Assembly: GCA_963845185.1 (NCBI GenBank)
Contig: CAWJRG010000005.1
Span: 64,001 to 128,000, forward strand
Source of the DNA: an uncultured bacterium
GTDB taxonomy: Bacteria; Oederibacteriota; PGYV01; CAWJRG01
Direction of reading: 5' to 3'
DNA length: 64,000 nucleotides
Positions within the stretch are counted from its first letter, which is position 1. Each line of letters starts with the position of its first letter. This document shows, one piece after another, positions 1 to 64,000 of the stretch. Below the pieces are notes generated by a model that was not told where the DNA came from, did not search any database, and saw only the letters and a program-made list of their open reading frames with translations. The position numbers were made by a program, and so were the translations under genes.

Positions 1-867
1 GTATTTGGGTTTTTTATTATTCGTATTCAGGCTGTATACCCATATATCGCCTGTGGCCGAAGATACCGCGTACAGGTTGTCTTTTGAGTCAACAGCCAGC
101 ATTGGCCACGTGGGGTCGTTTTCCTGCCACCCTGCTACTTTTATTTTGCCGATATATTTCAGGTCCTGCGTAAAGATATTTATTCTCTTGTTGCCGTGGT
201 CCGCGGCATATACATTGCCTTTTGAATCAAAGGCGAGGCCGAATATTTCGTTAAATTTTCCCGAGCCGCTTCCTATGCCGCCTACAGGGTTCCCGAACCT
301 GTTTCCTTCAAGGTCGAACCTGTGCAACCTGCTTGTCCCCGTATCCGCTACATATAACAAATTGCCGTTTACGCCCACGTTCCTTGGGCTGTAAAACCCG
401 CCTTTTGTTCCGCCTATTTCCAGCAGATACTTGCCGTTTGCGTCGAATTTCTGTATTCTTCCGTTCCATGCGTCCGCCACATACACATTGCCGTCCTTGT
501 CCGCCGCGATTCCCGACGGCTCGTTAAATTCCCCTTCTTTTTGGCCTTTTTGTCCCCACATTTTTACGAATTTGCCGTCCAGGGTAAATTCGTCAACCCT
601 GACATTGTTCATGTCCACTACAAATACAAACCCCTTTGGCGATATTGCTATGCCCCTTGGCCCGTTAATGTCCCCCGGTCTTTCACCGGCAGTTCCCCAG
701 GCGCCGAGGTTTTCCGCTTTTATATATTTGACCGGCTCAGGCTGCCTTGATTTTGCCACAATAAAGACAAGTACTATTAAAGCAACAAGGACAATAAAAA
801 CATTGCGGTTTCCTCCAGATTTTTTTCCTGCCCTTTTACTTTTCTTTTTAGTTTTTCTTTTTGCCAC
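1..867 (-). CDS. Membrane-anchored NHL-repeat beta-propeller protein (3' end runs off the window)
   Basis: Not in the ORF track; translated by hand from GTG at 867 (RBS AGGAGG 875-880): MAKRKTKKK, then a TM helix, then NHL repeats (GPRGIAISPKG, NEPSGIAADKDGNVYVADAWNGRIQKFD). Confidence 0.85.
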   Translation of the reverse strand, partial: MAKRKTKKKSKRAGKKSGGNRNVFIVLVALIVLVFIVAKSRQPEPVKYIKAENLGAWGTAGERPGDINGPRGIAISPKGFVFVVDMNNVRVDEFTLDGKFVKMWGQKGQKEGEFNEPSGIAADKDGNVYVADAWNGRIQKFDANGKYLLEIGGTKGGFYSPRNVGVNGNLLYVADTGTSRLHRFDLEGNRFGNPVGGIGSGSGKFNEIFGLAFDSKGNVYAADHGNKRINIFTQDLKYIGKIKVAGWQENDPTWPMLAVDSKDNLYAVSSATGDIWVYSLNTNNKKPKY

Positions 868-919
868 TTTATACCCTCCTTGATTTTAGTTCATATCAGC
901 CGGTTTCGCCGGCAAAAAA

Positions 920-1912
920 CTATTTGCTGTCTTCTTCATCCGTAAAAGTTATAAGTTTGTTATATCCCGAATCCGTCACATATATTTTTTTATCCGCGCC
1001 CAGCGCTATTCCAAGCGGACAGGTAAACATGCCCACGCCGGATTTATCCTTTAAAAATATTTTCTTCTTTTTGCCGTCAAGGCTATAGCGCAAAACCCTG
1101 TGGTTTGCCGAATCGGTGATGTAAATCAACCCTTTTGCCTTGTCAATCGACAGATACGGTTCCATCAAGCATCCGCCCACAATCTGTCCCTCGGCCCAGC
1201 CGTCCACCTTGAATTCCTTCAGGTATTTGCCTTCCGTGGTTATTACCTGCAGCCTGAAATTTTTCCTGTCCAGCACATAAAGGTTGTTGTCCGGGCCAGT
1301 AGTTAAGCCGAATGGCTCCTGGAATTCCAGCGCCCCGGAGCCTTTTTTGCCGAATGCTATTACAAATTTCCCCGTCTTGTCAAATTTCAATATCTTGCAA
1401 TTGCCCGTATCTGAAACATACACGTTCCCGTCTTTATCCACGGTCAATGCCCTTGGCCCCCACATTCTCTGATCGCCGCCGAACATTCTTACAAAACCTC
1501 CGGCGTCGTTAAATACCTGTACCCTGCCGTTCCATGTATCGGCCACGTATATGTTTCCGTCCGGGCCTATGTCAATGCCGCACGGCTCTTTAAACTCGCT
1601 TTGCTTGTCGCCTTGCTTGCCCCACGCCAGCACAAAAATCCCGGCTCCGTTAAATTTCTGTATCCTGTTGTTTTTTGAATCCACTATATATATATTGCCG
1701 TCCTTGTCGACTGCAACGCCGCGCGGAATACTAAACTGCCCCGATGACGACCCTGCGCCTCCTCCGGACGACAGTACATTCGCAGGCGCAGAAGGCTGTT
1801 TCCTTTCGCCGCCTGTGGGCACAAACATTATTCCAAGCACAATAAGTATGCCGGCCAAAAGCCCTACAATGATGAGTTTTTCCTGTTTCGACATCAAAGA
1901 AATGTCAATCAT
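920..1912 (-). CDS. Membrane-anchored NHL-repeat beta-propeller protein
   Basis: N-terminal TM helix; repeats PRGVAVDKDGNIYIVDSKNNRIQKF and EPCGIDIGPDGNIYVADTWNGRVQVF; RBS AGGAGG. Confidence 0.9.
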   Translation of the reverse strand: MIDISLMSKQEKLIIVGLLAGILIVLGIMFVPTGGERKQPSAPANVLSSGGGAGSSSGQFSIPRGVAVDKDGNIYIVDSKNNRIQKFNGAGIFVLAWGKQGDKQSEFKEPCGIDIGPDGNIYVADTWNGRVQVFNDAGGFVRMFGGDQRMWGPRALTVDKDGNVYVSDTGNCKILKFDKTGKFVIAFGKKGSGALEFQEPFGLTTGPDNNLYVLDRKNFRLQVITTEGKYLKEFKVDGWAEGQIVGGCLMEPYLSIDKAKGLIYITDSANHRVLRYSLDGKKKKIFLKDKSGVGMFTCPLGIALGADKKIYVTDSGYNKLITFTDEEDSK

Positions 1913-1920
1913 TTCTTTAT

Positions 1921-2000
1921 CCTCCTATGATGATGTTTATTTTGTAAAGCTACTGCTGCAACAAAATATTACAGCACTCAAGCACCCGGTCAAGTCCCGA
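1921..2000 (-). ncRNA. Diverged copy C of a candidate structured 5'-leader element
   Basis: Shares CUCGG.ACUUGA.CGGGUGC, GUAA.AUUUUG.UGCA, UUU.CAAAA and GGAGG with the copy at 6604, and its 3' part with the copy at 23940. Confidence 0.45.
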
Positions 2001-2172
2001 GTTTGCGAGAGTCAAATAGTCCACTGGACTATTTGACGGGTAGTTTCCATAAGTTATTATCATATAAAAACTGCCCTGAAGATGTGCCTGTTTATTTTAC
2101 AAACTTTTCCGGTGCGGTAAAATATTATTGTTGCCCGCACTCATTCCAGTCAAAAACCGGATATAGCATTAG

Positions 2173-4062
2173 CTATCTAAAATATTTTTCCAGGTCTTTT
2201 CTTACATATACTATAAAATCATACGAGCCGAGCGGGCTCCAAATGTCCCTGTACATATACCTTTTCCAGAGCCAGCTTATTTTTTCCTGCAGCGTAAACT
2301 TCTTGAAAGCCTCGACATCAGGCGCCCACCACTCCCTTAATTTATACCTTGTCCCCACATAATCATCTTTTAAAAGTTGTTTTACCATATCATCATGCCC
2401 GGGAGCAGCCACTTCTATGCCTGAAAGTATTATTGGTTTTCCTTTGTCGCCCTCTGATATCGGATGCGGGTAAGATACTGCTTTAAAATCCCTCAAATAC
2501 CACGCGAACGGCCACGAGCAGTAATCTTCGCATACTATCTGCAGGTCCTCCCCGCCGGGAATGTTTAATTCGGAAGTGCCCTTTACATCAAGCGCCATTT
2601 TTTGTATCCTTTTTACAACCATAGTCACGTCTGTAGATGTCTGGACGTAAACGAGTGATTCATACGGGCTTGCCCCGGATCCGTAAAAACACAGGTAAAT
2701 TGCCCCGTGTATGGAACCGAGCGTGAGCAATATAGCCACGACTATGCCTGTTATCCTCCAGCTTTTCCATTCTGTGTTAGTGATAATTTCGCCTATAAAT
2801 TTGCCTGCCAGTATAAGGTAAGGCGTAAGCACATGCAGTATAAGCCAAGGCATCCTTTCGCCTGCGTACGAATAAAGTATGGTCGCGCCCACCGCCCAGT
2901 AAACCAGGAAAATGTTGAACAATGTCCTTTTTTCCCTTTTCATCACATAATAAACGCCGGCTATTATTCCGAACAAAGTCGAAATAGTCTCGTAATACGG
3001 CATCAGCAAAATATAGTAATACCACGGCTGTGACCCTCTTTTGACCTCATGCTGCCCCATCCAGTAAGTGAGGGAACTTGTAAAAGCGTCTATTATGCCT
3101 TTCCAGTATGAAAACATTGTAGTATACAGGAAAAGGCATATGCCGAAAAACACAAGGAAAGCCGCAAACAATACACCTCTTCCCTTGCCCATCAGGTACT
3201 CGACCGTGAAATGAATTACATTTTCTTCCTTGAATTTTTCAGTATTGCGCAGGGAATACTCCCACAGCCACCTGAAGAAAAAGTATGATCCGAAAATCGC
3301 GAGTGTGATATATGTGGCCTCTTTTGTGCACCATGAAAGCGCCAGCCCCGTAGCCGCAAGGTACAGCCAGCCGGGTTTGCGGCTGTCAAAAAATCTGAAA
3401 AGCCCTATTACAAGCATTACAGTGTCAACCGCCATGAAAATATCTTCCCTGATAAACCTTGCCTGGTACATAAAAGCCGGAGAGACAGCCATTAAAAGCG
3501 CCGTGACCATGGCACCTACTTTTCCAAGATACGGCCTGTAAAAATAAATCAGCAAAACCCCGATAAGCCCGTATATGGCCGGTGCCACGCGCGAAGTATA
3601 ATCGCATGTGCCAAAAAGGAAATAAATAAGCGCGTTGGCGTGGTAATGGAACGGCCCGTGCATCATAGGGTTGTACTGGTAGCCGTCGCCCTTAAAAAGT
3701 TTCCAGCCGTAAAATGCATGCATGCTCTCGTCGTGATGCAGGGGTTTTGTGCCCAAATCCGCGAACCTTGTAATGAGTGTAACTATAATAATAAGAAGCC
3801 AAATGATTGTTTCCCAGTTTATCGCAAATCCGCCTACCATAAAACCTTTTCCATCTGCTGCTTCCCCAAATACCTGGGAAACATGGTCGCCTTCTTTGCC
3901 CTGTTTTTTTTCCGTTCTTAACAGTTTTTCAGGCTTCTCTTTTACCACCGGTTCCTGTTTTTTTACCTCTTCTTTTACAAGTTTATTTCCGCATGTGTCG
4001 CAAAATTTATTTGTTTTCGGGTTTTCCGCGCCGCATTTTGGGCATTTGATTGTATCAGCCAT
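2173..4062 (-). CDS. TIGR03663/Agl23-like GT-C (PMT-family) membrane glycosyltransferase with N-terminal zinc ribbon
   Basis: CPKCG...FCDTCG ribbon; LHHDESMH motif in the first loop; YNPMMHGP; RFIREDIF; about 12 TM segments; WPFAWYLR. Confidence 0.8.
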   Translation of the reverse strand: MADTIKCPKCGAENPKTNKFCDTCGNKLVKEEVKKQEPVVKEKPEKLLRTEKKQGKEGDHVSQVFGEAADGKGFMVGGFAINWETIIWLLIIIVTLITRFADLGTKPLHHDESMHAFYGWKLFKGDGYQYNPMMHGPFHYHANALIYFLFGTCDYTSRVAPAIYGLIGVLLIYFYRPYLGKVGAMVTALLMAVSPAFMYQARFIREDIFMAVDTVMLVIGLFRFFDSRKPGWLYLAATGLALSWCTKEATYITLAIFGSYFFFRWLWEYSLRNTEKFKEENVIHFTVEYLMGKGRGVLFAAFLVFFGICLFLYTTMFSYWKGIIDAFTSSLTYWMGQHEVKRGSQPWYYYILLMPYYETISTLFGIIAGVYYVMKREKRTLFNIFLVYWAVGATILYSYAGERMPWLILHVLTPYLILAGKFIGEIITNTEWKSWRITGIVVAILLTLGSIHGAIYLCFYGSGASPYESLVYVQTSTDVTMVVKRIQKMALDVKGTSELNIPGGEDLQIVCEDYCSWPFAWYLRDFKAVSYPHPISEGDKGKPIILSGIEVAAPGHDDMVKQLLKDDYVGTRYKLREWWAPDVEAFKKFTLQEKISWLWKRYMYRDIWSPLGSYDFIVYVRKDLEKYFR

Positions 4063-4104
4063 TTCTTCTTTCCTCCTTGATGATGTTTATTTTGTAAACC
4101 GTTA

Positions 4105-4157
4105 TCAGTTTTCAATCATCAATAAGAACCTAAATTGAAAATTGACAATTTTTAATT
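4105..4157. repeat. AT-rich ~7-nt-periodic inverted repeat element, copy 1
   Basis: tcagttttcaatcatcaat...aattgaaaattgacaatttttaatt, nearly identical to 20486-20549. Confidence 0.6.
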
Positions 4158-4168
4158 AATAATTATAT

Positions 4169-6598
4169 TTAATTCCTTGTCTTGTAAATTACCGTATCGG
4201 CCCTGTTCATATAAACCATATCCATAAACTGGGCAAATTTGTCAAACGCCTCTTTCGGCGCAGCCCTGTATTCGGGCTTTATTTTTTCAAGTATTCCCAC
4301 ATAAACATATTTTATATTGTATTTTTTTATCAGGCTCTGCGCCTCGTTAATATCCATCGTGGTGTATATTTTTTGTATATCCGCCATTCTTTTCCCCTGC
4401 TCGTCCCATGTCCCTCTCCACTGAAGCTCATGTCCCGGCCATCCAAGCACGGTAGGCAGCCCGGTAAAAGATGAAATCCTGGCGTATTCAGTGTATTCCG
4501 CCCCGTCTGCCTCGAGAATAACAGGCGTGTCTTTAATATTCTTTTTAATCCAGTCAATAGCCTGGTAATCGCCCGGGTATCTTGCGCTGAAAAACTCCGT
4601 GCCGTCAAGCGTCACGTAACCATTGAACCCGTTTGTTTTGACAATTGACGCTGCCATCGGGTAAAACAGGCCTGTAAATATGAAAAACGCGAAAACCGCG
4701 TACCATATAAACCTTATATAATTCGGTTTGAATTTAAGGTAAAAATGCTTTACCCAGAAAAATCCGTAAGCCGCTGCCACGGAAAACAATATCCAGGTCT
4801 GGTAATAAAACTTAAAAACCGTGTTCATCCTTTCCAGGGATGAATGTTCGCCTTCCTTGCCGAACGTGTCTTTTATATGCAGGAACTCGCATCCGAGCGA
4901 CAATAAAAAACCTGTAAAAATAAGAAGTATTACAAACTGGTTTTCTTTCATTTCAACCTTTGTAATAGCCAGCAGAAACACGATGCTCAGCATTACGACC
5001 ATCACTGCCGAAAAAAATCCATAATGCGGCTTGTCTATAATTGATTTATATACGAGGAAAATAAAGCCTATGGCAAATACCACGGCCGCCGACATGTATA
5101 TTTTATTGCTTTTGTAAGTATTGGGGTCTATGAGGAATTTAAAGAATGAAATTGCCTCCTCGTTGCCTTTTTTTATCGGCAATTCCACGCCTCCCAGCAG
5201 AAGCTCCTCGCCGCTTATTTTATACCCGCACTGCCCGCATATTGTCTTTCCTTCCCTGAATTCAAACGAGCACCTCGGGCAAAAAAGGCTCCTTTTTTTC
5301 GTCTTCAGCCCGGCAATGCCCTGGTATTTGATGGCGTAAATCCAGTTTGCTATCCTGCAGGCTATAAACGACAGGATCGGAAAAAGCATTATGCCGTATA
5401 TAGTCAGGTAATCCTTTATCCTCGTGTTTGCTTTTGTTATGCCTATGCCGCTTGCCTGTGACTTAAAAAATAGCGTGAAAGGCAGGTATGCTATTATGCC
5501 TATGCCGAGCACCAGCCCGATGCTGATTAGGGCGTCGTTCATCCATTCCTTTGGTTTTTCGTCCATCGAAAATTTATAGGAAAGTATGGACAGGGCTATG
5601 ATGAAAAAATATGTCGGGAAATCCCAGCTGTTTAAAAACCACAGCCCGCCAAGGAGCAGCCCCGCAAAAACGATAAAGGTTATTTTTTCAAAGTTTTTCT
5701 CAAATATTTTCTTATCCTCGTATTTGATGAAAGTAAGGGCTATATTCATGGCAAGAAGCACAAAAGGAATCGCTATCTGGTGAGGGTGTATGTCTCCGAG
5801 CAGGAATGAAAAAAACGGGAACTCGTTTATTGTGGTATCGTAATCCTTGTAATCGATTATCCTCGAGGTATGCCACCAGTTAAAATCAGTCAGGGTCCAG
5901 TTGTGCTGCACCACCTGGATAAAGCCGTCTATATTGCTGATTAAAAGCAGGAAAGCCGCAGCGAGAAAACCGATCATAAAATTTTTCGTGAGGTTATATA
6001 CAAGCCCGACCATTGCCAGCGCGCTCATTGCGACTACGTATGTGAGCGCGAGGTTGTAAGCTACCCCGTTCGGGATATTCACAAGCTTCATCATTATGGA
6101 CATCATAAGGTAACCGAAATAATAATAGCTTATATGGAAAGCGTCGCCTGCCATCCACGGGTCAAAAGGCGGCATCTTATCTGCCCTGGCTATCGAGTTC
6201 ATGAAAGCAAAATCCATGAATTTCTCAGTGCCAATGATATCCGGCTGGTATGACCTGAAAAGCGCGTAAGCTATGAATATCAGGAGGTAAAAGAGCTCGG
6301 AAATTATGATAATCGCCGGTTTTTCATTCATGAATTCAAATATTTCATTTTTTGTTTTGGTGAAAAGGTAGGCCGAAAAGCCGGTCATAAGCACTATTAC
6401 GATTATTATTGTAGACATGGAAAATTTAAAGAACCCAAAAAGCCATGAAAAATAAGATACTATAAACAATGCTATTATTTTTGAAAAAAGCCATCCTTTT
6501 TCATGCGATTTCTTAAACAGGAAAAAACTTATTGGATATGCCAGCAGGCCAAGTATGACTGAAATTAACCACCATTTCATTATGTAACCAAATGCCAC
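4169..6598 (-). CDS. DUF2298 / Chlor_Arch_YYY (TIGR03662) membrane protein, putative GT-C glycosyltransferase, with internal zinc ribbon
   Basis: GTEKFMDFAF, ISYYYFG, INEFPFFSFLLGDIHPH, NSWDFP, RMNTVFKFY, GWPGHELQWRG; internal CPRC...CGQC. Confidence 0.9.
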   Translation of the reverse strand: MAFGYIMKWWLISVILGLLAYPISFFLFKKSHEKGWLFSKIIALFIVSYFSWLFGFFKFSMSTIIIVIVLMTGFSAYLFTKTKNEIFEFMNEKPAIIIISELFYLLIFIAYALFRSYQPDIIGTEKFMDFAFMNSIARADKMPPFDPWMAGDAFHISYYYFGYLMMSIMMKLVNIPNGVAYNLALTYVVAMSALAMVGLVYNLTKNFMIGFLAAAFLLLISNIDGFIQVVQHNWTLTDFNWWHTSRIIDYKDYDTTINEFPFFSFLLGDIHPHQIAIPFVLLAMNIALTFIKYEDKKIFEKNFEKITFIVFAGLLLGGLWFLNSWDFPTYFFIIALSILSYKFSMDEKPKEWMNDALISIGLVLGIGIIAYLPFTLFFKSQASGIGITKANTRIKDYLTIYGIMLFPILSFIACRIANWIYAIKYQGIAGLKTKKRSLFCPRCSFEFREGKTICGQCGYKISGEELLLGGVELPIKKGNEEAISFFKFLIDPNTYKSNKIYMSAAVVFAIGFIFLVYKSIIDKPHYGFFSAVMVVMLSIVFLLAITKVEMKENQFVILLIFTGFLLSLGCEFLHIKDTFGKEGEHSSLERMNTVFKFYYQTWILFSVAAAYGFFWVKHFYLKFKPNYIRFIWYAVFAFFIFTGLFYPMAASIVKTNGFNGYVTLDGTEFFSARYPGDYQAIDWIKKNIKDTPVILEADGAEYTEYARISSFTGLPTVLGWPGHELQWRGTWDEQGKRMADIQKIYTTMDINEAQSLIKKYNIKYVYVGILEKIKPEYRAAPKEAFDKFAQFMDMVYMNRADTVIYKTRN

Positions 6599-6603
6599 AT
6601 AAC

Positions 6604-6712
6604 ACCTCCAAGCAAGAGTAATTTTTGCAAACCGTCAACAGGTGCAGCAAAAATTTTACTCTTGCTTGCACCCGTTCAAGTCCGAGGCTCAAAAGGCCGG
6701 GGACAAGTGGTG
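6604..6712 (-). ncRNA. Candidate structured cis-regulatory leader RNA or repeat, copy A
   Basis: About 20-bp stem ending at the GGAGG RBS, an alternative GGUGCA/UGCACC hairpin and an upstream GUCC..GGAC hairpin; homologous to 23940-24043. Confidence 0.55.
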
Positions 6713-6770
6713 CGGATAAACATTTTTCCCTTTAAATTGTTGTGTTTTTGGGAATTATTAAACAGGTTGA

Positions 6771-6799
6771 ATTATACTTAATATTTTTCTTGTTGTCAA
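6771..6799 (-). promoter_or_regulatory. Sigma70 promoter for the DUF2298 operon
   Basis: Perfect TTGACA-N17-TATAAT on the minus strand. Confidence 0.8.
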
Positions 6800-6823
6800 C
6801 GGGATTATTGGGTTTAAAAATTG

Positions 6824-9412
6824 TTACTTTAAGATTAAAAACGGCATAACATTTGACTTAACTTCTTTTCCGCCCTGCCTTGCAATCAGTATAAAATAAT
6901 ACAGGCCTGGAGCATATGATTTTAAATAATTTGGCAATATAACGCCGGTTTGTTCATCTGCCTGGAGCGAGCTGCCTATTTGTATTTTACACACCAGCCT
7001 CAGGCCTGATGAATATATCTTTGCGTATACTTCATCCGCGTCCTGCGTAAGTGTATACTTTATATTCAAGCCTGCACCCTTTGTGCGGTTATACGGGTCC
7101 GGGAATGCAACAACGGAATTAATTCCGAATTTATTGGACGCAAACGTTGAAGATTGTGTCTTGACATTTACTGATGCGGACGCTGGGCCCGTATTCCCGC
7201 AAATATCAACAGCAACCACCGTATAATTATAAGCCGTGGCCGTAGTAAGCCCTGTGTCACTGTAAGAAATTGCGGCTGTAGAGCCGATGAATATGCCGTT
7301 CCTGAATACCTTATAATACGAAACGGCATTATTGTCCGTTGCCGCATTCCATGAAAGGTCTATTTGCGTCGTAGAAACAGCGCATCCTGCAAGGTTTGCC
7401 GGCGCTGTAGGCGGTGTAGTGTCTGTTATATTGGCGGAAACATAAACTTTTGTTACCTTAACCCCGCCTCCCATGGCTTTCAATCGTATTGAGTGGAGCC
7501 CTTTTGTTAAAGTTACATAATGCGCCGGCGTTTGCTGGCTGGAAGAGCCAAGTGTATCCGTAGCCAGAACAGGGACTCCGCCGTCAATGATAAATGCCAG
7601 GCTTCCTGCCGTGCCTGTATAATTGGCCGTGGCAGACACTGCATACGCGCAGGTCATTGGTATATCAAAAAGATAGGAACGCCATTCCCCGCTGCTGATT
7701 GTTATTGGGCCAGTGTTTGGCGCATACCATGCCTGAAATCCCCAATGAAACATTCCGCCGTCCACAATCGCAGGCACAAAATTGCCGAAGTCAAGGGCTT
7801 CGGGCGTATTGGCGCTTAAGTCTGCTATGGCATTAAGTTTTGGCGTGTTAAGGTTCAGCACATCCGTTGTAAATCCCCATTGATAATCGCCGGTCAGGCA
7901 GAGATAATTTAAAACGCTTCCGTTATAAGTGCTCCATGCGTTATGATGGGCTACTACGTTTGTTTCCATGCGGCTGTCGTTTACAGCCGCGGCCTGCACC
8001 GCGTCAAGTGTGCTGTTGCCGGTCTTGTCCAGGCTTGGCCCTCCTTCATAGGACGTCCTTGTCATGCCGAATGTCGAGCATATTTCAGCGTTCATTGTGA
8101 CATCGCCATATACCCAGTTACTGACATTCATGGTGTCGCTGTTCCATATTGTATTGATATCGAAACTCGCGCCCGAGCTGTGGTCCGGGTTATAGTATGC
8201 CGCGCCGCCCCCGCCGTAAAAATAATAACTCACTGCCCTTGTAGTGTCATATGCCCCTTCTATATAATTCAGTTCCTGCATGCCCGTATCCCCGTTTACC
8301 TCCTGCCAGCACAGCACAGGCCTTATGCGGGCCATCATCTGGCCGGCGCCGAATGCACCCCTAAAAATAGCGCTTATATCCGCAGCCCTCTTTGCCCCAT
8401 AACGCCATGCCCAGTAATAGTTATTGTTGCAATTGTCAAAATTCAGGTGATACGGGTCGCCCGTGGCAACCGTTGTTGTCGCGTTATCATATAAATATTG
8501 CGCGTCCACGCTGTACGGGTACGCCCAGTTCCAGAATTCATTGGTGTATTCAATGTAAAGGTTCAGGTTCGGATTAAGAGGAGGGTGCACAGGGCTGGGC
8601 TGGGTAGCCGTGTAAGGCGTGCCGTTTGCGTCGCTTCCGTACATAAAAAGGTTTGCCAGGTTCTGGATATAGTTATCATCCACCTGTGACGGCACGTTTA
8701 TCCATGCGTCCTTGCCTGTCTGGTTTGCTATTTGTATTAAGCATTCCCACGACGCGCCTAGGCTGCCGCCGTCAAGGCTGTTAAAAGAAGAGTAATCCGG
8801 CGGTGTCCGGTCGCTCCATGTCTTTTGCGGATTCGCGTCGGTTTCCATGAATCCCATATATCTTATTGTAGAAAACAGCGCAATCGCGGCTTTGAACTGG
8901 TCGGTTACAAAAGAACCGGCCGCATAGCTTACCGTACTGCTCGGATAGGTCGGCCGCATGAGCGAGATGTTTTTCACGCCCTTGCCGTTTGTATTTGTAA
9001 ATTGCATGGCAAAATTTTCAGAATCAGAATAAGTAAAAATCATATCCGCTGTCCACGTGCCTGCGTTATAGGTAACATTCTGGAGCGTGGCTGATGCCCA
9101 TGGGAACTGCACGGTTACGGTAGAATCGCCCGTAAAGGAAAGCTGGTAAGTCCCCTGCATATTATCGTTTGCCCATATGCATGCCATGGCGTCCTGCGTC
9201 GGCCAGCCGTTCGAATCAACTGAAGCAAGGGTGTTCCCCCAGTCCCCCACCTGATACCATTGCCTTGCTGTTTTCATTACATCTGTAAAAATACGGTCTT
9301 TTGTCCAGTCAGCGGGCCAGCTTATGTTAATCCCAATATCTGCCCTTGCCCATATTAAACCCGGCGATATTAACAACGCAAATAATATAAGCCGAAGTTT
9401 AATATTTTTCAT
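6824..9412 (-). CDS. Secreted putative glycoside hydrolase (GH-A-like barrel) with CBM-like, Fn3 and C-terminal PNP/FlgD-like domains
   Basis: Signal peptide; YIEYTNEFWNW and SYEGG acidic motifs; Fn3 DTTPPTAP...LSWNAATDN; C-terminal AFPDPYN...GLYYFIL. Confidence 0.65.
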   Translation of the reverse strand: MKNIKLRLILFALLISPGLIWARADIGINISWPADWTKDRIFTDVMKTARQWYQVGDWGNTLASVDSNGWPTQDAMACIWANDNMQGTYQLSFTGDSTVTVQFPWASATLQNVTYNAGTWTADMIFTYSDSENFAMQFTNTNGKGVKNISLMRPTYPSSTVSYAAGSFVTDQFKAAIALFSTIRYMGFMETDANPQKTWSDRTPPDYSSFNSLDGGSLGASWECLIQIANQTGKDAWINVPSQVDDNYIQNLANLFMYGSDANGTPYTATQPSPVHPPLNPNLNLYIEYTNEFWNWAYPYSVDAQYLYDNATTTVATGDPYHLNFDNCNNNYYWAWRYGAKRAADISAIFRGAFGAGQMMARIRPVLCWQEVNGDTGMQELNYIEGAYDTTRAVSYYFYGGGGAAYYNPDHSSGASFDINTIWNSDTMNVSNWVYGDVTMNAEICSTFGMTRTSYEGGPSLDKTGNSTLDAVQAAAVNDSRMETNVVAHHNAWSTYNGSVLNYLCLTGDYQWGFTTDVLNLNTPKLNAIADLSANTPEALDFGNFVPAIVDGGMFHWGFQAWYAPNTGPITISSGEWRSYLFDIPMTCAYAVSATANYTGTAGSLAFIIDGGVPVLATDTLGSSSQQTPAHYVTLTKGLHSIRLKAMGGGVKVTKVYVSANITDTTPPTAPANLAGCAVSTTQIDLSWNAATDNNAVSYYKVFRNGIFIGSTAAISYSDTGLTTATAYNYTVVAVDICGNTGPASASVNVKTQSSTFASNKFGINSVVAFPDPYNRTKGAGLNIKYTLTQDADEVYAKIYSSGLRLVCKIQIGSSLQADEQTGVILPNYLKSYAPGLYYFILIARQGGKEVKSNVMPFLILK

Positions 9413-9427
9413 TGCGGACTACCCTCC

Positions 9428-11437
<2,010 letters not shown>

Positions 11438-11469
11438 TTATCTTCCGTCCCATTTTCAATATATTATTT

Positions 11470-11907
11470 TTATTTCTTCTTTTTCCCGAAACAGAGCCAA
11501 GATATAAACTCTATTATTACTGTCGCAATTATGCAACTAATGAATCCTACTACAAATACCATTATTATTGATGGTTTTACAAAATCTGAGGCATGTTTGC
11601 TTGTCATTAATTCATTTAAAATTTTTTCAGTAATAAACATATATAATAAATAAAGAATTGCAGAAACAACAACTGAAACGCCTATCCGAGCCAACTTTGA
11701 TATTTTTTTAGAACTATGTATCAAATATCTTTTAATGTAAGCTTGGTCGTCATATCGTTCATCAACAGCAAAAGTTACTAGTACAACTACAAACAAAAAA
11801 TTACCAAAAAATCCAGAATAATATAAATTCAATCCCAATATTTTATTTAACAAAAGTATAAATAATAAAGTTATTACACCTAATACTAAAAGTTTCCAAA
11901 TTTTCAT
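11470..11907 (-). CDS. Hypothetical 4-TM membrane protein (AT-rich)
   Basis: Four hydrophobic segments; RBS GAGGGG upstream; no recognisable family. Confidence 0.6.
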   Translation of the reverse strand: MKIWKLLVLGVITLLFILLLNKILGLNLYYSGFFGNFLFVVVLVTFAVDERYDDQAYIKRYLIHSSKKISKLARIGVSVVVSAILYLLYMFITEKILNELMTSKHASDFVKPSIIMVFVVGFISCIIATVIIEFISWLCFGKKKK

Positions 11908-11943
11908 CGCTCATCCCCTCGTGGTAGCAAAAGTTATGGATTT

Positions 11944-12582
11944 TTACTTCCGTTTTTTTGACTTCTTTAAACGTCTTTCCAAAACTTCCATCCTGCTGCA
12001 AAGCCTCCTTATTTCCGCTTTTTCGATATCCGGCAAGTCACCGTGCAACAGCGTATCTTCAGGATGTTTTGTGCCCTTAATCCTCACAACTTTGCCAGGT
12101 ACGCCGACCACGGTTGAATTTGGCGGCACAGGATGCACGACAACTGAGCCTGCGCCTATTTTTACATTGTCCCCTATTGTAATCGGCCCCAGCACTTTGG
12201 CTCCTGCTCCCACTACAATGTCGTTTCCGAGTGTCGGATGCCTCTTGCCTTTGTCTTTGCCTGTCCCGCCGAGCGTGACTCCCTGGTATAAAAGCACGTT
12301 ATCGCCTATTTCGGTTGTCTCGCCTATGACCGTGCCCATGCCATGGTCTATAAAAAACCTGTTTCCGATTTTAGCTCCTGGATGTATTTCAATGCCGGTC
12401 AAAAACCTGGAAAAAGCAGATATCATCCTTGGTATCAGCGGTATGTGTATACGGTATAAAACATGCGCTATCCTGTGAAGTATTATCGCGTGAAGACCTG
12501 GATACATGAAAATAACTTCTATAATATTAGCCGCAGCCGGATCCCTGTCAAAAACTACCTTTATGTCGTCAATTAGGAACAT
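11944..12582 (-). CDS. cysE: Serine O-acetyltransferase
   Basis: [28 protein letters not shown] and hexapeptide repeats; start placed at the ATG following GGAGG. Confidence 0.95.
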
Positions 12583-12603
12583 GGATACCTCCATATAATT
12601 AAT

Positions 12604-12822
12604 TAAATTAGCGCTAACTTTGTCAGCGATTTTAAGAACACTCCTTCCCCCTCGACGGGGGAAGGCCGGGATGGGGGTGAGGTAGCGGCTAATTCCGTAT
12701 CACTCACGCTAACATCCAATCCCGAAACTTCTTTCCTATATTTCGCATTCCATATTTAAATTATATAGTTGTTGCTGCTACTTCACCCTCACCCTACCCT
12801 CTCCCGTCAAGGGAGAGGGATA
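12604..12822. repeat. REP/REPIN-like GC-rich palindromic composite element, copy 1
   Basis: ccttccccctcgacgggggaaggccgggatgggggtga ... tcaccctcaccctaccctctcccgtcaagggagaggg in inverted arrangement. Confidence 0.8.
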
Positions 12823-12840
12823 TGTGTCGGAATGTTTTAA

Positions 12841-14127
12841 TTATAAATATTCTTTCGCCAGATAAAAACTTCCTCCGACAACAACAACCCCATTGCCTTT
12901 TATTTTCATGGCTTTTCTCATGGCTGCCTTGTTGTCCGGTTCCATACTGTACCTTATTTTATATTTTACAATATAATCCCTTATTTTTCCAATACTTAAT
13001 GCCCTTGTGTTATTGTGTATTTGCGTAATAATAACTGCCAATTTTTTGTATTTTTTTATTACCCTAGCTATCGCATCCATGTCTTTGTCTTTTAAAACTG
13101 AAAAAACATAAACTATTTTCCTATTTTTAGAAATATCCTTTAATGAAGCAAGCATTTCATCAATAGCTTCGTAATTGTGCGCCACGCTTATGTAATAGCC
13201 TTTTTTGCTGTAAGACAGCCGCCCCGGCAGCACTGTCTTGTAAATAGCCCCTCTTACCTTTTGCACATCAAATTTAAACCCTGATTTTTCCAAAACTTTC
13301 AGGCAGCTTAGCACTGTTCTGATATTTTCCGCCTGGATTGATTCAGTCATTTTTGTTTTAAGACTTATAATTATATTATTTGGAATATCCTTGTAATCAA
13401 CGCTAAGGACATTGTTTACTCTTTCTCCCATGCTCATGCTGTAAAACGTGTCGTTAAAAAATATTCTTTCCCTGAATTTTTTCGCCAGGTGCACCCTTAA
13501 ATCTGCCTGCTTTATCCCTGAAACGCACCAACCACTTCCTATTATCTGTTCTTTTTCATTCAATATGCTCATTTCTGTTTTTCCGAGCCAGTCAGTATGC
13601 TCAAGCGCTATTGACGTAATTACGCTTAAAAGTTTTCTTTTGTAACCCACATTCGTGGCGTCAAGCCTGCCGCCAAGCCCGGTTTCTATAATTGCAATGT
13701 CTATTTTTTGCTTTTTAAAAATCACAAAGGCCAGAGCAGTCAGAAACTCAAAATAAGTAAGTTTTATCTTTTTCTTTTCTATCAGATTCTTTAGTTTTAT
13801 TGCCTCGTTATAAAATAACTCTCCTACCACTGGTTTACCGTCTACGCTGATTCTTTCCGTGATGTCTTTTAAGTGCGGAGAAGCATAAAGCCCTGTTTTA
13901 TAGCCGTGCTCCCTGAAAATGTTAGCGAGGTAAGCGCAAACCAAGCCTTTGCCGTTGCTGCCGGCCACGTGGATTACCTGATATGAATTTTGCGGGTTGT
14001 TTAATAATTTAATGCAGGCCTTGATTCTTTTTAGGGAAAAATCAAACTTGAATTCGTTGAGTTTTATAAGGTATTCGTTAACAAATTTTTTTTTATTGAT
14101 TCGTCCCCTGTTAATTTCAGAAACCAT
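12841..14127 (-). CDS. folC: Folylpolyglutamate/dihydrofolate synthase (divergent)
   Basis: IHVAGSNGKG, SPHL, TYFEFLT, ETGLGGRLDATN, GGSFYL; follows accD. Confidence 0.88.
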   Translation of the reverse strand: MVSEINRGRINKKKFVNEYLIKLNEFKFDFSLKRIKACIKLLNNPQNSYQVIHVAGSNGKGLVCAYLANIFREHGYKTGLYASPHLKDITERISVDGKPVVGELFYNEAIKLKNLIEKKKIKLTYFEFLTALAFVIFKKQKIDIAIIETGLGGRLDATNVGYKRKLLSVITSIALEHTDWLGKTEMSILNEKEQIIGSGWCVSGIKQADLRVHLAKKFRERIFFNDTFYSMSMGERVNNVLSVDYKDIPNNIIISLKTKMTESIQAENIRTVLSCLKVLEKSGFKFDVQKVRGAIYKTVLPGRLSYSKKGYYISVAHNYEAIDEMLASLKDISKNRKIVYVFSVLKDKDMDAIARVIKKYKKLAVIITQIHNNTRALSIGKIRDYIVKYKIRYSMEPDNKAAMRKAMKIKGNGVVVVGGSFYLAKEYL

Positions 14128-14130
14128 TCT

Positions 14131-14232
14131 TCACCCTCTCTCTAACTCTCCCCCGTCAAGGGGGAGAGGTTTATTATCTGTCCTAATATAATTTCCCTCT
14201 CCCCGCCGTGGGAGAGGGATAGGGTGAGGGGG
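14131..14232. repeat. REP-like palindromic doublet, copy 2
   Basis: tcaccctctctctaactctcccccgtcaagggggagag ... ccctctccccgccgtgggagagggatagggtgagggg. Confidence 0.75.
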
Positions 14233-14259
14233 TATATGCATTAATGTTTTCAACTGCCA

Positions 14260-15108
14260 TTATTTTGAGTTTGAGGTTAGGTGTCTCAAAAGGCTTGCTA
14301 TTGTCTTTTTCATCTCTGTCCTGTTTACTATCATGTCCAGCATTCCGTGCTCAAGCAAAAACTCGGATCGCTGGAATTCAGGCGGCAGTTTCTGCCTGAT
14401 GGTCTGCTCGATAACCCTGGGCCCCGCGAACATGATGAGCGCGCCGGGCTCCGCGATATTGATGTCCCCGAGCATGGCAAAGCTTGCCGTGACTCCTCCG
14501 CCTGTCGGGTCGGTGAGGACAGCTATATATGGCAGCTTACTGTCGTACATTTTAGCTAAAGCCGCTGAAATTTTCGCCATCTGCATCAACGATACTATAC
14601 CCTCGTGCATCCTCGCGCCGCCGCCTGAAGACGACATCAGGATAAGCGGCAAGCGCTGTTCAAGCGCCAGCTCGATAAGCCTTGTTATCCTCTCGCCCAT
14701 GACCGAGCCCAGGCTGCCTCCCAGGAAATTAAAATCTGTAATGCCTATTGCCACTTTCAGCCCGTCAAGCTTGCCCGTGCCTGTAATAACAGCTTCTGTT
14801 AAATCTGTTTTCGCCGCTGATTTTTCAAGCTTGTCCTTATACTGCGGAAAATCAAGGAAATCCACGGTCGCGACATCCTCGAACATCAGCTCAAATGTTT
14901 CCGGGTCTATGATTGACTTGAGCCTCGTCACTGCGTCTATCCTGTGATGAAACCCGCATTTCGGGCAGACGCTTAAATTTTCCTCAAGCTCTTTTTTCAG
15001 GAGTATGGCGCCGCATCCCCCGCATTTCACCCACATTCCTTCCGGTATCTTGTCCTTTTTATCCTCTTTTTTTATTATTGTATATTTTGTCCTCTGGAAC
15101 CATGCCAT
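14260..15108 (-). CDS. accD: Acetyl-CoA carboxylase carboxyltransferase beta subunit
   Basis: WVKCGGC..CPKC zinc finger, GGSLGSVMGE, GGARMHEG, PTGGGVTASFA, FAGPRVIEQT. Confidence 0.97.
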   Translation of the reverse strand: MAWFQRTKYTIIKKEDKKDKIPEGMWVKCGGCGAILLKKELEENLSVCPKCGFHHRIDAVTRLKSIIDPETFELMFEDVATVDFLDFPQYKDKLEKSAAKTDLTEAVITGTGKLDGLKVAIGITDFNFLGGSLGSVMGERITRLIELALEQRLPLILMSSSGGGARMHEGIVSLMQMAKISAALAKMYDSKLPYIAVLTDPTGGGVTASFAMLGDINIAEPGALIMFAGPRVIEQTIRQKLPPEFQRSEFLLEHGMLDMIVNRTEMKKTIASLLRHLTSNSK

Positions 15109-16815
15109 TTATTTCACCTTTTTCTTTTTAAAATATTTTTCAATAGCGCTGATAGCTGTTTCCGTTATATCCGGGTCAAACTGCGTTCCCGCGCACCTTC
15201 TTATTTCCTCTATGCAGGTTTCGAAAGGCAGGCCCTTCCTGTACGGCCTGTCCGAACTCATCGCGTCAAAGGTATCGGCTATGCTGATAATCCTCGCTAT
15301 GTATGGTATATTTTTCCCGGCAAGCCCGTCAGGGTATCCGTTTCCGTCATACCTCTCATGGTGGTGCTTCATTGCCGGTATTATTTCTTTCAGTTCAGGT
15401 ATGGACTCAAGTATTTTCACGCCGTTTGTAGGGTGTTTTTTTACTTCCGCAAATTCCTCGTTGGTCAGCTTGGCAGGCTTTCTTAAAATGCTCTCGTCCA
15501 CTCCTATTTTTCCTATGTCATGCAATATTGCCGCAAGCCTTACGTTTTCCATTTCCTTATCCGAAAAACCCATTTCCTTTGCTATCAGCAGGCTGAACTC
15601 GGTCACCCTTTCGGAGTGGCCCCTTGTGTAAATATCCTTTGTTTCTATTGCCGCCGCAAGCGTTTTGACCGTGTTTAAAAAGAACTGCCTTAAATTTTCA
15701 TACAGTTTCGCGTTCTCTATGGCCACGGCAGCCTGGTTCGCGAGAGCCTGCAGCAGGCCCATGTCTTCCTCGTTAAAAAGCTCGCTGTTTTTCTTGTTTA
15801 AAACCTCCACCACGCCCGTTACTTTTTCTTTTGTCTTCAGGGGCACGGCTATTATTGATCTTGTGACAAACTCGGTTTTCTGGTCAGCCTGTTTGTAAAA
15901 ACGCGGGTCTTTCTGCGCGTCTGCTATTAAAACCGGTTTTTCTTCCCTTACAACCCACCCCACCACGCCCACGCCCACAGGTACCCTTATTTCCTTTATC
16001 TTTTCTTTTTTCTCCCCTGTCGCTGCCGCTATCACAAGCTCGTTTTTTTCCTCATCCACGAGAAATATAGACCCGGCTTCGGCGTTCAGGGTGTCGGTCG
16101 ATATCTGTAGTATCGAATCCAGGAGTTTTTTCAGTTCCAGCGTGGAATTTACGAACTTTGTCACTTCTATCAGGTGTTCAAGCCTGTTCACCCTCTTTTT
16201 CACATCAAGAAAAAGCTGGGCATTTTTTATAATAAGGGATATATACGGCGTGAATGTTTCAAGGATTTCAAGGTCATTCTGCGTGAAGCTTTTGTTTCCC
16301 GCCTTGTTGATTAGTTCCACAACTCCGAGTATATCGTCTTCGACTTTTAGCGGGGCGCACATTATATTCCTGGTCTTGTATTCTATTTCCAAGCTTATTT
16401 TTTTCTGGAACCTAGGCTCTTTTTGCACGTCAGGCGTTATCAGCGGCTTGCCGGAATAAGCCACCCATCCTGCTATGCCTTCACCCAGCGCCAGCCTGTA
16501 ATTTGTAAGCTTGTACGCCTTTTCGCCTTTTGCCACGGCAAAGTAAAGCGTATCTGATATTTTGTCCACCAAAAGCAAAGAACCCGCCTTTGATTCAGTG
16601 ACTTCCATGACTATTTCAAGGAACCTGTCCAGTATCTTGTTTATATCAAAATCTTTTTTGGTTATCTGGCTGACTTCCCTTAGAATATTGATTTCTTTTT
16701 CAAGTGTTTTTATTTTTTCCGCGTATTTATTTTCATGCGTGTCTGTTTTCACGGTTCTTGTGGCGGCTTTGACCGGCTTTTTGACTTTTTTTCCCTTTTT
16801 ACTTTTTCCCGGCAT
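15109..16815 (-). CDS. GAF-GAF-HD-GYP cyclic-dinucleotide phosphodiesterase
   Basis: Two GAF domains; TRGHSERV, LHDIGKIG and HHERYDGNGYPDGL intact. Confidence 0.92.
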   Translation of the reverse strand: MPGKSKKGKKVKKPVKAATRTVKTDTHENKYAEKIKTLEKEINILREVSQITKKDFDINKILDRFLEIVMEVTESKAGSLLLVDKISDTLYFAVAKGEKAYKLTNYRLALGEGIAGWVAYSGKPLITPDVQKEPRFQKKISLEIEYKTRNIMCAPLKVEDDILGVVELINKAGNKSFTQNDLEILETFTPYISLIIKNAQLFLDVKKRVNRLEHLIEVTKFVNSTLELKKLLDSILQISTDTLNAEAGSIFLVDEEKNELVIAAATGEKKEKIKEIRVPVGVGVVGWVVREEKPVLIADAQKDPRFYKQADQKTEFVTRSIIAVPLKTKEKVTGVVEVLNKKNSELFNEEDMGLLQALANQAAVAIENAKLYENLRQFFLNTVKTLAAAIETKDIYTRGHSERVTEFSLLIAKEMGFSDKEMENVRLAAILHDIGKIGVDESILRKPAKLTNEEFAEVKKHPTNGVKILESIPELKEIIPAMKHHHERYDGNGYPDGLAGKNIPYIARIISIADTFDAMSSDRPYRKGLPFETCIEEIRRCAGTQFDPDITETAISAIEKYFKKKKVK

Positions 16816-17596
16816 TATTTACCTCTTTAAGGAATTTATCAATAAAAACTCCGGCGCTTTCAAGCAATCTTTTCCTGCTTTTTCCGTATTTCTCTATCAG
16901 TTCCACAAACGCGCTTCCTATTATTATACCGTCGGTATGCTGCAATATTCCCTTTGCCTGCCCGGGCTTTGATATGCCAAAACCGGCGAAAACCATTGCT
17001 TTTGCCTGTTTTTTGATGTCTTTTATTGCCTTAAAATCAAGGCTTAACTTTTTCCTTGCCCCAGTTGTCCCCTTCAGGAGTATATAATACAGGAATCCCG
17101 ATGTTTTTTCTACTATTTTTTTAAGCCTTGCCCCGGTGTTAGTGGGCGCGGCAAGGTAAATGATGTAAAAATTCTTTTTCAAGGCATATTTACGCAGAGC
17201 CTGCTCCTCGTCAAATGGCAAATCAGGTATTATCGCGCCGTCAAGCCCTGCTTTTTTTGATTCGTCTACAAATTTTTTTGTGCCGTAATTATAAATAAGA
17301 TTGTAGTAGGTCATGGCGACCATGGGCGTTTCTGTTTTTTTCCTCACTTTTTTTACCAGGTTTAAAACATCGTCAATCGTCACTTTATTTTTCAGCGCGC
17401 GTTCGCCTGCCCTTTGTATTGTAGGGCCGTCAGCTATGGGGTCGGAGAAAGGTATTCCGAGTTCTATCAAAGAAACCCCTTTTTTTGCCATGAGATAAAC
17501 CAAGCTTTCAGTCGTGCCTAAATCCGGGTCTCCAGCCATAAGGTATATTACAAGTTTTTTCCTTTTAGTCTTTTTAAGCAAATCAATCCTGTTCAT
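16799..17596 (-). CDS. trpA: Tryptophan synthase alpha subunit
   Basis: [31 protein letters not shown]. Confidence 0.97.
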
Positions 17597-18780
17597 TTAA
17601 TCCCCTTTTTATTAATAATATTCCTTACCGTATCGACATCCTTGTCACCCCTGCCCGAAACATTGACTATTACAATGTCTTTCTTTTTCAATTCCATTTT
17701 TTCAAGATATGCCACTGCGTGAGCTGACTCGAGCGCAGGCATTATGCCCTCAAGCTTTGTCAGCGACATGAACGCGTCCAAAGCCTGCTTGTCTGTGACA
17801 TAGTCGTATTTTACCCGTTTTGTATCTTTTAAAAAACTATGCTCAGGCCCTACGCCGGGATAATCAAGGCCTGCGGAAATAGAGTAAGTGTTCATTATCT
17901 GCCCATTTTTGTCCTGAAGAAGATAAGTCTTTGTTCCGTGAAGTACGCCCACTGTGCCTTTAAACAAGGTTGCCGCGTGCATGCCCGAACCTATGCCGAG
18001 CCCGCCTGCCTCGACGCCTATCATTCTAACTTTTTTATATTTAAGAAAAGGATAAAAAAGTCCCATCGCATTTGACCCGCCTCCAACGCATGCCAGCAAA
18101 TAATCAGGCATTTTGCCTTCTGCTTTTATAATCTGCGTCCTTGCTTCCCTGCCTATAACAGACTGGAAATCCCTGACCATCACCGGGTAAGGATGAAATC
18201 CTGAAACACTGCCTATAAGATAATAGGTTGTATCCACATTTTGCAGCCAGTCCCTTATGGCCTCGTTCATGGCATCCTTTAAAGTTTTTGTACCTGATTT
18301 TACTGGGTGGACTTTTGCGCCCAAAAGCTCCATCCTGAATACATTAAGTGCCTGACGGGCAACGTCTTCCTCTCCCATGTAAATCTCGCATTGCATGCCA
18401 AACATTGCCGCTACCGTGGCTGTGGCAACTCCGTGCTGGCCAGCGCCTGTCTCGGCTATTATCCTTTTCTTTTTCATCCTGAGGGCAAGTAAAATCTGGC
18501 CGAGGCAATTATTTATTTTGTGGGAACCTGTATGGTTTAAATCTTCCCTTTTTAAATATATTTTTGCATTGTATTTTTTAGAGAATTGCTCAGCATAATA
18601 TAAGGGAGACGGCCTGCCCGCGTAATTTTTAAGGTAATACTCAAATTCCTGCTTGAACTTTTTATCCTTTTTCGCCTTAAAATATTCCATTTCAAGCTCT
18701 TCTATAACGGCCATCAAAGTTTCAGGCGCGAACCTGCCGCCAAACTGTCCAAAATGCCCTGTTTTGTCAGGAATACTCAT
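17593..18780 (-). CDS. trpB: Tryptophan synthase beta subunit
   Basis: [36 protein letters not shown]; true start MSIPDK at 18780 (RBS GGAG); the ORF-track extension is the REP element. Confidence 0.97.
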
Positions 18781-18805
18781 AATGTTATCTCCAATTTCGA
18801 AAAAG

Positions 18806-18966
18806 TAAATTACCGCTGACTTTGGCAACGGAACCCCTTCCCCCTCGATGGGGGAAGGCCGGGATGGGGGTGATGTAGCAGCTGAGACTGTTTCACTCAT
18901 GCTGTTAATACTATTTCGCTGCTGCTTCACCCTCACCTTTATCCTCTCCCATCGAGGGAGAGGATA
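18806..18966. repeat. REP/REPIN-like composite element, copy 3 (homologous to 12604-12822)
   Basis: Shares the flank taaatta.cgct.actttg.ca.cg, both palindromic arms and part of the interior with copy 1. Confidence 0.8.
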
Positions 18967-19007
18967 CCACCGACTATATACCGGTGGATTATGTTTTCAT
19001 TTAGTAC

Positions 19008-19649
19008 TCAACTTTTAACAGTCTTTCTAATATTTTTAAATAACTTCCTTATCTTTTCCCTGCTTTTTTTGCCCGGACTGGTTTCCACGCCCGAGCCCAC
19101 GTCCACACCGTGCAGACCTTTTGTTTTCAACAGCAAACACACATTGTCAGGCGTTATGCCTCCTGCCACAAAAAAAGGCTTCTTGATTTTTAGATTTTTG
19201 ACAAGGTTCCAGTTGAATGTTCTCCCGGTGCCGCCGTAAGTGTGCCTTAGATATGTGTCAAACATGAACAAATCCACATAGTCTTCATAAATCCTTATTT
19301 TTTTAAGAAGGTTGCTTTTATCCTTAATCCTGACGACTTTTATTACGCCCGCGTTTTTTATTTTTTTTATGTAATTAACGCTCTCATTGCCCGAGAGCTG
19401 CACCATATCAAGCTTTGCCTTTTTTATCACGCTGTTTACTTTCCTTACATCCTCGTTGACAAATACCCCTGCCTTTAATACTTTTTTCGGGATTTTTCTT
19501 ATTATTTTGGCTGCTGCCTCAGGCGTCATTCTCCTTTTACTGTCCGCAAAAATAAATCCGACTATGTCGGCGCCCGACCTGGTCGATAGCAGGGCATCCT
19601 CCAGATTTGTTATCCCGCATATTTTGACTTTAACCATGTTTTGGTGCAT
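19008..19649 (-). CDS. trpF: Phosphoribosylanthranilate isomerase
   Basis: VKICGIT, GGTGRTFNW, AGGITPDNV, GVDVGSGVE. Confidence 0.95.
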   Translation of the reverse strand: MHQNMVKVKICGITNLEDALLSTRSGADIVGFIFADSKRRMTPEAAAKIIRKIPKKVLKAGVFVNEDVRKVNSVIKKAKLDMVQLSGNESVNYIKKIKNAGVIKVVRIKDKSNLLKKIRIYEDYVDLFMFDTYLRHTYGGTGRTFNWNLVKNLKIKKPFFVAGGITPDNVCLLLKTKGLHGVDVGSGVETSPGKKSREKIRKLFKNIRKTVKS

Positions 19650-19657
19650 CCATGGGG

Positions 19658-20455
19658 CTACTCATTACCCGCCCTGTACAGCATATAGTTCACGTATTGT
19701 TTTATATTTTTTTCCTTTGCTTTCATGAGCATCGTGCCGACAAGTACGCCTCTTATCCTGCTGTCTATAAGTACTTCTTCTATATCTTCGGGCTTGTTAA
19801 TTCCGCTCTCGCATATTACTATCCTGTCTTTCGGGATTTGTTTTACCAGCCTTGATACCACTCCAAGATTTGTCTTGAATGTTTTTAAGTCCCGCGTGTT
19901 TATTCCTATAATCTCAGCCCCGCTTCCCACGGCTTTTCTTATATCATCTTTGCTGTGCACCTCAACCACGGGCGTCAAATTAAGAAACCTCGCCTTTTTC
20001 ACAAAATTATAGAGTTCCCTCTTGTCAAGAATCGCCGCGATTAAAAGCACGGCATCTGCCGTCGCTTCCCTGGTTTCATAAATCTGGTATTCGTCTATTA
20101 TAAAATCTTTCCTTAAGACAGGAACCCCTGACATTTTTTTCACGTCTTTGACGTATTCCAGCCTGCCGTCGAAGAATTTCTTGTCGGTAACCACGGATAT
20201 CGCTTTAATGCCAGCGTCCTCGTATATTTTTGCAATCTTGCCTGCGTTGATATTTGTGCGCATGACTCCCTGTGAAGGGGCTTTTTTCTTTATTTCGCCA
20301 ATAACCACAAAAGCATTGTATTCAAAAACATCCCTGAAATTCCTGTTTGCAGGCGTTTTCATTATGCTCTTTAAAAGTTCCTCCTGCGGTACTTTCAACT
20401 TTCTCAATTTGAGCTCGTTTTTCTTGTATTTCACTATCTTGCTTAGAAAACTCAT
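19658..20455 (-). CDS. trpC: Indole-3-glycerol-phosphate synthase
   Basis: EIKKKAPSQG, LRKDFIIDEYQI, IGINTRDL, ESGI; ATG at 20455 follows AGGAGG. Confidence 0.95.
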   Translation of the reverse strand: MSFLSKIVKYKKNELKLRKLKVPQEELLKSIMKTPANRNFRDVFEYNAFVVIGEIKKKAPSQGVMRTNINAGKIAKIYEDAGIKAISVVTDKKFFDGRLEYVKDVKKMSGVPVLRKDFIIDEYQIYETREATADAVLLIAAILDKRELYNFVKKARFLNLTPVVEVHSKDDIRKAVGSGAEIIGINTRDLKTFKTNLGVVSRLVKQIPKDRIVICESGINKPEDIEEVLIDSRIRGVLVGTMLMKAKEKNIKQYVNYMLYRAGNE

Positions 20456-20485
20456 GTGTTCCTCCTGTGGAATAATTTTCAATTT

Positions 20486-20549
20486 TCAGTTTTCAATTAT
20501 CAATTAAAAACCATACTTGCCTTTAATTGAAAATTGATAATTCTTAATT
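20486..20549. repeat. AT-rich ~7-nt-periodic inverted repeat element, copy 2
   Basis: tcagttttcaattatcaatt...aattgaaaattgataattcttaatt. Confidence 0.6.
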
Positions 20550-20560
20550 GTCAATCCTTG

Positions 20561-21574
20561 TTATTTGTTGGAACATTCCCTGAACTGGTTCAGCTTTTCC
20601 ATAACTTTCCCTTCAGTAATCAAGGCGCGCGCCGTTTCCATGCCTTCCTTTGCTTTAGCGACTTTGTCGGCCGTATAAAGCGCGAATCCGCTGTTTATCA
20701 CAATGGCGTCGTAATAAGCGTCTTTCCGTTTGCCTTCAAAAATTTCAACCAGTATCCTGGCGTTTTCTTCAGGGCTGCCCCCGTGTATCGCTGCCAATGG
20801 CTGTTCCTTGATGTCATATAATGACGGTTTAATCCTGTATGTTTTTATGCTTCCGTCTTTCAACTCGGAAATTTTAGTATAGCCCGAGAGTATTACTTCG
20901 TCAATACCGCCTTCGCCGCAGACAACAAGGGCGTGTATTGAACCCAGCCGTTTTAAAACGCCTGCCATTTTCTCTGTTAATTCCTCGGAAAAAACGCCAA
21001 GTAAATGATGGGTGTTTTTCGCCGGGTTTGTCAGGGGGCCAAGAATATTGAATATCGTCCTTATGCCTATTTCTTTCCTTACATTTCCAGCGTATTTCAT
21101 TGCCTTGTGAAAATTCGGCGCGAATAAAAAACCTATGCCGACATTATCAATGCATTTCTTTACCTTGTCCGGAGACAGGTCTATGTTGATGCCAAGCGCT
21201 TTTAAAACATCTGCGCTTCCGCTTTTGCTCGTGGCAGCCCTGTTGCCGTGTTTTGCCACCGCTATGCCTGCCGCGGCCATGACAACAGCCACGCCGGTCG
21301 AAATATTTATTGTCCCCGACGAATCGCCGCCTGTCCCGCATGTGTCAAGAATCACGTCCTTTTCGAGGTCAAACGGCTCGGCTTTTTCGCGCATAACCAC
21401 AGCCGCGGCTGTTATCTCGTCTATTGTCTCGCCCTTGACGCGTAAAGCAGTTAAAAAAGACGCTATCTGAGCGTCGTTTGTTTTCCCGCTCATTATCGCA
21501 TCCATTGCTTCCTTCATTTCATCAAAAGTGAGGTCTTTCCCGTCAACCATTTCTTGAACGAATTTTTTAAGCAT
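20561..21574 (-). CDS. trpD: Anthranilate phosphoribosyltransferase
   Basis: DTCGTGGD, KHGNRAATSKSGSADVL, RTIFNILGPLTNP. Confidence 0.97.
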   Translation of the reverse strand: MLKKFVQEMVDGKDLTFDEMKEAMDAIMSGKTNDAQIASFLTALRVKGETIDEITAAAVVMREKAEPFDLEKDVILDTCGTGGDSSGTINISTGVAVVMAAAGIAVAKHGNRAATSKSGSADVLKALGINIDLSPDKVKKCIDNVGIGFLFAPNFHKAMKYAGNVRKEIGIRTIFNILGPLTNPAKNTHHLLGVFSEELTEKMAGVLKRLGSIHALVVCGEGGIDEVILSGYTKISELKDGSIKTYRIKPSLYDIKEQPLAAIHGGSPEENARILVEIFEGKRKDAYYDAIVINSGFALYTADKVAKAKEGMETARALITEGKVMEKLNQFRECSNK

Positions 21575-21593
21575 TATACACTCCCGATACTAT

Positions 21594-22361
21594 TTATATT
21601 TCGAACAGCTTTTCAGCGTTCGCCGTGGTTATACGCTCCACTTCCTGCGGCATCATGTTTTTCAGGGCTGCTATTTCGGCCACTACATACTGCAGATAAG
21701 CCGGCTCGTTCCTTTTGCCCCTGAAATTCTGCGGCGCAAGATACGGCGCGTCAGTCTCCAGTACCACATGTTCCAAAGGAATTTTCTTTACAGCTTCCTT
21801 TACCACTCCGGCATTTTTAAAAGTAACAACCCCGCCTATGCCTATGGCAAAACCAAGGTCTATGAATTTTTTCGCAATATCGTATTCCACTCCGAAGCAG
21901 TGCAGCACGCCTTTTTTCTCCACGCCATGCCGCTTGAGTATGGCATAAACATCATCATAAGCCTCCCTGCTGTGTATTGCAACAGGAAGGCCCGTCTCTT
22001 TTGCGAGCAAAAGCATGCGCTCAAAAACTCCTGCCTGAATATCCTTCGGTGATTCGTTTTTGTAATAGTCAAGCCCTATTTCGCCGATTGCCTTTATATT
22101 CCTGCATCTATTCACAATATCTTTTATTTCATTATAAACATCGTCGTTGAAAGCCGTAGCGCAATGCGGATGAAATCCTACCGAAATGTAAATCCCGTCA
22201 GTACAGGCTTCCGCAAACTCCGCGATTTTCCTGTCCTCTTCAATGTCCGCACCGACGTTTATCAGTTTATGCACTCCGGCGTTTTTCGCGCGTTTGAGTA
22301 TTTGGCCCCTGTCCGGATCGTATACGGGGTCGCATAAATGAATATGCGTGTCTATTATCAT
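21594..22361 (-). CDS. tatD: TatD-family deoxyribonuclease
   Basis: IDTHIH, GFHP, IGEIGLDY, IHSR, LETDAPY. Confidence 0.93.
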   Translation of the reverse strand: MIIDTHIHLCDPVYDPDRGQILKRAKNAGVHKLINVGADIEEDRKIAEFAEACTDGIYISVGFHPHCATAFNDDVYNEIKDIVNRCRNIKAIGEIGLDYYKNESPKDIQAGVFERMLLLAKETGLPVAIHSREAYDDVYAILKRHGVEKKGVLHCFGVEYDIAKKFIDLGFAIGIGGVVTFKNAGVVKEAVKKIPLEHVVLETDAPYLAPQNFRGKRNEPAYLQYVVAEIAALKNMMPQEVERITTANAEKLFEI

Positions 22362-23932
22362 TTGCTTTTCACTTCCTGGTCCTGTATGCGCGGGAAAAGA
22401 GGCGAGCCCTTTTCCACTTTCATGCCGGCTGTAATTTTCCCGAATTCCATTTCTTTATCCAGGTTAATCCGCTGCATGTCCAGGTTCATTTTTAAGTTCT
22501 GTTTCATTATTGCCTGCGCCACCCTGGGCATTACCGGCGCTATGGCCAGGGTAACCAGCCTTATGCTTTCGCAAAGCAAATACATGACGCTGCCCAGCTC
22601 TTTTATCTTGCCCTGCTTTTGCAGGTTCCACGGCGCCTCGTCCTCAATTAATTTATTGGCTGCCCTTACAAGCTCCCACGCGAGCTCCATGGCGCCCGAC
22701 AAATCAAACGCTTCCATTTTCTCCGCGTACTTTTTAAACAGGTCCTGCGACATTTCCATAATCTTGTTCATTTTGCCGTCAAGGCCCGGCATATCGAGCG
22801 CAGGCACCGTGCCCGCGAAATATTTTTCCACCATATTAAGCGACCTGTTTATCAGGTTGCCAAAATCATTTGCCAGGTCGTTGTTATACCTTGTTTTGAC
22901 TGCTTCTTCCGTACATTCGCCGTCCTGCCCGTTTGTGATATGCGCCGCGAAAAAATACCTTATCGGGTCAGTGCCGAAAGCAGTGCCCGCAAAAAGCGGG
23001 TTTGCCGCGAGCTCGACAGGGTCCACAACGTTCCCGCGTGTCTTTGACATTTTCTCCCCGCCGCTTAAAAGGAAACCATGTCCGAATACTTTTTTAGGCA
23101 GGGGCAGTCCGGCGGACATGAGCATTATGGGCCAGATTATACAATGGAACTTTATTATATCCTTGCCTATTATGTGCGCGTCAGCCGGCCAGTATTTGGC
23201 GAACTTTTTGTCATCAGCCGGGAACCCGGAAACCGTTATGTAGTTTATAAGTGCGTCAAACCATACGTAAACCTTATGTTCAATATCAAAGGAAAGCGGT
23301 ATTCCCCACTTCTGGCCGTGCCTTGACACGCTGATATCTTTCAGGCCTTCCTTTATCATATTTACTGTCTCGTTGCGCCTTGTTTCAGGCTCTATAAATC
23401 CCGGGTTGTCCCGTATGTGCTTTAACAGCCTGTCCTGGTATTTTGTGAGCTTGAGGAAATAATTCTCCTCTTTCAGCACGTCAGGCTTTGTCTTATGAAC
23501 CGGGCACTCGCCTTCCACCAAATCGGATTCCATGTAAAAGGCCTCGCATGAGCGGCAGTACCAGCCCTCGTAGTTGCCTTTGTAAATATCACCCGTGTCA
23601 AAGCATCTTTTAAAAAGCTCTGCCACTGCTTTTTTGTGCCTGTCTTCTGTCGTCTGTATGAAATCGTCGTAAGATATTTGGTACTGCGCGTAAACGTCCT
23701 TGAAAACCTTGGCCATTTCATCGCAGTAGGCCTTCGGGTCCTTTCCCTGCTCGACTGCCTTTGTGTAAACGTTTATACTGTGCTCGTCCGTGCCCGCGGA
23801 GAAAAGCACGTCAAAACCGCGCATCCTTTTATAGCGCGCTATTATATCCGCCGTTACCTTCTCGTACGCGTGCCCAATGTGAGGCTTCGAGTTGACGTAA
23901 TCTATGGCTGTTGTTATGAAAAATTTTTTCAA
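22358..23932 (-). CDS. metG: Methionyl-tRNA synthetase (short form, no C-terminal tRNA-binding domain)
   Basis: HIGH and KMSKT motifs, GTDEH, YVWFDAL; probable TTG start at 23932 after GAAGGA. Confidence 0.96.
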   Translation of the reverse strand: MKKFFITTAIDYVNSKPHIGHAYEKVTADIIARYKRMRGFDVLFSAGTDEHSINVYTKAVEQGKDPKAYCDEMAKVFKDVYAQYQISYDDFIQTTEDRHKKAVAELFKRCFDTGDIYKGNYEGWYCRSCEAFYMESDLVEGECPVHKTKPDVLKEENYFLKLTKYQDRLLKHIRDNPGFIEPETRRNETVNMIKEGLKDISVSRHGQKWGIPLSFDIEHKVYVWFDALINYITVSGFPADDKKFAKYWPADAHIIGKDIIKFHCIIWPIMLMSAGLPLPKKVFGHGFLLSGGEKMSKTRGNVVDPVELAANPLFAGTAFGTDPIRYFFAAHITNGQDGECTEEAVKTRYNNDLANDFGNLINRSLNMVEKYFAGTVPALDMPGLDGKMNKIMEMSQDLFKKYAEKMEAFDLSGAMELAWELVRAANKLIEDEAPWNLQKQGKIKELGSVMYLLCESIRLVTLAIAPVMPRVAQAIMKQNLKMNLDMQRINLDKEMEFGKITAGMKVEKGSPLFPRIQDQEVKSK

Positions 23933-23939
23933 TGTTTTT

Positions 23940-24043
23940 CCTTCAAGCATGAGTATTTTTTGCAAGCCTTATGGGCGCAGCAAAATATTACTCTTGCTTG
24001 CACCCGTTCCTATCCAAGGCTGCAAGGCCGAAGACAAGTGGTG
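23940..24043 (-). ncRNA. Candidate structured cis-regulatory leader RNA or repeat, copy B
   Basis: Homologous to 6604-6712; several substitutions preserve pairing as G-U on the minus strand only. Confidence 0.55.
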
Positions 24044-24130
24044 AAACCGCGCATTTTTAAATACCCCGTTACAAATAATATAAGTTGAAAATATGACCCC
24101 TGCATTTTGCTTGCTGAATTTTGGATTTCC

Positions 24131-24892
24131 TCAGCCTTCGTCCGTCCAGCTCACATCAATCTCAGTATCAATAGGCGTCTCAGCAACGGGTTCATCCAGT
24201 ATGTTCTCAATGCCTGTTTCTTCCTCGGCAGGTATCGGCAGTATTGGCTTCACCGCCTGCTCGTATTTTTCGTAAGCAAGGCAGCAGAGCAGCCTTCCGC
24301 ACACCCCTGAAATCTTCGAGGGATTCAGGGGCAGTCCCTGCATCTTGGCCATTCTTATGGTTATGGGCGTGAAGGCTTTCAAAAACTTTTTGCAGCAGCA
24401 TATTCTGCCGCATATTCCCAGGCCACCGATTTTTTTGGCGTATTCTCGCCTGCTTATTTGCCTGAGCTCTATTTTAATTCTGAAAGTCTTGACCAGGTCC
24501 TTTAAGAGTTCCCTGAAGTCCACCCTGTTTTCCGCCACAAAGTAAAAAATAACTTTCCTTAAGTCGTCCGTGTATTTGACATCGACAAGCCTCATTTGCA
24601 GTTTTCTTTCATCTATCCTTTTCGCGCAGAACTCCCACGCGCGCCTTTCCATCTTGAATTTTTTTTGCGCGAATACTTCTTTGCGGTCTGTCAGGTACCT
24701 TAATACCATGCGCAAAGGCGCGTAAACCTTGTCCGGCTCAAGGAAAAAGTTTGGCAAAACAACCTCGGCTTCCTCGGAGCCCGTGATGGTCTCAATAACG
24801 CACTTTTCGCCCTTTTCGAACTGCATCTTCTGCGGGTTATAATAAAGTATCTTGTCATCGTCTTTTAGCTTTATTCCGACTACCTCAATCAT
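24131..24892 (-). CDS. PSP1-domain protein (YaaT/RicT-like)
   Basis: RVDFRELLKDL, RIKIELRQI, GICGRICCC, KISGVCGRLLCCLAYE; tmk-holB-yaaT-metG synteny. Confidence 0.9.
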   Translation of the reverse strand: MIEVVGIKLKDDDKILYYNPQKMQFEKGEKCVIETITGSEEAEVVLPNFFLEPDKVYAPLRMVLRYLTDRKEVFAQKKFKMERRAWEFCAKRIDERKLQMRLVDVKYTDDLRKVIFYFVAENRVDFRELLKDLVKTFRIKIELRQISRREYAKKIGGLGICGRICCCKKFLKAFTPITIRMAKMQGLPLNPSKISGVCGRLLCCLAYEKYEQAVKPILPIPAEEETGIENILDEPVAETPIDTEIDVSWTDEG

Positions 24893-24895
24893 TCC

Positions 24896-25942
24896 TTAAC
24901 CTTCTTTCCTTATGTTAAAAAATAAGTTTGTAAAAAGCAGGCTTATATTGGCGTTCTGCATCAAATCCCTCTGCGCCGATTCAATAAGGCTGATTATATT
25001 CGCCAGGCTTCTTATGCTGTAGACCCTTATTTCGCTTTTAATCAAGCCGTATTTCCTCGATAAAAGCTCTTTTATGCCCAATTTTTCGAGAATTAAATCT
25101 TTATAAATATATGACAGTATCTTCAAAATATCAAGCAAAAACATCCTGCCTCCGCCTGTTTTCGAGGCCTTTTTGCCTGCCTCTATATACTGCAAAGATT
25201 CAAATATGGTACCGATATCGGTTTTTGGCGAGGATATCTTCCTGAAAATGTCGGTCGTATATTTTATTTCTTCCTTTATCTCCTCGTAGTGCAGGGCAGC
25301 GCCTATTTTTCCTTCGGCAAATTCTGCAGCCTCCAGTATCTTTTCCTCGTCCCAGTCAGGCATAAGCGCCCTTAATTTGCTTTCTATTTCCTTTTTTCCC
25401 GTTCTTTTCAGCTCGATTTTATAGCACCTGGAAATAATGGTGGGCAGAATTTTTTCTATATTGTTTACCAGGAGTATGATAATCACGTTATCGTGCGGTT
25501 CCTCAAGTTCCTTTAAAATCGAATTTGCGGCTTCCTTGTTCATCTTCTCCGCATCGTTGATAATAACTGTTTTTTTCTTCAGCTCAATCCTGCCGTATGA
25601 ATTCATTTCATTAAGCTTGTCCCTTACGAGCTCTATCGAAAGCTGCGCTTTCTCCGTATTTACATAAAGGATATCCGGATGAGGATTTTTCTGCATGCCA
25701 TCCTCGTCAAGGTCCGCAAAAACCTTGTTAAGCAGTGTGCAGTTCCTGCACGCGTCGCAAGAGTCGTGATTTGTGCCGGGGTTAATGCAGTTGATCGCTT
25801 TGGCAAACTGCAGAGCCGCGAAACTTTTGCCTATTTCTTCCTCGCCCGTGAATATATACGCGCGTCCCTGTTTTTCCTGCATGGCTATTGAAAGCAGAAT
25901 GTCTTTTGACAGCGGGTTTCCTGCTATGTCTTTTATTGCCAT
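24896..25942 (-). CDS. holB: DNA polymerase III delta' subunit
   Basis: Walker A-like GEEEIGKS, Cys zinc cluster, HPD, AANSILKELEEP, TIISRC. Confidence 0.88.
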   Translation of the reverse strand: MAIKDIAGNPLSKDILLSIAMQEKQGRAYIFTGEEEIGKSFAALQFAKAINCINPGTNHDSCDACRNCTLLNKVFADLDEDGMQKNPHPDILYVNTEKAQLSIELVRDKLNEMNSYGRIELKKKTVIINDAEKMNKEAANSILKELEEPHDNVIIILLVNNIEKILPTIISRCYKIELKRTGKKEIESKLRALMPDWDEEKILEAAEFAEGKIGAALHYEEIKEEIKYTTDIFRKISSPKTDIGTIFESLQYIEAGKKASKTGGGRMFLLDILKILSYIYKDLILEKLGIKELLSRKYGLIKSEIRVYSIRSLANIISLIESAQRDLMQNANISLLFTNLFFNIRKEG

Positions 25943-26565
25943 CAAATTATCCTTTTTTTCCCGAGGCACAAAAGCGTTTCGTTGAAAATTTGTTCGAAAT
26001 TTTTATTATCGGTTTTTATGATTGTGCAATTACGCATTTTTTTTGCTTCATTTAAATAAGCGAGCCGCACCATGGCGTGAAATACTTTTTTCTCAAGGTC
26101 AAGCCTGTTTTTTTTGCCTCTTTTTGCCATGCGCTTTTCCGCCTCGTTTAAAGAGACATCATAGACTATTGTCAAATCGGGCCTGATCCCGTCAAGCACA
26201 AATTTATTCAGGCCATGTATTATTTTTTTGTCTATATTTCGCGCATACCCCTGGTAAACCAGAGTCGATAAAGTAAATCTGTCAAGAAGCACAATGAAAC
26301 CTGATTTGAGAAAGCCTTTGATTTTTTCCTCTATTATCTGCGCCCTGCTTGCTATATAAAGCAAAAACTCAGTTTTGAACGAGATGTTTTTGTGTTTTGG
26401 GTCAAGGATTATGGCCCTTATTTTCTCGGAAATGACAGTTCCGCCCGGCTCGCGTAAAAGAGTGGTTTTTTTGTGTTTTGCCCTTATATATTTGAATATT
26501 TTTAGAGCCTGAGTGCTCTTTCCAGAGGCCTCCGGCCCCTCAAAAATGATTAGTTTGCCTTTCAT
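25942..26565 (-). CDS. tmk: Thymidylate kinase
   Basis: FEGPEASGKSTQ, REPGGT, LDRF, YQGYAR. Confidence 0.96.
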   Translation of the reverse strand: MKGKLIIFEGPEASGKSTQALKIFKYIRAKHKKTTLLREPGGTVISEKIRAIILDPKHKNISFKTEFLLYIASRAQIIEEKIKGFLKSGFIVLLDRFTLSTLVYQGYARNIDKKIIHGLNKFVLDGIRPDLTIVYDVSLNEAEKRMAKRGKKNRLDLEKKVFHAMVRLAYLNEAKKMRNCTIIKTDNKNFEQIFNETLLCLGKKRII

Positions 26566-26778
26566 AATATGCTCCCTTGCAACGATTCCAATCCTAAATC
26601 AGCAGAGTGGAAAAAAAATGTTGCCATTTTGTGAAATCTCAGTTTCGCTATTATACACAGCATTGAATATATTTTCAATATTTTTAATTAGCCTTGGAAA
26701 CATGATAAAATTTGATATTTTTTACAAAGATTTTTCAAAGGTTTGAATTTCAGAGTGTTTGCTTATCTCTGTTGTTTA

Positions 26779-29700
26779 TTAATCCGTTTCAGCCCTTATT
26801 AACGCAGATATCTTTACTATTTTCCTTGTTTTGTTGCCTATATTATCCACGCCTTCAACCACGCATATATATGTCCCGCTCGATACTTTCTCTCCGCCTA
26901 CGCCTTTTAAATCCCAGTTTATACTGGCTGCTCCAAGGTCACCGGCAAGTGTCCTTACAAGCTCACCTGCTATATTGTATATTTTTATTTTTATTGTACC
27001 GCCCGCGCTTGGCTGCCATGTAAATATTAAAGGGGTTGTAGTGTCTCCAGAGTATGGATTCGGCAATGACTTTACAGTGCCAAGCACATCGGTATTTCCT
27101 TCGTTAAGTATGGTAATTGACTTACTCGTAATTACAGTGCTGCCCTGGCCTGTTTTTACCACAAGCTGCACTTCATATACCCCGTTCTGCACATAATTCC
27201 CCTGTGAATTTTTTCCGTCCCATGATAACGGGGCGGCTGTGGAAGTGTAACTAATTGTTATCGGCGGCGCTCCCTTTCCTACTGGCAATACATAATTCTT
27301 ATTGCCGTTGGTGTTGCTTACGTCCAGCGATACCTGACCGTTGCCGTTATACGGCGCTGTTATCGTCTGCACAAGCTCCCCTGCGCTGTTGAAAATATTT
27401 ACCTGCACATAATGGTTTGTTCCAATTGCTGTTATCTGTTTTGTTATTACATTCGTATGCCCGTAAGGGTCGGTTGTAGTTTCTTTTATGTAATAAACCC
27501 CGTTTACTACGTTCTGGCCTGCGCTGTTTGTCCCGTCCCATGTAAAGTCAGAGTATGTACCTTTCTGCTGGTCAGGCGTTTGTATGCCTGGAATTCTTAT
27601 TGTAACCGCCGTGCCTGAGCCAGGCGAAACTACGCCTGTCTGGTTTCCGTTCAGCAGCAGTTCCACCTGCTGCGCTTCACCTGATGCCGTTGTATTTGTT
27701 ATTGTTTTCACCAGTTCCCCTGCCTCGTTATACACGCTTATATTAATAACATACTGGAATGGTTGCGGCGTAATCGTTATAGTCAACGTTTGCGTTATAG
27801 TGGCTGTTGCAGTGTCAGTAAGTGTCTGTGTGCTCGTCGATGTATATGTGTAAGTGCTTGTCTGCGTAAGTGTTCCCGTGTAGGTAACGCTGGCAGTGTC
27901 AGTAAGCGTCTGCGTGCTCGTCGATGTGTAAGTAGAGGTGCTAGTAGGCGTAAATGTTATTGTATATGTATATGTGCATGTCGGCGTATCGCTTGACGTA
28001 GGTGTAAACGAAGGTGTGTTTAAAGATGTATTTGTATATGTGCATGTTTCTGTTTGTGTATCAGTAACAGTATTTGTGGATGTGGCAGTGCTTGTATCGG
28101 TATACGTGCTTGTGGCTGTATATGTAAAAGTCTCGGTAAGCGTTATTGTATATGTGGGTGTGAATGTCGCCGACAGAATTATAATAGTATATGTCATTGT
28201 TATCGTATATGTCGGCGTATGCGTGCTTGTGGGCGTAGGCGTTTCCGTACTTGTGTATGTTACTGTTTCCGTATATGTGTCTGTGGGCGATGTCGTGTTT
28301 GTGTATGTCGGCGTATTTGTATTCGTGTCTGTCTGCGTGTAAGTTGGCGTTATTGTTTTTGTTATGGTGTAAGTAGGCGTAAACGTAGCTGACAGTATTA
28401 CCACGGTAAAAGACGTTGTTATAGTGTATGTCGGCGTATGTGTATTTGTAGGTGTAGGCGTTTGCGTGCTTGTGTATGTTACTGTATCCGTGTATGTGTC
28501 TGTAGGAGACATCGTGTTTGTGTATGTCGGAGTATTTGTCCGCGTTGACGTTTGCGTGTATGTCGGCGTTATTGTTAATGTTTCTGTCCGCGTTGACGTG
28601 GACGTGGCTGTATATGTAAATGTATACGTAACTGTCTGTGTATATGTTGGTGTCGGCGATGCCGTGTTTGTGTATGTCATCGTTGCTGTCGGCGTAGGCG
28701 TCTGTGTGTAAGTCGGCGTATATGTTTTGGTGAATGTTATTGACACTGTGTTTGTCACGCTAAAAGTAACTGTCCGTGTCGCTGTCACAGTATCTGTATA
28801 AGTGTAAGTATAGGTTACTGTATTTGTATTAGTGTATGTCACTGTCGATGTTCTTGTAAACGTAACAGTCGGGGTGTTCGTCAGCGTATATGTTCGTGTG
28901 TAAGTGAATGTTGGCGAATTTGAATTTGGCGTCGGCGTTGGTGTCCTTGTCGGCGTTATGGTGAATGTTGGCGACATGCATACAATATTAAATACTACCG
29001 GGTTTGAAAATTCCGATACTATATTTGTCGCTCCTATGCCTCCGACATTTGTAAAGCTCTGGGCGCATGCATTCGTTGATGCCCACCACGTATATGAACC
29101 GCTCTGGTCGCTTATGTTACCCATGTTCCAGCTAACCATCGGATTTGTTGTCGCTGCGCCTGGGTTTGACCCTGCGTATGTCAGTCCTGTCGGTATCGTG
29201 TCGTATAATGTCGCGTTTGCCGCCACCCTCGGCACAAGTATTGCAAAGTTATTATATGCATCCTGTACTGTTCCGTTGCCGTCACCTGACTGGTTCCCAA
29301 CACCAGGCCTCCAGTCAGTATATGTTGCGCCTGCGCCGCAGTTAAAACCTGTAGTTGCCGCGCCCGTATCTGTAAATGATACCTGGTACCCAGTCGGCTC
29401 TGGCTGCCCAACCTGCCATACTTTCGCATTGAATATATAATCATTTCCGTTTTGCGTCATATATGTCTTTGTCCTGTACCATGTATTGCCGACTATTGTT
29501 ATCGCGCTTGAAGCACCATTATATGTACAGCTTGACCCCGCACATTTCTGTATGGCCATGTATGCGCCTGCTGGTGCAGTATCAATTGATAAAAGCAGGC
29601 TGTATGCTTCGGCATTTCCGCCTGCTTGTCCATTGCTCCTTAAAATCACCAGTCCGTCTGCTCCGGGATATGTGCCAGGGTTTATATAAACATCTGCTTC

Positions 29701-31026
29701 AACTATCCCTGTGCATATCTGCACATTCGAAGGCGTCGGGTCGTCAAGAAGCATGGCCGGATATGACGATGACTGGCCGGCTCCTGTCAGTATCCTGTCT
29801 CCTGTGCTGCAAGGGTCGCTTATTGTCCATGTGCCGTAATCAGTGTTATACGGCAGCATTTTCCATCCTGCCGGCGGTTTATTGGTTATGCCGTATGTCC
29901 CCGTCGTTGTATCGTCAAACGCCCTTAATGCCTGAAGTTTGTCTCCGTTTACCTGGTAATCGAGATAGTATGTTATGGTCACGGTAGCATTCGTGGCTTT
30001 CATAAATGTGCTCACGCTCTCCAGTTTTTGCACTGATATTGCTGCCTGGCCCACTATCAGCGTGGCTGACGCGCTGTCATTGGTTGAACCGCTCGTCGCG
30101 TTTGCCGTGTTCGGCACTGACGTGCCTGATGCCATTGCTGTTGTCATCCTCATCAATATCCATACTGTGCCTGTTTTTGTGTATGTTGAATTCGGGAATG
30201 TCCATGTTACCGTGCCTGACGTGGCTCCCACACCAGGTGTTGTCACGCTTCCTGATGTTATTGAGCTCGGCCCGACCGACACCAGCGCGAGGCTTCCGCC
30301 TCCGGGCAGGCTGTCTGTTATTGTAAGCGGTCCGTTGCCGTAAGTGTAGTCTATGGAAAACAAAACAAGGTCCCCTACTGACTGCAGAACGCCCTCAACC
30401 CTTTTATCCAAAGTAACTGAATTGGCAGGCGGCGTTGGTAATGACCAGCTTAATACTGTTCCGGAGCCGCTTGAACTGCATGCGCCATTTGTTAAAGCAG
30501 CCCAGTTACTGCTACCAAAATATGAACTGTCTCCGCCTATTAACAAATTAAGAGTCGTCGCCCCGCACGCTGTCCCCATCTGCTGCGCGCTCGGCATTGT
30601 CAGGTTATACGACTCTGTGGCTAATCCAGCCTGGTTCCCCGAACCACCGCAGTCATTGCAATTTCCATAAGAGGGCGGCGCTGCTAAAACGTAGCCAAAA
30701 TCATTGCCTCCACTTGCGTTATTCGGGTTTGTGTCTGGGATATTAATGCCGTCTTTGCTTACCAAAAATATCTGTCCCCCTGTATTTGCCGGCTGGAAAG
30801 TGCTGCTCGTGCTCACTGCCACAAGCAGTTCATTGGTATTATACTCGTCCAGGCACATCTGCAAGGTTAAGATAAATTGCTGGCCCCAGCCCGGATTTGC
30901 AGGCGCTATGTTTACAGAAACTACTTGAGGAGTGCCAGCATAAATCAAGCTGCCTGATAATAAAAGCATGAATATAATTATTTCGATTAAAATATTTATC
31001 TTTTTTATGTTTTTTCTCATTTTCAT
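26779..31026 (-). CDS. Giant secreted surface protein: Cys-rich tip, DUF11-like Ig domains with an inserted lectin-like domain, (Thr-X)n stalk, three FlgD-like C-terminal domains
   Basis: Signal peptide; LDKRV..TDSLP..PNTA; about 400 aa of alternating Thr; three repeats of YNxAGELV..WDG..GxY; SLPNPY. Confidence 0.85.
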   Translation of the reverse strand: MKMRKNIKKINILIEIIIFMLLLSGSLIYAGTPQVVSVNIAPANPGWGQQFILTLQMCLDEYNTNELLVAVSTSSTFQPANTGGQIFLVSKDGINIPDTNPNNASGGNDFGYVLAAPPSYGNCNDCGGSGNQAGLATESYNLTMPSAQQMGTACGATTLNLLIGGDSSYFGSSNWAALTNGACSSSGSGTVLSWSLPTPPANSVTLDKRVEGVLQSVGDLVLFSIDYTYGNGPLTITDSLPGGGSLALVSVGPSSITSGSVTTPGVGATSGTVTWTFPNSTYTKTGTVWILMRMTTAMASGTSVPNTANATSGSTNDSASATLIVGQAAISVQKLESVSTFMKATNATVTITYYLDYQVNGDKLQALRAFDDTTTGTYGITNKPPAGWKMLPYNTDYGTWTISDPCSTGDRILTGAGQSSSYPAMLLDDPTPSNVQICTGIVEADVYINPGTYPGADGLVILRSNGQAGGNAEAYSLLLSIDTAPAGAYMAIQKCAGSSCTYNGASSAITIVGNTWYRTKTYMTQNGNDYIFNAKVWQVGQPEPTGYQVSFTDTGAATTGFNCGAGATYTDWRPGVGNQSGDGNGTVQDAYNNFAILVPRVAANATLYDTIPTGLTYAGSNPGAATTNPMVSWNMGNISDQSGSYTWWASTNACAQSFTNVGGIGATNIVSEFSNPVVFNIVCMSPTFTITPTRTPTPTPNSNSPTFTYTRTYTLTNTPTVTFTRTSTVTYTNTNTVTYTYTYTDTVTATRTVTFSVTNTVSITFTKTYTPTYTQTPTPTATMTYTNTASPTPTYTQTVTYTFTYTATSTSTRTETLTITPTYTQTSTRTNTPTYTNTMSPTDTYTDTVTYTSTQTPTPTNTHTPTYTITTSFTVVILSATFTPTYTITKTITPTYTQTDTNTNTPTYTNTTSPTDTYTETVTYTSTETPTPTSTHTPTYTITMTYTIIILSATFTPTYTITLTETFTYTATSTYTDTSTATSTNTVTDTQTETCTYTNTSLNTPSFTPTSSDTPTCTYTYTITFTPTSTSTYTSTSTQTLTDTASVTYTGTLTQTSTYTYTSTSTQTLTDTATATITQTLTITITPQPFQYVINISVYNEAGELVKTITNTTASGEAQQVELLLNGNQTGVVSPGSGTAVTIRIPGIQTPDQQKGTYSDFTWDGTNSAGQNVVNGVYYIKETTTDPYGHTNVITKQITAIGTNHYVQVNIFNSAGELVQTITAPYNGNGQVSLDVSNTNGNKNYVLPVGKGAPPITISYTSTAAPLSWDGKNSQGNYVQNGVYEVQLVVKTGQGSTVITSKSITILNEGNTDVLGTVKSLPNPYSGDTTTPLIFTWQPSAGGTIKIKIYNIAGELVRTLAGDLGAASINWDLKGVGGEKVSSGTYICVVEGVDNIGNKTRKIVKISALIRAETD

Positions 31027-31135
31027 TTTAGCTCACCGTTGTGCATTTTTCATATTTAAACCTTTAATTTCAATAAGTTTTTAGACAATAAAAAATGGGT
31101 TTAGTTTCGTTGTTTTTAATTAAATTTGACTGATA

Positions 31136-31164
31136 CTTATATCGCATTATGAAACTCTTGTCAA
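31136..31164 (-). promoter_or_regulatory. Probable sigma70 promoter of the first giant gene
   Basis: TTGACA-N17-TATAAG; spacer resembles that at 35653-35681. Confidence 0.55.
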
Positions 31165-31337
31165 GTGAAACTAAAGCAGCGAAATGCTGCAGCAGTAAAG
31201 TATATAAGGTTGATTTAATTCAAATTTAAACATATTTAGAGTTTTTTTGAAATAGATTGCTTTAAGTTTTGGATTATTTGAATTTATATTAAATTTTTGG
31301 AGTGGTTTGAATTACCGGATACGTTTTTTTCCTTTTA

Positions 31338-34300
31338 CTATTCCGCTGTAGTACCTATAATGGCAAATATCTTTACTATCTTCCTCTCTTTGTTTCCTGC
31401 ATTATCCACGCCTTCTACCACGCACACATATACCCCGCTAGCTACTGTCTGTCCGCTTACACTCTTTAAATCCCAGTTTATGCTCCCTGTACCAAGATCG
31501 CCTATCAGTGTTCTCACAAGCTCTCCCGCCATGTTGTAGACTTTTATTTTTATTACTCCGCCCGCGCTTGGCTGCCATGTGAATTTCAATGGTGTTGCCG
31601 TATTTCCTGTGTACGGATTCGGCAATGATTTCACAATACCAAGCAAATTAGCTGTCCCTTCATTTAATATAGTAACTGTTTTGCTTATGCTTGTGTTATA
31701 ACCCCTGTTCGTATTTACAACAATCTGTATTTCATATACTCCGCTTTGCAAATAATTTCCCTGCGTGTTTTTCCCATCCCAGGTTACAGCGTTTGTTGCA
31801 GTGTAATTGATTGTTATCGGCGGAGCTCCATTTCCTACCGGCAATACAGCATTATTATTGGTATTATTGGTTATATTCAAAGACGTCTGGCTGATGCCGT
31901 CATAAGGTGCCTTTATTGTCTGTACAAGCTCTCCTGCGCTGTTAAAAATATTTATTTGCACATACTGTGTTTCGTCAAGTGCTGTTACCTGCTTGGTAAT
32001 TGTATTCGTATGCCCGTATGGGTCAGTTGTTGTTTCCTTTATGTAATACACTCCATTTGCTACATCCTGGCCTGCGCTGTTAGTGCCGTCCCACGTGAAG
32101 TCCGCATATCCGCCTTTTGCCTGGTTAGGCGTCTCTATATCAGGCATCCTTATTATCAGTGACGTGCCTGATCCAGGCAACACCAGCCCTGTCTGGCTGC
32201 CGTTCAGCAATAATTGCATATTCTGTGCCTCTTGCGAAGTAGTTGTATTTGCTACCACTTTCACCAGTTCTCCCGCCTCGTTATACACGCTTATGTTCAT
32301 CGCATAAGGGAAAGGTTGCGACGTCCCTGTAATCGTCGCCGTTGCTGTGGTTGTCAGCGTATTTGTTATCGAAGCTGTAATCGTGTTTGTTTCTGTGGAT
32401 GTCATCGAATAAGTTATCGACGCCGTCGCCGTTTTAGTCGTCGTGGATGTTGTCGTAAGCGTATTAGTATGTGTAGCGGTTATCGTAATAGTTATCGTAA
32501 AAGTGTAAGTACAAGTTTTTGTGAGGGTGACGCTGCACGTAGGACTTGCTGTTTGCGTAACTGTTGACGTATTTGCAGGCGTATTTGTATATGTTGAAGT
32601 AGATGTGTATGTTAGTGTTGCAGTCAGCGTATTAGTATGTGTGTTTGTGGAAGTTGCAGTTATTGTATATGTGCTTGTTAGCGTCTGCGTGTACGTAGCC
32701 GTATCTGTATTTGTATATGTGTATGTTGGCGAAGCCGTGTAAGTCGGCGTTATAGTCGGCGTATTCGTAAATGTAGGCAGTGTTGTTAATGTATTTGTCA
32801 TTGTCGCTGTATACGTATAAGTGTATGTCACTGTCTGCGTGTAAGTGTATGTCGGCGATAGCGTATTTGTGTATGTCGGTGTTGACGTTGAAGTTGGCGT
32901 CTGCGTATTTGTCAGCGTTACTGTATATGTCGGCGTCTGCGTATTTGTCGCTGTTGACGTATACGTATAAGTGTATGTCACTGTCTGCGTGTAAGTACAT
33001 GTCGGCGACAGCGTATCTGTGTATGTAGTCGTTGCTGTTGGTGTAGAAGTCTGCGTATTTGTCAGCGTTACTGTATATGTCGGTGTCTGTGTGTTTGTGG
33101 ATGTCGAAGTTTGCGTGAATGTATAAGTATCCGTCTGCGTATATGTATATGTCAGTGTTAGCGTGCCTGTGCATGTCGGCGTTGCCGTCGGCGTAGAAGT
33201 CTGTGTGCATGTCAGAGTTACTGAATAAGTCGGTGTCTGCGTTTTTGTCGCTGTCGGCGTATAAGTATATGTATAGGTGTCAGTCTGCGTGTATGTTGGC
33301 GTCACTGAAGGCGTATTTGTACTTGTAGCTGTCGGTGTATAAGTATATGTATATGTGTAGGTTGGGGTATTTGTATAAGTGTATGTTGGCGTAGGCGTAT
33401 TTGTAAATGTCGGTGACGGCGTGTTTGTGGGAGTAACCGTGTATGTTGGCGTTACTGTAGGTGTATCTGTAACAGTGGAACCTGGCGGCGGCGGCGTATT
33501 TGTTGGTGACACGCATAACACGTTGAATACAACAGGATTGGAAAATTCCGGTACTATACTCGACGCACCTATACCGCCTACATTTGTAAAACTCTGGCCG
33601 CAAGCTGATGTAGATGCCCACCATGTATATGAACCGCTCTGATCGCTTATATTGCCCAGGCTCCATGTCACCATCTGTGGTGACCCTCCGACGCCTGTGG
33701 CAACCGGGTTGGAGTTTATATACGTCAATCCCGCGGGTATCGTGTCATACAAAACCGCACTTGCCGCAACCCTCGGTATTAATACAGTAAAATTATTATA
33801 TGAATCCTGTACATTGCCGGTGGTACTTGACTGCTGTCCAACTCCAGGCCTCCAGTCAGTATATGTTGCGCCTGCACCGCAGTTAAAGCCAGTGATAGCC
33901 GCGCCTGTATCTGTCCATGTAACCTGGTAAGCTGATGGCTCAGGTTGTCCAATCTGCCATATCTTTGAATTAAACACATAATTATTGCCGTTTTGCGTCA
34001 TCCATGTCTTTGTCCTGTACCATGTGTTACCGGTTATTGTAACTGCATCTGACGCACCGCCATACGTGCAACCAGACCCCGCGCATTTCTGTATGGCCAT
34101 ATACCCGCCTGCGGGATTGGTGTCTATTGATAAAAGAAGGCTATAGGCTTCGGCATTATTGCCTGCCTGTCCGTTGCTCCTCAAAATCACCAGGCCGTCT
34201 GCTCCGGGATATGTCCCGGGGCTTATAAAAACATCCGCCTCAACTATGCCTGTGCATATCTGCACGTTCTCTGTATTTCCAGAAGGGTCATTCAGCAAAA

Positions 34301-35564
34301 GCGCTGGATATGAGTTTGCCTGGCCTGCTCCGGTTAATATCCTGTCTCCTGTACTGCATGGGTCTGAAATTGTCCATGTGCCATAATCGGTATTATACGG
34401 CAAATATTCCCATCCTGACGGCGCTGCCGCCGGGTAGGTGTAAGTATTCAGTGCTGTATCGTCAAACGCCCTGTAGTCCTTAAGCTGGTCTCCGTTTATC
34501 TGGTAATTAAGATAATATGTTATGGTGACAGAAGCTCCCGGTTGTTTCATGAATGTGCTCACGCTCTCCAGTTTTTGCACTGATATTGCTGCCTCGCCCA
34601 CTGTCAGCGTTGCCGAAGAACTGCCGTTATTTCCTCCGATTGTGCTGGTTGCCGTATTTGACACCATCATTCCCGATGCCATCGCCGTAGTCATGCTCAT
34701 CAATATCCATACTGTGCCTGTCTTTGTGTAGATTGAACTTGGGAATGTCCATGTTACCGTGCCTGACATGGTACCTGCTGCAGGTGCATTCACGCTTCCT
34801 CCTGATATTGAACTCGGCCCGACAGACACAAGTGCAAGGTTTCCTCCGCCCGGCAGGCTGTCTGTTATTGTAAACGGCCCTCCATTCCCGTATGTGTAAT
34901 CAATTGAAAATAGAACCAGGTCCCCGACATACTGCAGCACGCCTTCTACCCTTTTATTCAATGTGTATGAATTGGTCAACGGCACCGGCATTGTCCAGCT
35001 TACAGCTCTCGCGTTGCAAGAGCTGCTCGTCAAGTCAGCCCAGTCTTGAGACTGTAAACCTGCGCTTTTTGTACCAACAAGCAGGTAAAGTGTCGTCGAG
35101 CCGCATTCTGTCCCCATGTCCGCAGCATTCGGCATTGTAAGGTTAAATGAGAATGCCTGCGGATAGCCATCGTTGCTGCCGGTACATGTACTGCAGCTTA
35201 ATATTGGCGTTGGACTTATATTCGGCGGCTGCCACCCCATATCATTGCTGGGACCATTCGGACTTGTGCTGTGAACGTCAATGCCTAAGTTGCTTACTAA
35301 AAATATCTGGCCTCCCGAATTGGCAGGCTGAAATGTATTGCTTGTGCTCACTGCAATATCAAGGTCGTTCTCCGAGTTATAAGCATCATGGCATATCTGC
35401 AAATTAACCACAAATTGTTGTCCCCAAGTTGGATTTTGAGGAGTAATACTTAATGAGGTTATTGAAGGATTGGCTGCATAAGCAGTATTACTGGCTATTA
35501 ATAGTATAAATAGTATTATAACTTTGGGAATGTTTATCCGTTTAAAGTGTTTTTGCAGATTCAT
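31338..35564 (-). CDS. Giant secreted (Thr-X)n stalk protein, tandem paralog of 26779-31026
   Basis: Same architecture; identical segments such as PYNTDYGTWTISDPCSTGDRILTGAGQ and CGAGATYTDWRPGVG. Confidence 0.85.
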   Translation of the reverse strand: MNLQKHFKRINIPKVIILFILLIASNTAYAANPSITSLSITPQNPTWGQQFVVNLQICHDAYNSENDLDIAVSTSNTFQPANSGGQIFLVSNLGIDVHSTSPNGPSNDMGWQPPNISPTPILSCSTCTGSNDGYPQAFSFNLTMPNAADMGTECGSTTLYLLVGTKSAGLQSQDWADLTSSSCNARAVSWTMPVPLTNSYTLNKRVEGVLQYVGDLVLFSIDYTYGNGGPFTITDSLPGGGNLALVSVGPSSISGGSVNAPAAGTMSGTVTWTFPSSIYTKTGTVWILMSMTTAMASGMMVSNTATSTIGGNNGSSSATLTVGEAAISVQKLESVSTFMKQPGASVTITYYLNYQINGDQLKDYRAFDDTALNTYTYPAAAPSGWEYLPYNTDYGTWTISDPCSTGDRILTGAGQANSYPALLLNDPSGNTENVQICTGIVEADVFISPGTYPGADGLVILRSNGQAGNNAEAYSLLLSIDTNPAGGYMAIQKCAGSGCTYGGASDAVTITGNTWYRTKTWMTQNGNNYVFNSKIWQIGQPEPSAYQVTWTDTGAAITGFNCGAGATYTDWRPGVGQQSSTTGNVQDSYNNFTVLIPRVAASAVLYDTIPAGLTYINSNPVATGVGGSPQMVTWSLGNISDQSGSYTWWASTSACGQSFTNVGGIGASSIVPEFSNPVVFNVLCVSPTNTPPPPGSTVTDTPTVTPTYTVTPTNTPSPTFTNTPTPTYTYTNTPTYTYTYTYTPTATSTNTPSVTPTYTQTDTYTYTYTPTATKTQTPTYSVTLTCTQTSTPTATPTCTGTLTLTYTYTQTDTYTFTQTSTSTNTQTPTYTVTLTNTQTSTPTATTTYTDTLSPTCTYTQTVTYTYTYTSTATNTQTPTYTVTLTNTQTPTSTSTPTYTNTLSPTYTYTQTVTYTYTYTATMTNTLTTLPTFTNTPTITPTYTASPTYTYTNTDTATYTQTLTSTYTITATSTNTHTNTLTATLTYTSTSTYTNTPANTSTVTQTASPTCSVTLTKTCTYTFTITITITATHTNTLTTTSTTTKTATASITYSMTSTETNTITASITNTLTTTATATITGTSQPFPYAMNISVYNEAGELVKVVANTTTSQEAQNMQLLLNGSQTGLVLPGSGTSLIIRMPDIETPNQAKGGYADFTWDGTNSAGQDVANGVYYIKETTTDPYGHTNTITKQVTALDETQYVQINIFNSAGELVQTIKAPYDGISQTSLNITNNTNNNAVLPVGNGAPPITINYTATNAVTWDGKNTQGNYLQSGVYEIQIVVNTNRGYNTSISKTVTILNEGTANLLGIVKSLPNPYTGNTATPLKFTWQPSAGGVIKIKVYNMAGELVRTLIGDLGTGSINWDLKSVSGQTVASGVYVCVVEGVDNAGNKERKIVKIFAIIGTTAE

Positions 35565-35652
35565 TTCAACTTGCCCCTTATATCATTTATATAAACTTAA
35601 AACTTTCTATTTAATCGTTTTTTAGTAGACAAAAAGCGTTTAAGTTAAATTT

Positions 35653-35681
35653 ATTGTATCGTATTCCGAAATTTTTGTCAA
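35653..35681 (-). promoter_or_regulatory. Probable sigma70 promoter of the second giant gene
   Basis: TTGACA-N17-TACAAT. Confidence 0.65.
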
Positions 35682-35756
35682 CTAATAAGATTAATTTTGT
35701 TGTTTTTTATATTCGCACTATTCATTTAAAATATAAAATTATATAGGATATGCCTT

Positions 35757-37799
35757 CTATTGCATCACAGATTGTTTTTTATCAATTATTGTTTTCAATT
35801 GCATTGCATTTATGTTATTGCTGTTAAATTTAATAGCATTATCAACATATTCAGTTGCTTTTGACGTTTCGCCCCTGTTTAAGTAAATAGCTGCAAGATA
35901 TGAATAGGCATAAGATGCTTTAGGGTTTAATTCAAGTGCTTCGTTCCAGTATTTTTCCGCATTTTGCGTATTGCCCAAATTGTAATAACACGATCCTATA
36001 TTTATTAGTGTCTGGTCCGAGGGTAGAAAAAGGTAGCTTCTTTTATAAAGTTTTATTGCGGTATCATAATGGCCGGCCCTGTTTAATTTATCCGCAACTG
36101 TAATAAAACTCCATGCATAATGTTTTACAGCCAACAGGTTCGTGAAATCGTCATAATTTATTTTATCGCCTATTATGCCTCTGTAGGAATATAAATCAAA
36201 AAAAATATTATTTGTAAGAATTTGTTTATTGCCTCCTGTCAATACTCTGTTAACAATGCCAACTGGTACAAAAGGAAGCTTCTGCCATTCCGCCGTAAAT
36301 GCGTTAGAATAATATATTCCTTTTTCGGAATTTGACATCATTGTTTTGTACAAATAATCAGTTCCGCTATTTTCCATTTCCGGCAATATTATTGCGTCAT
36401 GGTAATCATTTTTCAGTTGTTTCCTGTACCAATCATACTCGAGTAAGCGCGTGTTAATAAAAACAAAATCCTTTTTATTAACAAAAGATTCGTAAAGTGC
36501 GGAACTCATATTGAGATCGCCTTCTGTGAAAAAAAGCGACTTTTCAGGCAGGGTTTTTATAATATTTTCAGCATAATCATACCCAATGAAATACCTTGAG
36601 TAATCGGTTGCGTTAAATGCAGGCAAAATAATAGCTGTTGATATTGCTAAATATATATTTCTTTTTGTTCTTTGATCAATTTTTTTCAAAAAATTTATAA
36701 TAAAAGAGATGCCCGATGAAATGAATATAGAAATAAAAATATAAGACGATGTAAAATAAGGTTTTATTACCCATTCTATGCCGGGCTTGGGTGTAGAAAT
36801 TGAAATTATGCCTACCACAATAAATATATACGCAATGCTTATTGTTATTGCTTCTGTCTTAAATTGCTTTATTAAAAAATACGTTCCGGGTATTAAAAAC
36901 AATACAACATAAAAAGGGTACTCGTTCGTCAATAGATTTTTTATATAAAACCATAAAAGATGGAATGTATCAGTTATAGAATGCGCGCTTTCTGCATACC
37001 TGTATTGCTCCCTACTAATCAGCCAGAATAAATCCCTGATTGTCTTTATTTCTCCCCATGCAAAAACCGGTATGTTTTGACTTCTGATAAATGCAAATAA
37101 ATATACGGATGCACCAAGCAGAAAAAAAATTCCGCCAATAAGCAAGAATGCCGTTTTGAAATATTTTCGGTTAAAAATTAAATAATATAATACTGCTGGA
37201 AAAATTACAGCCATGCTTTGCCAGTGATTTCCCATTGATAATCCGTAAACAAAAGAAAATAAGTAAAAATATTTGATATGCTTTTTTAAATTAAATAATG
37301 ATAAAAAAATTATAATTGTAAAAAATGCGTTAATTGTATAAATGCTTCCCTTTGCCGACAAGGACTGTAAAAACGGCGTTGTGCAGAATAAATACAGCGC
37401 CGCCGATATAAAAGCAAAAAAATTATTCCCATATTTCGTATTTTTGTTTATAACAAAATATCTATTTACAAATATAAAAACCAGCAGGGCTGTTATTATA
37501 TTAAAAACCAATGCGGTTAGATTGCTTCTGTACATGATGTTGCCGGCTGGAATTAACGTGAATATCTTGCCGATAAGAGTATTCAGAGGGTATCCAGGCG
37601 GGTGCTGAATGCCGAGGGTATAAAAAGCCGTGGTGGTTTCCGGACTGTCATCGGAATTAAAAGTTGGCGCTATTTTTAAAATCCCGAATTGCCAAACTGC
37701 AATAAACGCGGTCAAGATAATCAAAAGCATCCTGATTTTGGTTGGTTTATTGAAAAAATGAAAAATCTGCATTTGATTGTTCTTAATTTGCTTAAGCAA
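35757..37799 (-). CDS. DUF2723 / TMEM260-like GT-C glycosyltransferase with C-terminal TPRs
   Basis: DDSPE..LGIQHPPGYPL, GLSMGNH, FTEGD, multiple TM segments, TPR repeats; exact start uncertain. Confidence 0.85.
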   Translation of the reverse strand: MLKQIKNNQMQIFHFFNKPTKIRMLLIILTAFIAVWQFGILKIAPTFNSDDSPETTTAFYTLGIQHPPGYPLNTLIGKIFTLIPAGNIMYRSNLTALVFNIITALLVFIFVNRYFVINKNTKYGNNFFAFISAALYLFCTTPFLQSLSAKGSIYTINAFFTIIIFLSLFNLKKHIKYFYLFSFVYGLSMGNHWQSMAVIFPAVLYYLIFNRKYFKTAFLLIGGIFFLLGASVYLFAFIRSQNIPVFAWGEIKTIRDLFWLISREQYRYAESAHSITDTFHLLWFYIKNLLTNEYPFYVVLFLIPGTYFLIKQFKTEAITISIAYIFIVVGIISISTPKPGIEWVIKPYFTSSYIFISIFISSGISFIINFLKKIDQRTKRNIYLAISTAIILPAFNATDYSRYFIGYDYAENIIKTLPEKSLFFTEGDLNMSSALYESFVNKKDFVFINTRLLEYDWYRKQLKNDYHDAIILPEMENSGTDYLYKTMMSNSEKGIYYSNAFTAEWQKLPFVPVGIVNRVLTGGNKQILTNNIFFDLYSYRGIIGDKINYDDFTNLLAVKHYAWSFITVADKLNRAGHYDTAIKLYKRSYLFLPSDQTLINIGSCYYNLGNTQNAEKYWNEALELNPKASYAYSYLAAIYLNRGETSKATEYVDNAIKFNSNNINAMQLKTIIDKKQSVMQ

Positions 37800-37804
37800 A
37801 ATTA

Positions 37805-39490
37805 TTACTTCTTAATCACTATGTTTCTTTCCAGCGTATAATTTTGCCGGCTGTTTTTTACGACCATCCTCAGTATATATAATCCGCTTCCGGCAATGAA
37901 ACCATTGTCTGTTTTGCCGTCCCATACCACTGTATTACCGCCTGCCAGGCTTCCGTCTGAGCCCTTATTTATTTCCTTTTTCCACAGTACTCCGCCGTAT
38001 ACGTTATAAACCCAAAATCTCACATCACTGTCATAGTCAAGGTAATAATTTATCGCCGTGGTTTCCCTTCCTGCCGCAAACGGGTTTGGCTGGTTTATAA
38101 ATTTATGGCTGTTTGGCGTTGATACGGAACATATAAGCTGAACAGTTTCTGTAACCGGCATGCCGTGCGGCTGGGCTGAAATCACAGTCCTTGTGTTAGC
38201 GTCCGGCGCTGTGAAGACGATGCCTGCGTTACCGTAATAATCTGTTGTTGCTGTCCTGGTACTAATGCTGCCCTCACCACTTATTATTGCGAAATCCACT
38301 GCTGTATTTGATACCGGATTTAAGTAAGCATCCTCGATAAAAGCCGTCAGGTTTGCCGTATTGCCTTTTCCCAATGTATAATTATCCGCGGTAAAGCTGC
38401 AAACAACAGGACTGCTGCTGTAAATATGCATCAAGTTTGACGGCGACACTGCCGTTATTGAGATGGAATTGTTGCAGCAGTAATAACTAGGAACTATTTC
38501 CAGATTTGGCACGCCCCAAACCGTATCCCTCTTATTATAACTTACCATTGTCATGCCCGCGCCATTCGTAATTGAAAGAGTATTATTGGGCGCAGATATG
38601 GGTACGGTCATGTTAGGGTTCGTGCTCTGAAAATATATTGTTGCAGTCCATGTGAAGCTGTTTATCGGAGGCCCGCCTTGTGAATGTGACATTGTGACTG
38701 TCACAGGGAAAGGTACCCCCGCAATTGCCGCTATCGGTACGCTTGCCGATATATAATATTGCGTCAAAGTGTTGAACCAAACTTGTTGAGAAAAGAAAAT
38801 AGTCGGGTTATTGAAATCATTGCAATACAATTGCTGGTAGGCTGCCTCGTCCGGGCTGGGAGTTACTGTTAAACCAAAATAACCCATGTCTCCTGTTGAA
38901 CTCAGGTCAATGGTCACTGGTGTAACCGAATAGGCACAAGTTTTTACTGTAAGCATTACTGTCGGCAAATTCGTCGTGATCATATTGTAATAAGCATCCG
39001 TAGCTATAACTGTCACATTAAAAGGTATTGTAGTTGTCTGGTTGGCGGGAGAACCAGTGTACCCGGAAACTGTGCCCGGCGCATATACCATTCCATCGGT
39101 TAAGAGCAATAATTTTGAGTAAGTCCCCGGCATCACGTTAACGTTCGCAGTACTTGTAACGCCCAATGAGTAGTCGGTTGCGGTCAGGGTTACAAGATTT
39201 CCAGCGCCTGTTAAATAAACCGTTCCGTTCCAAAAACCTGCGGAGAAATTAGGCGTCACATTTGTGCTGGTTGCCGAGATACCTACGTAGCCAACCGATG
39301 CGGTTAAAGTTACGTTTCCCGAGTAGCCTGTCATCACGGAATTATTTGTATCATAAGCGGTAATCGCCAAGGTCATTGGTTGGCCTGCCGTACCACTGGA
39401 AATAGACAACATAAAATACCCTAAACTATCGGCATAAACCGCGCTAGCCGTGATAAACAACAATGTTATGAATAAAAACATTTTTTTCAT
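37805..39490 (-). CDS. Secreted Ig-like (Big_1) protein with C-terminal PNP/FlgD-like domain
   Basis: Signal peptide; DAYLNPVSNTAVDF..TTDYYGNA; NQPNPF..WDGKTDNG..SGLYI. Confidence 0.8.
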   Translation of the reverse strand: MKKMFLFITLLFITASAVYADSLGYFMLSISSGTAGQPMTLAITAYDTNNSVMTGYSGNVTLTASVGYVGISATSTNVTPNFSAGFWNGTVYLTGAGNLVTLTATDYSLGVTSTANVNVMPGTYSKLLLLTDGMVYAPGTVSGYTGSPANQTTTIPFNVTVIATDAYYNMITTNLPTVMLTVKTCAYSVTPVTIDLSSTGDMGYFGLTVTPSPDEAAYQQLYCNDFNNPTIFFSQQVWFNTLTQYYISASVPIAAIAGVPFPVTVTMSHSQGGPPINSFTWTATIYFQSTNPNMTVPISAPNNTLSITNGAGMTMVSYNKRDTVWGVPNLEIVPSYYCCNNSISITAVSPSNLMHIYSSSPVVCSFTADNYTLGKGNTANLTAFIEDAYLNPVSNTAVDFAIISGEGSISTRTATTDYYGNAGIVFTAPDANTRTVISAQPHGMPVTETVQLICSVSTPNSHKFINQPNPFAAGRETTAINYYLDYDSDVRFWVYNVYGGVLWKKEINKGSDGSLAGGNTVVWDGKTDNGFIAGSGLYILRMVVKNSRQNYTLERNIVIKK

Positions 39491-39519
39491 TTTTTATCTC
39501 CTTGAATTTCGAAAAACCT

Positions 39520-41436
39520 TCAACTTATTTTCATGTATTCTTCTATTGTAGTCGTTCCTTCAATAAGCTTGTCAAATGCTGTTTCTTTTAAGGACTTAAA
39601 CCCGTTTTTCTTGTTTTCTTCCCTTATTTTTTTTGTAGCTTCCTTATTTATAAGCATTTCCTTTATTTTTTCGTTTATCGCTATCATTTCAAACACGGCT
39701 GTCCTGCCTTTATAGCCGGTATTTGTGCAATTTGAACAGCCCTTTCCTTTATAAAACACAGGTTTTTTATTGGAAAAGCCTTCTGCCTGCAGAACATTTA
39801 TTATATCGCCAGATGGTTCGTAAGGCGCTTTGCAGTTTTTATCTATCTTCCTCAAAAGCCTCTGCCCCAGCACGACAAGAGTATTTGAAAGAACCACATA
39901 AGGTTCCAGGCCCAGGCTTATTATAGTCTGCAAAGCTTGAAACGGATCCGCGGCCCTTACTTTTGAGATCACAAGGTGGCCACCTGCTATTGCTTCAAAA
40001 ACCGCTTCTGCTGTTTCCTTATTCGCTATATCGCCAACTGCTATTACATCGCAGTCCTGCTCCGCAAGGTAAGTAACGGCCTGTCCATAACTTTTCCTGT
40101 TTACTTTTGTCTGGTTTACGCCCTGCAACACGTAATTTGAAGAAGCGTCCTCAACCGTAAAAATATTTATATGCGCCGTGTTAATTTCCGAAAGTGAAGA
40201 ATAAAATGTGGTTGTCTTGCCGCTGTTTGTCGGCCCGGCAATGAGGATAAGCCCGCTCGGCATTTTTAAATATTTCCTGAAAGCATTCAACAGGGTTTCT
40301 TCCATACCTGCCTCATTAAGTGGCATTATTGTATTTTCAGCCCTTAAAATCCTTAAAAGAATTTTTTCCCCGAAGATGGTCGGGAAAGTGTAAACTCCCA
40401 TACTTATTTCCTTGCCCGCAAGCCTCATCTTCAGCTTGCTTTCTTGCGGCAATGTCCTTTCAGCAACGTTCATCTGTGCAAGTTCTTTTATCTTGTTTAA
40501 TATCCCGTTGTATAATGTTTTTGGTGCGGTCTCTACTTCATACAGAGTGCCGTCAATCCTCCTCCTTACCCTGCACTTTTCGGCAAAAGGCTCAATATGC
40601 ACGTCAGTAGCATTTGCGTCATAGGCATCCGAAAGCAGGCTCATTAAAAATGAATTAACCGGCGTGTCCTGGGATATGGCTGCCTGCGCGAATTGTGTCT
40701 CAGGCAGCTTGTATTCCTGCGCCGGTTTTGAAGGTTTTTCACTTATGAATTCCGGTTCCTGTTTCTGCTGAGCCGGTGTTGGTTTTCCCGGTTCGGGTGC
40801 CTTTGACACAGGTTGTTGTGCTGCATGCTCAGGTTTATCCTGCTTCGGCACCAAGTCTTCGGCGTAAACTCCGCGCGTAATTTTTATTTCCTGCGGTGTT
40901 TCCTTGTGCCTGCCGGATAATCCCTGCGTAGGCGTGGACATAATATCCTCAAGCTCGTCTGTTTTTGCCTTGGCGATTTCGCCTGTATCTTCTTCCTTAA
41001 ACCCAAAGTATTTGTCGACCAGCTTTTTAATATCCTCGCTGGGCGCCAGCCTTGAGTCTATGTCGCACCTTGTCGTTGCCTTCATGTCGTCAATCACAAG
41101 AAAATTCATAGGATCTGACATGGCCACAGTTATTGTCTTGCCCTGCTTATTAATCGGTATCAATTTTTCGTTGCGCATGACGGATTCCGGCATTAGTTTT
41201 AAAACATCCTTTTTTATTTCTTGAATTTCTTCGAGGTTTACATAAGGAACCCCCATCTGGTACCCTAAAAAAGTCCAGAGTATTTCTTTTGAAATATACC
41301 CCATCTTCATAAGAATCTGCCCGATTTTCTCTCCGGTTTTTCTTTGCTCTTCAAGGGCGTCTTTTAGTTGTTCCCTGGTAATTATGCCTTCTTCAAGAAG
41401 CATTTCACCTATAAGCATATTGCGCGGTCCTGCCAT
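39520..41436 (-). CDS. GspE/PilB-family ATPase with N-terminal MshEN-like domain and degenerate catalytic motifs
   Basis: IGEMLLEEGII..LKDALEEQ; ATDVHIEP, RRRIDG, GPTNSGKTTT, GCSNCTNTGYKGR; altered Asp box, Walker B and His box. Confidence 0.88.
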   Translation of the reverse strand: MAGPRNMLIGEMLLEEGIITREQLKDALEEQRKTGEKIGQILMKMGYISKEILWTFLGYQMGVPYVNLEEIQEIKKDVLKLMPESVMRNEKLIPINKQGKTITVAMSDPMNFLVIDDMKATTRCDIDSRLAPSEDIKKLVDKYFGFKEEDTGEIAKAKTDELEDIMSTPTQGLSGRHKETPQEIKITRGVYAEDLVPKQDKPEHAAQQPVSKAPEPGKPTPAQQKQEPEFISEKPSKPAQEYKLPETQFAQAAISQDTPVNSFLMSLLSDAYDANATDVHIEPFAEKCRVRRRIDGTLYEVETAPKTLYNGILNKIKELAQMNVAERTLPQESKLKMRLAGKEISMGVYTFPTIFGEKILLRILRAENTIMPLNEAGMEETLLNAFRKYLKMPSGLILIAGPTNSGKTTTFYSSLSEINTAHINIFTVEDASSNYVLQGVNQTKVNRKSYGQAVTYLAEQDCDVIAVGDIANKETAEAVFEAIAGGHLVISKVRAADPFQALQTIISLGLEPYVVLSNTLVVLGQRLLRKIDKNCKAPYEPSGDIINVLQAEGFSNKKPVFYKGKGCSNCTNTGYKGRTAVFEMIAINEKIKEMLINKEATKKIREENKKNGFKSLKETAFDKLIEGTTTIEEYMKIS

Positions 41437-41439
41437 ATT

Positions 41440-43158
41440 TTATTCCCCTTTTTTCTTGAATATATCGAAAATCGACTTCTTTTTCGAATCAGGCGGCGTG
41501 CCGCCTACTTCTCCATCAGGCGCTTCAGGCCTTGCCTCTGCCTGCTTGTATTCCTGTCCAGCATACGCCTTAGTAGTCCTGTCCTCCCGGACAATCTTTT
41601 TTTCAAACTCCGTACCCATATGCTCTTTCATTTCATCGACTTCAGAAGACGACAGGCCGCTGTCAGGCGTAATCTTTATTACCTGTTCCTTGCCGGTCAT
41701 CTGGTCTTTGGCAGAAACTTTTATTATACCATTTGCGTCTACGTCAAACATAACTTCTATTTTCGGCTCACCTTTACTAGCCTGCGGTATACCGACCAAG
41801 TCAAAAGTCCCTATTAATTTATTGTCTACTGCCATTGGCTTTTCGCCCTGATAAACTTCAATCCTCACAAACGACTGATTATCTTTTGTCGTGGTATATA
41901 TTTCGCTCTTTCTTATCGGAATTGTGGAATTTTTCTCGATTATCTTGGAAAATATGCCCCCCTCGGTTTTTATGCCGAGTGAAAAAGGAGTAACATCAAG
42001 AAGTAAAATGTCCCTGATATCGCCTTTTAATACCGACGCCTGGTGTGCGGCACCTGCTGCTACAGCCTCGTCCGGGTTTGCACCGAGGTACGGCTCTTTT
42101 TTAAATATTCTTTTTACAGTATCCCTTACAAAAGGCATTTTTGTCTGGCCACCTACAAGCACAACTTCATCTATATCCGAAGGCTTGAAACCCGCATCGG
42201 AAAGGGCCCTGTCGCATGGTATCGCTGTGCTCTCTGACAAATCGCGTGTTATTTCCTCAAGTTTTTCTCTTGTAAGTATTGTCTTTAAATGTTTCGGGCC
42301 TTCTTTTGAAACCGCGATAAACGGCAGGGTTATCTCAACTGAGTCAAGGGTTGACAAATTTATTTTCGCTTTTTCTGCTGCGTCTTTCAACCTCTGAAGC
42401 GCGACCCTGTCTGTCCTTAAATCCACATTCTCAGCTTTGTAAAATTCCGACACAAGCCAGTCAATCACTCTCTGGTCGAAATCATCGCCGCCTAGGTGTG
42501 TATCGCCGTTTGTGGATATTACCTGGAATATCCCCTGCCCAAGCTCAAGTACAGAAACATCGAAAGTGCCTCCTCCAAGGTCGTATATGACTATTCTCAT
42601 CCTTGTCTTGCTGTCAAAGCCGCTGGCTAAAGCCGCAGCAGTCGGCTCGTTGATTATCCTCACGACTTCCATGCCCGATATCCTGCCGGCATCTTTTGTC
42701 GCCTGCCGCTGCGAGTCGTTAAAATACGCCGGAACCGTGATTACGGCTTTTTCTATGGCTTCGCCGAGATACATTTCTGAGTCCTTTTTTAGTTTCATAA
42801 GTATCATTGCGGATATTTCAGGCGGGGAATATGTCCTGCCCATGATCTCAATTTTCACGTCGCCGTTTGATGCCGGCGTTAATTTATAAGGTATTAATTT
42901 AATGTCTTTTTCCACAACTTTATCCGTCATTTTCCTGCCCATGAATCTTTTTATAGAAAAAACCGTGTTTTCTGGGTTCATTATCTGCTGCCTTTTTGCT
43001 GCGTTACCCACAAGTATTGTCCCTTCTTTTGTAAAAGCGACAACAGACGGTGTAGTCCTGAACTTTTCGTCGTTTAAGACTATCTGCGTCTTTCCATCCT
43101 CTATGACTCCTACGCAGGAATTTGTCGTTCCTAAGTCAATTCCTATAATTTTCGGCAC
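41440..43158 (-). CDS. dnaK: Hsp70/DnaK-family chaperone, lid-truncated (572 aa), probably a specialised paralog
   Basis: [35 protein letters not shown], linker DILLLDV; short C-terminus. Confidence 0.85.
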
Positions 43159-43170
43159 TTGGATTCTCCC

Positions 43171-43746
43171 TTATTGCCCGTCAATCTTTTTTGCCTTATC
43201 TATTTCCCTAATAAGCTCCTGCAGTTTTGCCGTTGTTCTCTCATAAGCCGGGTTTTCCTGATCTAGTCTTACGGTTTCGTTAAAAGTCCTTACGGCATCT
43301 GCAAGTTTGTTTGTAGCAACATAAATAACGCCCATGTTAAACATTGCCTCAGCCGTTTTAAAAGCATCAAAAGACTGTTGGAATTTTAAAAGTGCTTTGC
43401 CTTTTTCCCTTTCAAATGCTTCCACCCCTTCGTTGAAATATATCATCGCGTCCTCGTATCTTTTTTTATCTCCACCCTGAAAAATTCCAAATTTATATTC
43501 CTTTGTCTTTTCCTTTAACGGATAAAATATTAAAAAATTATAAATCTTCCTTTTTATCGGGTCGGATAGGATTCTGTGCGCTTCCACTGCCTCGGAGGTT
43601 TTCACATGTGCCCACTCCGCTTTGTCCGGATTATGGTCCGGATGGTACTCATAAAGCTTATCTCTGAAAGCGCGCTCGATTTCCTCATCGGTTGCTGCTG
43701 GATTAACATCCAGGAGTTCGTAGTAATTTTGCTTTTTTTCTGGCAT
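43171..43746 (-). CDS. J-domain (DnaJ-class) protein with TPR
   Basis: NYYELLDV...YHPD...ILSDPIKRKIYN; C-terminal TPR AEAMFNMGVIY. Confidence 0.88.
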   Translation of the reverse strand: MPEKKQNYYELLDVNPAATDEEIERAFRDKLYEYHPDHNPDKAEWAHVKTSEAVEAHRILSDPIKRKIYNFLIFYPLKEKTKEYKFGIFQGGDKKRYEDAMIYFNEGVEAFEREKGKALLKFQQSFDAFKTAEAMFNMGVIYVATNKLADAVRTFNETVRLDQENPAYERTTAKLQELIREIDKAKKIDGQ

Positions 43747-43757
43747 TATCGTAACCT

Positions 43758-45209
43758 CTAAAACTTCGTTCCTGTAAGTTTAAAAATATCAAGGTTGGTG
43801 CCGTCGCTTAAAACAACCGAGTCTATTCTGTCGTATTTTGCGAGCGTATCAGTTAAGGCCACCACCTCTTTTGTAGTAAAAATATCCGTCGTATATTTCT
43901 TTTTTTCGCCATATTTCGAGGCAAAACCCAAATAATCAATTATAGCATTATACTTTTCAACGGACAATTTATCAATAAAATTTTTGGCGATGTTTCCTGC
44001 TGATATTATAAAGTTTATCTTGAAGTCCTCCACGGTATACCCTAAAGTCAGCTTGCTTTTTACCATGTTCACAAGCTCCTTCCTTATTTCTACTGTAGAT
44101 ATCAGTGCGCGCTTCGCATCGTCTGTATGCTGAAAAGGGTATCCGAATGAAATCAATACAAACCTGTCCGTAACTTTAAAAATTGCTCCCTGGTAATTTA
44201 TTGCAACCGCTGTAACTTTTTCTATAAATTTTTTTAAAATATCTTTTAATTCTTCGCTTATCAGTTCAAAGGTAAAATTCGACAGGGCCAATGTATCGAT
44301 AAAAACAAAAATTGCCCTGTTTTCATCTCCTGTTGAGGCCGGATAATAATCCTTGGCTATTTTGTCGGTCATTTCCTGGTAAGTGAGCATCTCATATGCC
44401 TTTTTCATGCTGTCTATCTCTTTTAACCCTTCCGCGACTGTGTCAAAAGCGTCCTTTATCCTGACTTTTTCCTTGAGTTCCACTATCATTCTGTTGAAAT
44501 CATCTGCAAGCACCCCGACTTCATCGTTGCTTTTTACGTTAACCGACACGTCAAGGTTGCCTTCCGCGACTTTTCTCATACCCGCCGCGATTATATTGAA
44601 CGCCTTTGTGATTATATCAGCCAGCGTCCACGCCCCGCCTAATCCGAAAAGCAGCAACAAAACTGTAAGGCCTATCATTGTAAATATAGTCATATGCAGC
44701 TTCTTTAAATAATCCTTCTTTGAAAACTTAATAATAACTGAAAACTGCTGCTCTCCTTTCATCTCAATCTTCTCAGTTTCTTTTGCGGTATAGTCTATTT
44801 TGTTGTTTACGAGGGTCTTGATAAACTCATCTCTATCCTCGTTTATTTTAATTTCCGGAAAGTCGCTCTTTAAAAGCGCTGTATTTATCGCCTTAGCTTT
44901 TATGGAACCTGTGGGGTCCATTATCGCGATGAGAAGTATGTTTTTATCCAGGTTTGTCATTATATTCATAACCTTGTCGTAAATAGCCCAGTTTACATTC
45001 TTTTCTTGCAATGGATTCACACCAATGCGCACAGCGCTTATTGTATTAACGATTTGGAGTATGCTTTTTTTCATGTCGTTTCTCTGGATTGAAACATTCA
45101 GAGTTAGCGAATAATAAAAGGTTACCCCCATTGTAATAATAATCAAAACAAATATAAGTATTGCTATTTTATATCTTAAGCTGAATTTTACTTTTCGAAG
45201 GGTTGCCAT
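43758..45209 (-). CDS. Membrane sensor: 2 TM + periplasmic domain + HAMP + degenerate class III cyclase-like domain
   Basis: HAMP VAEGNLDV..NDEVGVLADDFNRMI; cyclase-like IFVFID, GAIFK, ISFGYP, DDAKRAL; catalytic N/R motif missing. Confidence 0.7.
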   Translation of the reverse strand: MATLRKVKFSLRYKIAILIFVLIIITMGVTFYYSLTLNVSIQRNDMKKSILQIVNTISAVRIGVNPLQEKNVNWAIYDKVMNIMTNLDKNILLIAIMDPTGSIKAKAINTALLKSDFPEIKINEDRDEFIKTLVNNKIDYTAKETEKIEMKGEQQFSVIIKFSKKDYLKKLHMTIFTMIGLTVLLLLFGLGGAWTLADIITKAFNIIAAGMRKVAEGNLDVSVNVKSNDEVGVLADDFNRMIVELKEKVRIKDAFDTVAEGLKEIDSMKKAYEMLTYQEMTDKIAKDYYPASTGDENRAIFVFIDTLALSNFTFELISEELKDILKKFIEKVTAVAINYQGAIFKVTDRFVLISFGYPFQHTDDAKRALISTVEIRKELVNMVKSKLTLGYTVEDFKINFIISAGNIAKNFIDKLSVEKYNAIIDYLGFASKYGEKKKYTTDIFTTKEVVALTDTLAKYDRIDSVVLSDGTNLDIFKLTGTKF

Positions 45210-45228
45210 AAGATAACTTGTTTTCTCC

Positions 45229-46599
45229 TTATTTCGCCACGGATTCCATCGCGTTTACGGATGAAACCGCGTCAGCGTAATATATTACGCCGTTTTCTGC
45301 AATGCAGGACGATTTGATGTCTGCCTCAAAAAGCTGAGACCACTTTTTATCCCCTGTTTTGATGTCTATGGCAAAAATCTCTTTGCCTCCTGCACCGTAC
45401 AGTACATCGTTTACAAGTAAAGGTGCAGTCATTACCTTGCCTGCTATTTCCGCTTTCCAGATCAGCTTGCCGCTTTTCGCGCTCAGAGCATATAGATTTT
45501 TATCATTACTTCCCATGTATAAAACGCCGTCCTTTATCACAGGCGCTGACGACAACCATCCTTTGGTTTCAAAAACCCATTGCAATGCGCCTGTCATCGA
45601 ATCAAGGCAATATATTTTTTTATCATCGGCGCCAAAATAAAGTTTCCCTTCTGCTTCAGCTGCCGTTGAGAATACAGGGCCTTCTGCCTGGTACTTCCAT
45701 GCCGGCTTGCCGCTTTCCACGTCAAGTGCATAAAGTATTCTATCGGCTGAACCAATATAAACAAGGCCGTTTGCTATAGTAGGTGAGCCGGCTACAGGAC
45801 CTCCTGTTTTGAATACCCATGCCTGCTCTCCCGTCCTTCTGTCAAAAGCATAAACATTCGAGTCCATGCACCCTATGTATACTACATTTGAGAAAACAGC
45901 AGGCGAAGAAGCATTAATCGCCGCTGGCAGGTCTTTTTTCCATAAAATCTTTCCTTTTGTGTCAACCGCGAAAAATGTCCCGAGTTCATTGCCGAAATAA
46001 AGTATTTTTCCGTAAAGCGCCGCGGTTGAAGATACTGTACCGCCAACCGAGATTTTCCACACTTGTTGTCCCGTGACTTTGTCGATGGCGTAAAAATTAT
46101 TGTCTTTTGAACCGATGTAAATATTCTTATCATCCATTATAGGTGATGCCGAAAAACCCATGCCTGTTTTGAATTTCCATTTAAAATCAAGCGGCGGCAG
46201 AATGTTCAATCCGTTATAAAAATCGTGTGTAGGAAGGCTCCTAAACATCTCCCATACATACGCGCCTTTTTCTCTTTTTTCGCTTGTAAGCTGCTTTGAA
46301 GCGCTGACCACCGCAACTTTTTGTTGCTCTATCTCCTGTTTTAATTTTGTAATCTCGGTCTTGTTTGCTTTGCCTGTCTTTTTTGTGCTAAGTTCTCCTT
46401 GTAATTCGGCAAGCTTGTCGCGCTGCTCCTTTACCTGTTTCTGCAGACCTTCGAGTTGGTTTAATTCCTCTTCGCCCGAAACATTAAGGTCTATTTTTAT
46501 TTCCTCCTCGGACTTTTCATTACCGCATCCGCCCAAGCAGCCGTTAAACAAAACCATTATGAATATACCTATCGCCCCAAAGCATACTATTCTCTTCAT
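45229..46599 (-). CDS. Lipoprotein with coiled coil and PQQ/BamB-like beta-propeller
   Basis: Lipobox FNGC; coiled coil; about 8 repeats of YIGSxDxxxYAxDxxTG..WxF; ATG at 46599 has an RBS-like AAGGGG (alternative start 46629). Confidence 0.85.
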   Translation of the reverse strand: MKRIVCFGAIGIFIMVLFNGCLGGCGNEKSEEEIKIDLNVSGEEELNQLEGLQKQVKEQRDKLAELQGELSTKKTGKANKTEITKLKQEIEQQKVAVVSASKQLTSEKREKGAYVWEMFRSLPTHDFYNGLNILPPLDFKWKFKTGMGFSASPIMDDKNIYIGSKDNNFYAIDKVTGQQVWKISVGGTVSSTAALYGKILYFGNELGTFFAVDTKGKILWKKDLPAAINASSPAVFSNVVYIGCMDSNVYAFDRRTGEQAWVFKTGGPVAGSPTIANGLVYIGSADRILYALDVESGKPAWKYQAEGPVFSTAAEAEGKLYFGADDKKIYCLDSMTGALQWVFETKGWLSSAPVIKDGVLYMGSNDKNLYALSAKSGKLIWKAEIAGKVMTAPLLVNDVLYGAGGKEIFAIDIKTGDKKWSQLFEADIKSSCIAENGVIYYADAVSSVNAMESVAK

Positions 46600-46671
46600 A
46601 AATGTAATGCCCCTTTCGATTTTTTTCATTTATTTGTAAGTAAAAACACCATTTTCTTAATCTATACTTTT

Positions 46672-46700
46672 ATATTATCAAAAAACAGGGGGTGTGTCAA
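46672..46700 (-). promoter_or_regulatory. Probable sigma70 promoter for the PQQ-to-DUF2723 operon
   Basis: TTGACA-N17-TAATAT. Confidence 0.55.
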
Positions 46701-46864
46701 TTAGTTTAAAGCTTGGAGTTTCCCGGAAATTTTATATTGATTATTCCAGGAATTCATTAGTTTCCTCAGATGTTTCAAGCTAAAAACAAAATCGTTTTTA
46801 ACTCGATAAAATAGGCAAACCCTGCCTTTTACTTAAAAAATCATGTCTATCCCTCGGCTTTCAA

Positions 46865-47230
46865 TTATTCGCCTATTATCTCTGTTATAACCTTTCTGTC
46901 CTGGTTGTTAAGCGTTATAAATTCAATGCCAAAATTATTTTTACTTGCATCGGTATCGAGCCACTTTATCTCGGCAAAAGTCGTAACCGGCTTCTCGTTG
47001 CCTTCCACAAATATTTCAACCCTGATAATGTCTCCTTGTTTTGCCTTCATTTCCCCTTCTATCCGTGCTCCGCCAAGGCTGATATTTTCAGTTCCACCCT
47101 GTTTTTTTGCTACTATTCCCTTTATTTTCTCAAGGTCGTCTTCCTGCCCCAATACCTTGTATTTGACTTTATATTTCTTGTCTACTCTAATGTGCTGCCT
47201 TTTTTCTATATAAAGCCTGCCTTCGTCCAT
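46865..47230 (-). CDS. Stand-alone PilZ-domain protein (c-di-GMP receptor)
   Basis: EKRQHIR (RxxxR), NISLGG (D/NxSxxG), FGIEF. Confidence 0.88.
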   Translation of the reverse strand: MDEGRLYIEKRQHIRVDKKYKVKYKVLGQEDDLEKIKGIVAKKQGGTENISLGGARIEGEMKAKQGDIIRVEIFVEGNEKPVTTFAEIKWLDTDASKNNFGIEFITLNNQDRKVITEIIGE

Positions 47231-47407
47231 TTCGCACCCCTGTTCCTTTTGAACCTATTTGTTCAAAGTATTTAATTTCTCCTCAATTCCCTTAAAACTT
47301 TTTCTCTATTCTTAACGTCTTTTAATTCATTATCTGCCTTTTCAATTATACTTTCAAGGATATTTTTTATCTATAAATATGCATAGCTCAATGGCCTGTA
47401 AAATATT

Positions 47408-48217
47408 TTACTTAACTCTTTTCAATTTCGGGTTAAAATAATCCCGCAGCCCCTCGCCCAGCAGATTATAGGAAAAAACCGCTATAAAAATAGCCATGCC
47501 TGGGAAAGCTGTCAACCACCATGCGGTCTCAATATAATCTTTTCCTGAAGTCAGGATATTCCCCCAGCTTGGCACAGGCGGCTGCACGCCTAGTCCAAGG
47601 AACGACAACCCTGATTCTATTAGTATCGCGCCCGATATCCCGAAAGTCATGTAAACGAAAACAGGCGCGAGTGCATTAGGTATAATATGCCTGAATATTA
47701 TAGTACTTTCTTTCAAGCCGATTATTTTTGCTGCGTCTACATAGGCCATATTTTTTATGCTTAAAACTTCAGCCCTTATTATCCTGGCTATGTCTGTCCA
47801 TGAAGTCAGACCTATTACTATCATAATATTTATAAGTGACGGCCCTAGGAATACAATTAACATAAGTATTAAAAAAAGCGTAGGTATAGTTAATACAATG
47901 TCCACAATTCTCATTATAATGTTGTCAATGATTCCGCCGTAAAATCCGGATATTGCGCCTATTGTAATCCCTATGATTGCCGCGATAAACACGGCTATTA
48001 TGCCGACGCTGATTGATATCCTTGTACCGTATATCATCCTCGAAAAAACATCCCTGCCAAACTCATCCGTGCCGAAAATATGCTTAAAAGATGGTTGCTG
48101 CAGGCGCTCGCTTATATTTTGCGCCTTATAATCGTAGGTCGTAAAAAGGGGCGCAAATATTGCCAGTGCAATCAAAAGAACTGCGGCTATCATTCCTGTT
48201 AACATCATCTTGTTCAC
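47408..48217 (-). CDS. Peptide/nickel ABC transporter permease (OppC/DppC-like)
   Basis: HIFGTDEFGRDVFSR, RHIIPN, LSFLGLGVQPPVPSWG. Confidence 0.92.
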   Translation of the reverse strand: MNKMMLTGMIAAVLLIALAIFAPLFTTYDYKAQNISERLQQPSFKHIFGTDEFGRDVFSRMIYGTRISISVGIIAVFIAAIIGITIGAISGFYGGIIDNIIMRIVDIVLTIPTLFLILMLIVFLGPSLINIMIVIGLTSWTDIARIIRAEVLSIKNMAYVDAAKIIGLKESTIIFRHIIPNALAPVFVYMTFGISGAILIESGLSFLGLGVQPPVPSWGNILTSGKDYIETAWWLTAFPGMAIFIAVFSYNLLGEGLRDYFNPKLKRVK

Positions 48218-48275
48218 ATCGAACTCCGTTTGGCCCTGCAGGCTTTTAATTTATTTATTTTTCTGAACCCCGGCA

Positions 48276-49247
48276 TCATTTATAACGTATCCTCGGGTCT
48301 ACAACCGCGTATGTTATATCAGCGACAAGGTTGCCTAGCAATGTCAAAAATGCCGCAATTGTGGCAACTCCCATAATTACTGGATAATCAAAAGTTATTG
48401 CCGATTCATAAGCCAGCCTTCCCATACCCGGCCATGAAAATATTGTTTCAAATATAAAACTGCCTCCTATCAGTCCCGGCAAAGACAGCCCAAGCAAAGT
48501 TATTACCGGTAGCAGGCTGTTTTTCAATGCGCTCTTATAAATAATTGTTTTTTCAGGCATGCCCTTAGCGTAAGCCGCCCTTATATAATATTGCGACAGC
48601 ACCTCCAGCATGCTTGATTTTACATATCTTGAAATGTAAGCAAGACTGCCAAAAGCCGTAATAAAAACAGGAAGTATCAGATGCCATATTATATCAAGTA
48701 ATTTCTCAGGTACGCTCATGGTGTCAAAATTCATGGAAACAATGCCGGCTATAGGCAGAATTTTAAGTTGTACCCCAAATATGAGCATAAGCAAAAGAGC
48801 TAGCCAAAAAGCAGGCACAGAATACCCTATAAAAGTAAATACTGTAATAGTTTTATCAAAAGTGCCGTTACTTCTTAAGGCCGAAGTTATGCCTATGACT
48901 ATGCCGGGAATAAAAATCAGGACAAGAGCGCATAAATTTAACAGTAAGGTCGCTGGCAGGCGCTCTAAAATTTTATCCATTACAGGCCGGTTATCAATGA
49001 AAGAAACGCCGAAATCAAACCTGACAAACCTGGAAAACCATTCAATATACTGAATTGGTATTGGCTTATCAAGGCCGTAAAGGATTTTAAGGCGTGCTAT
49101 TGAGTCTGGGGAAACTTTTGTATTCATCTGCATATTGGCCACGGTAAATCCGCCGGGCGTCAGGTGAATGATGACGAAAGTAATTATTGTTATGCCGATT
49201 AAAACAGGTACGATAAGAAGCAGTCTTTTTAAAATGTATTTTTTCAT
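48276..49247 (-). CDS. Peptide/nickel ABC transporter permease (OppB/DppB-like)
   Basis: YGLDKPI, FDFGVSF, YIRAAYAKG, ETIFSWPGMG, DPRIRY. Confidence 0.92.
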   Translation of the reverse strand: MKKYILKRLLLIVPVLIGITIITFVIIHLTPGGFTVANMQMNTKVSPDSIARLKILYGLDKPIPIQYIEWFSRFVRFDFGVSFIDNRPVMDKILERLPATLLLNLCALVLIFIPGIVIGITSALRSNGTFDKTITVFTFIGYSVPAFWLALLLMLIFGVQLKILPIAGIVSMNFDTMSVPEKLLDIIWHLILPVFITAFGSLAYISRYVKSSMLEVLSQYYIRAAYAKGMPEKTIIYKSALKNSLLPVITLLGLSLPGLIGGSFIFETIFSWPGMGRLAYESAITFDYPVIMGVATIAAFLTLLGNLVADITYAVVDPRIRYK

Positions 49248-49281
49248 TTATAAGGGTGTTTTTTTAAATCTAAAATTATAA

Positions 49282-50166
49282 TTACCCTTTCAGGCCGCTT
49301 GTAGCAACTCCCTCTATGAAGTATCTCTGCCCAAAGAAAAATACGATAAGTATGGGCAGCAGTACTATTGTGGACGCTGCCATCATGGAACTGTAGTTTG
49401 AGCCGTACATAGTTGTAAATGTCTGAAGCCCGAGTGCAAGGGTATATTTTGAGGAGCTGTTAATGTATATTAAAGGGTTCATAAAATCGTTCCAGTTGTA
49501 AACAAAGCTGAATATCGCTACCGTAGCGAGCGCGGGTTTTACAAGAGGCAGAAGTATTATGTAAAATATCTGGAAAAAATTGCAGCCGTCTATTTTTGCC
49601 GCGTCGTCAAGCTCATAAGGTATGGTCATGAAAAACTGGCGTACAAGGAATATATTAAACGCTCCACCGCCGAAGAACGTTGGCACTAAAAGCGGCTTAA
49701 AACTGTCGAGCCATCCCAGCCATTTAAAAAGGATAAACGTCGGTATCATGGTGACCTGTGCGGGAACCATCATGGTGCTTATCATGACTAGGAATAAAAT
49801 GTCCCTGCCTGGGAACCTAAACCTGGCAAACCCATATGCGACTAGCGTCGAACTCGAAAGCACGCCTATTATGGCAACAACGGTTATAAAAATCGTATTT
49901 AAAGAATAAGTGGTAAATGTTTCGCTGAGCCCTTCCGGGGCCCATGCTTTGGCATAGTTTTCCCAGTGTGGCGGAATAGGCAGGTTAATAAGAAATACAT
50001 CGGTATTTGTCTTTAGCGACGCTACAATCATCCATATGAGCGGGACCAGGAACACAATAGCTCCTATACACGCTATTATGAATAAAAAAGTGCCTGTTAT
50101 CATTTCCTGCCTTTTTTTGCTTGCCCAGAAACTCTGACCTTTTGCCGCTGTTGTTTCCATATACAC
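49282..50166 (-). CDS. Carbohydrate ABC transporter permease (MalG-like)
   Basis: EAA loop IPYELDDAAKIDG, WNDFMNPL. Confidence 0.92.
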   Translation of the reverse strand: MYMETTAAKGQSFWASKKRQEMITGTFLFIIACIGAIVFLVPLIWMIVASLKTNTDVFLINLPIPPHWENYAKAWAPEGLSETFTTYSLNTIFITVVAIIGVLSSSTLVAYGFARFRFPGRDILFLVMISTMMVPAQVTMIPTFILFKWLGWLDSFKPLLVPTFFGGGAFNIFLVRQFFMTIPYELDDAAKIDGCNFFQIFYIILLPLVKPALATVAIFSFVYNWNDFMNPLIYINSSSKYTLALGLQTFTTMYGSNYSSMMAASTIVLLPILIVFFFGQRYFIEGVATSGLKG

Positions 50167-50232
50167 ATATCCTCCGCTATTAGCTTTTTATTGTTTTCAA
50201 CTTTAAAATCCTAAATCTAAATTCTAAAAATA

Positions 50233-51156
50233 TTACTTTTTAAGCTCTCCTTCGTAATATACCCATCCTCCAGCCAGTCTGAATTGCCCCAAAGTGAAAG
50301 CAAGAATAATAATAAAAAGAATCAGCGACAGTGCTGCTGCATATCCCATTTTATGAAATTTAAAAGCTACCTGATATAAGTAAAGGACGTAAAATAATGT
50401 TGAATCCGCCGGGCTCCCCTGTCCTCCGGTCATTACGTATGCCTGCGTAAATACCTGGAAAGACCCAACAATGCTCATTATCAGGTTAAAAAATATGACA
50501 GGCGTAAGCATGGGTATTGTAATGAACTTAAACTTGTCCCACATGCCGGCGCCGTCTATTTCAGCCGCTTCATAAAGCTGTCTTGGTATCCCCTGCAATC
50601 CCGCAAGATATATAATCATACTGCCGCCCACTCCCCACAGGCTCATTACTATAAAAGCCGGTTTTGACCAGAATTCGCTTGAAAGCCATTTGGGGCCCTG
50701 TATACCGAAGAAAGCAAGCGCTGAATTTATAAGCCCAAAATCAGGGTTAAAAATCATCATCCATATTATGGATGACGCCACGCCTGCGGTAACCGATGGT
50801 AAATAATAAATCGTCCTTAGTCCCCTCACTGTTTTCCATTTCTGGTTCATCAAAAGCGCAACCATAACCGAGCCAATTATTCCGAGCGGCACGGAAAATA
50901 CCGTGAAATAAATTGTATTCCACAGGCTGTGAAAAAACCTGTGGTCTATTGTAAACATATCCACGAAATTTTTAAGGCCTACGAATTTTGCCGGCGAGAT
51001 TAAATCCCAGTCAAAAAACGCAAGCACAAAAGACGCTATTATCGGCCCGCCCACGAAAAAAATCATACCCAATATCCACGGGGTAATGAACGTATAGCCC
51101 CATAGGGCCTCGTGGGTAGATATCTTCATCCTTGCTTTACGCACTTTGTCTGCCAT
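50233..51156 (-). CDS. Carbohydrate ABC transporter permease (MalF-like)
   Basis: FVGLKNF, YLAGLQGIPRQLYEAAEIDGA. Confidence 0.92.
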   Translation of the reverse strand: MADKVRKARMKISTHEALWGYTFITPWILGMIFFVGGPIIASFVLAFFDWDLISPAKFVGLKNFVDMFTIDHRFFHSLWNTIYFTVFSVPLGIIGSVMVALLMNQKWKTVRGLRTIYYLPSVTAGVASSIIWMMIFNPDFGLINSALAFFGIQGPKWLSSEFWSKPAFIVMSLWGVGGSMIIYLAGLQGIPRQLYEAAEIDGAGMWDKFKFITIPMLTPVIFFNLIMSIVGSFQVFTQAYVMTGGQGSPADSTLFYVLYLYQVAFKFHKMGYAAALSLILFIIILAFTLGQFRLAGGWVYYEGELKK

Positions 51157-51181
51157 TTTTTCCTCCGCAGTCTTATCTTAT

Positions 51182-52468
51182 TTATTTCTTGAAATACTGT
51201 TCGTTTATGTTTGGTACCATTTCTTTTATTACTTTTTCGGCTGTTTCCTTGCCGTTCCATATTTTATCGTAGCTTGGAGCGATCGTGCCAACGTTTATTT
51301 CCTCCCACTCAGACATCAACGGCACGAATACCACGTATTTTACTCCCGCCAAAACTATATCCTTATGTTTTGGGGGCTGGTTATCCAGAAAATATTTTGA
51401 TTTCGCTACGTCCATCATTGCCGGCTGGGCAAGGCCTGTCTGTGCAAGCTTTTCTTGACCTTCTTTTCCCGCGAGGTATGTTATGAGCTTCCATGCCGCT
51501 TTTTTATTCCTTGATTGCTTTGTAACAGCATAGCCTGAACCGCCTGTTGGGAAAGCTCTTTTTCCTTTCGGCCCTTTTGGAAACATGACCACATCCCATT
51601 TAAAATTCTTGATTTCCCTGAACGTAGGCGTCTTCCATATACCTGAAAAAAACATCGCTACTTTTCCAGAGGTAAACATATCTGCCGTACCCATTCCGCC
51701 CATGGAAGTCAACTGCGACGGAGATGGGCATACGTTGTATTTATTTGCCAAGTCTGCCCTGAATTGCACAGCTTCAATGGTTTCCCTCGAATCAAGCACA
51801 CATTTTGTTGGCTTTTTTACATTATCAACCATTGCACCACCGTTAGAATACATAAACGCTTCCCATATCGGCCAGTCATCCACAAATCCAAACTGTGTTA
51901 CCCTGCCGTTCGCATCCTTTTTGGTAAGTTTCTTAGCTATCTTTAAGAATCCATTCCAGTCCCAATCATCCTTTGGATATTTGACGCCTGCCTTATCGAA
52001 CATTTTTTTGTTGTAATACATAACACATATGGGCGCTATATCCCTAGGCAGGACATACAATTTACCGTCAATGGTAAACCTGTCTATAATCTCGGGATAA
52101 AAATCTTTCATTTTTAACTCTGTATCCTGTGCTATATAAGGTGCTAGGTCTTCAAGTACTCCTTTTTCGGCAAATGTCTTGAAGTTGTTTACTTCAACAA
52201 AAAGCACGTCAGGTGCGCTCCCGCCAGCCATCTGGGTTAATACCTTCTCCATGTAAGGAGGCCCACTCGGTGCTCTTTCAGCGCTCACAGTAATACCCGT
52301 GTCTTTTTCGAATTTCTCAACCATTTCGGTGATTATTTTTATTTCCTGTACGTCTCCCCAGTACATAAGCCTTAATTTTTTGGGTGCCACGTTTGAGCAT
52401 CCGTTAAACATGATGATTGAAGCAATTATTCCTGCAACTGCCAAAAAAATTACCAAAAACTTTTTCAT
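51182..52468 (-). CDS. Sugar ABC transporter substrate-binding lipoprotein
   Basis: Lipobox FNGC; APDVL, YYNKKMFDKAGV, FTSGKVAM. Confidence 0.9.
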   Translation of the reverse strand: MKKFLVIFLAVAGIIASIIMFNGCSNVAPKKLRLMYWGDVQEIKIITEMVEKFEKDTGITVSAERAPSGPPYMEKVLTQMAGGSAPDVLFVEVNNFKTFAEKGVLEDLAPYIAQDTELKMKDFYPEIIDRFTIDGKLYVLPRDIAPICVMYYNKKMFDKAGVKYPKDDWDWNGFLKIAKKLTKKDANGRVTQFGFVDDWPIWEAFMYSNGGAMVDNVKKPTKCVLDSRETIEAVQFRADLANKYNVCPSPSQLTSMGGMGTADMFTSGKVAMFFSGIWKTPTFREIKNFKWDVVMFPKGPKGKRAFPTGGSGYAVTKQSRNKKAAWKLITYLAGKEGQEKLAQTGLAQPAMMDVAKSKYFLDNQPPKHKDIVLAGVKYVVFVPLMSEWEEINVGTIAPSYDKIWNGKETAEKVIKEMVPNINEQYFKK

Positions 52469-52620
52469 ATTAAACCTCCTGGCATGATAAAATTTGAAAA
52501 CAAAATTATTTTACTATTTTATTAATAAAAGTCAATAATTATTTCCTGTTTTTAGTTTCTGGCTTTAATTCTTTAATTTCTTCTTTTACTAAAAAAACTG
52601 GAAACCAAAGAAAAAAATCA

Positions 52621-53913
52621 TTATTTATTAAAATACGCCCTATTAATATCTGGGCAAACCGCTTTTAAAGCCTTTTCCGCCGGCTCGCTTCCGTTCCACA
52701 CCCTGTCAAGGGCAGGCGCGATAAACCTTATATTTATTTCTTCCCACTCAGACATTAAAGGCGCGAATTTTATATAATTTACGCCTTCAAGCACTATCTT
52801 TTTATTTAACGGCTTTTCATTGTTTAAGAAGGCTTTTGATTCAGCAAGTTTGATAATTGCCGGCTGCAACAAACCTATATTTGCCAGATCTACCTGACCT
52901 TTTTCACCGGACAGCCTTTTCACCACTTGCCAGGCAGCTTCTTTGTTTTTACACTGGCTTGTTATTGCATAGCCTGAGCCTCCTGTCGTAAACGATCTTT
53001 TGCCTTTTGGCCCTTTGGGGAACATCACAACATCCCAGTCAAATTTTGTGATTTCCCTGAAAAATGGGGATTTCCATATGCCAGAATAAAACATAGCCAC
53101 TTTTTCAGCCATAAACATGGACGAAGTGTCATAACTTCCTTCAACAACCACCTGGGAAGGCTCCGGCATTACATGATATTTATTTATCATATCTGCCCTA
53201 AACTGTACAGCCTCTATATCTTCAGGTGAATCAATTACGCATTTTTTCGGATGCTTTACATCGTCTACAAGTGAGCCGCCGTTTGAATACGCCCATGATT
53301 CCCAAATCGGCCACTCGTCAAGAAATCCGAATTGTATTATCCTGCCTTTTGAATCTTTTTTTGTAAGTTTCTTTGCTGTCTCAAGAAATTCTTTCCATGT
53401 CCAGTTATTCTTTGGATAAGGCACATGTGCCTCGTCAAACATCCTCTTGTTATAATAAATTACGCAAATAGGAGCTATGTCCCTTGGTATCACGTATAAT
53501 TTCCCGTTAAGCGTGAACCTGTCAATAATCTGCGGGTAATAATCGTTTATATTAAAATCCTTGTTTTTATCCTTCTCTATGTAAGGTTTTAAGTCTATAA
53601 GCAGTCCTCTGTCAACAAATTCCTTGAAATTGCCAACTTCAACAAACAAAACATCAGGAGCATAGCCCGCCGCGGCCTGTGTAATTACTTTTTCCATATA
53701 AGGGTTACCGCTCGGTGCCCTTTCCTGCACCACTTCAATGCCTTTTTCTTTTTTGATATCTCCTATGATTTCATTAACAAGCTTGATTTCCGGTACGCCA
53801 CCCCAGTGCATCAAGCGTATTTTCCCAGCTTTTTTATCTTTTGCGCATGCAAAAGTCAGCAAAATGCATGTAAAAAGAGCCATTAAAATAAAAATCCATT
53901 TTGTTTTTTTCAT
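52621..53913 (-). CDS. Sugar ABC transporter substrate-binding lipoprotein (tandem paralog)
   Basis: Lipobox-like TFAC; strongly similar to 51182-52468. Confidence 0.9.
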   Translation of the reverse strand: MKKTKWIFILMALFTCILLTFACAKDKKAGKIRLMHWGGVPEIKLVNEIIGDIKKEKGIEVVQERAPSGNPYMEKVITQAAAGYAPDVLFVEVGNFKEFVDRGLLIDLKPYIEKDKNKDFNINDYYPQIIDRFTLNGKLYVIPRDIAPICVIYYNKRMFDEAHVPYPKNNWTWKEFLETAKKLTKKDSKGRIIQFGFLDEWPIWESWAYSNGGSLVDDVKHPKKCVIDSPEDIEAVQFRADMINKYHVMPEPSQVVVEGSYDTSSMFMAEKVAMFYSGIWKSPFFREITKFDWDVVMFPKGPKGKRSFTTGGSGYAITSQCKNKEAAWQVVKRLSGEKGQVDLANIGLLQPAIIKLAESKAFLNNEKPLNKKIVLEGVNYIKFAPLMSEWEEINIRFIAPALDRVWNGSEPAEKALKAVCPDINRAYFNK

Positions 53914-53943
53914 AATTTTCCTCCATTTATATTTATATAAAAT

Positions 53944-54993
53944 CTAACTCTTTACATTCTTTCCCGCAAGCTGCCCGCAGGCAGCAAGTATATCAGCGCC
54001 TTTTTCTTTGCGGATAAAGGACTTTACGCCTGCTGTTGTCAATACCTTTTGAAACGCAAAAACTTTTTCTTTATCCGGTTTTTCCATTTTCTTTAATTGT
54101 GACGTTCCACAAAACGTGCCTGCGTCATTATAAGGGATCAGGTTAATTTTATAATCAATGCCGTTCAGAAGTTTAACCAACTCCTGAGCATTGTGTGAAG
54201 AATCATTTAACCCTTTAAATAAAACATATTCGTAAGTTATTTGTTCCCCCGTTTTTTCGTTATAATACTTGCTTGCCTTTACAATCTCTACTATTGGATA
54301 TTTCTTGTTTAAAGGTATTAGTTTTGACCTTAATTCATTATCAAATGTTATCAAAGACACAGCCAAACCAAACTTATAATCATTGTCTGCAATTTCCTTT
54401 ATTACAGGCACAATGCCTGTCGAGGAAACAGTAATTCTAGTTTGGGAATAATTATATCCTTTTTTATCGGACAATATCAATATAGCTTTCTTGACATTTT
54501 CCCAGTTAAGAAGCGGCTCGCCCATTCCCATAAAAACAATACTGTCAATTTTACCCGCCTCTTTCTTTGCAATCATGAATTGGCTGATGATCTCCCCGCA
54601 TGTCAGGTCTCGTTTAAAACCTATTTGCCCGGTAGCGCAAAACACGCATCCGCATCCACAGCCCGCCTGGGATGAAATGCATAGCGACGTCCTTTCTTTA
54701 TCATACATTATCACGCTCTCGATTTTATTGCCATCCTCAAGACCAAACAAAAACTTTGTTGTTTTGTCGATTTTTGATATTTGTTTATCCAGTATTTTAA
54801 AAGCGCCCAGACAATATTTCTTTTTTAATTTTTCTTTAAACAGCTGCGGTAAATTTTTCATTTCATCAATACTGCTCACTTCTTTGCAGTACAGCCAATC
54901 AAAAATTTGGTCTGCGCGGAATATCTGTTCTTCCAGAATTTTAACTATATTTTTTAATTCATCTCTTGTAAAATCTCTCAAATCTTTGGTCAT
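53944..54993 (-). CDS. rlmN: 23S rRNA A2503/tRNA A37 C2-methyltransferase (radical SAM)
   Basis: CISSQAGCGCGCVFCATG, VFMGMGEPL, NLIPYN, AACGQL. Confidence 0.93.
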   Translation of the reverse strand: MTKDLRDFTRDELKNIVKILEEQIFRADQIFDWLYCKEVSSIDEMKNLPQLFKEKLKKKYCLGAFKILDKQISKIDKTTKFLFGLEDGNKIESVIMYDKERTSLCISSQAGCGCGCVFCATGQIGFKRDLTCGEIISQFMIAKKEAGKIDSIVFMGMGEPLLNWENVKKAILILSDKKGYNYSQTRITVSSTGIVPVIKEIADNDYKFGLAVSLITFDNELRSKLIPLNKKYPIVEIVKASKYYNEKTGEQITYEYVLFKGLNDSSHNAQELVKLLNGIDYKINLIPYNDAGTFCGTSQLKKMEKPDKEKVFAFQKVLTTAGVKSFIRKEKGADILAACGQLAGKNVKS

Positions 54994-55099
54994 TATTTTA
55001 TTACCTCATATTTAATGATTTACAAATCTTGGTGCTTGGCTATAATTATAACATAAAAAATTTTTATATGTCGTTTATGAAATATAAAAGGAGCAAACC

Positions 55100-56989
55100 T
55101 TGCAATTAGAAGACACCTATGATGTTATTGTAATTGGCGCCGGGCATGCAGGCGTCGAAGCTGCGCTTGCAGCTTCACGCATGGCTGCAAAAACCGCGCT
55201 TTTTACAATAAACACCGATAAAATCGCCGAGATGTCATGCAACCCTGCAATAGGCGGGCTTGCAAAGGGCCAACTTGTTCGGGAAATCGACGCCTTGGGC
55301 GGTGAAATGGCAAAAGCAGCAGATAAGACCTGTATTCAGTTCAAGTTATTAAATTCAAAAAAAGGCCCTGCTGTCAGGGCTTTACGCGCTCAGGCTGATA
55401 AAAAAGAATATCGGCTTTATATGAAAAGAACTTGTGAAAACCAAAAAAACCTTTCTTTGATACAGGCAATGGTTGAGTCAATAACTACTGACGACAAAGG
55501 AATAACGGGCATTATTACAAGCAATAATAAAATTTTCAGGGCAAAAGCAGTGATAGTAACGACAGGCACTTTTCTAAACGGCCTTATCCATATCGGGCTC
55601 GAATCATCTCCCGGCGGCAGACGTGATGACCCTCCAAGCATCAAACTATCTGAATCCCTGCACGCACTTGGCCTTTCTCTTGGCCGGTTAAAAACGGGTA
55701 CAAACCCAAGGGTTGACAAAAAATCACTCGATTTTTCAAAGTTCATCCCACAGCCAGGTGATAAAGATCCTATTCCTTTTTCATTTTCAACAGACAAGCT
55801 TGTCCTAGACCAGGTGCTCTGCCACTTGGTCAATACAAACGAAAAAACAAACAAGGTTATCGAGGACAATCTCGACCGCTCCCCCTTGTACAGCAAAACA
55901 AAAAGAAAAATTGTCGGCATAGGCCCGAGATACTGCCCTTCCATAGAAGACAAAGTAGTCAAATTTCCTGAAAAAAAATCACACCAGGTATTTATCGAGC
56001 CCGAAGAAAGATATTCGGATGAATTATATTTAAACGGACTTTCTACGTCTCTGCCTCTTGATGCGCAGTATGCCTACCTAAAAACAATTACGGGTTTTGA
56101 AAACGTTGTGATTCTTAAAGCTGGTTACGGTATTGAATACGACTTCGTTCCTCCCACCCAAATAAATAGTTCTCTTGAAGTTAAGATAATCCCGCGCTTG
56201 TTCCTGGCTGGCCAGATTAACGGCACGTCAGGTTACGAAGAAGCTGCAGCACAGGGGCTTGTTGCGGGAATAAATGCCGTGCTCGTAATACAGGAATCAC
56301 CGCCTTTTATTCTAAACAGATCAGAAAGCTATATTGGGGTCATGATTGACGACCTTGTCACAAAAGGCATTGAAGAACCCTATCGCCTGTTTTCTTCAAG
56401 GGCAGAATTCAGGCTGGTATTAAGAAACGACAACGCCGATATTCGTCTCATGGATTACGGCAGAAAATTCGGTTTAATTGACGACAAAACTTATGATAGG
56501 TTCATGTTTAAAAAACATTTCTATGAAAATGAATACAGACTACTTGAAAAAACATACCTAAGACCCGGACCCGAAACAGAGCATATATTCAAGCAACTTA
56601 ATTCACCCCCGCCTGAAGAAGCAGTAACTCTATTGCATATATTGAAAAGGCCGGAAATAAATTACGAAGATTTAAAAAATTTTATTGATATCCCTGACAA
56701 TGTACCGAAGGATTGTGTTGAATATTTACAAACTCAGATAAAATATGAAGGTTATATTAAAAAAGACCTTGAAAAAATCGAACAGTTTAAAAAGCTAGAA
56801 AAAAAGGTAATCCCTGAAGGTATTGATTATATAAAATACAAAGGATTATCAGCGGAAGCTAGGCAAAAACTCTCAAAATTAAAACCAAAAACCCTAGGCC
56901 AGGCTACAAGGATTCAAGGTGTAACGCCTGCAGATATAAATGTATTATTGGTATTGATTAAAAAAGATAATAAAGAGACTGGCCTTTAA
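55100..56989 (+). CDS. mnmG: tRNA uridine 5-carboxymethylaminomethyl modification enzyme
   Basis: GAGHAGVEAA, MSCNPAIGG, GPRYCPSIEDK, AGQINGTSGYEEAAAQG. Confidence 0.98.
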   Translation: MQLEDTYDVIVIGAGHAGVEAALAASRMAAKTALFTINTDKIAEMSCNPAIGGLAKGQLVREIDALGGEMAKAADKTCIQFKLLNSKKGPAVRALRAQADKKEYRLYMKRTCENQKNLSLIQAMVESITTDDKGITGIITSNNKIFRAKAVIVTTGTFLNGLIHIGLESSPGGRRDDPPSIKLSESLHALGLSLGRLKTGTNPRVDKKSLDFSKFIPQPGDKDPIPFSFSTDKLVLDQVLCHLVNTNEKTNKVIEDNLDRSPLYSKTKRKIVGIGPRYCPSIEDKVVKFPEKKSHQVFIEPEERYSDELYLNGLSTSLPLDAQYAYLKTITGFENVVILKAGYGIEYDFVPPTQINSSLEVKIIPRLFLAGQINGTSGYEEAAAQGLVAGINAVLVIQESPPFILNRSESYIGVMIDDLVTKGIEEPYRLFSSRAEFRLVLRNDNADIRLMDYGRKFGLIDDKTYDRFMFKKHFYENEYRLLEKTYLRPGPETEHIFKQLNSPPPEEAVTLLHILKRPEINYEDLKNFIDIPDNVPKDCVEYLQTQIKYEGYIKKDLEKIEQFKKLEKKVIPEGIDYIKYKGLSAEARQKLSKLKPKTLGQATRIQGVTPADINVLLVLIKKDNKETGL

Positions 56990-57013
56990 TCAACTAAAAT
57001 CTGCTGTATTTTC

Positions 57014-57433
57014 TCATTCGCCAAGTATTTGCAATATCAGTGTCCTATTGCGCGGATGCGTGTCAAAATCAATAAAAATTATCTGCTGCCATGTACCAAG
57101 GGTAAGCTTGCCGTCATTTACAGGAATTGTTATTGATGGCCCTATTAACGATGCCCTTACATGTGATGCACCATTTGCATCACCCCACGTTGCGTTATGT
57201 TCATAATGCGCCTTATAAGGAGCAATTTTTTCAAGCACAGCCGGAAAATCCTTTATCAATCCAGATTCATATTCTACGGTTGTCATCCCACCTGTAGAGC
57301 CCGGCACAAAAACCGTAACTATACCGTTTTTAACGGCATTCTTTTCAATTGCCGACTGTACCTCGTTGGTAATATTTATTATGTCTGTATAACCTTTGGT
57401 GCTGCATGTTATATTTTCTGTTTTGATTTTCAT
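57014..57433 (-). CDS. yjbQ: UPF0047/YjbQ-family protein
   Basis: NGASHVRASL, LGTWQQIIFIDFD. Confidence 0.88.
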   Translation of the reverse strand: MKIKTENITCSTKGYTDIINITNEVQSAIEKNAVKNGIVTVFVPGSTGGMTTVEYESGLIKDFPAVLEKIAPYKAHYEHNATWGDANGASHVRASLIGPSITIPVNDGKLTLGTWQQIIFIDFDTHPRNRTLILQILGE

Positions 57434-57508
57434 ATTTCACCTCAATATTCTTTAAGATTTAAAACCTTAAATTATAAGCCAAAGTTAATAATCCGTGAAA
57501 TTTCTGAT

Positions 57509-57537
57509 ATTCTAAAAGATATATATTCGCTTGTCAA
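57509..57537 (-). promoter_or_regulatory. Sigma70 promoter for yjbQ
   Basis: TTGACA-N17-TAGAAT on the minus strand. Confidence 0.65.
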
Positions 57538-57545
57538 CAATGGTG

Positions 57546-57573
57546 TTGACACTAATTAATGCTATGCTATAAT
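57546..57573 (+). promoter_or_regulatory. Strong sigma70 promoter for the tRNA operon
   Basis: TTGACA-N16-TATAAT with extended TGn. Confidence 0.8.
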
Positions 57574-57594
57574 ACCCCACTGTTAAACGTGGAC

Positions 57595-57684
57595 GCCGGG
57601 GTGGCGAAATGGCAGACGCAGCGGACTTAAAATCCGCGGGACCTTACCCGTCCATGTCGGTTTCGAGTCCGACCCTCGGCACCA
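57595..57684 (+). tRNA. tRNA-Leu(TAA)
   Basis: GCCGGGG/CCTCGGC acceptor stem, GCGGA-CTTAAAA-TCCGC anticodon arm, long variable arm, encoded CCA. Confidence 0.95.
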
Positions 57685-57766
57685 GCAGATCCGAGGATTG
57701 GCATAAAATCCCTAATAGAAAACATAACAGGTAATAATTTTCATATTTTAATTTACCATAAAACGC

Positions 57767-57841
<75 letters not shown>

Positions 57842-57844
57842 AAC

Positions 57845-57887
57845 AAAAAAGCCAGACAAATTTTTAATTGCCTGGCTTTTTTGTTTT
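57845..57887. terminator. Bidirectional intrinsic terminator between the tRNAs and the ftsB-like gene
   Basis: aaaaaagccag-acaa...ttg-cctggcttttttg hairpin with A and T tails. Confidence 0.75.
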
Positions 57888-57921
57888 CTGGACTTATATA
57901 TTCAATCTTACAACACTAAAT

Positions 57922-58242
57922 CTATTTGTCCTTGTCCTCAGATATTATATAAACTGTTTCTCCATCTTTCACGAGTCCCAGCTGTTCGCGCGCGACTTTT
58001 TCAATATATTCTTCATCACCGTAAATCTTTTGAATGCGCTCTTCTATTTTTTTATTATTTTCTTTCATTGCCTCGTTTTCTTCCTTCAATCTGTCTCTGT
58101 AAGCTTTCATGCTTGCAAAACTTATAATACTTTTAATAAAAAATGCTGCCAAAATAACAGTAAATATTACAATAAATATATTTTTACCGTTCTTTAAAGA
58201 TATCCTTTTTGAACGCCATCTTCTGATCATCTTTGGTCCCAC
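57922..58242 (-). CDS. Septum formation initiator (FtsB/DivIC family)
   Basis: TM helix + coiled coil + YIEKVAREQLGLVKDGE. Confidence 0.85.
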   Translation of the reverse strand: MGPKMIRRWRSKRISLKNGKNIFIVIFTVILAAFFIKSIISFASMKAYRDRLKEENEAMKENNKKIEERIQKIYGDEEYIEKVAREQLGLVKDGETVYIISEDKDK

Positions 58243-58994
58243 GGTTTAAATATGCTTATCAAATCTCTCTGCTCCCACATTTCTTTTAATGACGGCATTA
58301 TATTATGTTTTTCATAAATAAGCATAGCACAATTTATTTGTAAAAATAAAATAAAACAATAACTTAGAAGCGGCAAACCAAAAATCGGGAGAAGCGCTAC
58401 CAATGCTACTCCTTTTATATTAAAAGTAAAAAAATAAATAAATCCATTGAGATAAGCTATTAATATAACTGCCGTTATCGTTGAAAAAGGTGCGCCGATT
58501 ATCATGAGTAAAGCTTTTTTATAGGATATGAACAGCCTTCTTTTATCATCAAGCACCATTATAGGAATAATATATAGTTGCATAAGCAGGAACATCAAAA
58601 TTACCCAAAGTCCTATACCACCGATGATAATACCGAAGCCTTTTATATTTTTATAAAATTCAACAGCTTGGAATACTATAATTGTAACTATAAGGTTTAG
58701 CGTAAATATAACCGCTCCTTTTAAAGCGTAGTATTTTAAACCGGTTAAAACATCCCTGAATATTTGACTTTCTTCCCTTTTTATCAGCTTTACAAAATAA
58801 AACATATAGGCAGGCGAAAGAATATGCCATATAAAAAGCATTATGCCGGCCGAGAAATACATATTTGTTTTTATTTTATAGCTTATGAGAAAAACCACTA
58901 ATAAGAAAACGAACAAGATAAAATTAAGGAACATGCCTTTGAAAAGATTGTCGTAGAATACCCAGAAAGCCCTTTTTAATGCCCTGATTATCAT
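58227..58994 (-). CDS. Integral membrane protein (DUF624/YesL-like)
   Basis: About 6 TM segments; RAFWVFYDNL start and YKKALLM pattern. Confidence 0.55.
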   Translation of the reverse strand: MIIRALKRAFWVFYDNLFKGMFLNFILFVFLLVVFLISYKIKTNMYFSAGIMLFIWHILSPAYMFYFVKLIKREESQIFRDVLTGLKYYALKGAVIFTLNLIVTIIVFQAVEFYKNIKGFGIIIGGIGLWVILMFLLMQLYIIPIMVLDDKRRLFISYKKALLMIIGAPFSTITAVILIAYLNGFIYFFTFNIKGVALVALLPIFGLPLLSYCFILFLQINCAMLIYEKHNIMPSLKEMWEQRDLISIFKPWDQR

Positions 58995-59001
58995 TTTTCC
59001 A

Positions 59002-59361
59002 TCAGGATAACATTTTTTCCAGTTCAGGAATAATTTTTTTTAATTCAAGCCTACCCCTGCCAAGATTCCCGTCAAGGCTTAATGCAAGGTTTACAAAATA
59101 ATTGTCCCCTACCATCATCATTATCATTGTAGCAACTTCGGTGGATATTAAAACTTCGTTTGTTTTACCTAAGCCAAAACTTTCAGAAGCCTTTTTTGAA
59201 TTTTTTATAATTGTAGAATACTCCGCACCCGCTGCCGTAATATCAAATGAAGATTTGACGGAAAACTGGTCAATAGCTATACCATCAATCCCGATTACTC
59301 CTGCTCCTATTGCTCCGTCAACATTATTTACAACTTTTTGCAAAACGCCTTTAAAATCCAT
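59002..59361 (-). CDS. Roadblock/LC7 protein (MglB/MglC-like)
   Basis: VDGAIGAGVIGIDGIAI, GNLGRGRLEL. Confidence 0.85.
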   Translation of the reverse strand: MDFKGVLQKVVNNVDGAIGAGVIGIDGIAIDQFSVKSSFDITAAGAEYSTIIKNSKKASESFGLGKTNEVLISTEVATMIMMMVGDNYFVNLALSLDGNLGRGRLELKKIIPELEKMLS

Positions 59362-59385
59362 TTATTAATTAGCCTCCTAGCTTAA

Positions 59386-60681
59386 TTATGCCGCAACCTT
59401 TTTTATCTTTTCAATAACGTCCTTTAATATAAGTCTCATTTTGCCAACATTAATATTCTCATCTCCAAGCATAAAAAGTACTCCTGCCCATATCTCGTTA
59501 AAAAGCAACTGTCCTTTTTGGGAAGCAATTACAACTTGATTGAGTTTCCCTTGTTTTGTATCCCTTACCATCTGTTCAGTTTTTTCAACAATTGTAGATA
59601 TTACCTGGCTCGCTTCATCTATATTTATGCTTTTAGGAAGCATATTTGCGACTAAAGATCCGTCCCTTGATATTAGCAGGCTACCTGTTAATCCGTCAAC
59701 ATTCTGGAGCTCTTTTAAAATTGCTTCTATATCTTTAACTTTCGCCGGTGCAAGCGAAATCTTTTTACTCGTTTCTGTCTTACTTGCTGCAGGTTTGATT
59801 TCCTTTTTTTCTTCCTTTTTTTCTTCTCTCTTTGGCTCCTGTTTTGTTTCCTTCTTCTTTTCCTCGGCTATTTCTACATCTTCATCTTCTACTGCATGCT
59901 TCATCACATCAAGTATATCTTCTGCTGTTATTTTATCCGAAACCGGTGCTTCACTGTTTTTTGCCGCTGCTGTTGCACCTTTGTCCCTTTCTTTTTCTTT
60001 ATACAGCTTTTTTTCTTGAAGGCTGTATACCTCACGAAGCCTTTGCTGCACAATAAGATTTTCGGAATCTCCATCTAAAATTTCTTTATATATTTCAACA
60101 GCTTTATCAAACTCCTCTTTTTTTGTATATAATTCCGCCGCTTTAAGACTTTTTGTTATGTCAATTTTAGGCTTTACGTCTTTAAGTGGCTCTTTTTTCG
60201 TTTCCGGCTTTTTTTCTTCTGCCTTTTTCGGCTGTGGTTGTGGATTCTGAACAACCTCCGGTTCCTGTTTAAAAGCAAGTGCTTCCTTTAATTTTTCCTG
60301 TGTATCAATGTCCTCCGGATTAAGCGACAGCACTCTCTGAAACTGATCTATGGCCTCGGCATACATTTTTTTTTTGAGATAAATATTGCCCAGCATAGAA
60401 TGAACCATTATATTATCAACATCTACTGCTTCAACTTTTTTCAGTTCTTCGCTTGCCTCATTCAACATATCTTTTTCAAGGTAAATCCTTCCTAAAACAA
60501 CCCTTGCAGAAGTATATGTCGGATGCTTTTCCAGGCCTTTTGTACAAACTTCAATTGCGTCATCAAGCATACCGCTTTTACGGTATGCGTCTGCTAGAGG
60601 CACGAAAATCAGCGATTCGGGGTTTTGAGATAATTTTTTCTTGAGTTCCTCTATTTCTGCCGTAACGGCATCACCTGCCAT
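59386..60681 (-). CDS. TPR + Roadblock/LC7 fusion protein
   Basis: FVPLADAYRKSG TPRs; C-terminal VDGLTGSLLISRDG..NVGKMRL; ATG at 60681 follows GGGGAGG. Confidence 0.82.
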   Translation of the reverse strand: MAGDAVTAEIEELKKKLSQNPESLIFVPLADAYRKSGMLDDAIEVCTKGLEKHPTYTSARVVLGRIYLEKDMLNEASEELKKVEAVDVDNIMVHSMLGNIYLKKKMYAEAIDQFQRVLSLNPEDIDTQEKLKEALAFKQEPEVVQNPQPQPKKAEEKKPETKKEPLKDVKPKIDITKSLKAAELYTKKEEFDKAVEIYKEILDGDSENLIVQQRLREVYSLQEKKLYKEKERDKGATAAAKNSEAPVSDKITAEDILDVMKHAVEDEDVEIAEEKKKETKQEPKREEKKEEKKEIKPAASKTETSKKISLAPAKVKDIEAILKELQNVDGLTGSLLISRDGSLVANMLPKSINIDEASQVISTIVEKTEQMVRDTKQGKLNQVVIASQKGQLLFNEIWAGVLFMLGDENINVGKMRLILKDVIEKIKKVAA

Positions 60682-60708
60682 ACAAAAAATCCTCCCCGTC
60701 AATCTCGG

Positions 60709-61797
60709 TTAATAAAATTGCCTCTGTAATACTTTATTTACTGACACAATTTTTATATTTTGTATAAAATTAACACACCCTATTTTCTTTGTCAAGATAA
60801 ATCTTATTTTGTCGTTTATAACCTTTTTATCACTAAATAATCTTTTTAAAATACTGGATTTTTTTATTTTTCTTAAAGGTTTAATTAAATTAAATGAATT
60901 AAACATTTGTATTTGCTCATAAAGAGTATTTTTGCTGCAAAAACCAATATCATAAGCAATATTTGCTGCAATTATCATGCCTATAGTTATGGCCTCACCG
61001 TGCTTATAATACTTATATCCGCCTGCCGCTTCTATCGCATGACCCACGGTATGCCCGTAATTCAATATTTCCCTGTAACCTTTCTTTTCTTTTTCATCTT
61101 TAGCAACAATTTTTGCCTTATTTTGTGCTGATCTTTTTACTATATAAAGCAGTTTTTTCTCATCTCTACCCATAATTTTATTTCTATTGTTTTTTAAATA
61201 ATCAAAAAATTTACTGTCCATTATTATGCCGTACTTTATTACCTCGGCTAACCCATTTTTCAACTCTTTCTCGGGCAGCGTCCTCAAAACCTCTATATCA
61301 ATAAGGATAAATACCGGTTGATAAAAAGCCCCGACAAGGTTTTTCCCGTATTTCAGGTCAAATCCGGTTTTACCGCCAATAGAGCTGTCAGCCTGGGCAA
61401 TTAATGAAGTAGGCACATGTACAAGGTTAATACCCCGCATATAAGTGGCAGCAACAAACCCTGCTATATCGCCCGTTACTCCTCCGCCAAGGCTTATTAT
61501 AGTTGACCATCTATCAAGCCTGGCATTCGCGCACGCATTGTAAATCTTATTTACCGTATCGATATTCTTATATTTTTCCCCATCTGGCATAAGGTACCTG
61601 GAATATTTAAAACCCTGCGCTTTCAAGCTAGTTTCAAGCGCACGTCCGTAATATTTGTATACTTTGCTGTTGCTTATCACAAAAACTTTATTCCCTTTTA
61701 CCTCAGGCCTTAGCAACGCCCCTATTTTTGAAATTATACCTAACCCGATATAAATATTATGAAACCTGCTTGGGGTTTTTACTTTGATAATATCCAA
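60709..61797 (-). CDS. aroB: 3-dehydroquinate synthase
   Basis: GGGVTGD, DSSIGGKTG, LNYGHTVGHAIE, HGEA. Confidence 0.96.
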   Translation of the reverse strand: MDIIKVKTPSRFHNIYIGLGIISKIGALLRPEVKGNKVFVISNSKVYKYYGRALETSLKAQGFKYSRYLMPDGEKYKNIDTVNKIYNACANARLDRWSTIISLGGGVTGDIAGFVAATYMRGINLVHVPTSLIAQADSSIGGKTGFDLKYGKNLVGAFYQPVFILIDIEVLRTLPEKELKNGLAEVIKYGIIMDSKFFDYLKNNRNKIMGRDEKKLLYIVKRSAQNKAKIVAKDEKEKKGYREILNYGHTVGHAIEAAGGYKYYKHGEAITIGMIIAANIAYDIGFCSKNTLYEQIQMFNSFNLIKPLRKIKKSSILKRLFSDKKVINDKIRFILTKKIGCVNFIQNIKIVSVNKVLQRQFY

Positions 61798-62312
61798 TCT
61801 TTTCTCCTTTTCAATTTCTTTAAAATCTTGTTTGTTACTTTATATACGTTTCCCTTATCTGTTGTTATTATAATATCCGCAGATTTTTGATAAGTACCTA
61901 CGCGGCTGTTAAAAAGCATTCTTGTTTTTTCTATGTCCTTTTCGTTAAAAAGCGGCCTATTTCTGCAGCCGCTTAACCTTTTTACAACCGTATTAAAATT
62001 TGCTTTAAGATATATTATTATACCGTTTTTATTAAGTTTTTTTATATTCCCCGGCCTTTTTATTATGCCTCCGCCTGTTGATATTATGCTTGTTTTTTTT
62101 CTTATTATTTCTTCTGCCACGCTGCTTTCAATTATCCTAAAATATTTTTCCCCGTATTTTTCGAATATGTTTTTTATTTTCATACCTGCTTTTTTTTCAA
62201 CAACAGAGTCCGTCTCGTAAAATTTAAGTTTTAGTTTTTTTGCCAACAGCCTTCCTACTGATGTTTTACCGCTGCCCATAAAGCCTATTAAAACTATATT
62301 GCTTTTTTTCAT
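61779..62312 (-). CDS. aroK: Shikimate kinase
   Basis: GFMGSGKTSVG, GEKYFR, STGGG, RPL. Confidence 0.95.
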   Translation of the reverse strand: MKKSNIVLIGFMGSGKTSVGRLLAKKLKLKFYETDSVVEKKAGMKIKNIFEKYGEKYFRIIESSVAEEIIRKKTSIISTGGGIIKRPGNIKKLNKNGIIIYLKANFNTVVKRLSGCRNRPLFNEKDIEKTRMLFNSRVGTYQKSADIIITTDKGNVYKVTNKILKKLKRRKDWILSK

Positions 62313-62321
62313 AATAATAAT

Positions 62322-63501
62322 TTAATATTTTTTAATGTATTTTAAATAATTGTTATAATTTGTCTTCATTTCGGATATTTCATCGGATCCGAATTTTTCC
62401 TGGAATGCTTTTAATAATTCCAAAGTCACAACTGCCTTTGCTATTATTGACGCGGCTGGGACGGCGCATGTATCCAAGCGTTCATAAGTTGTTTTGATTT
62501 TCTTTTTTGTCCTAACATTGACTGACATCATGCCTTTTTTGAGGGTTGATATAGGTTTTACTGCGGCTTTTACTACAAGAGGCTCTCCGTTTGTCATGCC
62601 GCCTTCGATTCCGCCGGCATTATTCGTGTTCCTGAAAAAGCCTTTTGACCTGTCATAATATATTTCGTCATGCACCTCGCTGCCATATTGTTCGGCATAA
62701 AAAAATCCTGCTCCGAACTCGACTCCTTTAAAGGCTTGTATGCTTATCAAGGCTTTTGCTATGTTTCCGTCAAGCTTTTTATCCCACTGTGTATAATCTC
62801 CTATACCCGGCGGTAGCTTTTGAAGTAACAACTTTTACCACTCCGCCAAGGCTGTCTCCGTATTTCATGGCCCTGTCTATTTTTTTAATTATTATTGCCG
62901 CTTTTTTTCTATCGGGATATCTCAAGCCGGCTTTTATTCTTTTTTCAGTTTCGTCAATTTTGATTTTTATTTTATCCAAAGGTAAATCTTCATCTAATAC
63001 CGTTTTAACCCCACCTATATCAATAACATAACCCAATACTTCTATATTAAATTCTTTTAGTATTTTAGCCGCTATGGCGCCTGCTACTACCCTGGCCACA
63101 GTCTCCCTTGCGCTCGCCCTTTCAAGTATATTTCTGAAATCATGTTGGTGGTATTTAATGCCGCCGGCCAAATCAGCGTGCCCCGGCCTTGGAACATTAA
63201 ATTCTTTTATTTCCTTTGAAAGTGGTAATATGCTTAATATATCTTTCCAGTTGTCATAATCAATATTTTTTACGGCTACGGTTACAGGCGCGCCTATGGT
63301 TTTCCCGAAACGAACCCCTGACATTATTTCAGCCCTGTCTTTTTCTACCTTCTGCCGGCCTCCCCTTCCGTAACCTTTTTGCCTTTCACCTAAAATATTA
63401 TTTATATCTTTTTCTGATAATTTTATATTTGCAGGCAGTCCGTCAATAATAACAAAAACGCCTTTACCATGGGATTCTCCAGCGGTTAGATACCTTATCA
63501 T
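62322..63501 (-). pseudogene. aroC: Chorismate synthase, frameshifted (one extra A at about 62818-62821; sequencing error or recent pseudogene)
   Basis: TAGESHG, PRPGHAD and ERASARET in one frame; LPPGIG, NNAGGIEGG, KPISTL and CAVP in the next; removing one A gives about 392 aa. Confidence 0.8.
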
Positions 63502-63539
63502 TTCAGGCTTTCCTTTTTGATATATATGATTTGGAAATA

Positions 63540-64000
63540 TTATTCTTCGTCATTAATCGAAGGCGTTAAAAACACAATTAACTCTGACTTTATAGTTTCA
63601 TGACTGGTTGACCTGAATAAGGCTCCTACTAATGGCAGGTCTGCCAGCAAAGGTACTTTGTTTTCTATAGTCGTTACTTTATCCGTTATCAAACCGCCTA
63701 GCACAACAGTATCGTTGCTTTTTACTCTTACATAAGTAGTTGCCGACTGCGTGTTTAAATCCGGCGGCGCTCCTGATGAAGAAGGTGTTAAAATTCTGGT
63801 CACCATTACTCCAACTCTTAATTCAATATTATCGCCAGTATCAGAAATATGAGGGATTACTTGAAGAGTTATCGGCAAAAGTATTGGTAAATATTGGGTC
63901 GTAACAACCGGCGCACCCGTCTGACTTGTAACAACTGATTGCTGACTAAAATAGGTCGTTTCCGACGTCGAGATTGTAGCCGGTTTATTTGATGCAACTG
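63540..64000 (-). CDS. Secretin C-terminal part (PilQ/GspD family; 5' end outside the window)
   Basis: Open frame to the window end; LQVIPHI, VVLGGLI, KVPLLADLPLVGALFRS, ELIVFLTP; pilQ-aro synteny. Confidence 0.88.
   Translation of the reverse strand, partial: VASNKPATISTSETTYFSQQSVVTSQTGAPVVTTQYLPILLPITLQVIPHISDTGDNIELRVGVMVTRILTPSSSGAPPDLNTQSATTYVRVKSNDTVVLGGLITDKVTTIENKVPLLADLPLVGALFRSTSHETIKSELIVFLTPSINDEE

Follow-up and report, generated by a model that had tools for sequence, protein, structure and literature searches.

The nearest described counterpart of the element reported here is the Neisseria repeat REP2. In PMC3184786 (Delihas 2011), REP2 is an intergenic repeat of 120–150 bp, present in ∼26 copies, with two internal stem-loops and without terminal inverted repeats. 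It lies directly upstream of unrelated ORFs and forms part of their 5′ UTR, and the IR-A/IR-B sequences of Borrelia plasmids are similar (PMC3184786). REP2 is described there with a promoter, RBS and ATG of its own, and its origin and mode of spread are left unexplained. Measured against this account, the present element resembles REP2 in being an intergenic repeat within the range of ∼100–150 nt, in having two stem-loops, in lacking terminal inverted repeats and in standing immediately ahead of ORFs. It differs in that the promoter, Shine-Dalgarno (SD) sequence and start codon at the copy from which this analysis departs (copy A) belong to the gene, and a promoter-like site inside the element, with at least 10 of 12 positions matching, was found in just 2 of 79 copies. 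It also differs in having ∼180 copies, in that the same module occurs in apparently stand-alone form in sister families, and in that no likeness of sequence to REP2 was seen on reading the two.

Other structured elements share single features with it. BOX of Streptococcus pneumoniae and ERIC/IRU of enterobacteria are modular, structured, co-transcribed repeats that can alter mRNA stability or expression. Modules appear to recombine in the present family too, since the organism's own genome and one orthologous locus differ in the P2 hairpin and agree in the long hairpin. BOX and ERIC are not known to have a fixed SD junction and occur in both orientations, whereas the position of the SD junction here varies by a few bases at most, with sense copies outnumbering antisense copies by 89 to 1. 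The RNase III sites of the phage T7 early genes and the 5′ stabilizer hairpins of Bacillus are single sites and not a dispersed family; what they share with the present element is an irregular hairpin of ∼25 bp, with an internal loop, a short way upstream of the next gene's RBS. Integron attC sites and the Vibrio cholerae repeats are imperfect palindromes of ∼60–140 nt with bulged bases, which lie ahead of the RBS of the next ORF and number more than 100 copies. Unlike attC, the copies described here are found on 7 contigs ahead of core genes (ATP synthase, MetG, GatC) and not in one cassette array, and no RYYYAAC/GTTRRRY core was seen when the consensus ends were read.

Putative mobile promoters (PMC3575422) are homologous upstream regions ahead of non-homologous genes. 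The present element differs from those so described in lying downstream of the promoter and in containing no strong promoter itself. No description of the element was found in PMC7031533, in a literature search that covered openly accessible papers. Within that scope, the element is a variant, so far not described, of the structured repeats dispersed in bacterial genomes, and what sets it apart is its exact placement before the RBS and its sRNA-like relatives.

The copy A locus and its orthologues

Copy A lies in the window, by which we mean the whole 64-kb (64,000-nt) stretch of DNA that was analysed. The features of the locus, and the other copies of the repeat in the window, are listed in Table 1.

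Table 1. Features of the copy A locus and further copies of the two-hairpin repeat in the window
Feature	Position	Strand	Details
Sigma-70-type promoter of DUF2298 gene	−35 TTGACA 6799–6794; −10 TATAAT 6776–6771	minus	17-nt spacer; 12/12 consensus positions
Copy A of two-hairpin repeat	6610..6713	minus	P1 5′ strand to last long-hairpin pair
5′ module of copy A	6668..6713	minus	P1 enclosing hairpin P2
P1 of copy A	6713–6709 with 6672–6668	minus	GCACC with GGUGC
P2 of copy A	6704–6701 with 6683–6680	minus	GUCC with GGAC
Long hairpin of copy A	6610..6667	minus	5′ arm 6667–6647, apex 6646–6629, 3′ arm 6628–6610
Shine-Dalgarno GGAGG	6605..6609	minus	gene's own, outside repeat; starts right after last hairpin pair
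DUF2298 membrane protein gene, 809 aa	4169..6598	minus	PF10060, E = 4e-104; GTG start 6598–6596
Copy B	23944..24043	minus	CM match 23931–24047, 76.3 bits; AAGGA 23943–23939, TTG start 23932–23930 of metG
Copy C	1927..2042	minus	CM match 1913–2025, 60.4 bits; AGGAGG 1926–1921, ATG 1912–1910 of NHL-repeat gene
Fragment of a further copy (model positions 55–92)	2091..2127	minus	CM 19.2 bits, E = 0.0066; direct-repeat family D19; upstream of copy C

The preliminary description had placed a perfect promoter at 6771–6799. This proved correct at every consensus position, and the promoter is also conserved ahead of the orthologous gene elsewhere. It is separated from the first strand of P1 by ∼50 nt of plain leader. 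Direct reading of the minus strand likewise agreed with the GCACC:GGUGC helix and the GUCC:GGAC hairpin enclosed by it, as first proposed. The claim that a long stem reaches the RBS needed correction, as the SD begins beyond the last pair and is left uncovered by the stem. The long hairpin contains a conserved GUAA/AAC internal loop. The region of copy A folds with −47.4 kcal/mol (z = −3.7), which is better than 200 of 200 shuffled sequences, and the copy, folded alone, is predicted to form two stable hairpins with the SD single-stranded. It was matched by the covariance model (CM) at 6596–6716 (88.7 bits, E = 1.4e-19) and by nhmmer at C5:70621–70711 in contig coordinates. Since a conserved promoter precedes copy A and the gene's SD follows it, the copy would be part of the 5′ UTR, with transcription presumably starting near 6764.

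Three full copies and one fragment were found in the window by the CM, all on the minus strand. That homologues precede metG and an NHL gene had already been noted, and both were recovered by the CM, each abutting an SD. The proteins encoded downstream belong to the MetG family (PF09334) for copy B and the NHL family (PF01436) for copy C, as assigned by Pfam. Copy C carries a 23-nt palindrome (2035–2013) nested between the 5′ strand of P1 (ACCCG, 2041–2037, placed by reading of the sequence) and P2; this palindrome is itself a dispersed repeat, with many blastn matches on both strands.

A metagenome scan with the DUF2298 protein gave 22 loci encoding an orthologue, in which the element was sought with nhmmer. 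It was present in one, the locus of the closest orthologue (L051, 85% amino acid identity), where it sits in the same place, between the same promoter and GGAGG, as copy A; the remaining 21 loci gave no nhmmer match. Fourteen element-less loci (54–69% identity) were read, and all keep a promoter, a leader of 45–90 nt, GGAGGTG.. and a GTG or ATG start. The TTGACA..TATAAT arrangement ahead of the gene is shared by L051 and at least 11 element-less loci. The element was also absent from the copy A site in 9 genomes of the same order. Because the element-less orthologous loci keep all three, promoter, SD and start must be the gene's own. The N-terminus of the orthologues, M-(A/G)-(F/L)-..-G-Y-I-(M/I)-K-W-W, is conserved from the GTG at 6598 and, together with the conserved promoter and SD, identifies this GTG as the true start of the gene. 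Comparison of filled and empty sites, which was possible for copy A only, in a genome collection without relatives of the same family or genus, shows at the level of sequence that copy A is an insertion of ∼104 nt, placed immediately 5′ of the gene's SD in a recent ancestor. Copy A and the L051 element have almost the same long hairpin but different variants of the P2 hairpin, which points to an exchange of modules between copies.

Fold conservation and the proposed switch

The conservation of the fold was assessed in an alignment (A1) of 95 copies, 94 of them distinct, with 29 pairs in the two-hairpin structure. Standard pairing was found in 90.5% of cells, against 76.7 ± 0.4% in shuffled alignments, none of 500 of which reached the observed value, and fell to 34–44% when the partners were slid by 1–3 columns. 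Cells with changes on both sides numbered 366 compared with 113 in shuffles, and compensatory changes were seen at 19 pairs, counts that are inflated by common descent inside subfamilies. Among the 94 distinct copies, the P1 pair 5–48 was UA in 56 and CG in 27, and the P2 pair 16–34 occurred as five standard pair types; in the long hairpin, 13 of the 17 pairs had changes on both sides. Changes private to a copy within its subfamily affected 6.6% of paired and 11.6% of unpaired columns, and double changes within subfamilies kept the pairing 40 times and broke it twice. The junction letters CUUG, CUUGA.CGGG and GUAA were invariant or nearly so. The two hairpins are thus kept through compensatory changes.

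The preliminary description had proposed a riboswitch-like leader whose two folds exclude each other and so control translation. In it, GGUGC pairs either with the upstream GCACC or with a downstream UGCACC and so closes or opens a stem next to the RBS. For copy A, the competing fold is real. In a context of 156 nt, the forced alternative fold had −52.1 kcal/mol compared with −52.6 kcal/mol for the best fold, a difference of 0.5 kcal/mol, and the helix had a probability of ∼0.21, which speaks for a switch. The exclusive folds did not extend to the family. The alternative helix GGUGCA:UGCACC (columns 45–51 with 72–77) was paired in 42.0% of cells against 40.2% in shuffled alignments and 34–64% with slid partners, and neither its conservation nor its covariation exceeded the controls. 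When 120 copies were folded alone, the long hairpin had a mean occupancy of 0.78 and P1 one of 0.86, and the P1 3′ strand was paired with the apex, in whatever register, at a mean of 0.076. This last pairing exceeded a probability of 0.1 in 12 of the 120 copies, and had a probability of 0.003 in copy A folded alone.

An effect on the RBS was not seen in the folding either. The SD lies outside the stem, and its unpaired probability was 0.50 in 89 genes linked to an element and 0.47 in 250 other genes (p = 0.32), so neither occlusion nor exposure of the SD by the element is predicted, and folding gives no support for a benefit to translation.

A metabolite-sensing leader is expected ahead of genes of one pathway or ligand, with a conserved alternative pairing that gates an RBS or a terminator. 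No such conserved pairing was found, and the genes that follow the element, at least 89 of them, share no function. Of 28 downstream proteins scanned, 21 had a Pfam family and no family was common to two proteins; the genes include those for ATP synthase a, GatC, NifU, glycerol kinase, an ABC ATPase, an M23 peptidase, Nuo51, HlyD, MetG, NHL and DUF2298 proteins. Moreover, the 14 element-less loci described above keep gene, promoter and SD. Rfam at gathering thresholds gave only 2 tRNAs in the whole window, and E-value scans of copies A and B and the loci of 7 relatives gave matches at chance level only, in line with the initial remark that the leader could not be matched to a known riboswitch family. 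Taken with the control-level helix, the unrelated genes and the unchanged SD accessibility, these results contradict a riboswitch-like switch at the level of the family and leave it very improbable.

Copy number, placement and relatives

The organism's own genome (G000) comprises 3.50 Mb on 11 contigs and is 99.4% complete. Searching it by blastn with copies A–C returned well over 100 matches. Iterated nhmmer from copy A gave 177 matches (E ≤ 1e-3) on 7 contigs, 139 of which extend to the 3′ end of the 92-position model, and the count by CM was at least 120. The three copies originally reported are therefore a small part of the family, and the fallback offered at the time, an exapted repeat, is supported. 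Mean pairwise identity among copies was 0.64, the median identity to the nearest neighbour was 0.86, and just 4 of 95 copies had a neighbour at ≥95% identity; the copies are old. Tandem and nested copies occur, among them a tandem array of seven units (C9:916520–917174).

Placement relative to genes was scored with a rule requiring GGAG or GAGG 6–14 nt past model position 92, a start codon and an ORF of ≥40 codons. In the sense direction, at least 89 of the 139 full-length copies were linked to an SD by this rule, the repeat ending 0–4 nt before the GGAG or GAGG, compared with a single success in 139 when the antisense side was scored and 294 of 5000 random intergenic positions. The SD was 6–14 nt past position 92 in 88 of the 89 linked copies (10–11 nt in 62), and the start codon followed the SD by 3–12 nt. 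Among the 50 unlinked full-length copies, 16 precede another copy in tandem, by reading of the list, and several carry weaker SDs missed by the rule, such as copy B with its AAGGA and TTG start. Many copies in random orientation or position had been put forward at the outset as the mark of a mobile repeat; the copies are indeed many, but their orientation and position are far from random (89 versus 1).

Genes in this genome are strongly biased in strand: the locally dominant strand, which tracks GC skew, holds 86% of the ORFs called by a crude rule. Seven of the 89 SD-linked copies are on the locally minor gene strand, and all seven are sense to their own gene, which indicates that copy orientation follows transcription and not replication. 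An orientation tied to replication was rejected on this ground, and also because copies in the sister family f10 are opposite to their neighbouring genes. In 21 of the 89 linked copies, a co-directional gene ends ≤40 nt before the element, and these copies are therefore intercistronic. Strong promoter-like sites upstream were barely above background (16 of 79 copies compared with 142 of 1000), so that the transcription unit of most copies is a presumed one. A terminator-like site followed 4 of the 139 full-length copies. The downstream genes showed no bias towards secreted proteins, at 31 of 89 compared with 777 of 2721 genome-wide by a crude N-terminal rule.

The family is confined to a narrow set of lineages among the genomes searched. 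Of 23 genomes searched within the order, 12 had matches to covariance model R1, with 1–18 copies each, and 7 genomes from the phylum's other orders had none. When 185,579 species genomes were scanned with a pattern, multi-copy matches were confined to MAGs whose titles read ‘candidate division FCPU426’ or ‘uncultured bacterium’; a further 16 single matches fell in unrelated taxa, which is about the number estimated for chance. In one relative (G001), the two best copies are like those of the organism's own genome, the element being followed by (T)AAGGAGG and ATG.

A different arrangement was found in family f10 (G014, G019, G020 and G023), and G003 shows the same pattern. By reading, a −10-like box (TATTAT, TGTTAA or similar) ends 4–8 nt before the element. 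Behind the element come an A-run and a GC-rich hairpin, the hairpin differing from locus to locus. A hairpin with a T-run follows 14 of 21 copies, and for 16 of 19 copies both neighbouring genes are on the opposite strand. One such sister-family locus, between two minus-strand genes, is conserved across genera (L075–L078), as is a second (L080–L082, L084 and L093) which, as read from the sequences, lies between putative fabG and acpP. With their −10-like box and terminator-like hairpin, the sister-family copies resemble small-RNA genes that stand alone. Because the module takes this apparent form in these families, selection probably acts on the sense strand as transcribed.

Spread, rival explanations and significance

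REP/BIME sequences with their RAYT, the ends of IS200/IS605 and PATEs are small hairpin repeats that insert, possibly as single-stranded DNA, by a short specific sequence. The family could likewise be a selfish, non-autonomous DNA repeat of the MITE, REP or PATE kind, whose hairpins would serve a transposase or recombinase, with the RNA fold a by-product and the SD position a matter of target choice. We regard this as possible, if unlikely. It is favoured by the high copy number, by the tandem and nested copies and by the absence of the insertion from more distant orthologous sites. Immediately upstream of intact copies there are often remnants of older 3′ ends, which suggests repeated arrival at one spot, and position −1 of the 5′ flank is a purine in 76 of 77 copies. 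A weak signal resembling a target duplication (mean shared suffix 1.09 against 0.75–0.78 in shuffled sets, mostly of 0–3 nt, and confounded by the older-copy remnants upstream) would point in the same direction. The 3′ end borders on a purine run in either lineage, namely AAGGAGG in the organism's own genome and an A-run with a G-rich hairpin in f10. A sense-strand selection signature from wobble pairs was absent, as A.C/C.A cells outnumbered G.U/U.G cells among the helix mismatches by 64 to 40 in our own tally, and this too would suit a DNA repeat.

Several observations stand against a selfish repeat. The consensus ends, YACCGCTTG.. and ..ACGNTATCAAG, are not reverse complements of each other on reading, unlike the terminal inverted repeats expected of a MITE. 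No match to the Y1/HUH transposase (PF01797) or to the zinc-ribbon domain of TnpB (PF07282) was found in the 99.4% complete genome, with control genomes positive for both, which speaks against a repeat of the REP/RAYT type or a PATE derived from IS200/IS605. Unlike those systems, the orientation of copies follows the gene (89 versus 1) and not the replichore, and in f10 the orientation relative to neighbouring genes is opposite. Finally, copies as old as these are still 90% paired and retain their unpaired letters.

Other machinery for spread was also considered. A group II intron reverse transcriptase is present in 6 copies in the organism's own genome and gave 1 match in G013, which makes the former the only genome with multiple copies of the reverse transcriptase among the 24 of the same order, although this co-occurrence with the element was seen just once, and multi-copy elements are often missing from MAGs. 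A search for a link between element and intron found no element within 4 of the 6 group II intron loci. The intron copy at C11:62007–62696 lies ∼840 nt from an element with a disrupted 3′ arm.

The conserved unpaired letters and the stand-alone units bear on a further possibility, that the 5′ module is a docking site for one RNA-binding protein or nuclease. Some 100 genes would then be co-controlled post-transcriptionally, and those copies that stand alone or in tandem would serve as decoys, by analogy with the CsrA sites in leaders and the CsrB-type sponge RNAs. Such a site would fit the invariant or near-invariant letters that flank the covarying helices, the apparent promoter-and-terminator units of the sister families, the seven-unit array and one terminator-followed copy in the organism's own genome, and the position of the element directly beside the SD. 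The downstream genes are, however, without a common theme and the partner protein is hypothetical, and we consider co-control of this kind distinctly unlikely.

The reading we favour, with a probability of about 0.6, is that copy A is one of a family of lineage-specific structured modules of ∼100 nt, inserted in a pre-existing leader, and that its likeliest effect is constitutive and does not involve the sensing of a ligand. The ∼180 copies, most of them ahead of the RBSs of unrelated genes, argue for a leader module that is portable between genes and against a switch that senses a metabolite, and a constitutive role accounts most economically for its presence at ∼100 genes with nothing in common. 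As a module of this kind, the folded leader would shield or define the 5′ part of the mRNA, or would act as an intercistronic site of processing or stabilization, and its conserved unpaired letters may dock a common trans-acting factor. A bolder extension, which we rate as a long shot, is that the module is a small-RNA gene turned mobile. It would be a multi-copy sRNA with transcription of its own in the sister families, and in the present lineage it would have been copied ∼100 times onto the purine tract at RBSs, perhaps via an RNA intermediate, for which the multi-copy reverse transcriptase would be a candidate enzyme. Some 4% of genes would then share an RNA handle by which a single trans-acting factor could tune translation or decay.

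If the favoured reading is true, about 1 in 25 genes of this organism, including those for ATP synthase a, GatC and MetG, share a folded leader over the last 100 bases, and the family would be a natural counterpart of the ‘insulator’ leaders of synthetic biology. Next to it, the 26-copy Neisseria REP2 (PMC3184786) would be a much smaller and less precise case. For annotation, the family is a warning that a covarying, well-folding leader with alternative pairings need not be a riboswitch. With sRNA-like, stand-alone copies in one family and SD-abutting copies in another, it provides a system for asking what machinery places DNA exactly before an SD and how mRNAs come to take up small structured RNAs as cis-regulatory elements.

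Repeats and the DUF2298 start within the window

Downstream of copy A, the copy of the two-hairpin leader element that precedes the DUF2298 gene, a second in-frame ATG (6580-6578, MKWW..) lies 18 nt past the GTG start and is overlapped by a six-codon, out-of-frame ATG ORF (6600-6580). This ATG was considered as the DUF2298 start and rejected, since the equivalent codon is ATA in some orthologues.

At copy C, which precedes the NHL-repeat gene, a perfect palindrome is nested within the element. The palindrome is a dispersed repeat in its own right, giving dozens of blastn matches on both strands at many places in the source genome (G000). Elsewhere in the window, two paralogous ORFs are 71-80% identical in DNA across long stretches, and both are internally repetitive, with periods of 6 and 12 nt (plus-strand motif GTNNNN). 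A direct repeat contains a G+C-rich, CCCCTCGACGGGGG-like palindrome.

Features and their coordinates (C, contigs of G000; L, extracted loci; other G numbers, relatives of the same order).
Feature	Location	Strand	Details
Paralogous ORFs	window 26779-31026, 31338-35564	minus	each about 1410 aa
Direct repeat	window 12640-12710, 18833-18903		71 nt, 86% identical
Perfect palindrome	window 2013-2035		23 nt, inside copy C, type CAAATAGTCC..GGACTATTTG
Tandem element array	C9:916520-917174		seven units; locus L012, about 80-740
Heptad-tailed element copies (examples)	C9:671561 onward; C5:35405 downward; C1:208383 downward
Group II intron copies	C9:700695-701384, 811636-812325, 845477-846166; C10:383780-384469, 832145-832834; C11:62007-62696
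fabG-acpP element loci	L080, L081, L082, L084, L093		G021, G009, G017, G016, G019

Group II intron copies

The same group II intron is present in six copies in G000, all scoring identically and each with a reverse transcriptase (RVT_1). Scans of four of the intron loci (L110-L113) confirmed both RF02005 D1-D4 and RF00029 domain V-VI in every one. Among the 23 other genomes of the order, an RVT_1 match was found only in G013.

Other arrangements of the element

The tandem array has a period of exactly 100 nt and is followed by neither a Shine-Dalgarno sequence nor a gene. At about eight element copies in G000, what comes next is not a Shine-Dalgarno sequence but a second short repeat of TTTTCAAT / ATTGAAAA heptads, and this heptad motif is also found, in reverse complement, 5' of other element copies. 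In five relatives, a conserved copy lies between two genes that we read from their sequences as fabG and acpP and is antisense to both of them, its 3' arm overlapping the putative fabG stop codon. At this locus the copy could specify an antisense RNA; alternatively, it could form a bidirectional structure.

Follow-up and report, generated by a model that had tools for sequence, protein, structure and literature searches.

The window analysed here is a stretch of 64,000 nucleotides from an uncultured bacterium, in which seven minus-strand open reading frames occupy positions 35757..46629, separated by 19, 11, 12, 3, 29 and 5 bp. In gene order, domain searches identify a PQQ/BamB-type propeller, HAMP, DnaJ with TPR, HSP70, MshEN with T2SSE, Big_1 with FlgD-Ig, and a TMEM260-like domain with TPR, which matches what a first-pass annotation had assigned to these genes and to the PilZ gene upstream. 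The close spacing and the promoter reported there are also confirmed: a predicted sigma70-type promoter, TTGACA-17-TAATAT with a TG extension (46672..46700, minus strand), marks the predicted operon start. Single matches of this kind are weak evidence, with 70 promoter-like matches found compared to 47 ± 7 in shuffled sequences. However, this one is conserved in relatives, 33/34 of whose loci carry a TTGACA-17/18-TA...T site no more than 160 nt ahead of the lipoprotein gene. The seven genes were originally proposed to form one operon; genes, spacing and promoter are real, but only five form a conserved unit, namely those encoding the lipoprotein, the HAMP pseudo-cyclase, the J-TPR protein, the Hsp70 and the PilB-like protein, here called PilB*. 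Neither grpE, hrcA nor a full dnaJ lies within the locus, so we agree that this is not the heat-shock locus. Located elsewhere are a canonical 650-aa dnaK (C5:329313) and a grpE-dnaJ pair (C5:787594-789381, with grpE identified from sequence by eye), meaning that the operon Hsp70 is not the sole dnaK of the genome, and two motif-intact PilB-family genes are located at C10:195775 and C5:488744.

Orthologs of the lipoprotein and of the operon-type J-TPR protein tag the same 37 of 99 genomes of the phylum, which fall in the Goldbacteria-labelled order and the FCPU426-labelled families, two uncultured bacterial lineages. The five genes are contiguous and in the same order in 29/36 relatives, the remaining seven loci being cut by contig ends, and no relative shows any change of order. 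FCPU426-type loci have the unit flanked by smc on one side and recJ on the other; neither PilZ nor an Ig or giant gene adjoins it there. Identity of the receptor and the lipoprotein across lineages is 27-38%, and the dN/dS values of the two pseudo-enzymes (0.01-0.21 overall; 0.01-0.21 for the receptor cyclase and 0.02-0.10 for PilB*) indicate purifying selection. Judged from these comparisons, the five genes are a real and conserved operon that, in keeping with the earlier description of the module, looks undescribed.

The surrounding genes are less closely tied to this unit. The stand-alone PilZ gene (46865..47230, minus strand; RxxxR and NxSxxG motifs) is present as annotated, but forms a separate unit outside the operon: a hairpin (46827-46813) follows it, and it lies upstream in 19/21 relatives of the Goldbacteria-labelled order and in no FCPU426-type locus. 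The secreted Ig-repeat protein (37805..39490, minus strand), with Big_1 and a FlgD-Ig/T9SS-like tail, is an accessory confined to the Goldbacteria-labelled order, recJ taking its place in FCPU426-type loci. Beyond it is a TMEM260-like GT-C glycosyltransferase with TPR (35757..37799, minus strand), and then, as previously noted, two Thr-rich giant secreted proteins (21% Thr) that are paralogs of one another, at 31338..35564, with a FlgD-Ig tail, and 26779..31026 (both minus strand).

The first core gene (45229..46629, minus strand) encodes a lipoprotein with a coiled coil and a PQQ/BamB-like β-propeller. Its start is most likely the second ATG, at 46599, and the lipobox Cys is invariant in 32/32 aligned rows. 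The second (43758..45209, minus strand) encodes a receptor comprising a PAS-like periplasmic domain between two transmembrane segments, followed by HAMP and a class III cyclase fold with a degenerate active site. The fold is confirmed by matches to those of CyaB and Cya2. The catalytic residues of class III nucleotidyl cyclases, which we take to be two metal-binding Asp together with Asn/Arg, are mostly lost: the first Asp is present in 42/42 sequences, the second in 1/42, the Asn in 13/42 and the Arg in 6/42, while a Lys is kept in 41/42. By comparison, the second Asp and the Asn are kept in 51/52 cyclase-bearing proteins among the search matches checked, the exception being an FCPU426-type member. 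The receptor also has an invariant Tyr where active cyclases carry small or varied residues. It is most closely related to HAMP-cyclases whose motifs are intact; one of these, Firestonebacteria-labelled, has a related periplasmic domain. Class III adenylyl cyclases such as P. aeruginosa CyaB are alike in fold, but differ in that the receptor lacks the second metal Asp, does not conserve Asn/Arg, and has a 17-residue coil insertion after HAMP as well as a conserved C-terminal Phe. The annotated pseudo-cyclase is borne out by this residue pattern, and the cyclase domain is likely dead.

The third core gene (43171..43746, minus strand) encodes a J-domain and TPR co-chaperone with an HPD motif intact in 31/31 rows, and the fourth (41440..43158, minus strand) a DnaK-type Hsp70 of 572 aa (Pfam HSP70 match 4-533). 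Orthologs of the latter are 560-581 aa long, compared to ~640 aa for canonical DnaK, with a single helix after the β domain, and the helical lid is absent from the AlphaFold2 model. The ATPase motifs, linker and GrpE salt-bridge residues of canonical DnaK are retained, with D8, T12, K55, R56, K70, E171, T198 and E262 kept in 29/29 orthologs and the E264 equivalent being Asp in the Goldbacteria-labelled order. At arch position M404, where canonical DnaK has Met/Leu, all 29 orthologs instead have Glu. The available text of PMC8215388 describes arch residues as tuning Hsp70 specificity, and lid truncation as weakening the hold on folding clients. Against profile TIGR02350 the protein scores 783, under the 823 cut-off, but it exceeds the NF001413 cut-off, and it shows 61.6% identity to the genome's own DnaK. 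Assignment as HscA/HscC was rejected, as the cleft salt-bridge residues are kept and the HscA cut-offs are missed; there was no HscC model among the listed models. The C-terminus carries a basic-amphipathic motif (41443..41490, minus strand) with two Phe invariant in 29/29 orthologs, where AlphaFold2 places a low-confidence helix at residues 563-568. This tail presumably resembles MinD-type membrane-targeting helices, with a hydrophobic moment of only 0.36-0.55 compared to 0.29 for the end of canonical DnaK, and is predicted to be a membrane anchor or a self-ligand. We concur that this is a dedicated Hsp70/J pair, although a further 31 genomes carry related J-TPR genes while lacking the other three genes, and 4 of these genomes (family f13) also lack CheA. 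The pair is older than the operon and may have an older, different client.

The fifth core gene (39520..41436, minus strand) is spaced 3 nt from hsp70, as compared to 3-4 nt in 15/17 loci of the Goldbacteria-labelled order, and encodes an MshEN domain, a low-complexity linker and a PilB-family pseudo-ATPase. The Walker A motif of PilB* is that of an active ATPase (Lys in 30/32 sequences, Arg in 2/32), but the RQDP Arg, the Walker B Arg, the DxR Arg and the second Asp-box Glu are each found in 0/32, compared to 21/21 controls. The Walker B Glu, also present in 21/21 controls, is found in 0/17 sequences from the Goldbacteria-labelled order and in 11/15 of FCPU426-type, which in addition keep the second His in 13/15. 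The Asp-box glutamates, the RQDP Arg and the N2D arginines are positions that we take to be catalytic in PilB/GspE. With four catalytic-motif positions absent throughout, PilB* deserves its annotation as a pseudoenzyme and is likely to be enzymatically dead. There is moderate support for its derivation from a pil-operon PilB, the tree split from this genome's active PilBs having support of only 90/89. The best-kept part is MshEN (88% within the Goldbacteria-labelled order, compared to 66% for the C-terminal domain), which scores 66 bits with profile NF053729 (cut-off 38). It contains two copies of the (R/K/L)LG...G...L...L..Q motif, fitting the MshEN consensus in PMC11731258, Ile occupying the second place; in FCPU426-type proteins, Glu/Asp replaces the consensus Gly of motif 1 in 15/15. 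GGDEF matches number 10-17 per genome in five genomes. The motif fits c-di-GMP binding, as had been claimed, and the domain is predicted to bind this ligand.

The two lineages differ in their pilus genes. The Goldbacteria-labelled order has active PilB, PilC and PilT. By contrast, pilC is found in 0/15 FCPU426-type genomes (74/84 others have it), leaving no PilC platform for an active PilB; PilT is degenerate in 15/15; and no active PilB is present in the 5/5 genomes checked, where PilB* is the sole PilB-family gene. PilM is kept in all five of those tested, and the lineage retains PilA-like, PilMNOP and PilQ genes. Persistence of the operon under these circumstances indicates that it is not a simple regulator of a working pilus motor. 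Conversely, a working pilus does not need the operon, as genome G008 keeps PilB, PilC, PilT and PilM without it, while in G020 pilus genes and operon are lost together. CheA is found in 36/37 operon genomes, but also in 37/62 operon-less ones. It is found in 0/2 operon-less genomes of the Goldbacteria-labelled order; these are small, with sizes of 1.6 and 1.7 Mb and completeness of 89% and 94%, and may have lost genes generally or have gaps in assembly, which could account for both absences. The present genome has the CheA, CheW, CheY, CheC and MCP cluster expected of a PilB-StkA-Dif-type system, with two CheC, CheA, CheB, CheW, CheD, CheY and CheR encoded at C5:524784-537399.

Several known systems share features with the operon. 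In Myxococcus xanthus, as presented in the available text of PMC5544727 and PMC4319316, EPS is controlled by a pathway in which PilB, without need of ATP hydrolysis, signals to the Hsp70 StkA and on to DifA/C/E. StkA is likewise a short (540 aa), non-housekeeping Hsp70, a likeness drawn by description, and a CheC-containing chemosensory system occurs in the same genome in both cases. There, however, it is the working motor PilB that signals, and the genes are not linked, with stkA beside stkB/stkC, whereas here a separate, apparently naturally dead PilB copy shares one operon with the Hsp70, its own J-TPR protein, pseudo-cyclase receptor and lipoprotein. Synechococcus DnaK1, a dispensable DnaK paralog, binds PilB and a chemosensory response regulator in the DnaK1-DnaJ1-PilB-PixG system; its PilB is active, the available part of PMC13710413 describes no such operon, pseudo-cyclase or lipoprotein, and the five-gene system differs in surviving without PilC. 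HscA/HscB and HscC/DjlB/DjlC are similar in combining a short Hsp70, altered arch residues and an adjacent J-protein gene, but the operon Hsp70 is DnaK-like, has no lid at all, and retains salt-bridge residues K55/R56, which are lost in HscA/HscC, going by the same portion of PMC8215388. The CsdK1/CsdK2 PilZ-DnaK chaperones with CdbS also tie c-di-GMP modules to specialised DnaK proteins (PMC10313047, in the text available), but in our case PilZ is unfused and outside the core, and the c-di-GMP input would be MshEN on PilB*.

The explanation that we tentatively prefer, with confidence somewhat short of even, is that the five gene products form a chaperone-run, membrane-bound c-di-GMP/envelope-sensing relay resembling Myxococcus PilB-StkA-Dif. 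The periplasmic lipoprotein would bind the PAS-like sensor and feed the receptor, whose HAMP domain would reset the likely dead cyclase dimer as a docking surface. The J-TPR protein would then aim the lid-less Hsp70, kept at the membrane by its C-terminal tail, at the likely dead, predicted c-di-GMP-binding PilB*. Without a lid, the Hsp70 may rapidly bind and release, and thereby switch, a single native client instead of serving general folding, and PilB*, as that client, would dock on PilM of the pilus base. Output would most likely go to a CheC/CheD-type chemosensory system or to surface-polymer/adhesion control, rather than to pilus extension. Sequence directly supports the composition and order of the unit, its promoter, the catalytic losses, purifying selection, an Hsp70 with no lid but intact ATPase sites, the intact HPD of the J-TPR protein, and survival of the operon in genomes devoid of PilC or active PilB.

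Those same intact sites, together with the 3-nt hsp70-pilB* spacing and the greater age of the chaperone pair, would also suit plain maturation, in which J-TPR/Hsp70 would assist the folding or stability of PilB* or the receptor, in the manner of HscB/HscA with IscU, and lipoprotein and receptor would signal alone with no chaperone switch. DnaK1 folding of PilB is among the models in the available text of PMC13710413. A truncated lid should nevertheless weaken the hold on such clients (PMC8215388, as above), and maturation leaves unexplained why one gene order and one promoter are kept across lineages whose receptors and lipoproteins are only 27-38% identical; we give it a real but minor chance. 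The first-pass annotation instead proposed control over how surface glycoproteins, here the Ig and giant Thr-rich proteins, are exported or O-glycosylated. In its favour, the Ig gene directly follows pilB* in 18/18 loci of the Goldbacteria-labelled order with a visible next gene, a giant-type gene comes directly after that in 7/13, 6/25 TMEM260 paralogs in the genome lie within 3 kb of a giant, and TMEM260 glycosylates Ig-like domains (PMC10214176, in its available text). However, the TMEM260 gene, on the evidence of its distribution, is a local insertion, following the Ig gene in 0/13 relatives with a visible next gene, being one of a family with 25 paralogs in this genome, and having neither conserved linkage nor co-occurrence with the system, and this leaves the proposal unsupported. 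FCPU426-type loci have no such neighbour at all. TMEM260-like and FlgD-tail genes are present in operon-less G020, G008 and G036, with G020 and G036 suggesting normal FlgD-tail secretion/glycosylation without the operon, while carrier G034 has one weak TMEM260 match only. A promoter-like site of their own (35681-35653, 11/12 matches) precedes the giants, and with 52 of them in the genome, adjacency to one is common. We consider this role improbable; what stands of the earlier interpretation is the conserved operon, the dedicated Hsp70/J pair, the pseudoenzymes and the c-di-GMP fit of MshEN.

Still less probable is that PilB* acts as a c-di-GMP-controlled dominant-negative brake on an active PilB/PilC motor, with Hsp70 stripping it from mixed hexamers. 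The complete motor of the Goldbacteria-labelled order and the joint loss in G020 are compatible with a brake, but as a general role it is already refuted by the FCPU426-type genomes, where PilC is gone, PilT is degenerate and PilB* is the sole PilB-family gene in the five checked, and where strong selection on PilB* persists. We attach a similarly slight likelihood to residual activity, in which the cyclase would pair with an intact HAMP-cyclase paralog as a heterodimer and PilB* would hydrolyse ATP slowly. Such paralogs exist in the genome, the first Asp and the Lys of the receptor are retained, and FCPU426-type PilB* often keeps the Walker B Glu and second His. Yet neither cyclase half-site is complete, the invariant Tyr sits at a position that is small or varied in active cyclases, and three catalytic-motif arginines are absent from PilB* in 32/32.

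A bolder version of the preferred relay, which we regard as unlikely, is suggested by the FCPU426-type genomes, where PilC is gone, PilB* and PilT appear dead, and PilA-like, PilMNOP and PilQ genes are retained. Here the type IVa pilus would have turned into a motorless, envelope-spanning sensor, the membrane-tethered, lid-less Hsp70 being the only ATP-consuming switch and remodelling the c-di-GMP-binding PilB* under the pseudo-cyclase receptor. If true, this would be an Hsp70-powered signalling machine without described equivalent. In Myxococcus and cyanobacteria, DnaK paralogs stand between PilB and surface behaviour, with the direct client and J-partner left open in the available text of PMC4319316 and PMC13710413. 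The operon unites a signalling-only PilB, an Hsp70, a J-protein and an upstream receptor, a defined set of five proteins that E. coli could express for pairwise testing. It would also provide the example of a bacterial Hsp70 that naturally lacks the lid and likely has a membrane anchor, and of a lineage in which selection maintains the type IVa pilus genes despite the absence of a working motor.

The first-pass annotation described seven co-directional genes, and these were recovered as ORFs on the minus strand with gaps of 19, 11, 12, 3, 29 and 5 bp, together with the promoter TTGACA-17-TAATAT (46700-46672), a PilZ gene upstream, two Thr-rich giants downstream and, by Pfam and NCBIfam, the domain assignments. 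It had also held that this is not the heat-shock locus, and had suggested a check for an intact pilB elsewhere. Outside the locus, the source genome (3.5 Mb, 99% complete) carries grpE-dnaJ, a gene for a lidded 650-aa DnaK and two PilB-family genes with intact motifs; this is therefore neither a heat-shock nor a pilus-motor locus. Adjoining an intact PilB-family gene is a second one (L076:4335-5763; source genome contig C10:194335-195762), apparently split into two overlapping ORFs, which appears to be a frameshift or an assembly error. Named homologs mostly bear the label Candidatus Goldbacteria, one being assigned to Spirochaetia; for the sister lineage the label is mostly candidate division FCPU426, with one Firestonebacteria.

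Conservation of gene order was assessed in relatives, and holds for five genes: lipoprotein, HAMP pseudo-cyclase (the receptor), J-TPR, lid-less Hsp70 and pilB*, which encodes the PilB-family pseudo-ATPase PilB*. Orthologs of the lipoprotein and operon-type J-TPR orthologs (defined by E < 1e-77) coincide in an identical 37 of 99 phylum genomes, namely 22 of the 24 in the Goldbacteria-labelled order that holds the source genome, together with all 15 from f15 and f18, the families of the FCPU426-type sister lineage. The five core genes are contiguous and in the same order in 29 of 36 relatives; in the remaining 7 the locus is broken by contig ends, and a different order was seen in none. One relative has its HAMP gene divided into two ORFs (G071), and Hsp70 was not found in another whose genome is 61% complete (G015). 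A TTGACA-17/18-TA...T site lies directly upstream of the first core gene in 33 of 34 loci. TMEM260 and the other neighbours vary: 19 of 21 order relatives have PilZ upstream, itself preceded by an MCP-like gene, and the Ig gene comes next after pilB* in 18/18 order loci, while in f15/f18 the five genes are flanked by smc and recJ. The Ig protein matched only generic FlgD-Ig/Big_1 clusters in the Atlas. The five-gene module is real and tightly conserved, narrower than first described, and has no glycosyltransferase.

The MCP-like gene was rejected as a core member, as the source genome lacks it and FCPU426-type genomes gave no match at ortholog level. Its product (L005:5467-6690 and orthologs, preceding pilZ and the operon in those 19 relatives) carries two TM helices with hardly any periplasmic domain, and a paralog stands at the head of a flagellar operon in the source genome (C9:262073) and in G019, another phylum genome (L133). 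In the source genome, grpE-dnaJ is preceded by a cassette encoding a UPF0164/PorV-like TPR protein, anti-sigma-type kinases, a STAS protein and a HAMP membrane protein (L077:4637-9461; L005, L014, L015, L016, L020); several relatives have this cassette ahead of the MCP-pilZ-operon block instead.

PilB* had been called a probable pseudoenzyme, and its residues agree. Each of four residues is kept in 0/32 PilB* proteins versus 21/21 intact controls: the RQDP Arg, the DxR Arg, the second Asp-box Glu and the Arg that follows the Walker B Glu. The Walker B Glu itself is present in 0/17 proteins of the order and 11/15 of f15/f18, and the Walker A Lys/Arg is retained. We take the RQDP, Walker B, DxR and Asp-box positions to have catalytic roles. 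Pseudogene decay was rejected on dN/dS, though many of the dS values are near saturation; the ATPase part gives 0.02-0.10 in 11 pairs, which shows purifying selection. The best-kept part of PilB* is the c-di-GMP motif region; its MshEN domain passes NF053729 and fits the extended consensus set out in the accessible part of PMC11731258, in which Leu or Lys in place of Arg accompanies tight binding, and c-di-GMP binding is predicted. GGDEF matches number 10-17 per genome in the five genomes checked. In one quick tree and one careful 23-row tree, the PilB* sequences form one clade (support 100/99) that groups with pilB of pilB-pilT-pilC operons and not with the source genome's active PilBs (90/89). 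Examined pil loci in both operon-bearing lineages lack pilB beside pilT, which fits a scenario in which pilB* would have been relocated from the pil locus and co-opted.

The chaperone pair keeps its key residues, with HPD intact in 31/31 J-TPR proteins and the Hsp70 ATPase residues invariant in 29/29. Nucleotide-cleft salt-bridge residues are also kept, so that housekeeping GrpE is likely the exchange factor; HscA and HscC lose these bridges, according to the accessible part of PMC8215388, where DnaKs carry Met or Leu at arch position 404, a Glu in 29/29 operon Hsp70s. The helical lid is missing: after the beta domain there is one helix and then a disordered tail, whose basic end carries two invariant Phe. 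By analogy with MinD-type helices, which we take it to resemble, this tail may be a membrane anchor, or alternatively it may bind the protein's own substrate pocket. A further 31 genomes carry related J-TPR genes, and in the five such loci read the gene has other short Hsp70s next to it, in a housekeeping-gene setting; the J-TPR/Hsp70 pair therefore predates the operon. Short Hsp70 paralogs with different tails were seen in families f17, f20, f13 and f11 (L066, L069, L071, L074, L067, L068, L073), and in f17, f20 and f11 a related J-TPR gene lies beside them, with receptor and PilB* absent.

The layout of the receptor, from a profile search together with an AlphaFold2 model, is TM - PAS-like domain - TM - HAMP - class III cyclase fold. 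Of the cyclase residues, the first Asp is kept in 42/42 and the Lys in 41/42; the second Asp is found in 1/42, the Asn in 13/42 and the Arg in 6/42, in keeping with the earlier pseudo-cyclase call. The receptor's dN/dS is 0.01-0.21. The profile was searched against 1.84 billion representatives and 57 of 150 listed matches were examined, of which 5 lack a cyclase domain, 51 have the second Asp and Asn, and one is an FCPU426-type member. As far as this 57-match sample goes, the dead cyclase form looks, by sequence, confined to the two operon-bearing lineages.

The operon does not require a working pilus. PilC was found in 0/15 f15/f18 genomes versus 74/84 others, and PF00437 matches over the cut-off are only PilB*, a Tad-type ATPase and PilT in 5/5 near-complete f15/f18 genomes. 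The His-box His is missing from f15/f18 PilT in 15/15 and intact in 12/12 controls, with PilT under purifying selection (dN/dS 0.03-0.17). PilA-like, PilMNOP and PilQ genes are still present in five f15/f18 loci read. With PilT degenerate throughout, no pilC found and no active pilB in the 5 genomes checked, the FCPU426-type type IVa locus (L055:13292-19915, L058, L059, L062-L064, L095-L109) amounts to a pilus scaffold that has no motor. These genomes carry a Tad locus as well.

Nor does the operon require flagella. A flagellar link was rejected, as FliG is retained in both order genomes that lack the operon (G008 and G020, both also without a CheA match) and was found in only 7/15 FCPU426-type genomes; G028, G054 and G050 gave no FlhA. 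CheA is present in 36/37 operon genomes, 0/2 operon-less order genomes and 37/62 operon-less genomes overall. G020 also lacks pilM, pilT, pilB and pilC, and G008 keeps its pilus genes. Because both genomes are of small size with a completeness of 89-94%, and related genomes do not count as independent, the co-occurrence of CheA and operon is a lead only. The source genome's chemosensory cluster includes CheC and CheD, and directly after cheA-cheC encodes a 710-aa protein with an FtsA-like actin fold and a long extension at its C terminus (L125:12634-14763; C5:522630-524762). This gene follows cheA-cheC in both operon-bearing lineages (also L056, L057, L060, L065), and the cluster lies just downstream of pil genes in f18 and G028. 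The window ends in a pilQ-aroC-aroK-aroB block, with a TPR protein that has a Roadblock/LC7 domain at its end (59386-60702) a few genes downstream of it.

We tentatively read the five-gene operon as a signal relay, the likeliest scheme of those weighed and a quite possible one, in which we infer every interaction. Envelope sensing would fall to the lipoprotein and PAS-like domain, and the dead cyclase dimer would serve as a conformational dock. J-TPR would direct a fast-cycling, membrane-held Hsp70 onto PilB*; this protein, seated on PilM, would read c-di-GMP, with output to chemosensory or surface-polymer control. Modelling J-TPR in a complex with PilB* (255-638) and a pair of pseudo-cyclase domains gave a score of 0.00, which counts neither for nor against the relay. 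The Hsp70/J pair, with its intact residues and its origin before the operon, could act as a plain maturation chaperone; we regard this as unlikely. A brake on an active motor seems highly improbable, and residual catalysis is equally hard to credit.

The first-pass annotation had instead proposed control of export or glycosylation of surface proteins. The gene after the Ig gene is giant-type in 7/13 relatives and TMEM260 in 0/13; the source genome encodes 25 TMEM260-like genes and 52 Thr-rich giants, and both families are present in genomes without the operon. Export or glycosylation is therefore not supported as the unit's function, and we consider it doubtful in the extreme, if a shade less so than a motor brake. 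Of the 25 TMEM260-like genes in this 3.5-Mb genome, a set that includes the one at 35757-37799, six lie <=3 kb from a giant, and the TMEM260-like set and the giants may possibly form a large bacterial protein O-glycosylation system in their own right. A cluster of large membrane proteins at 2173-9412 comprises a PMT_2-like glycosyltransferase, a DUF2298 protein and one without a Pfam match.

The proposed relay would work like PilB - StkA - Dif of M. xanthus, where a Walker A PilB that is dead as an ATPase retains EPS signalling upstream of an Hsp70 (PMC5544727, PMC4319316). It would also work like cyanobacterial DnaK1-PilB-PixG (PMC13710413); in both cases this is a likeness that need not mean membership. 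PMC11656802, PMC10313047, PMC8265645 and PMC10214176 were consulted as well. Judged by defining criteria, the proteins do not qualify as active PilB, active cyclase, canonical DnaK or HscA/HscC. No description of the five-gene operon, of a lid-less Hsp70 bearing a membrane tail or of a HAMP pseudo-cyclase was found in the mostly open literature searched, and pili and DnaK go unmentioned in the main text of the Goldbacteria paper PMC7031533. The module is apparently an undescribed, dedicated Hsp70/J system tied to PilB signalling.
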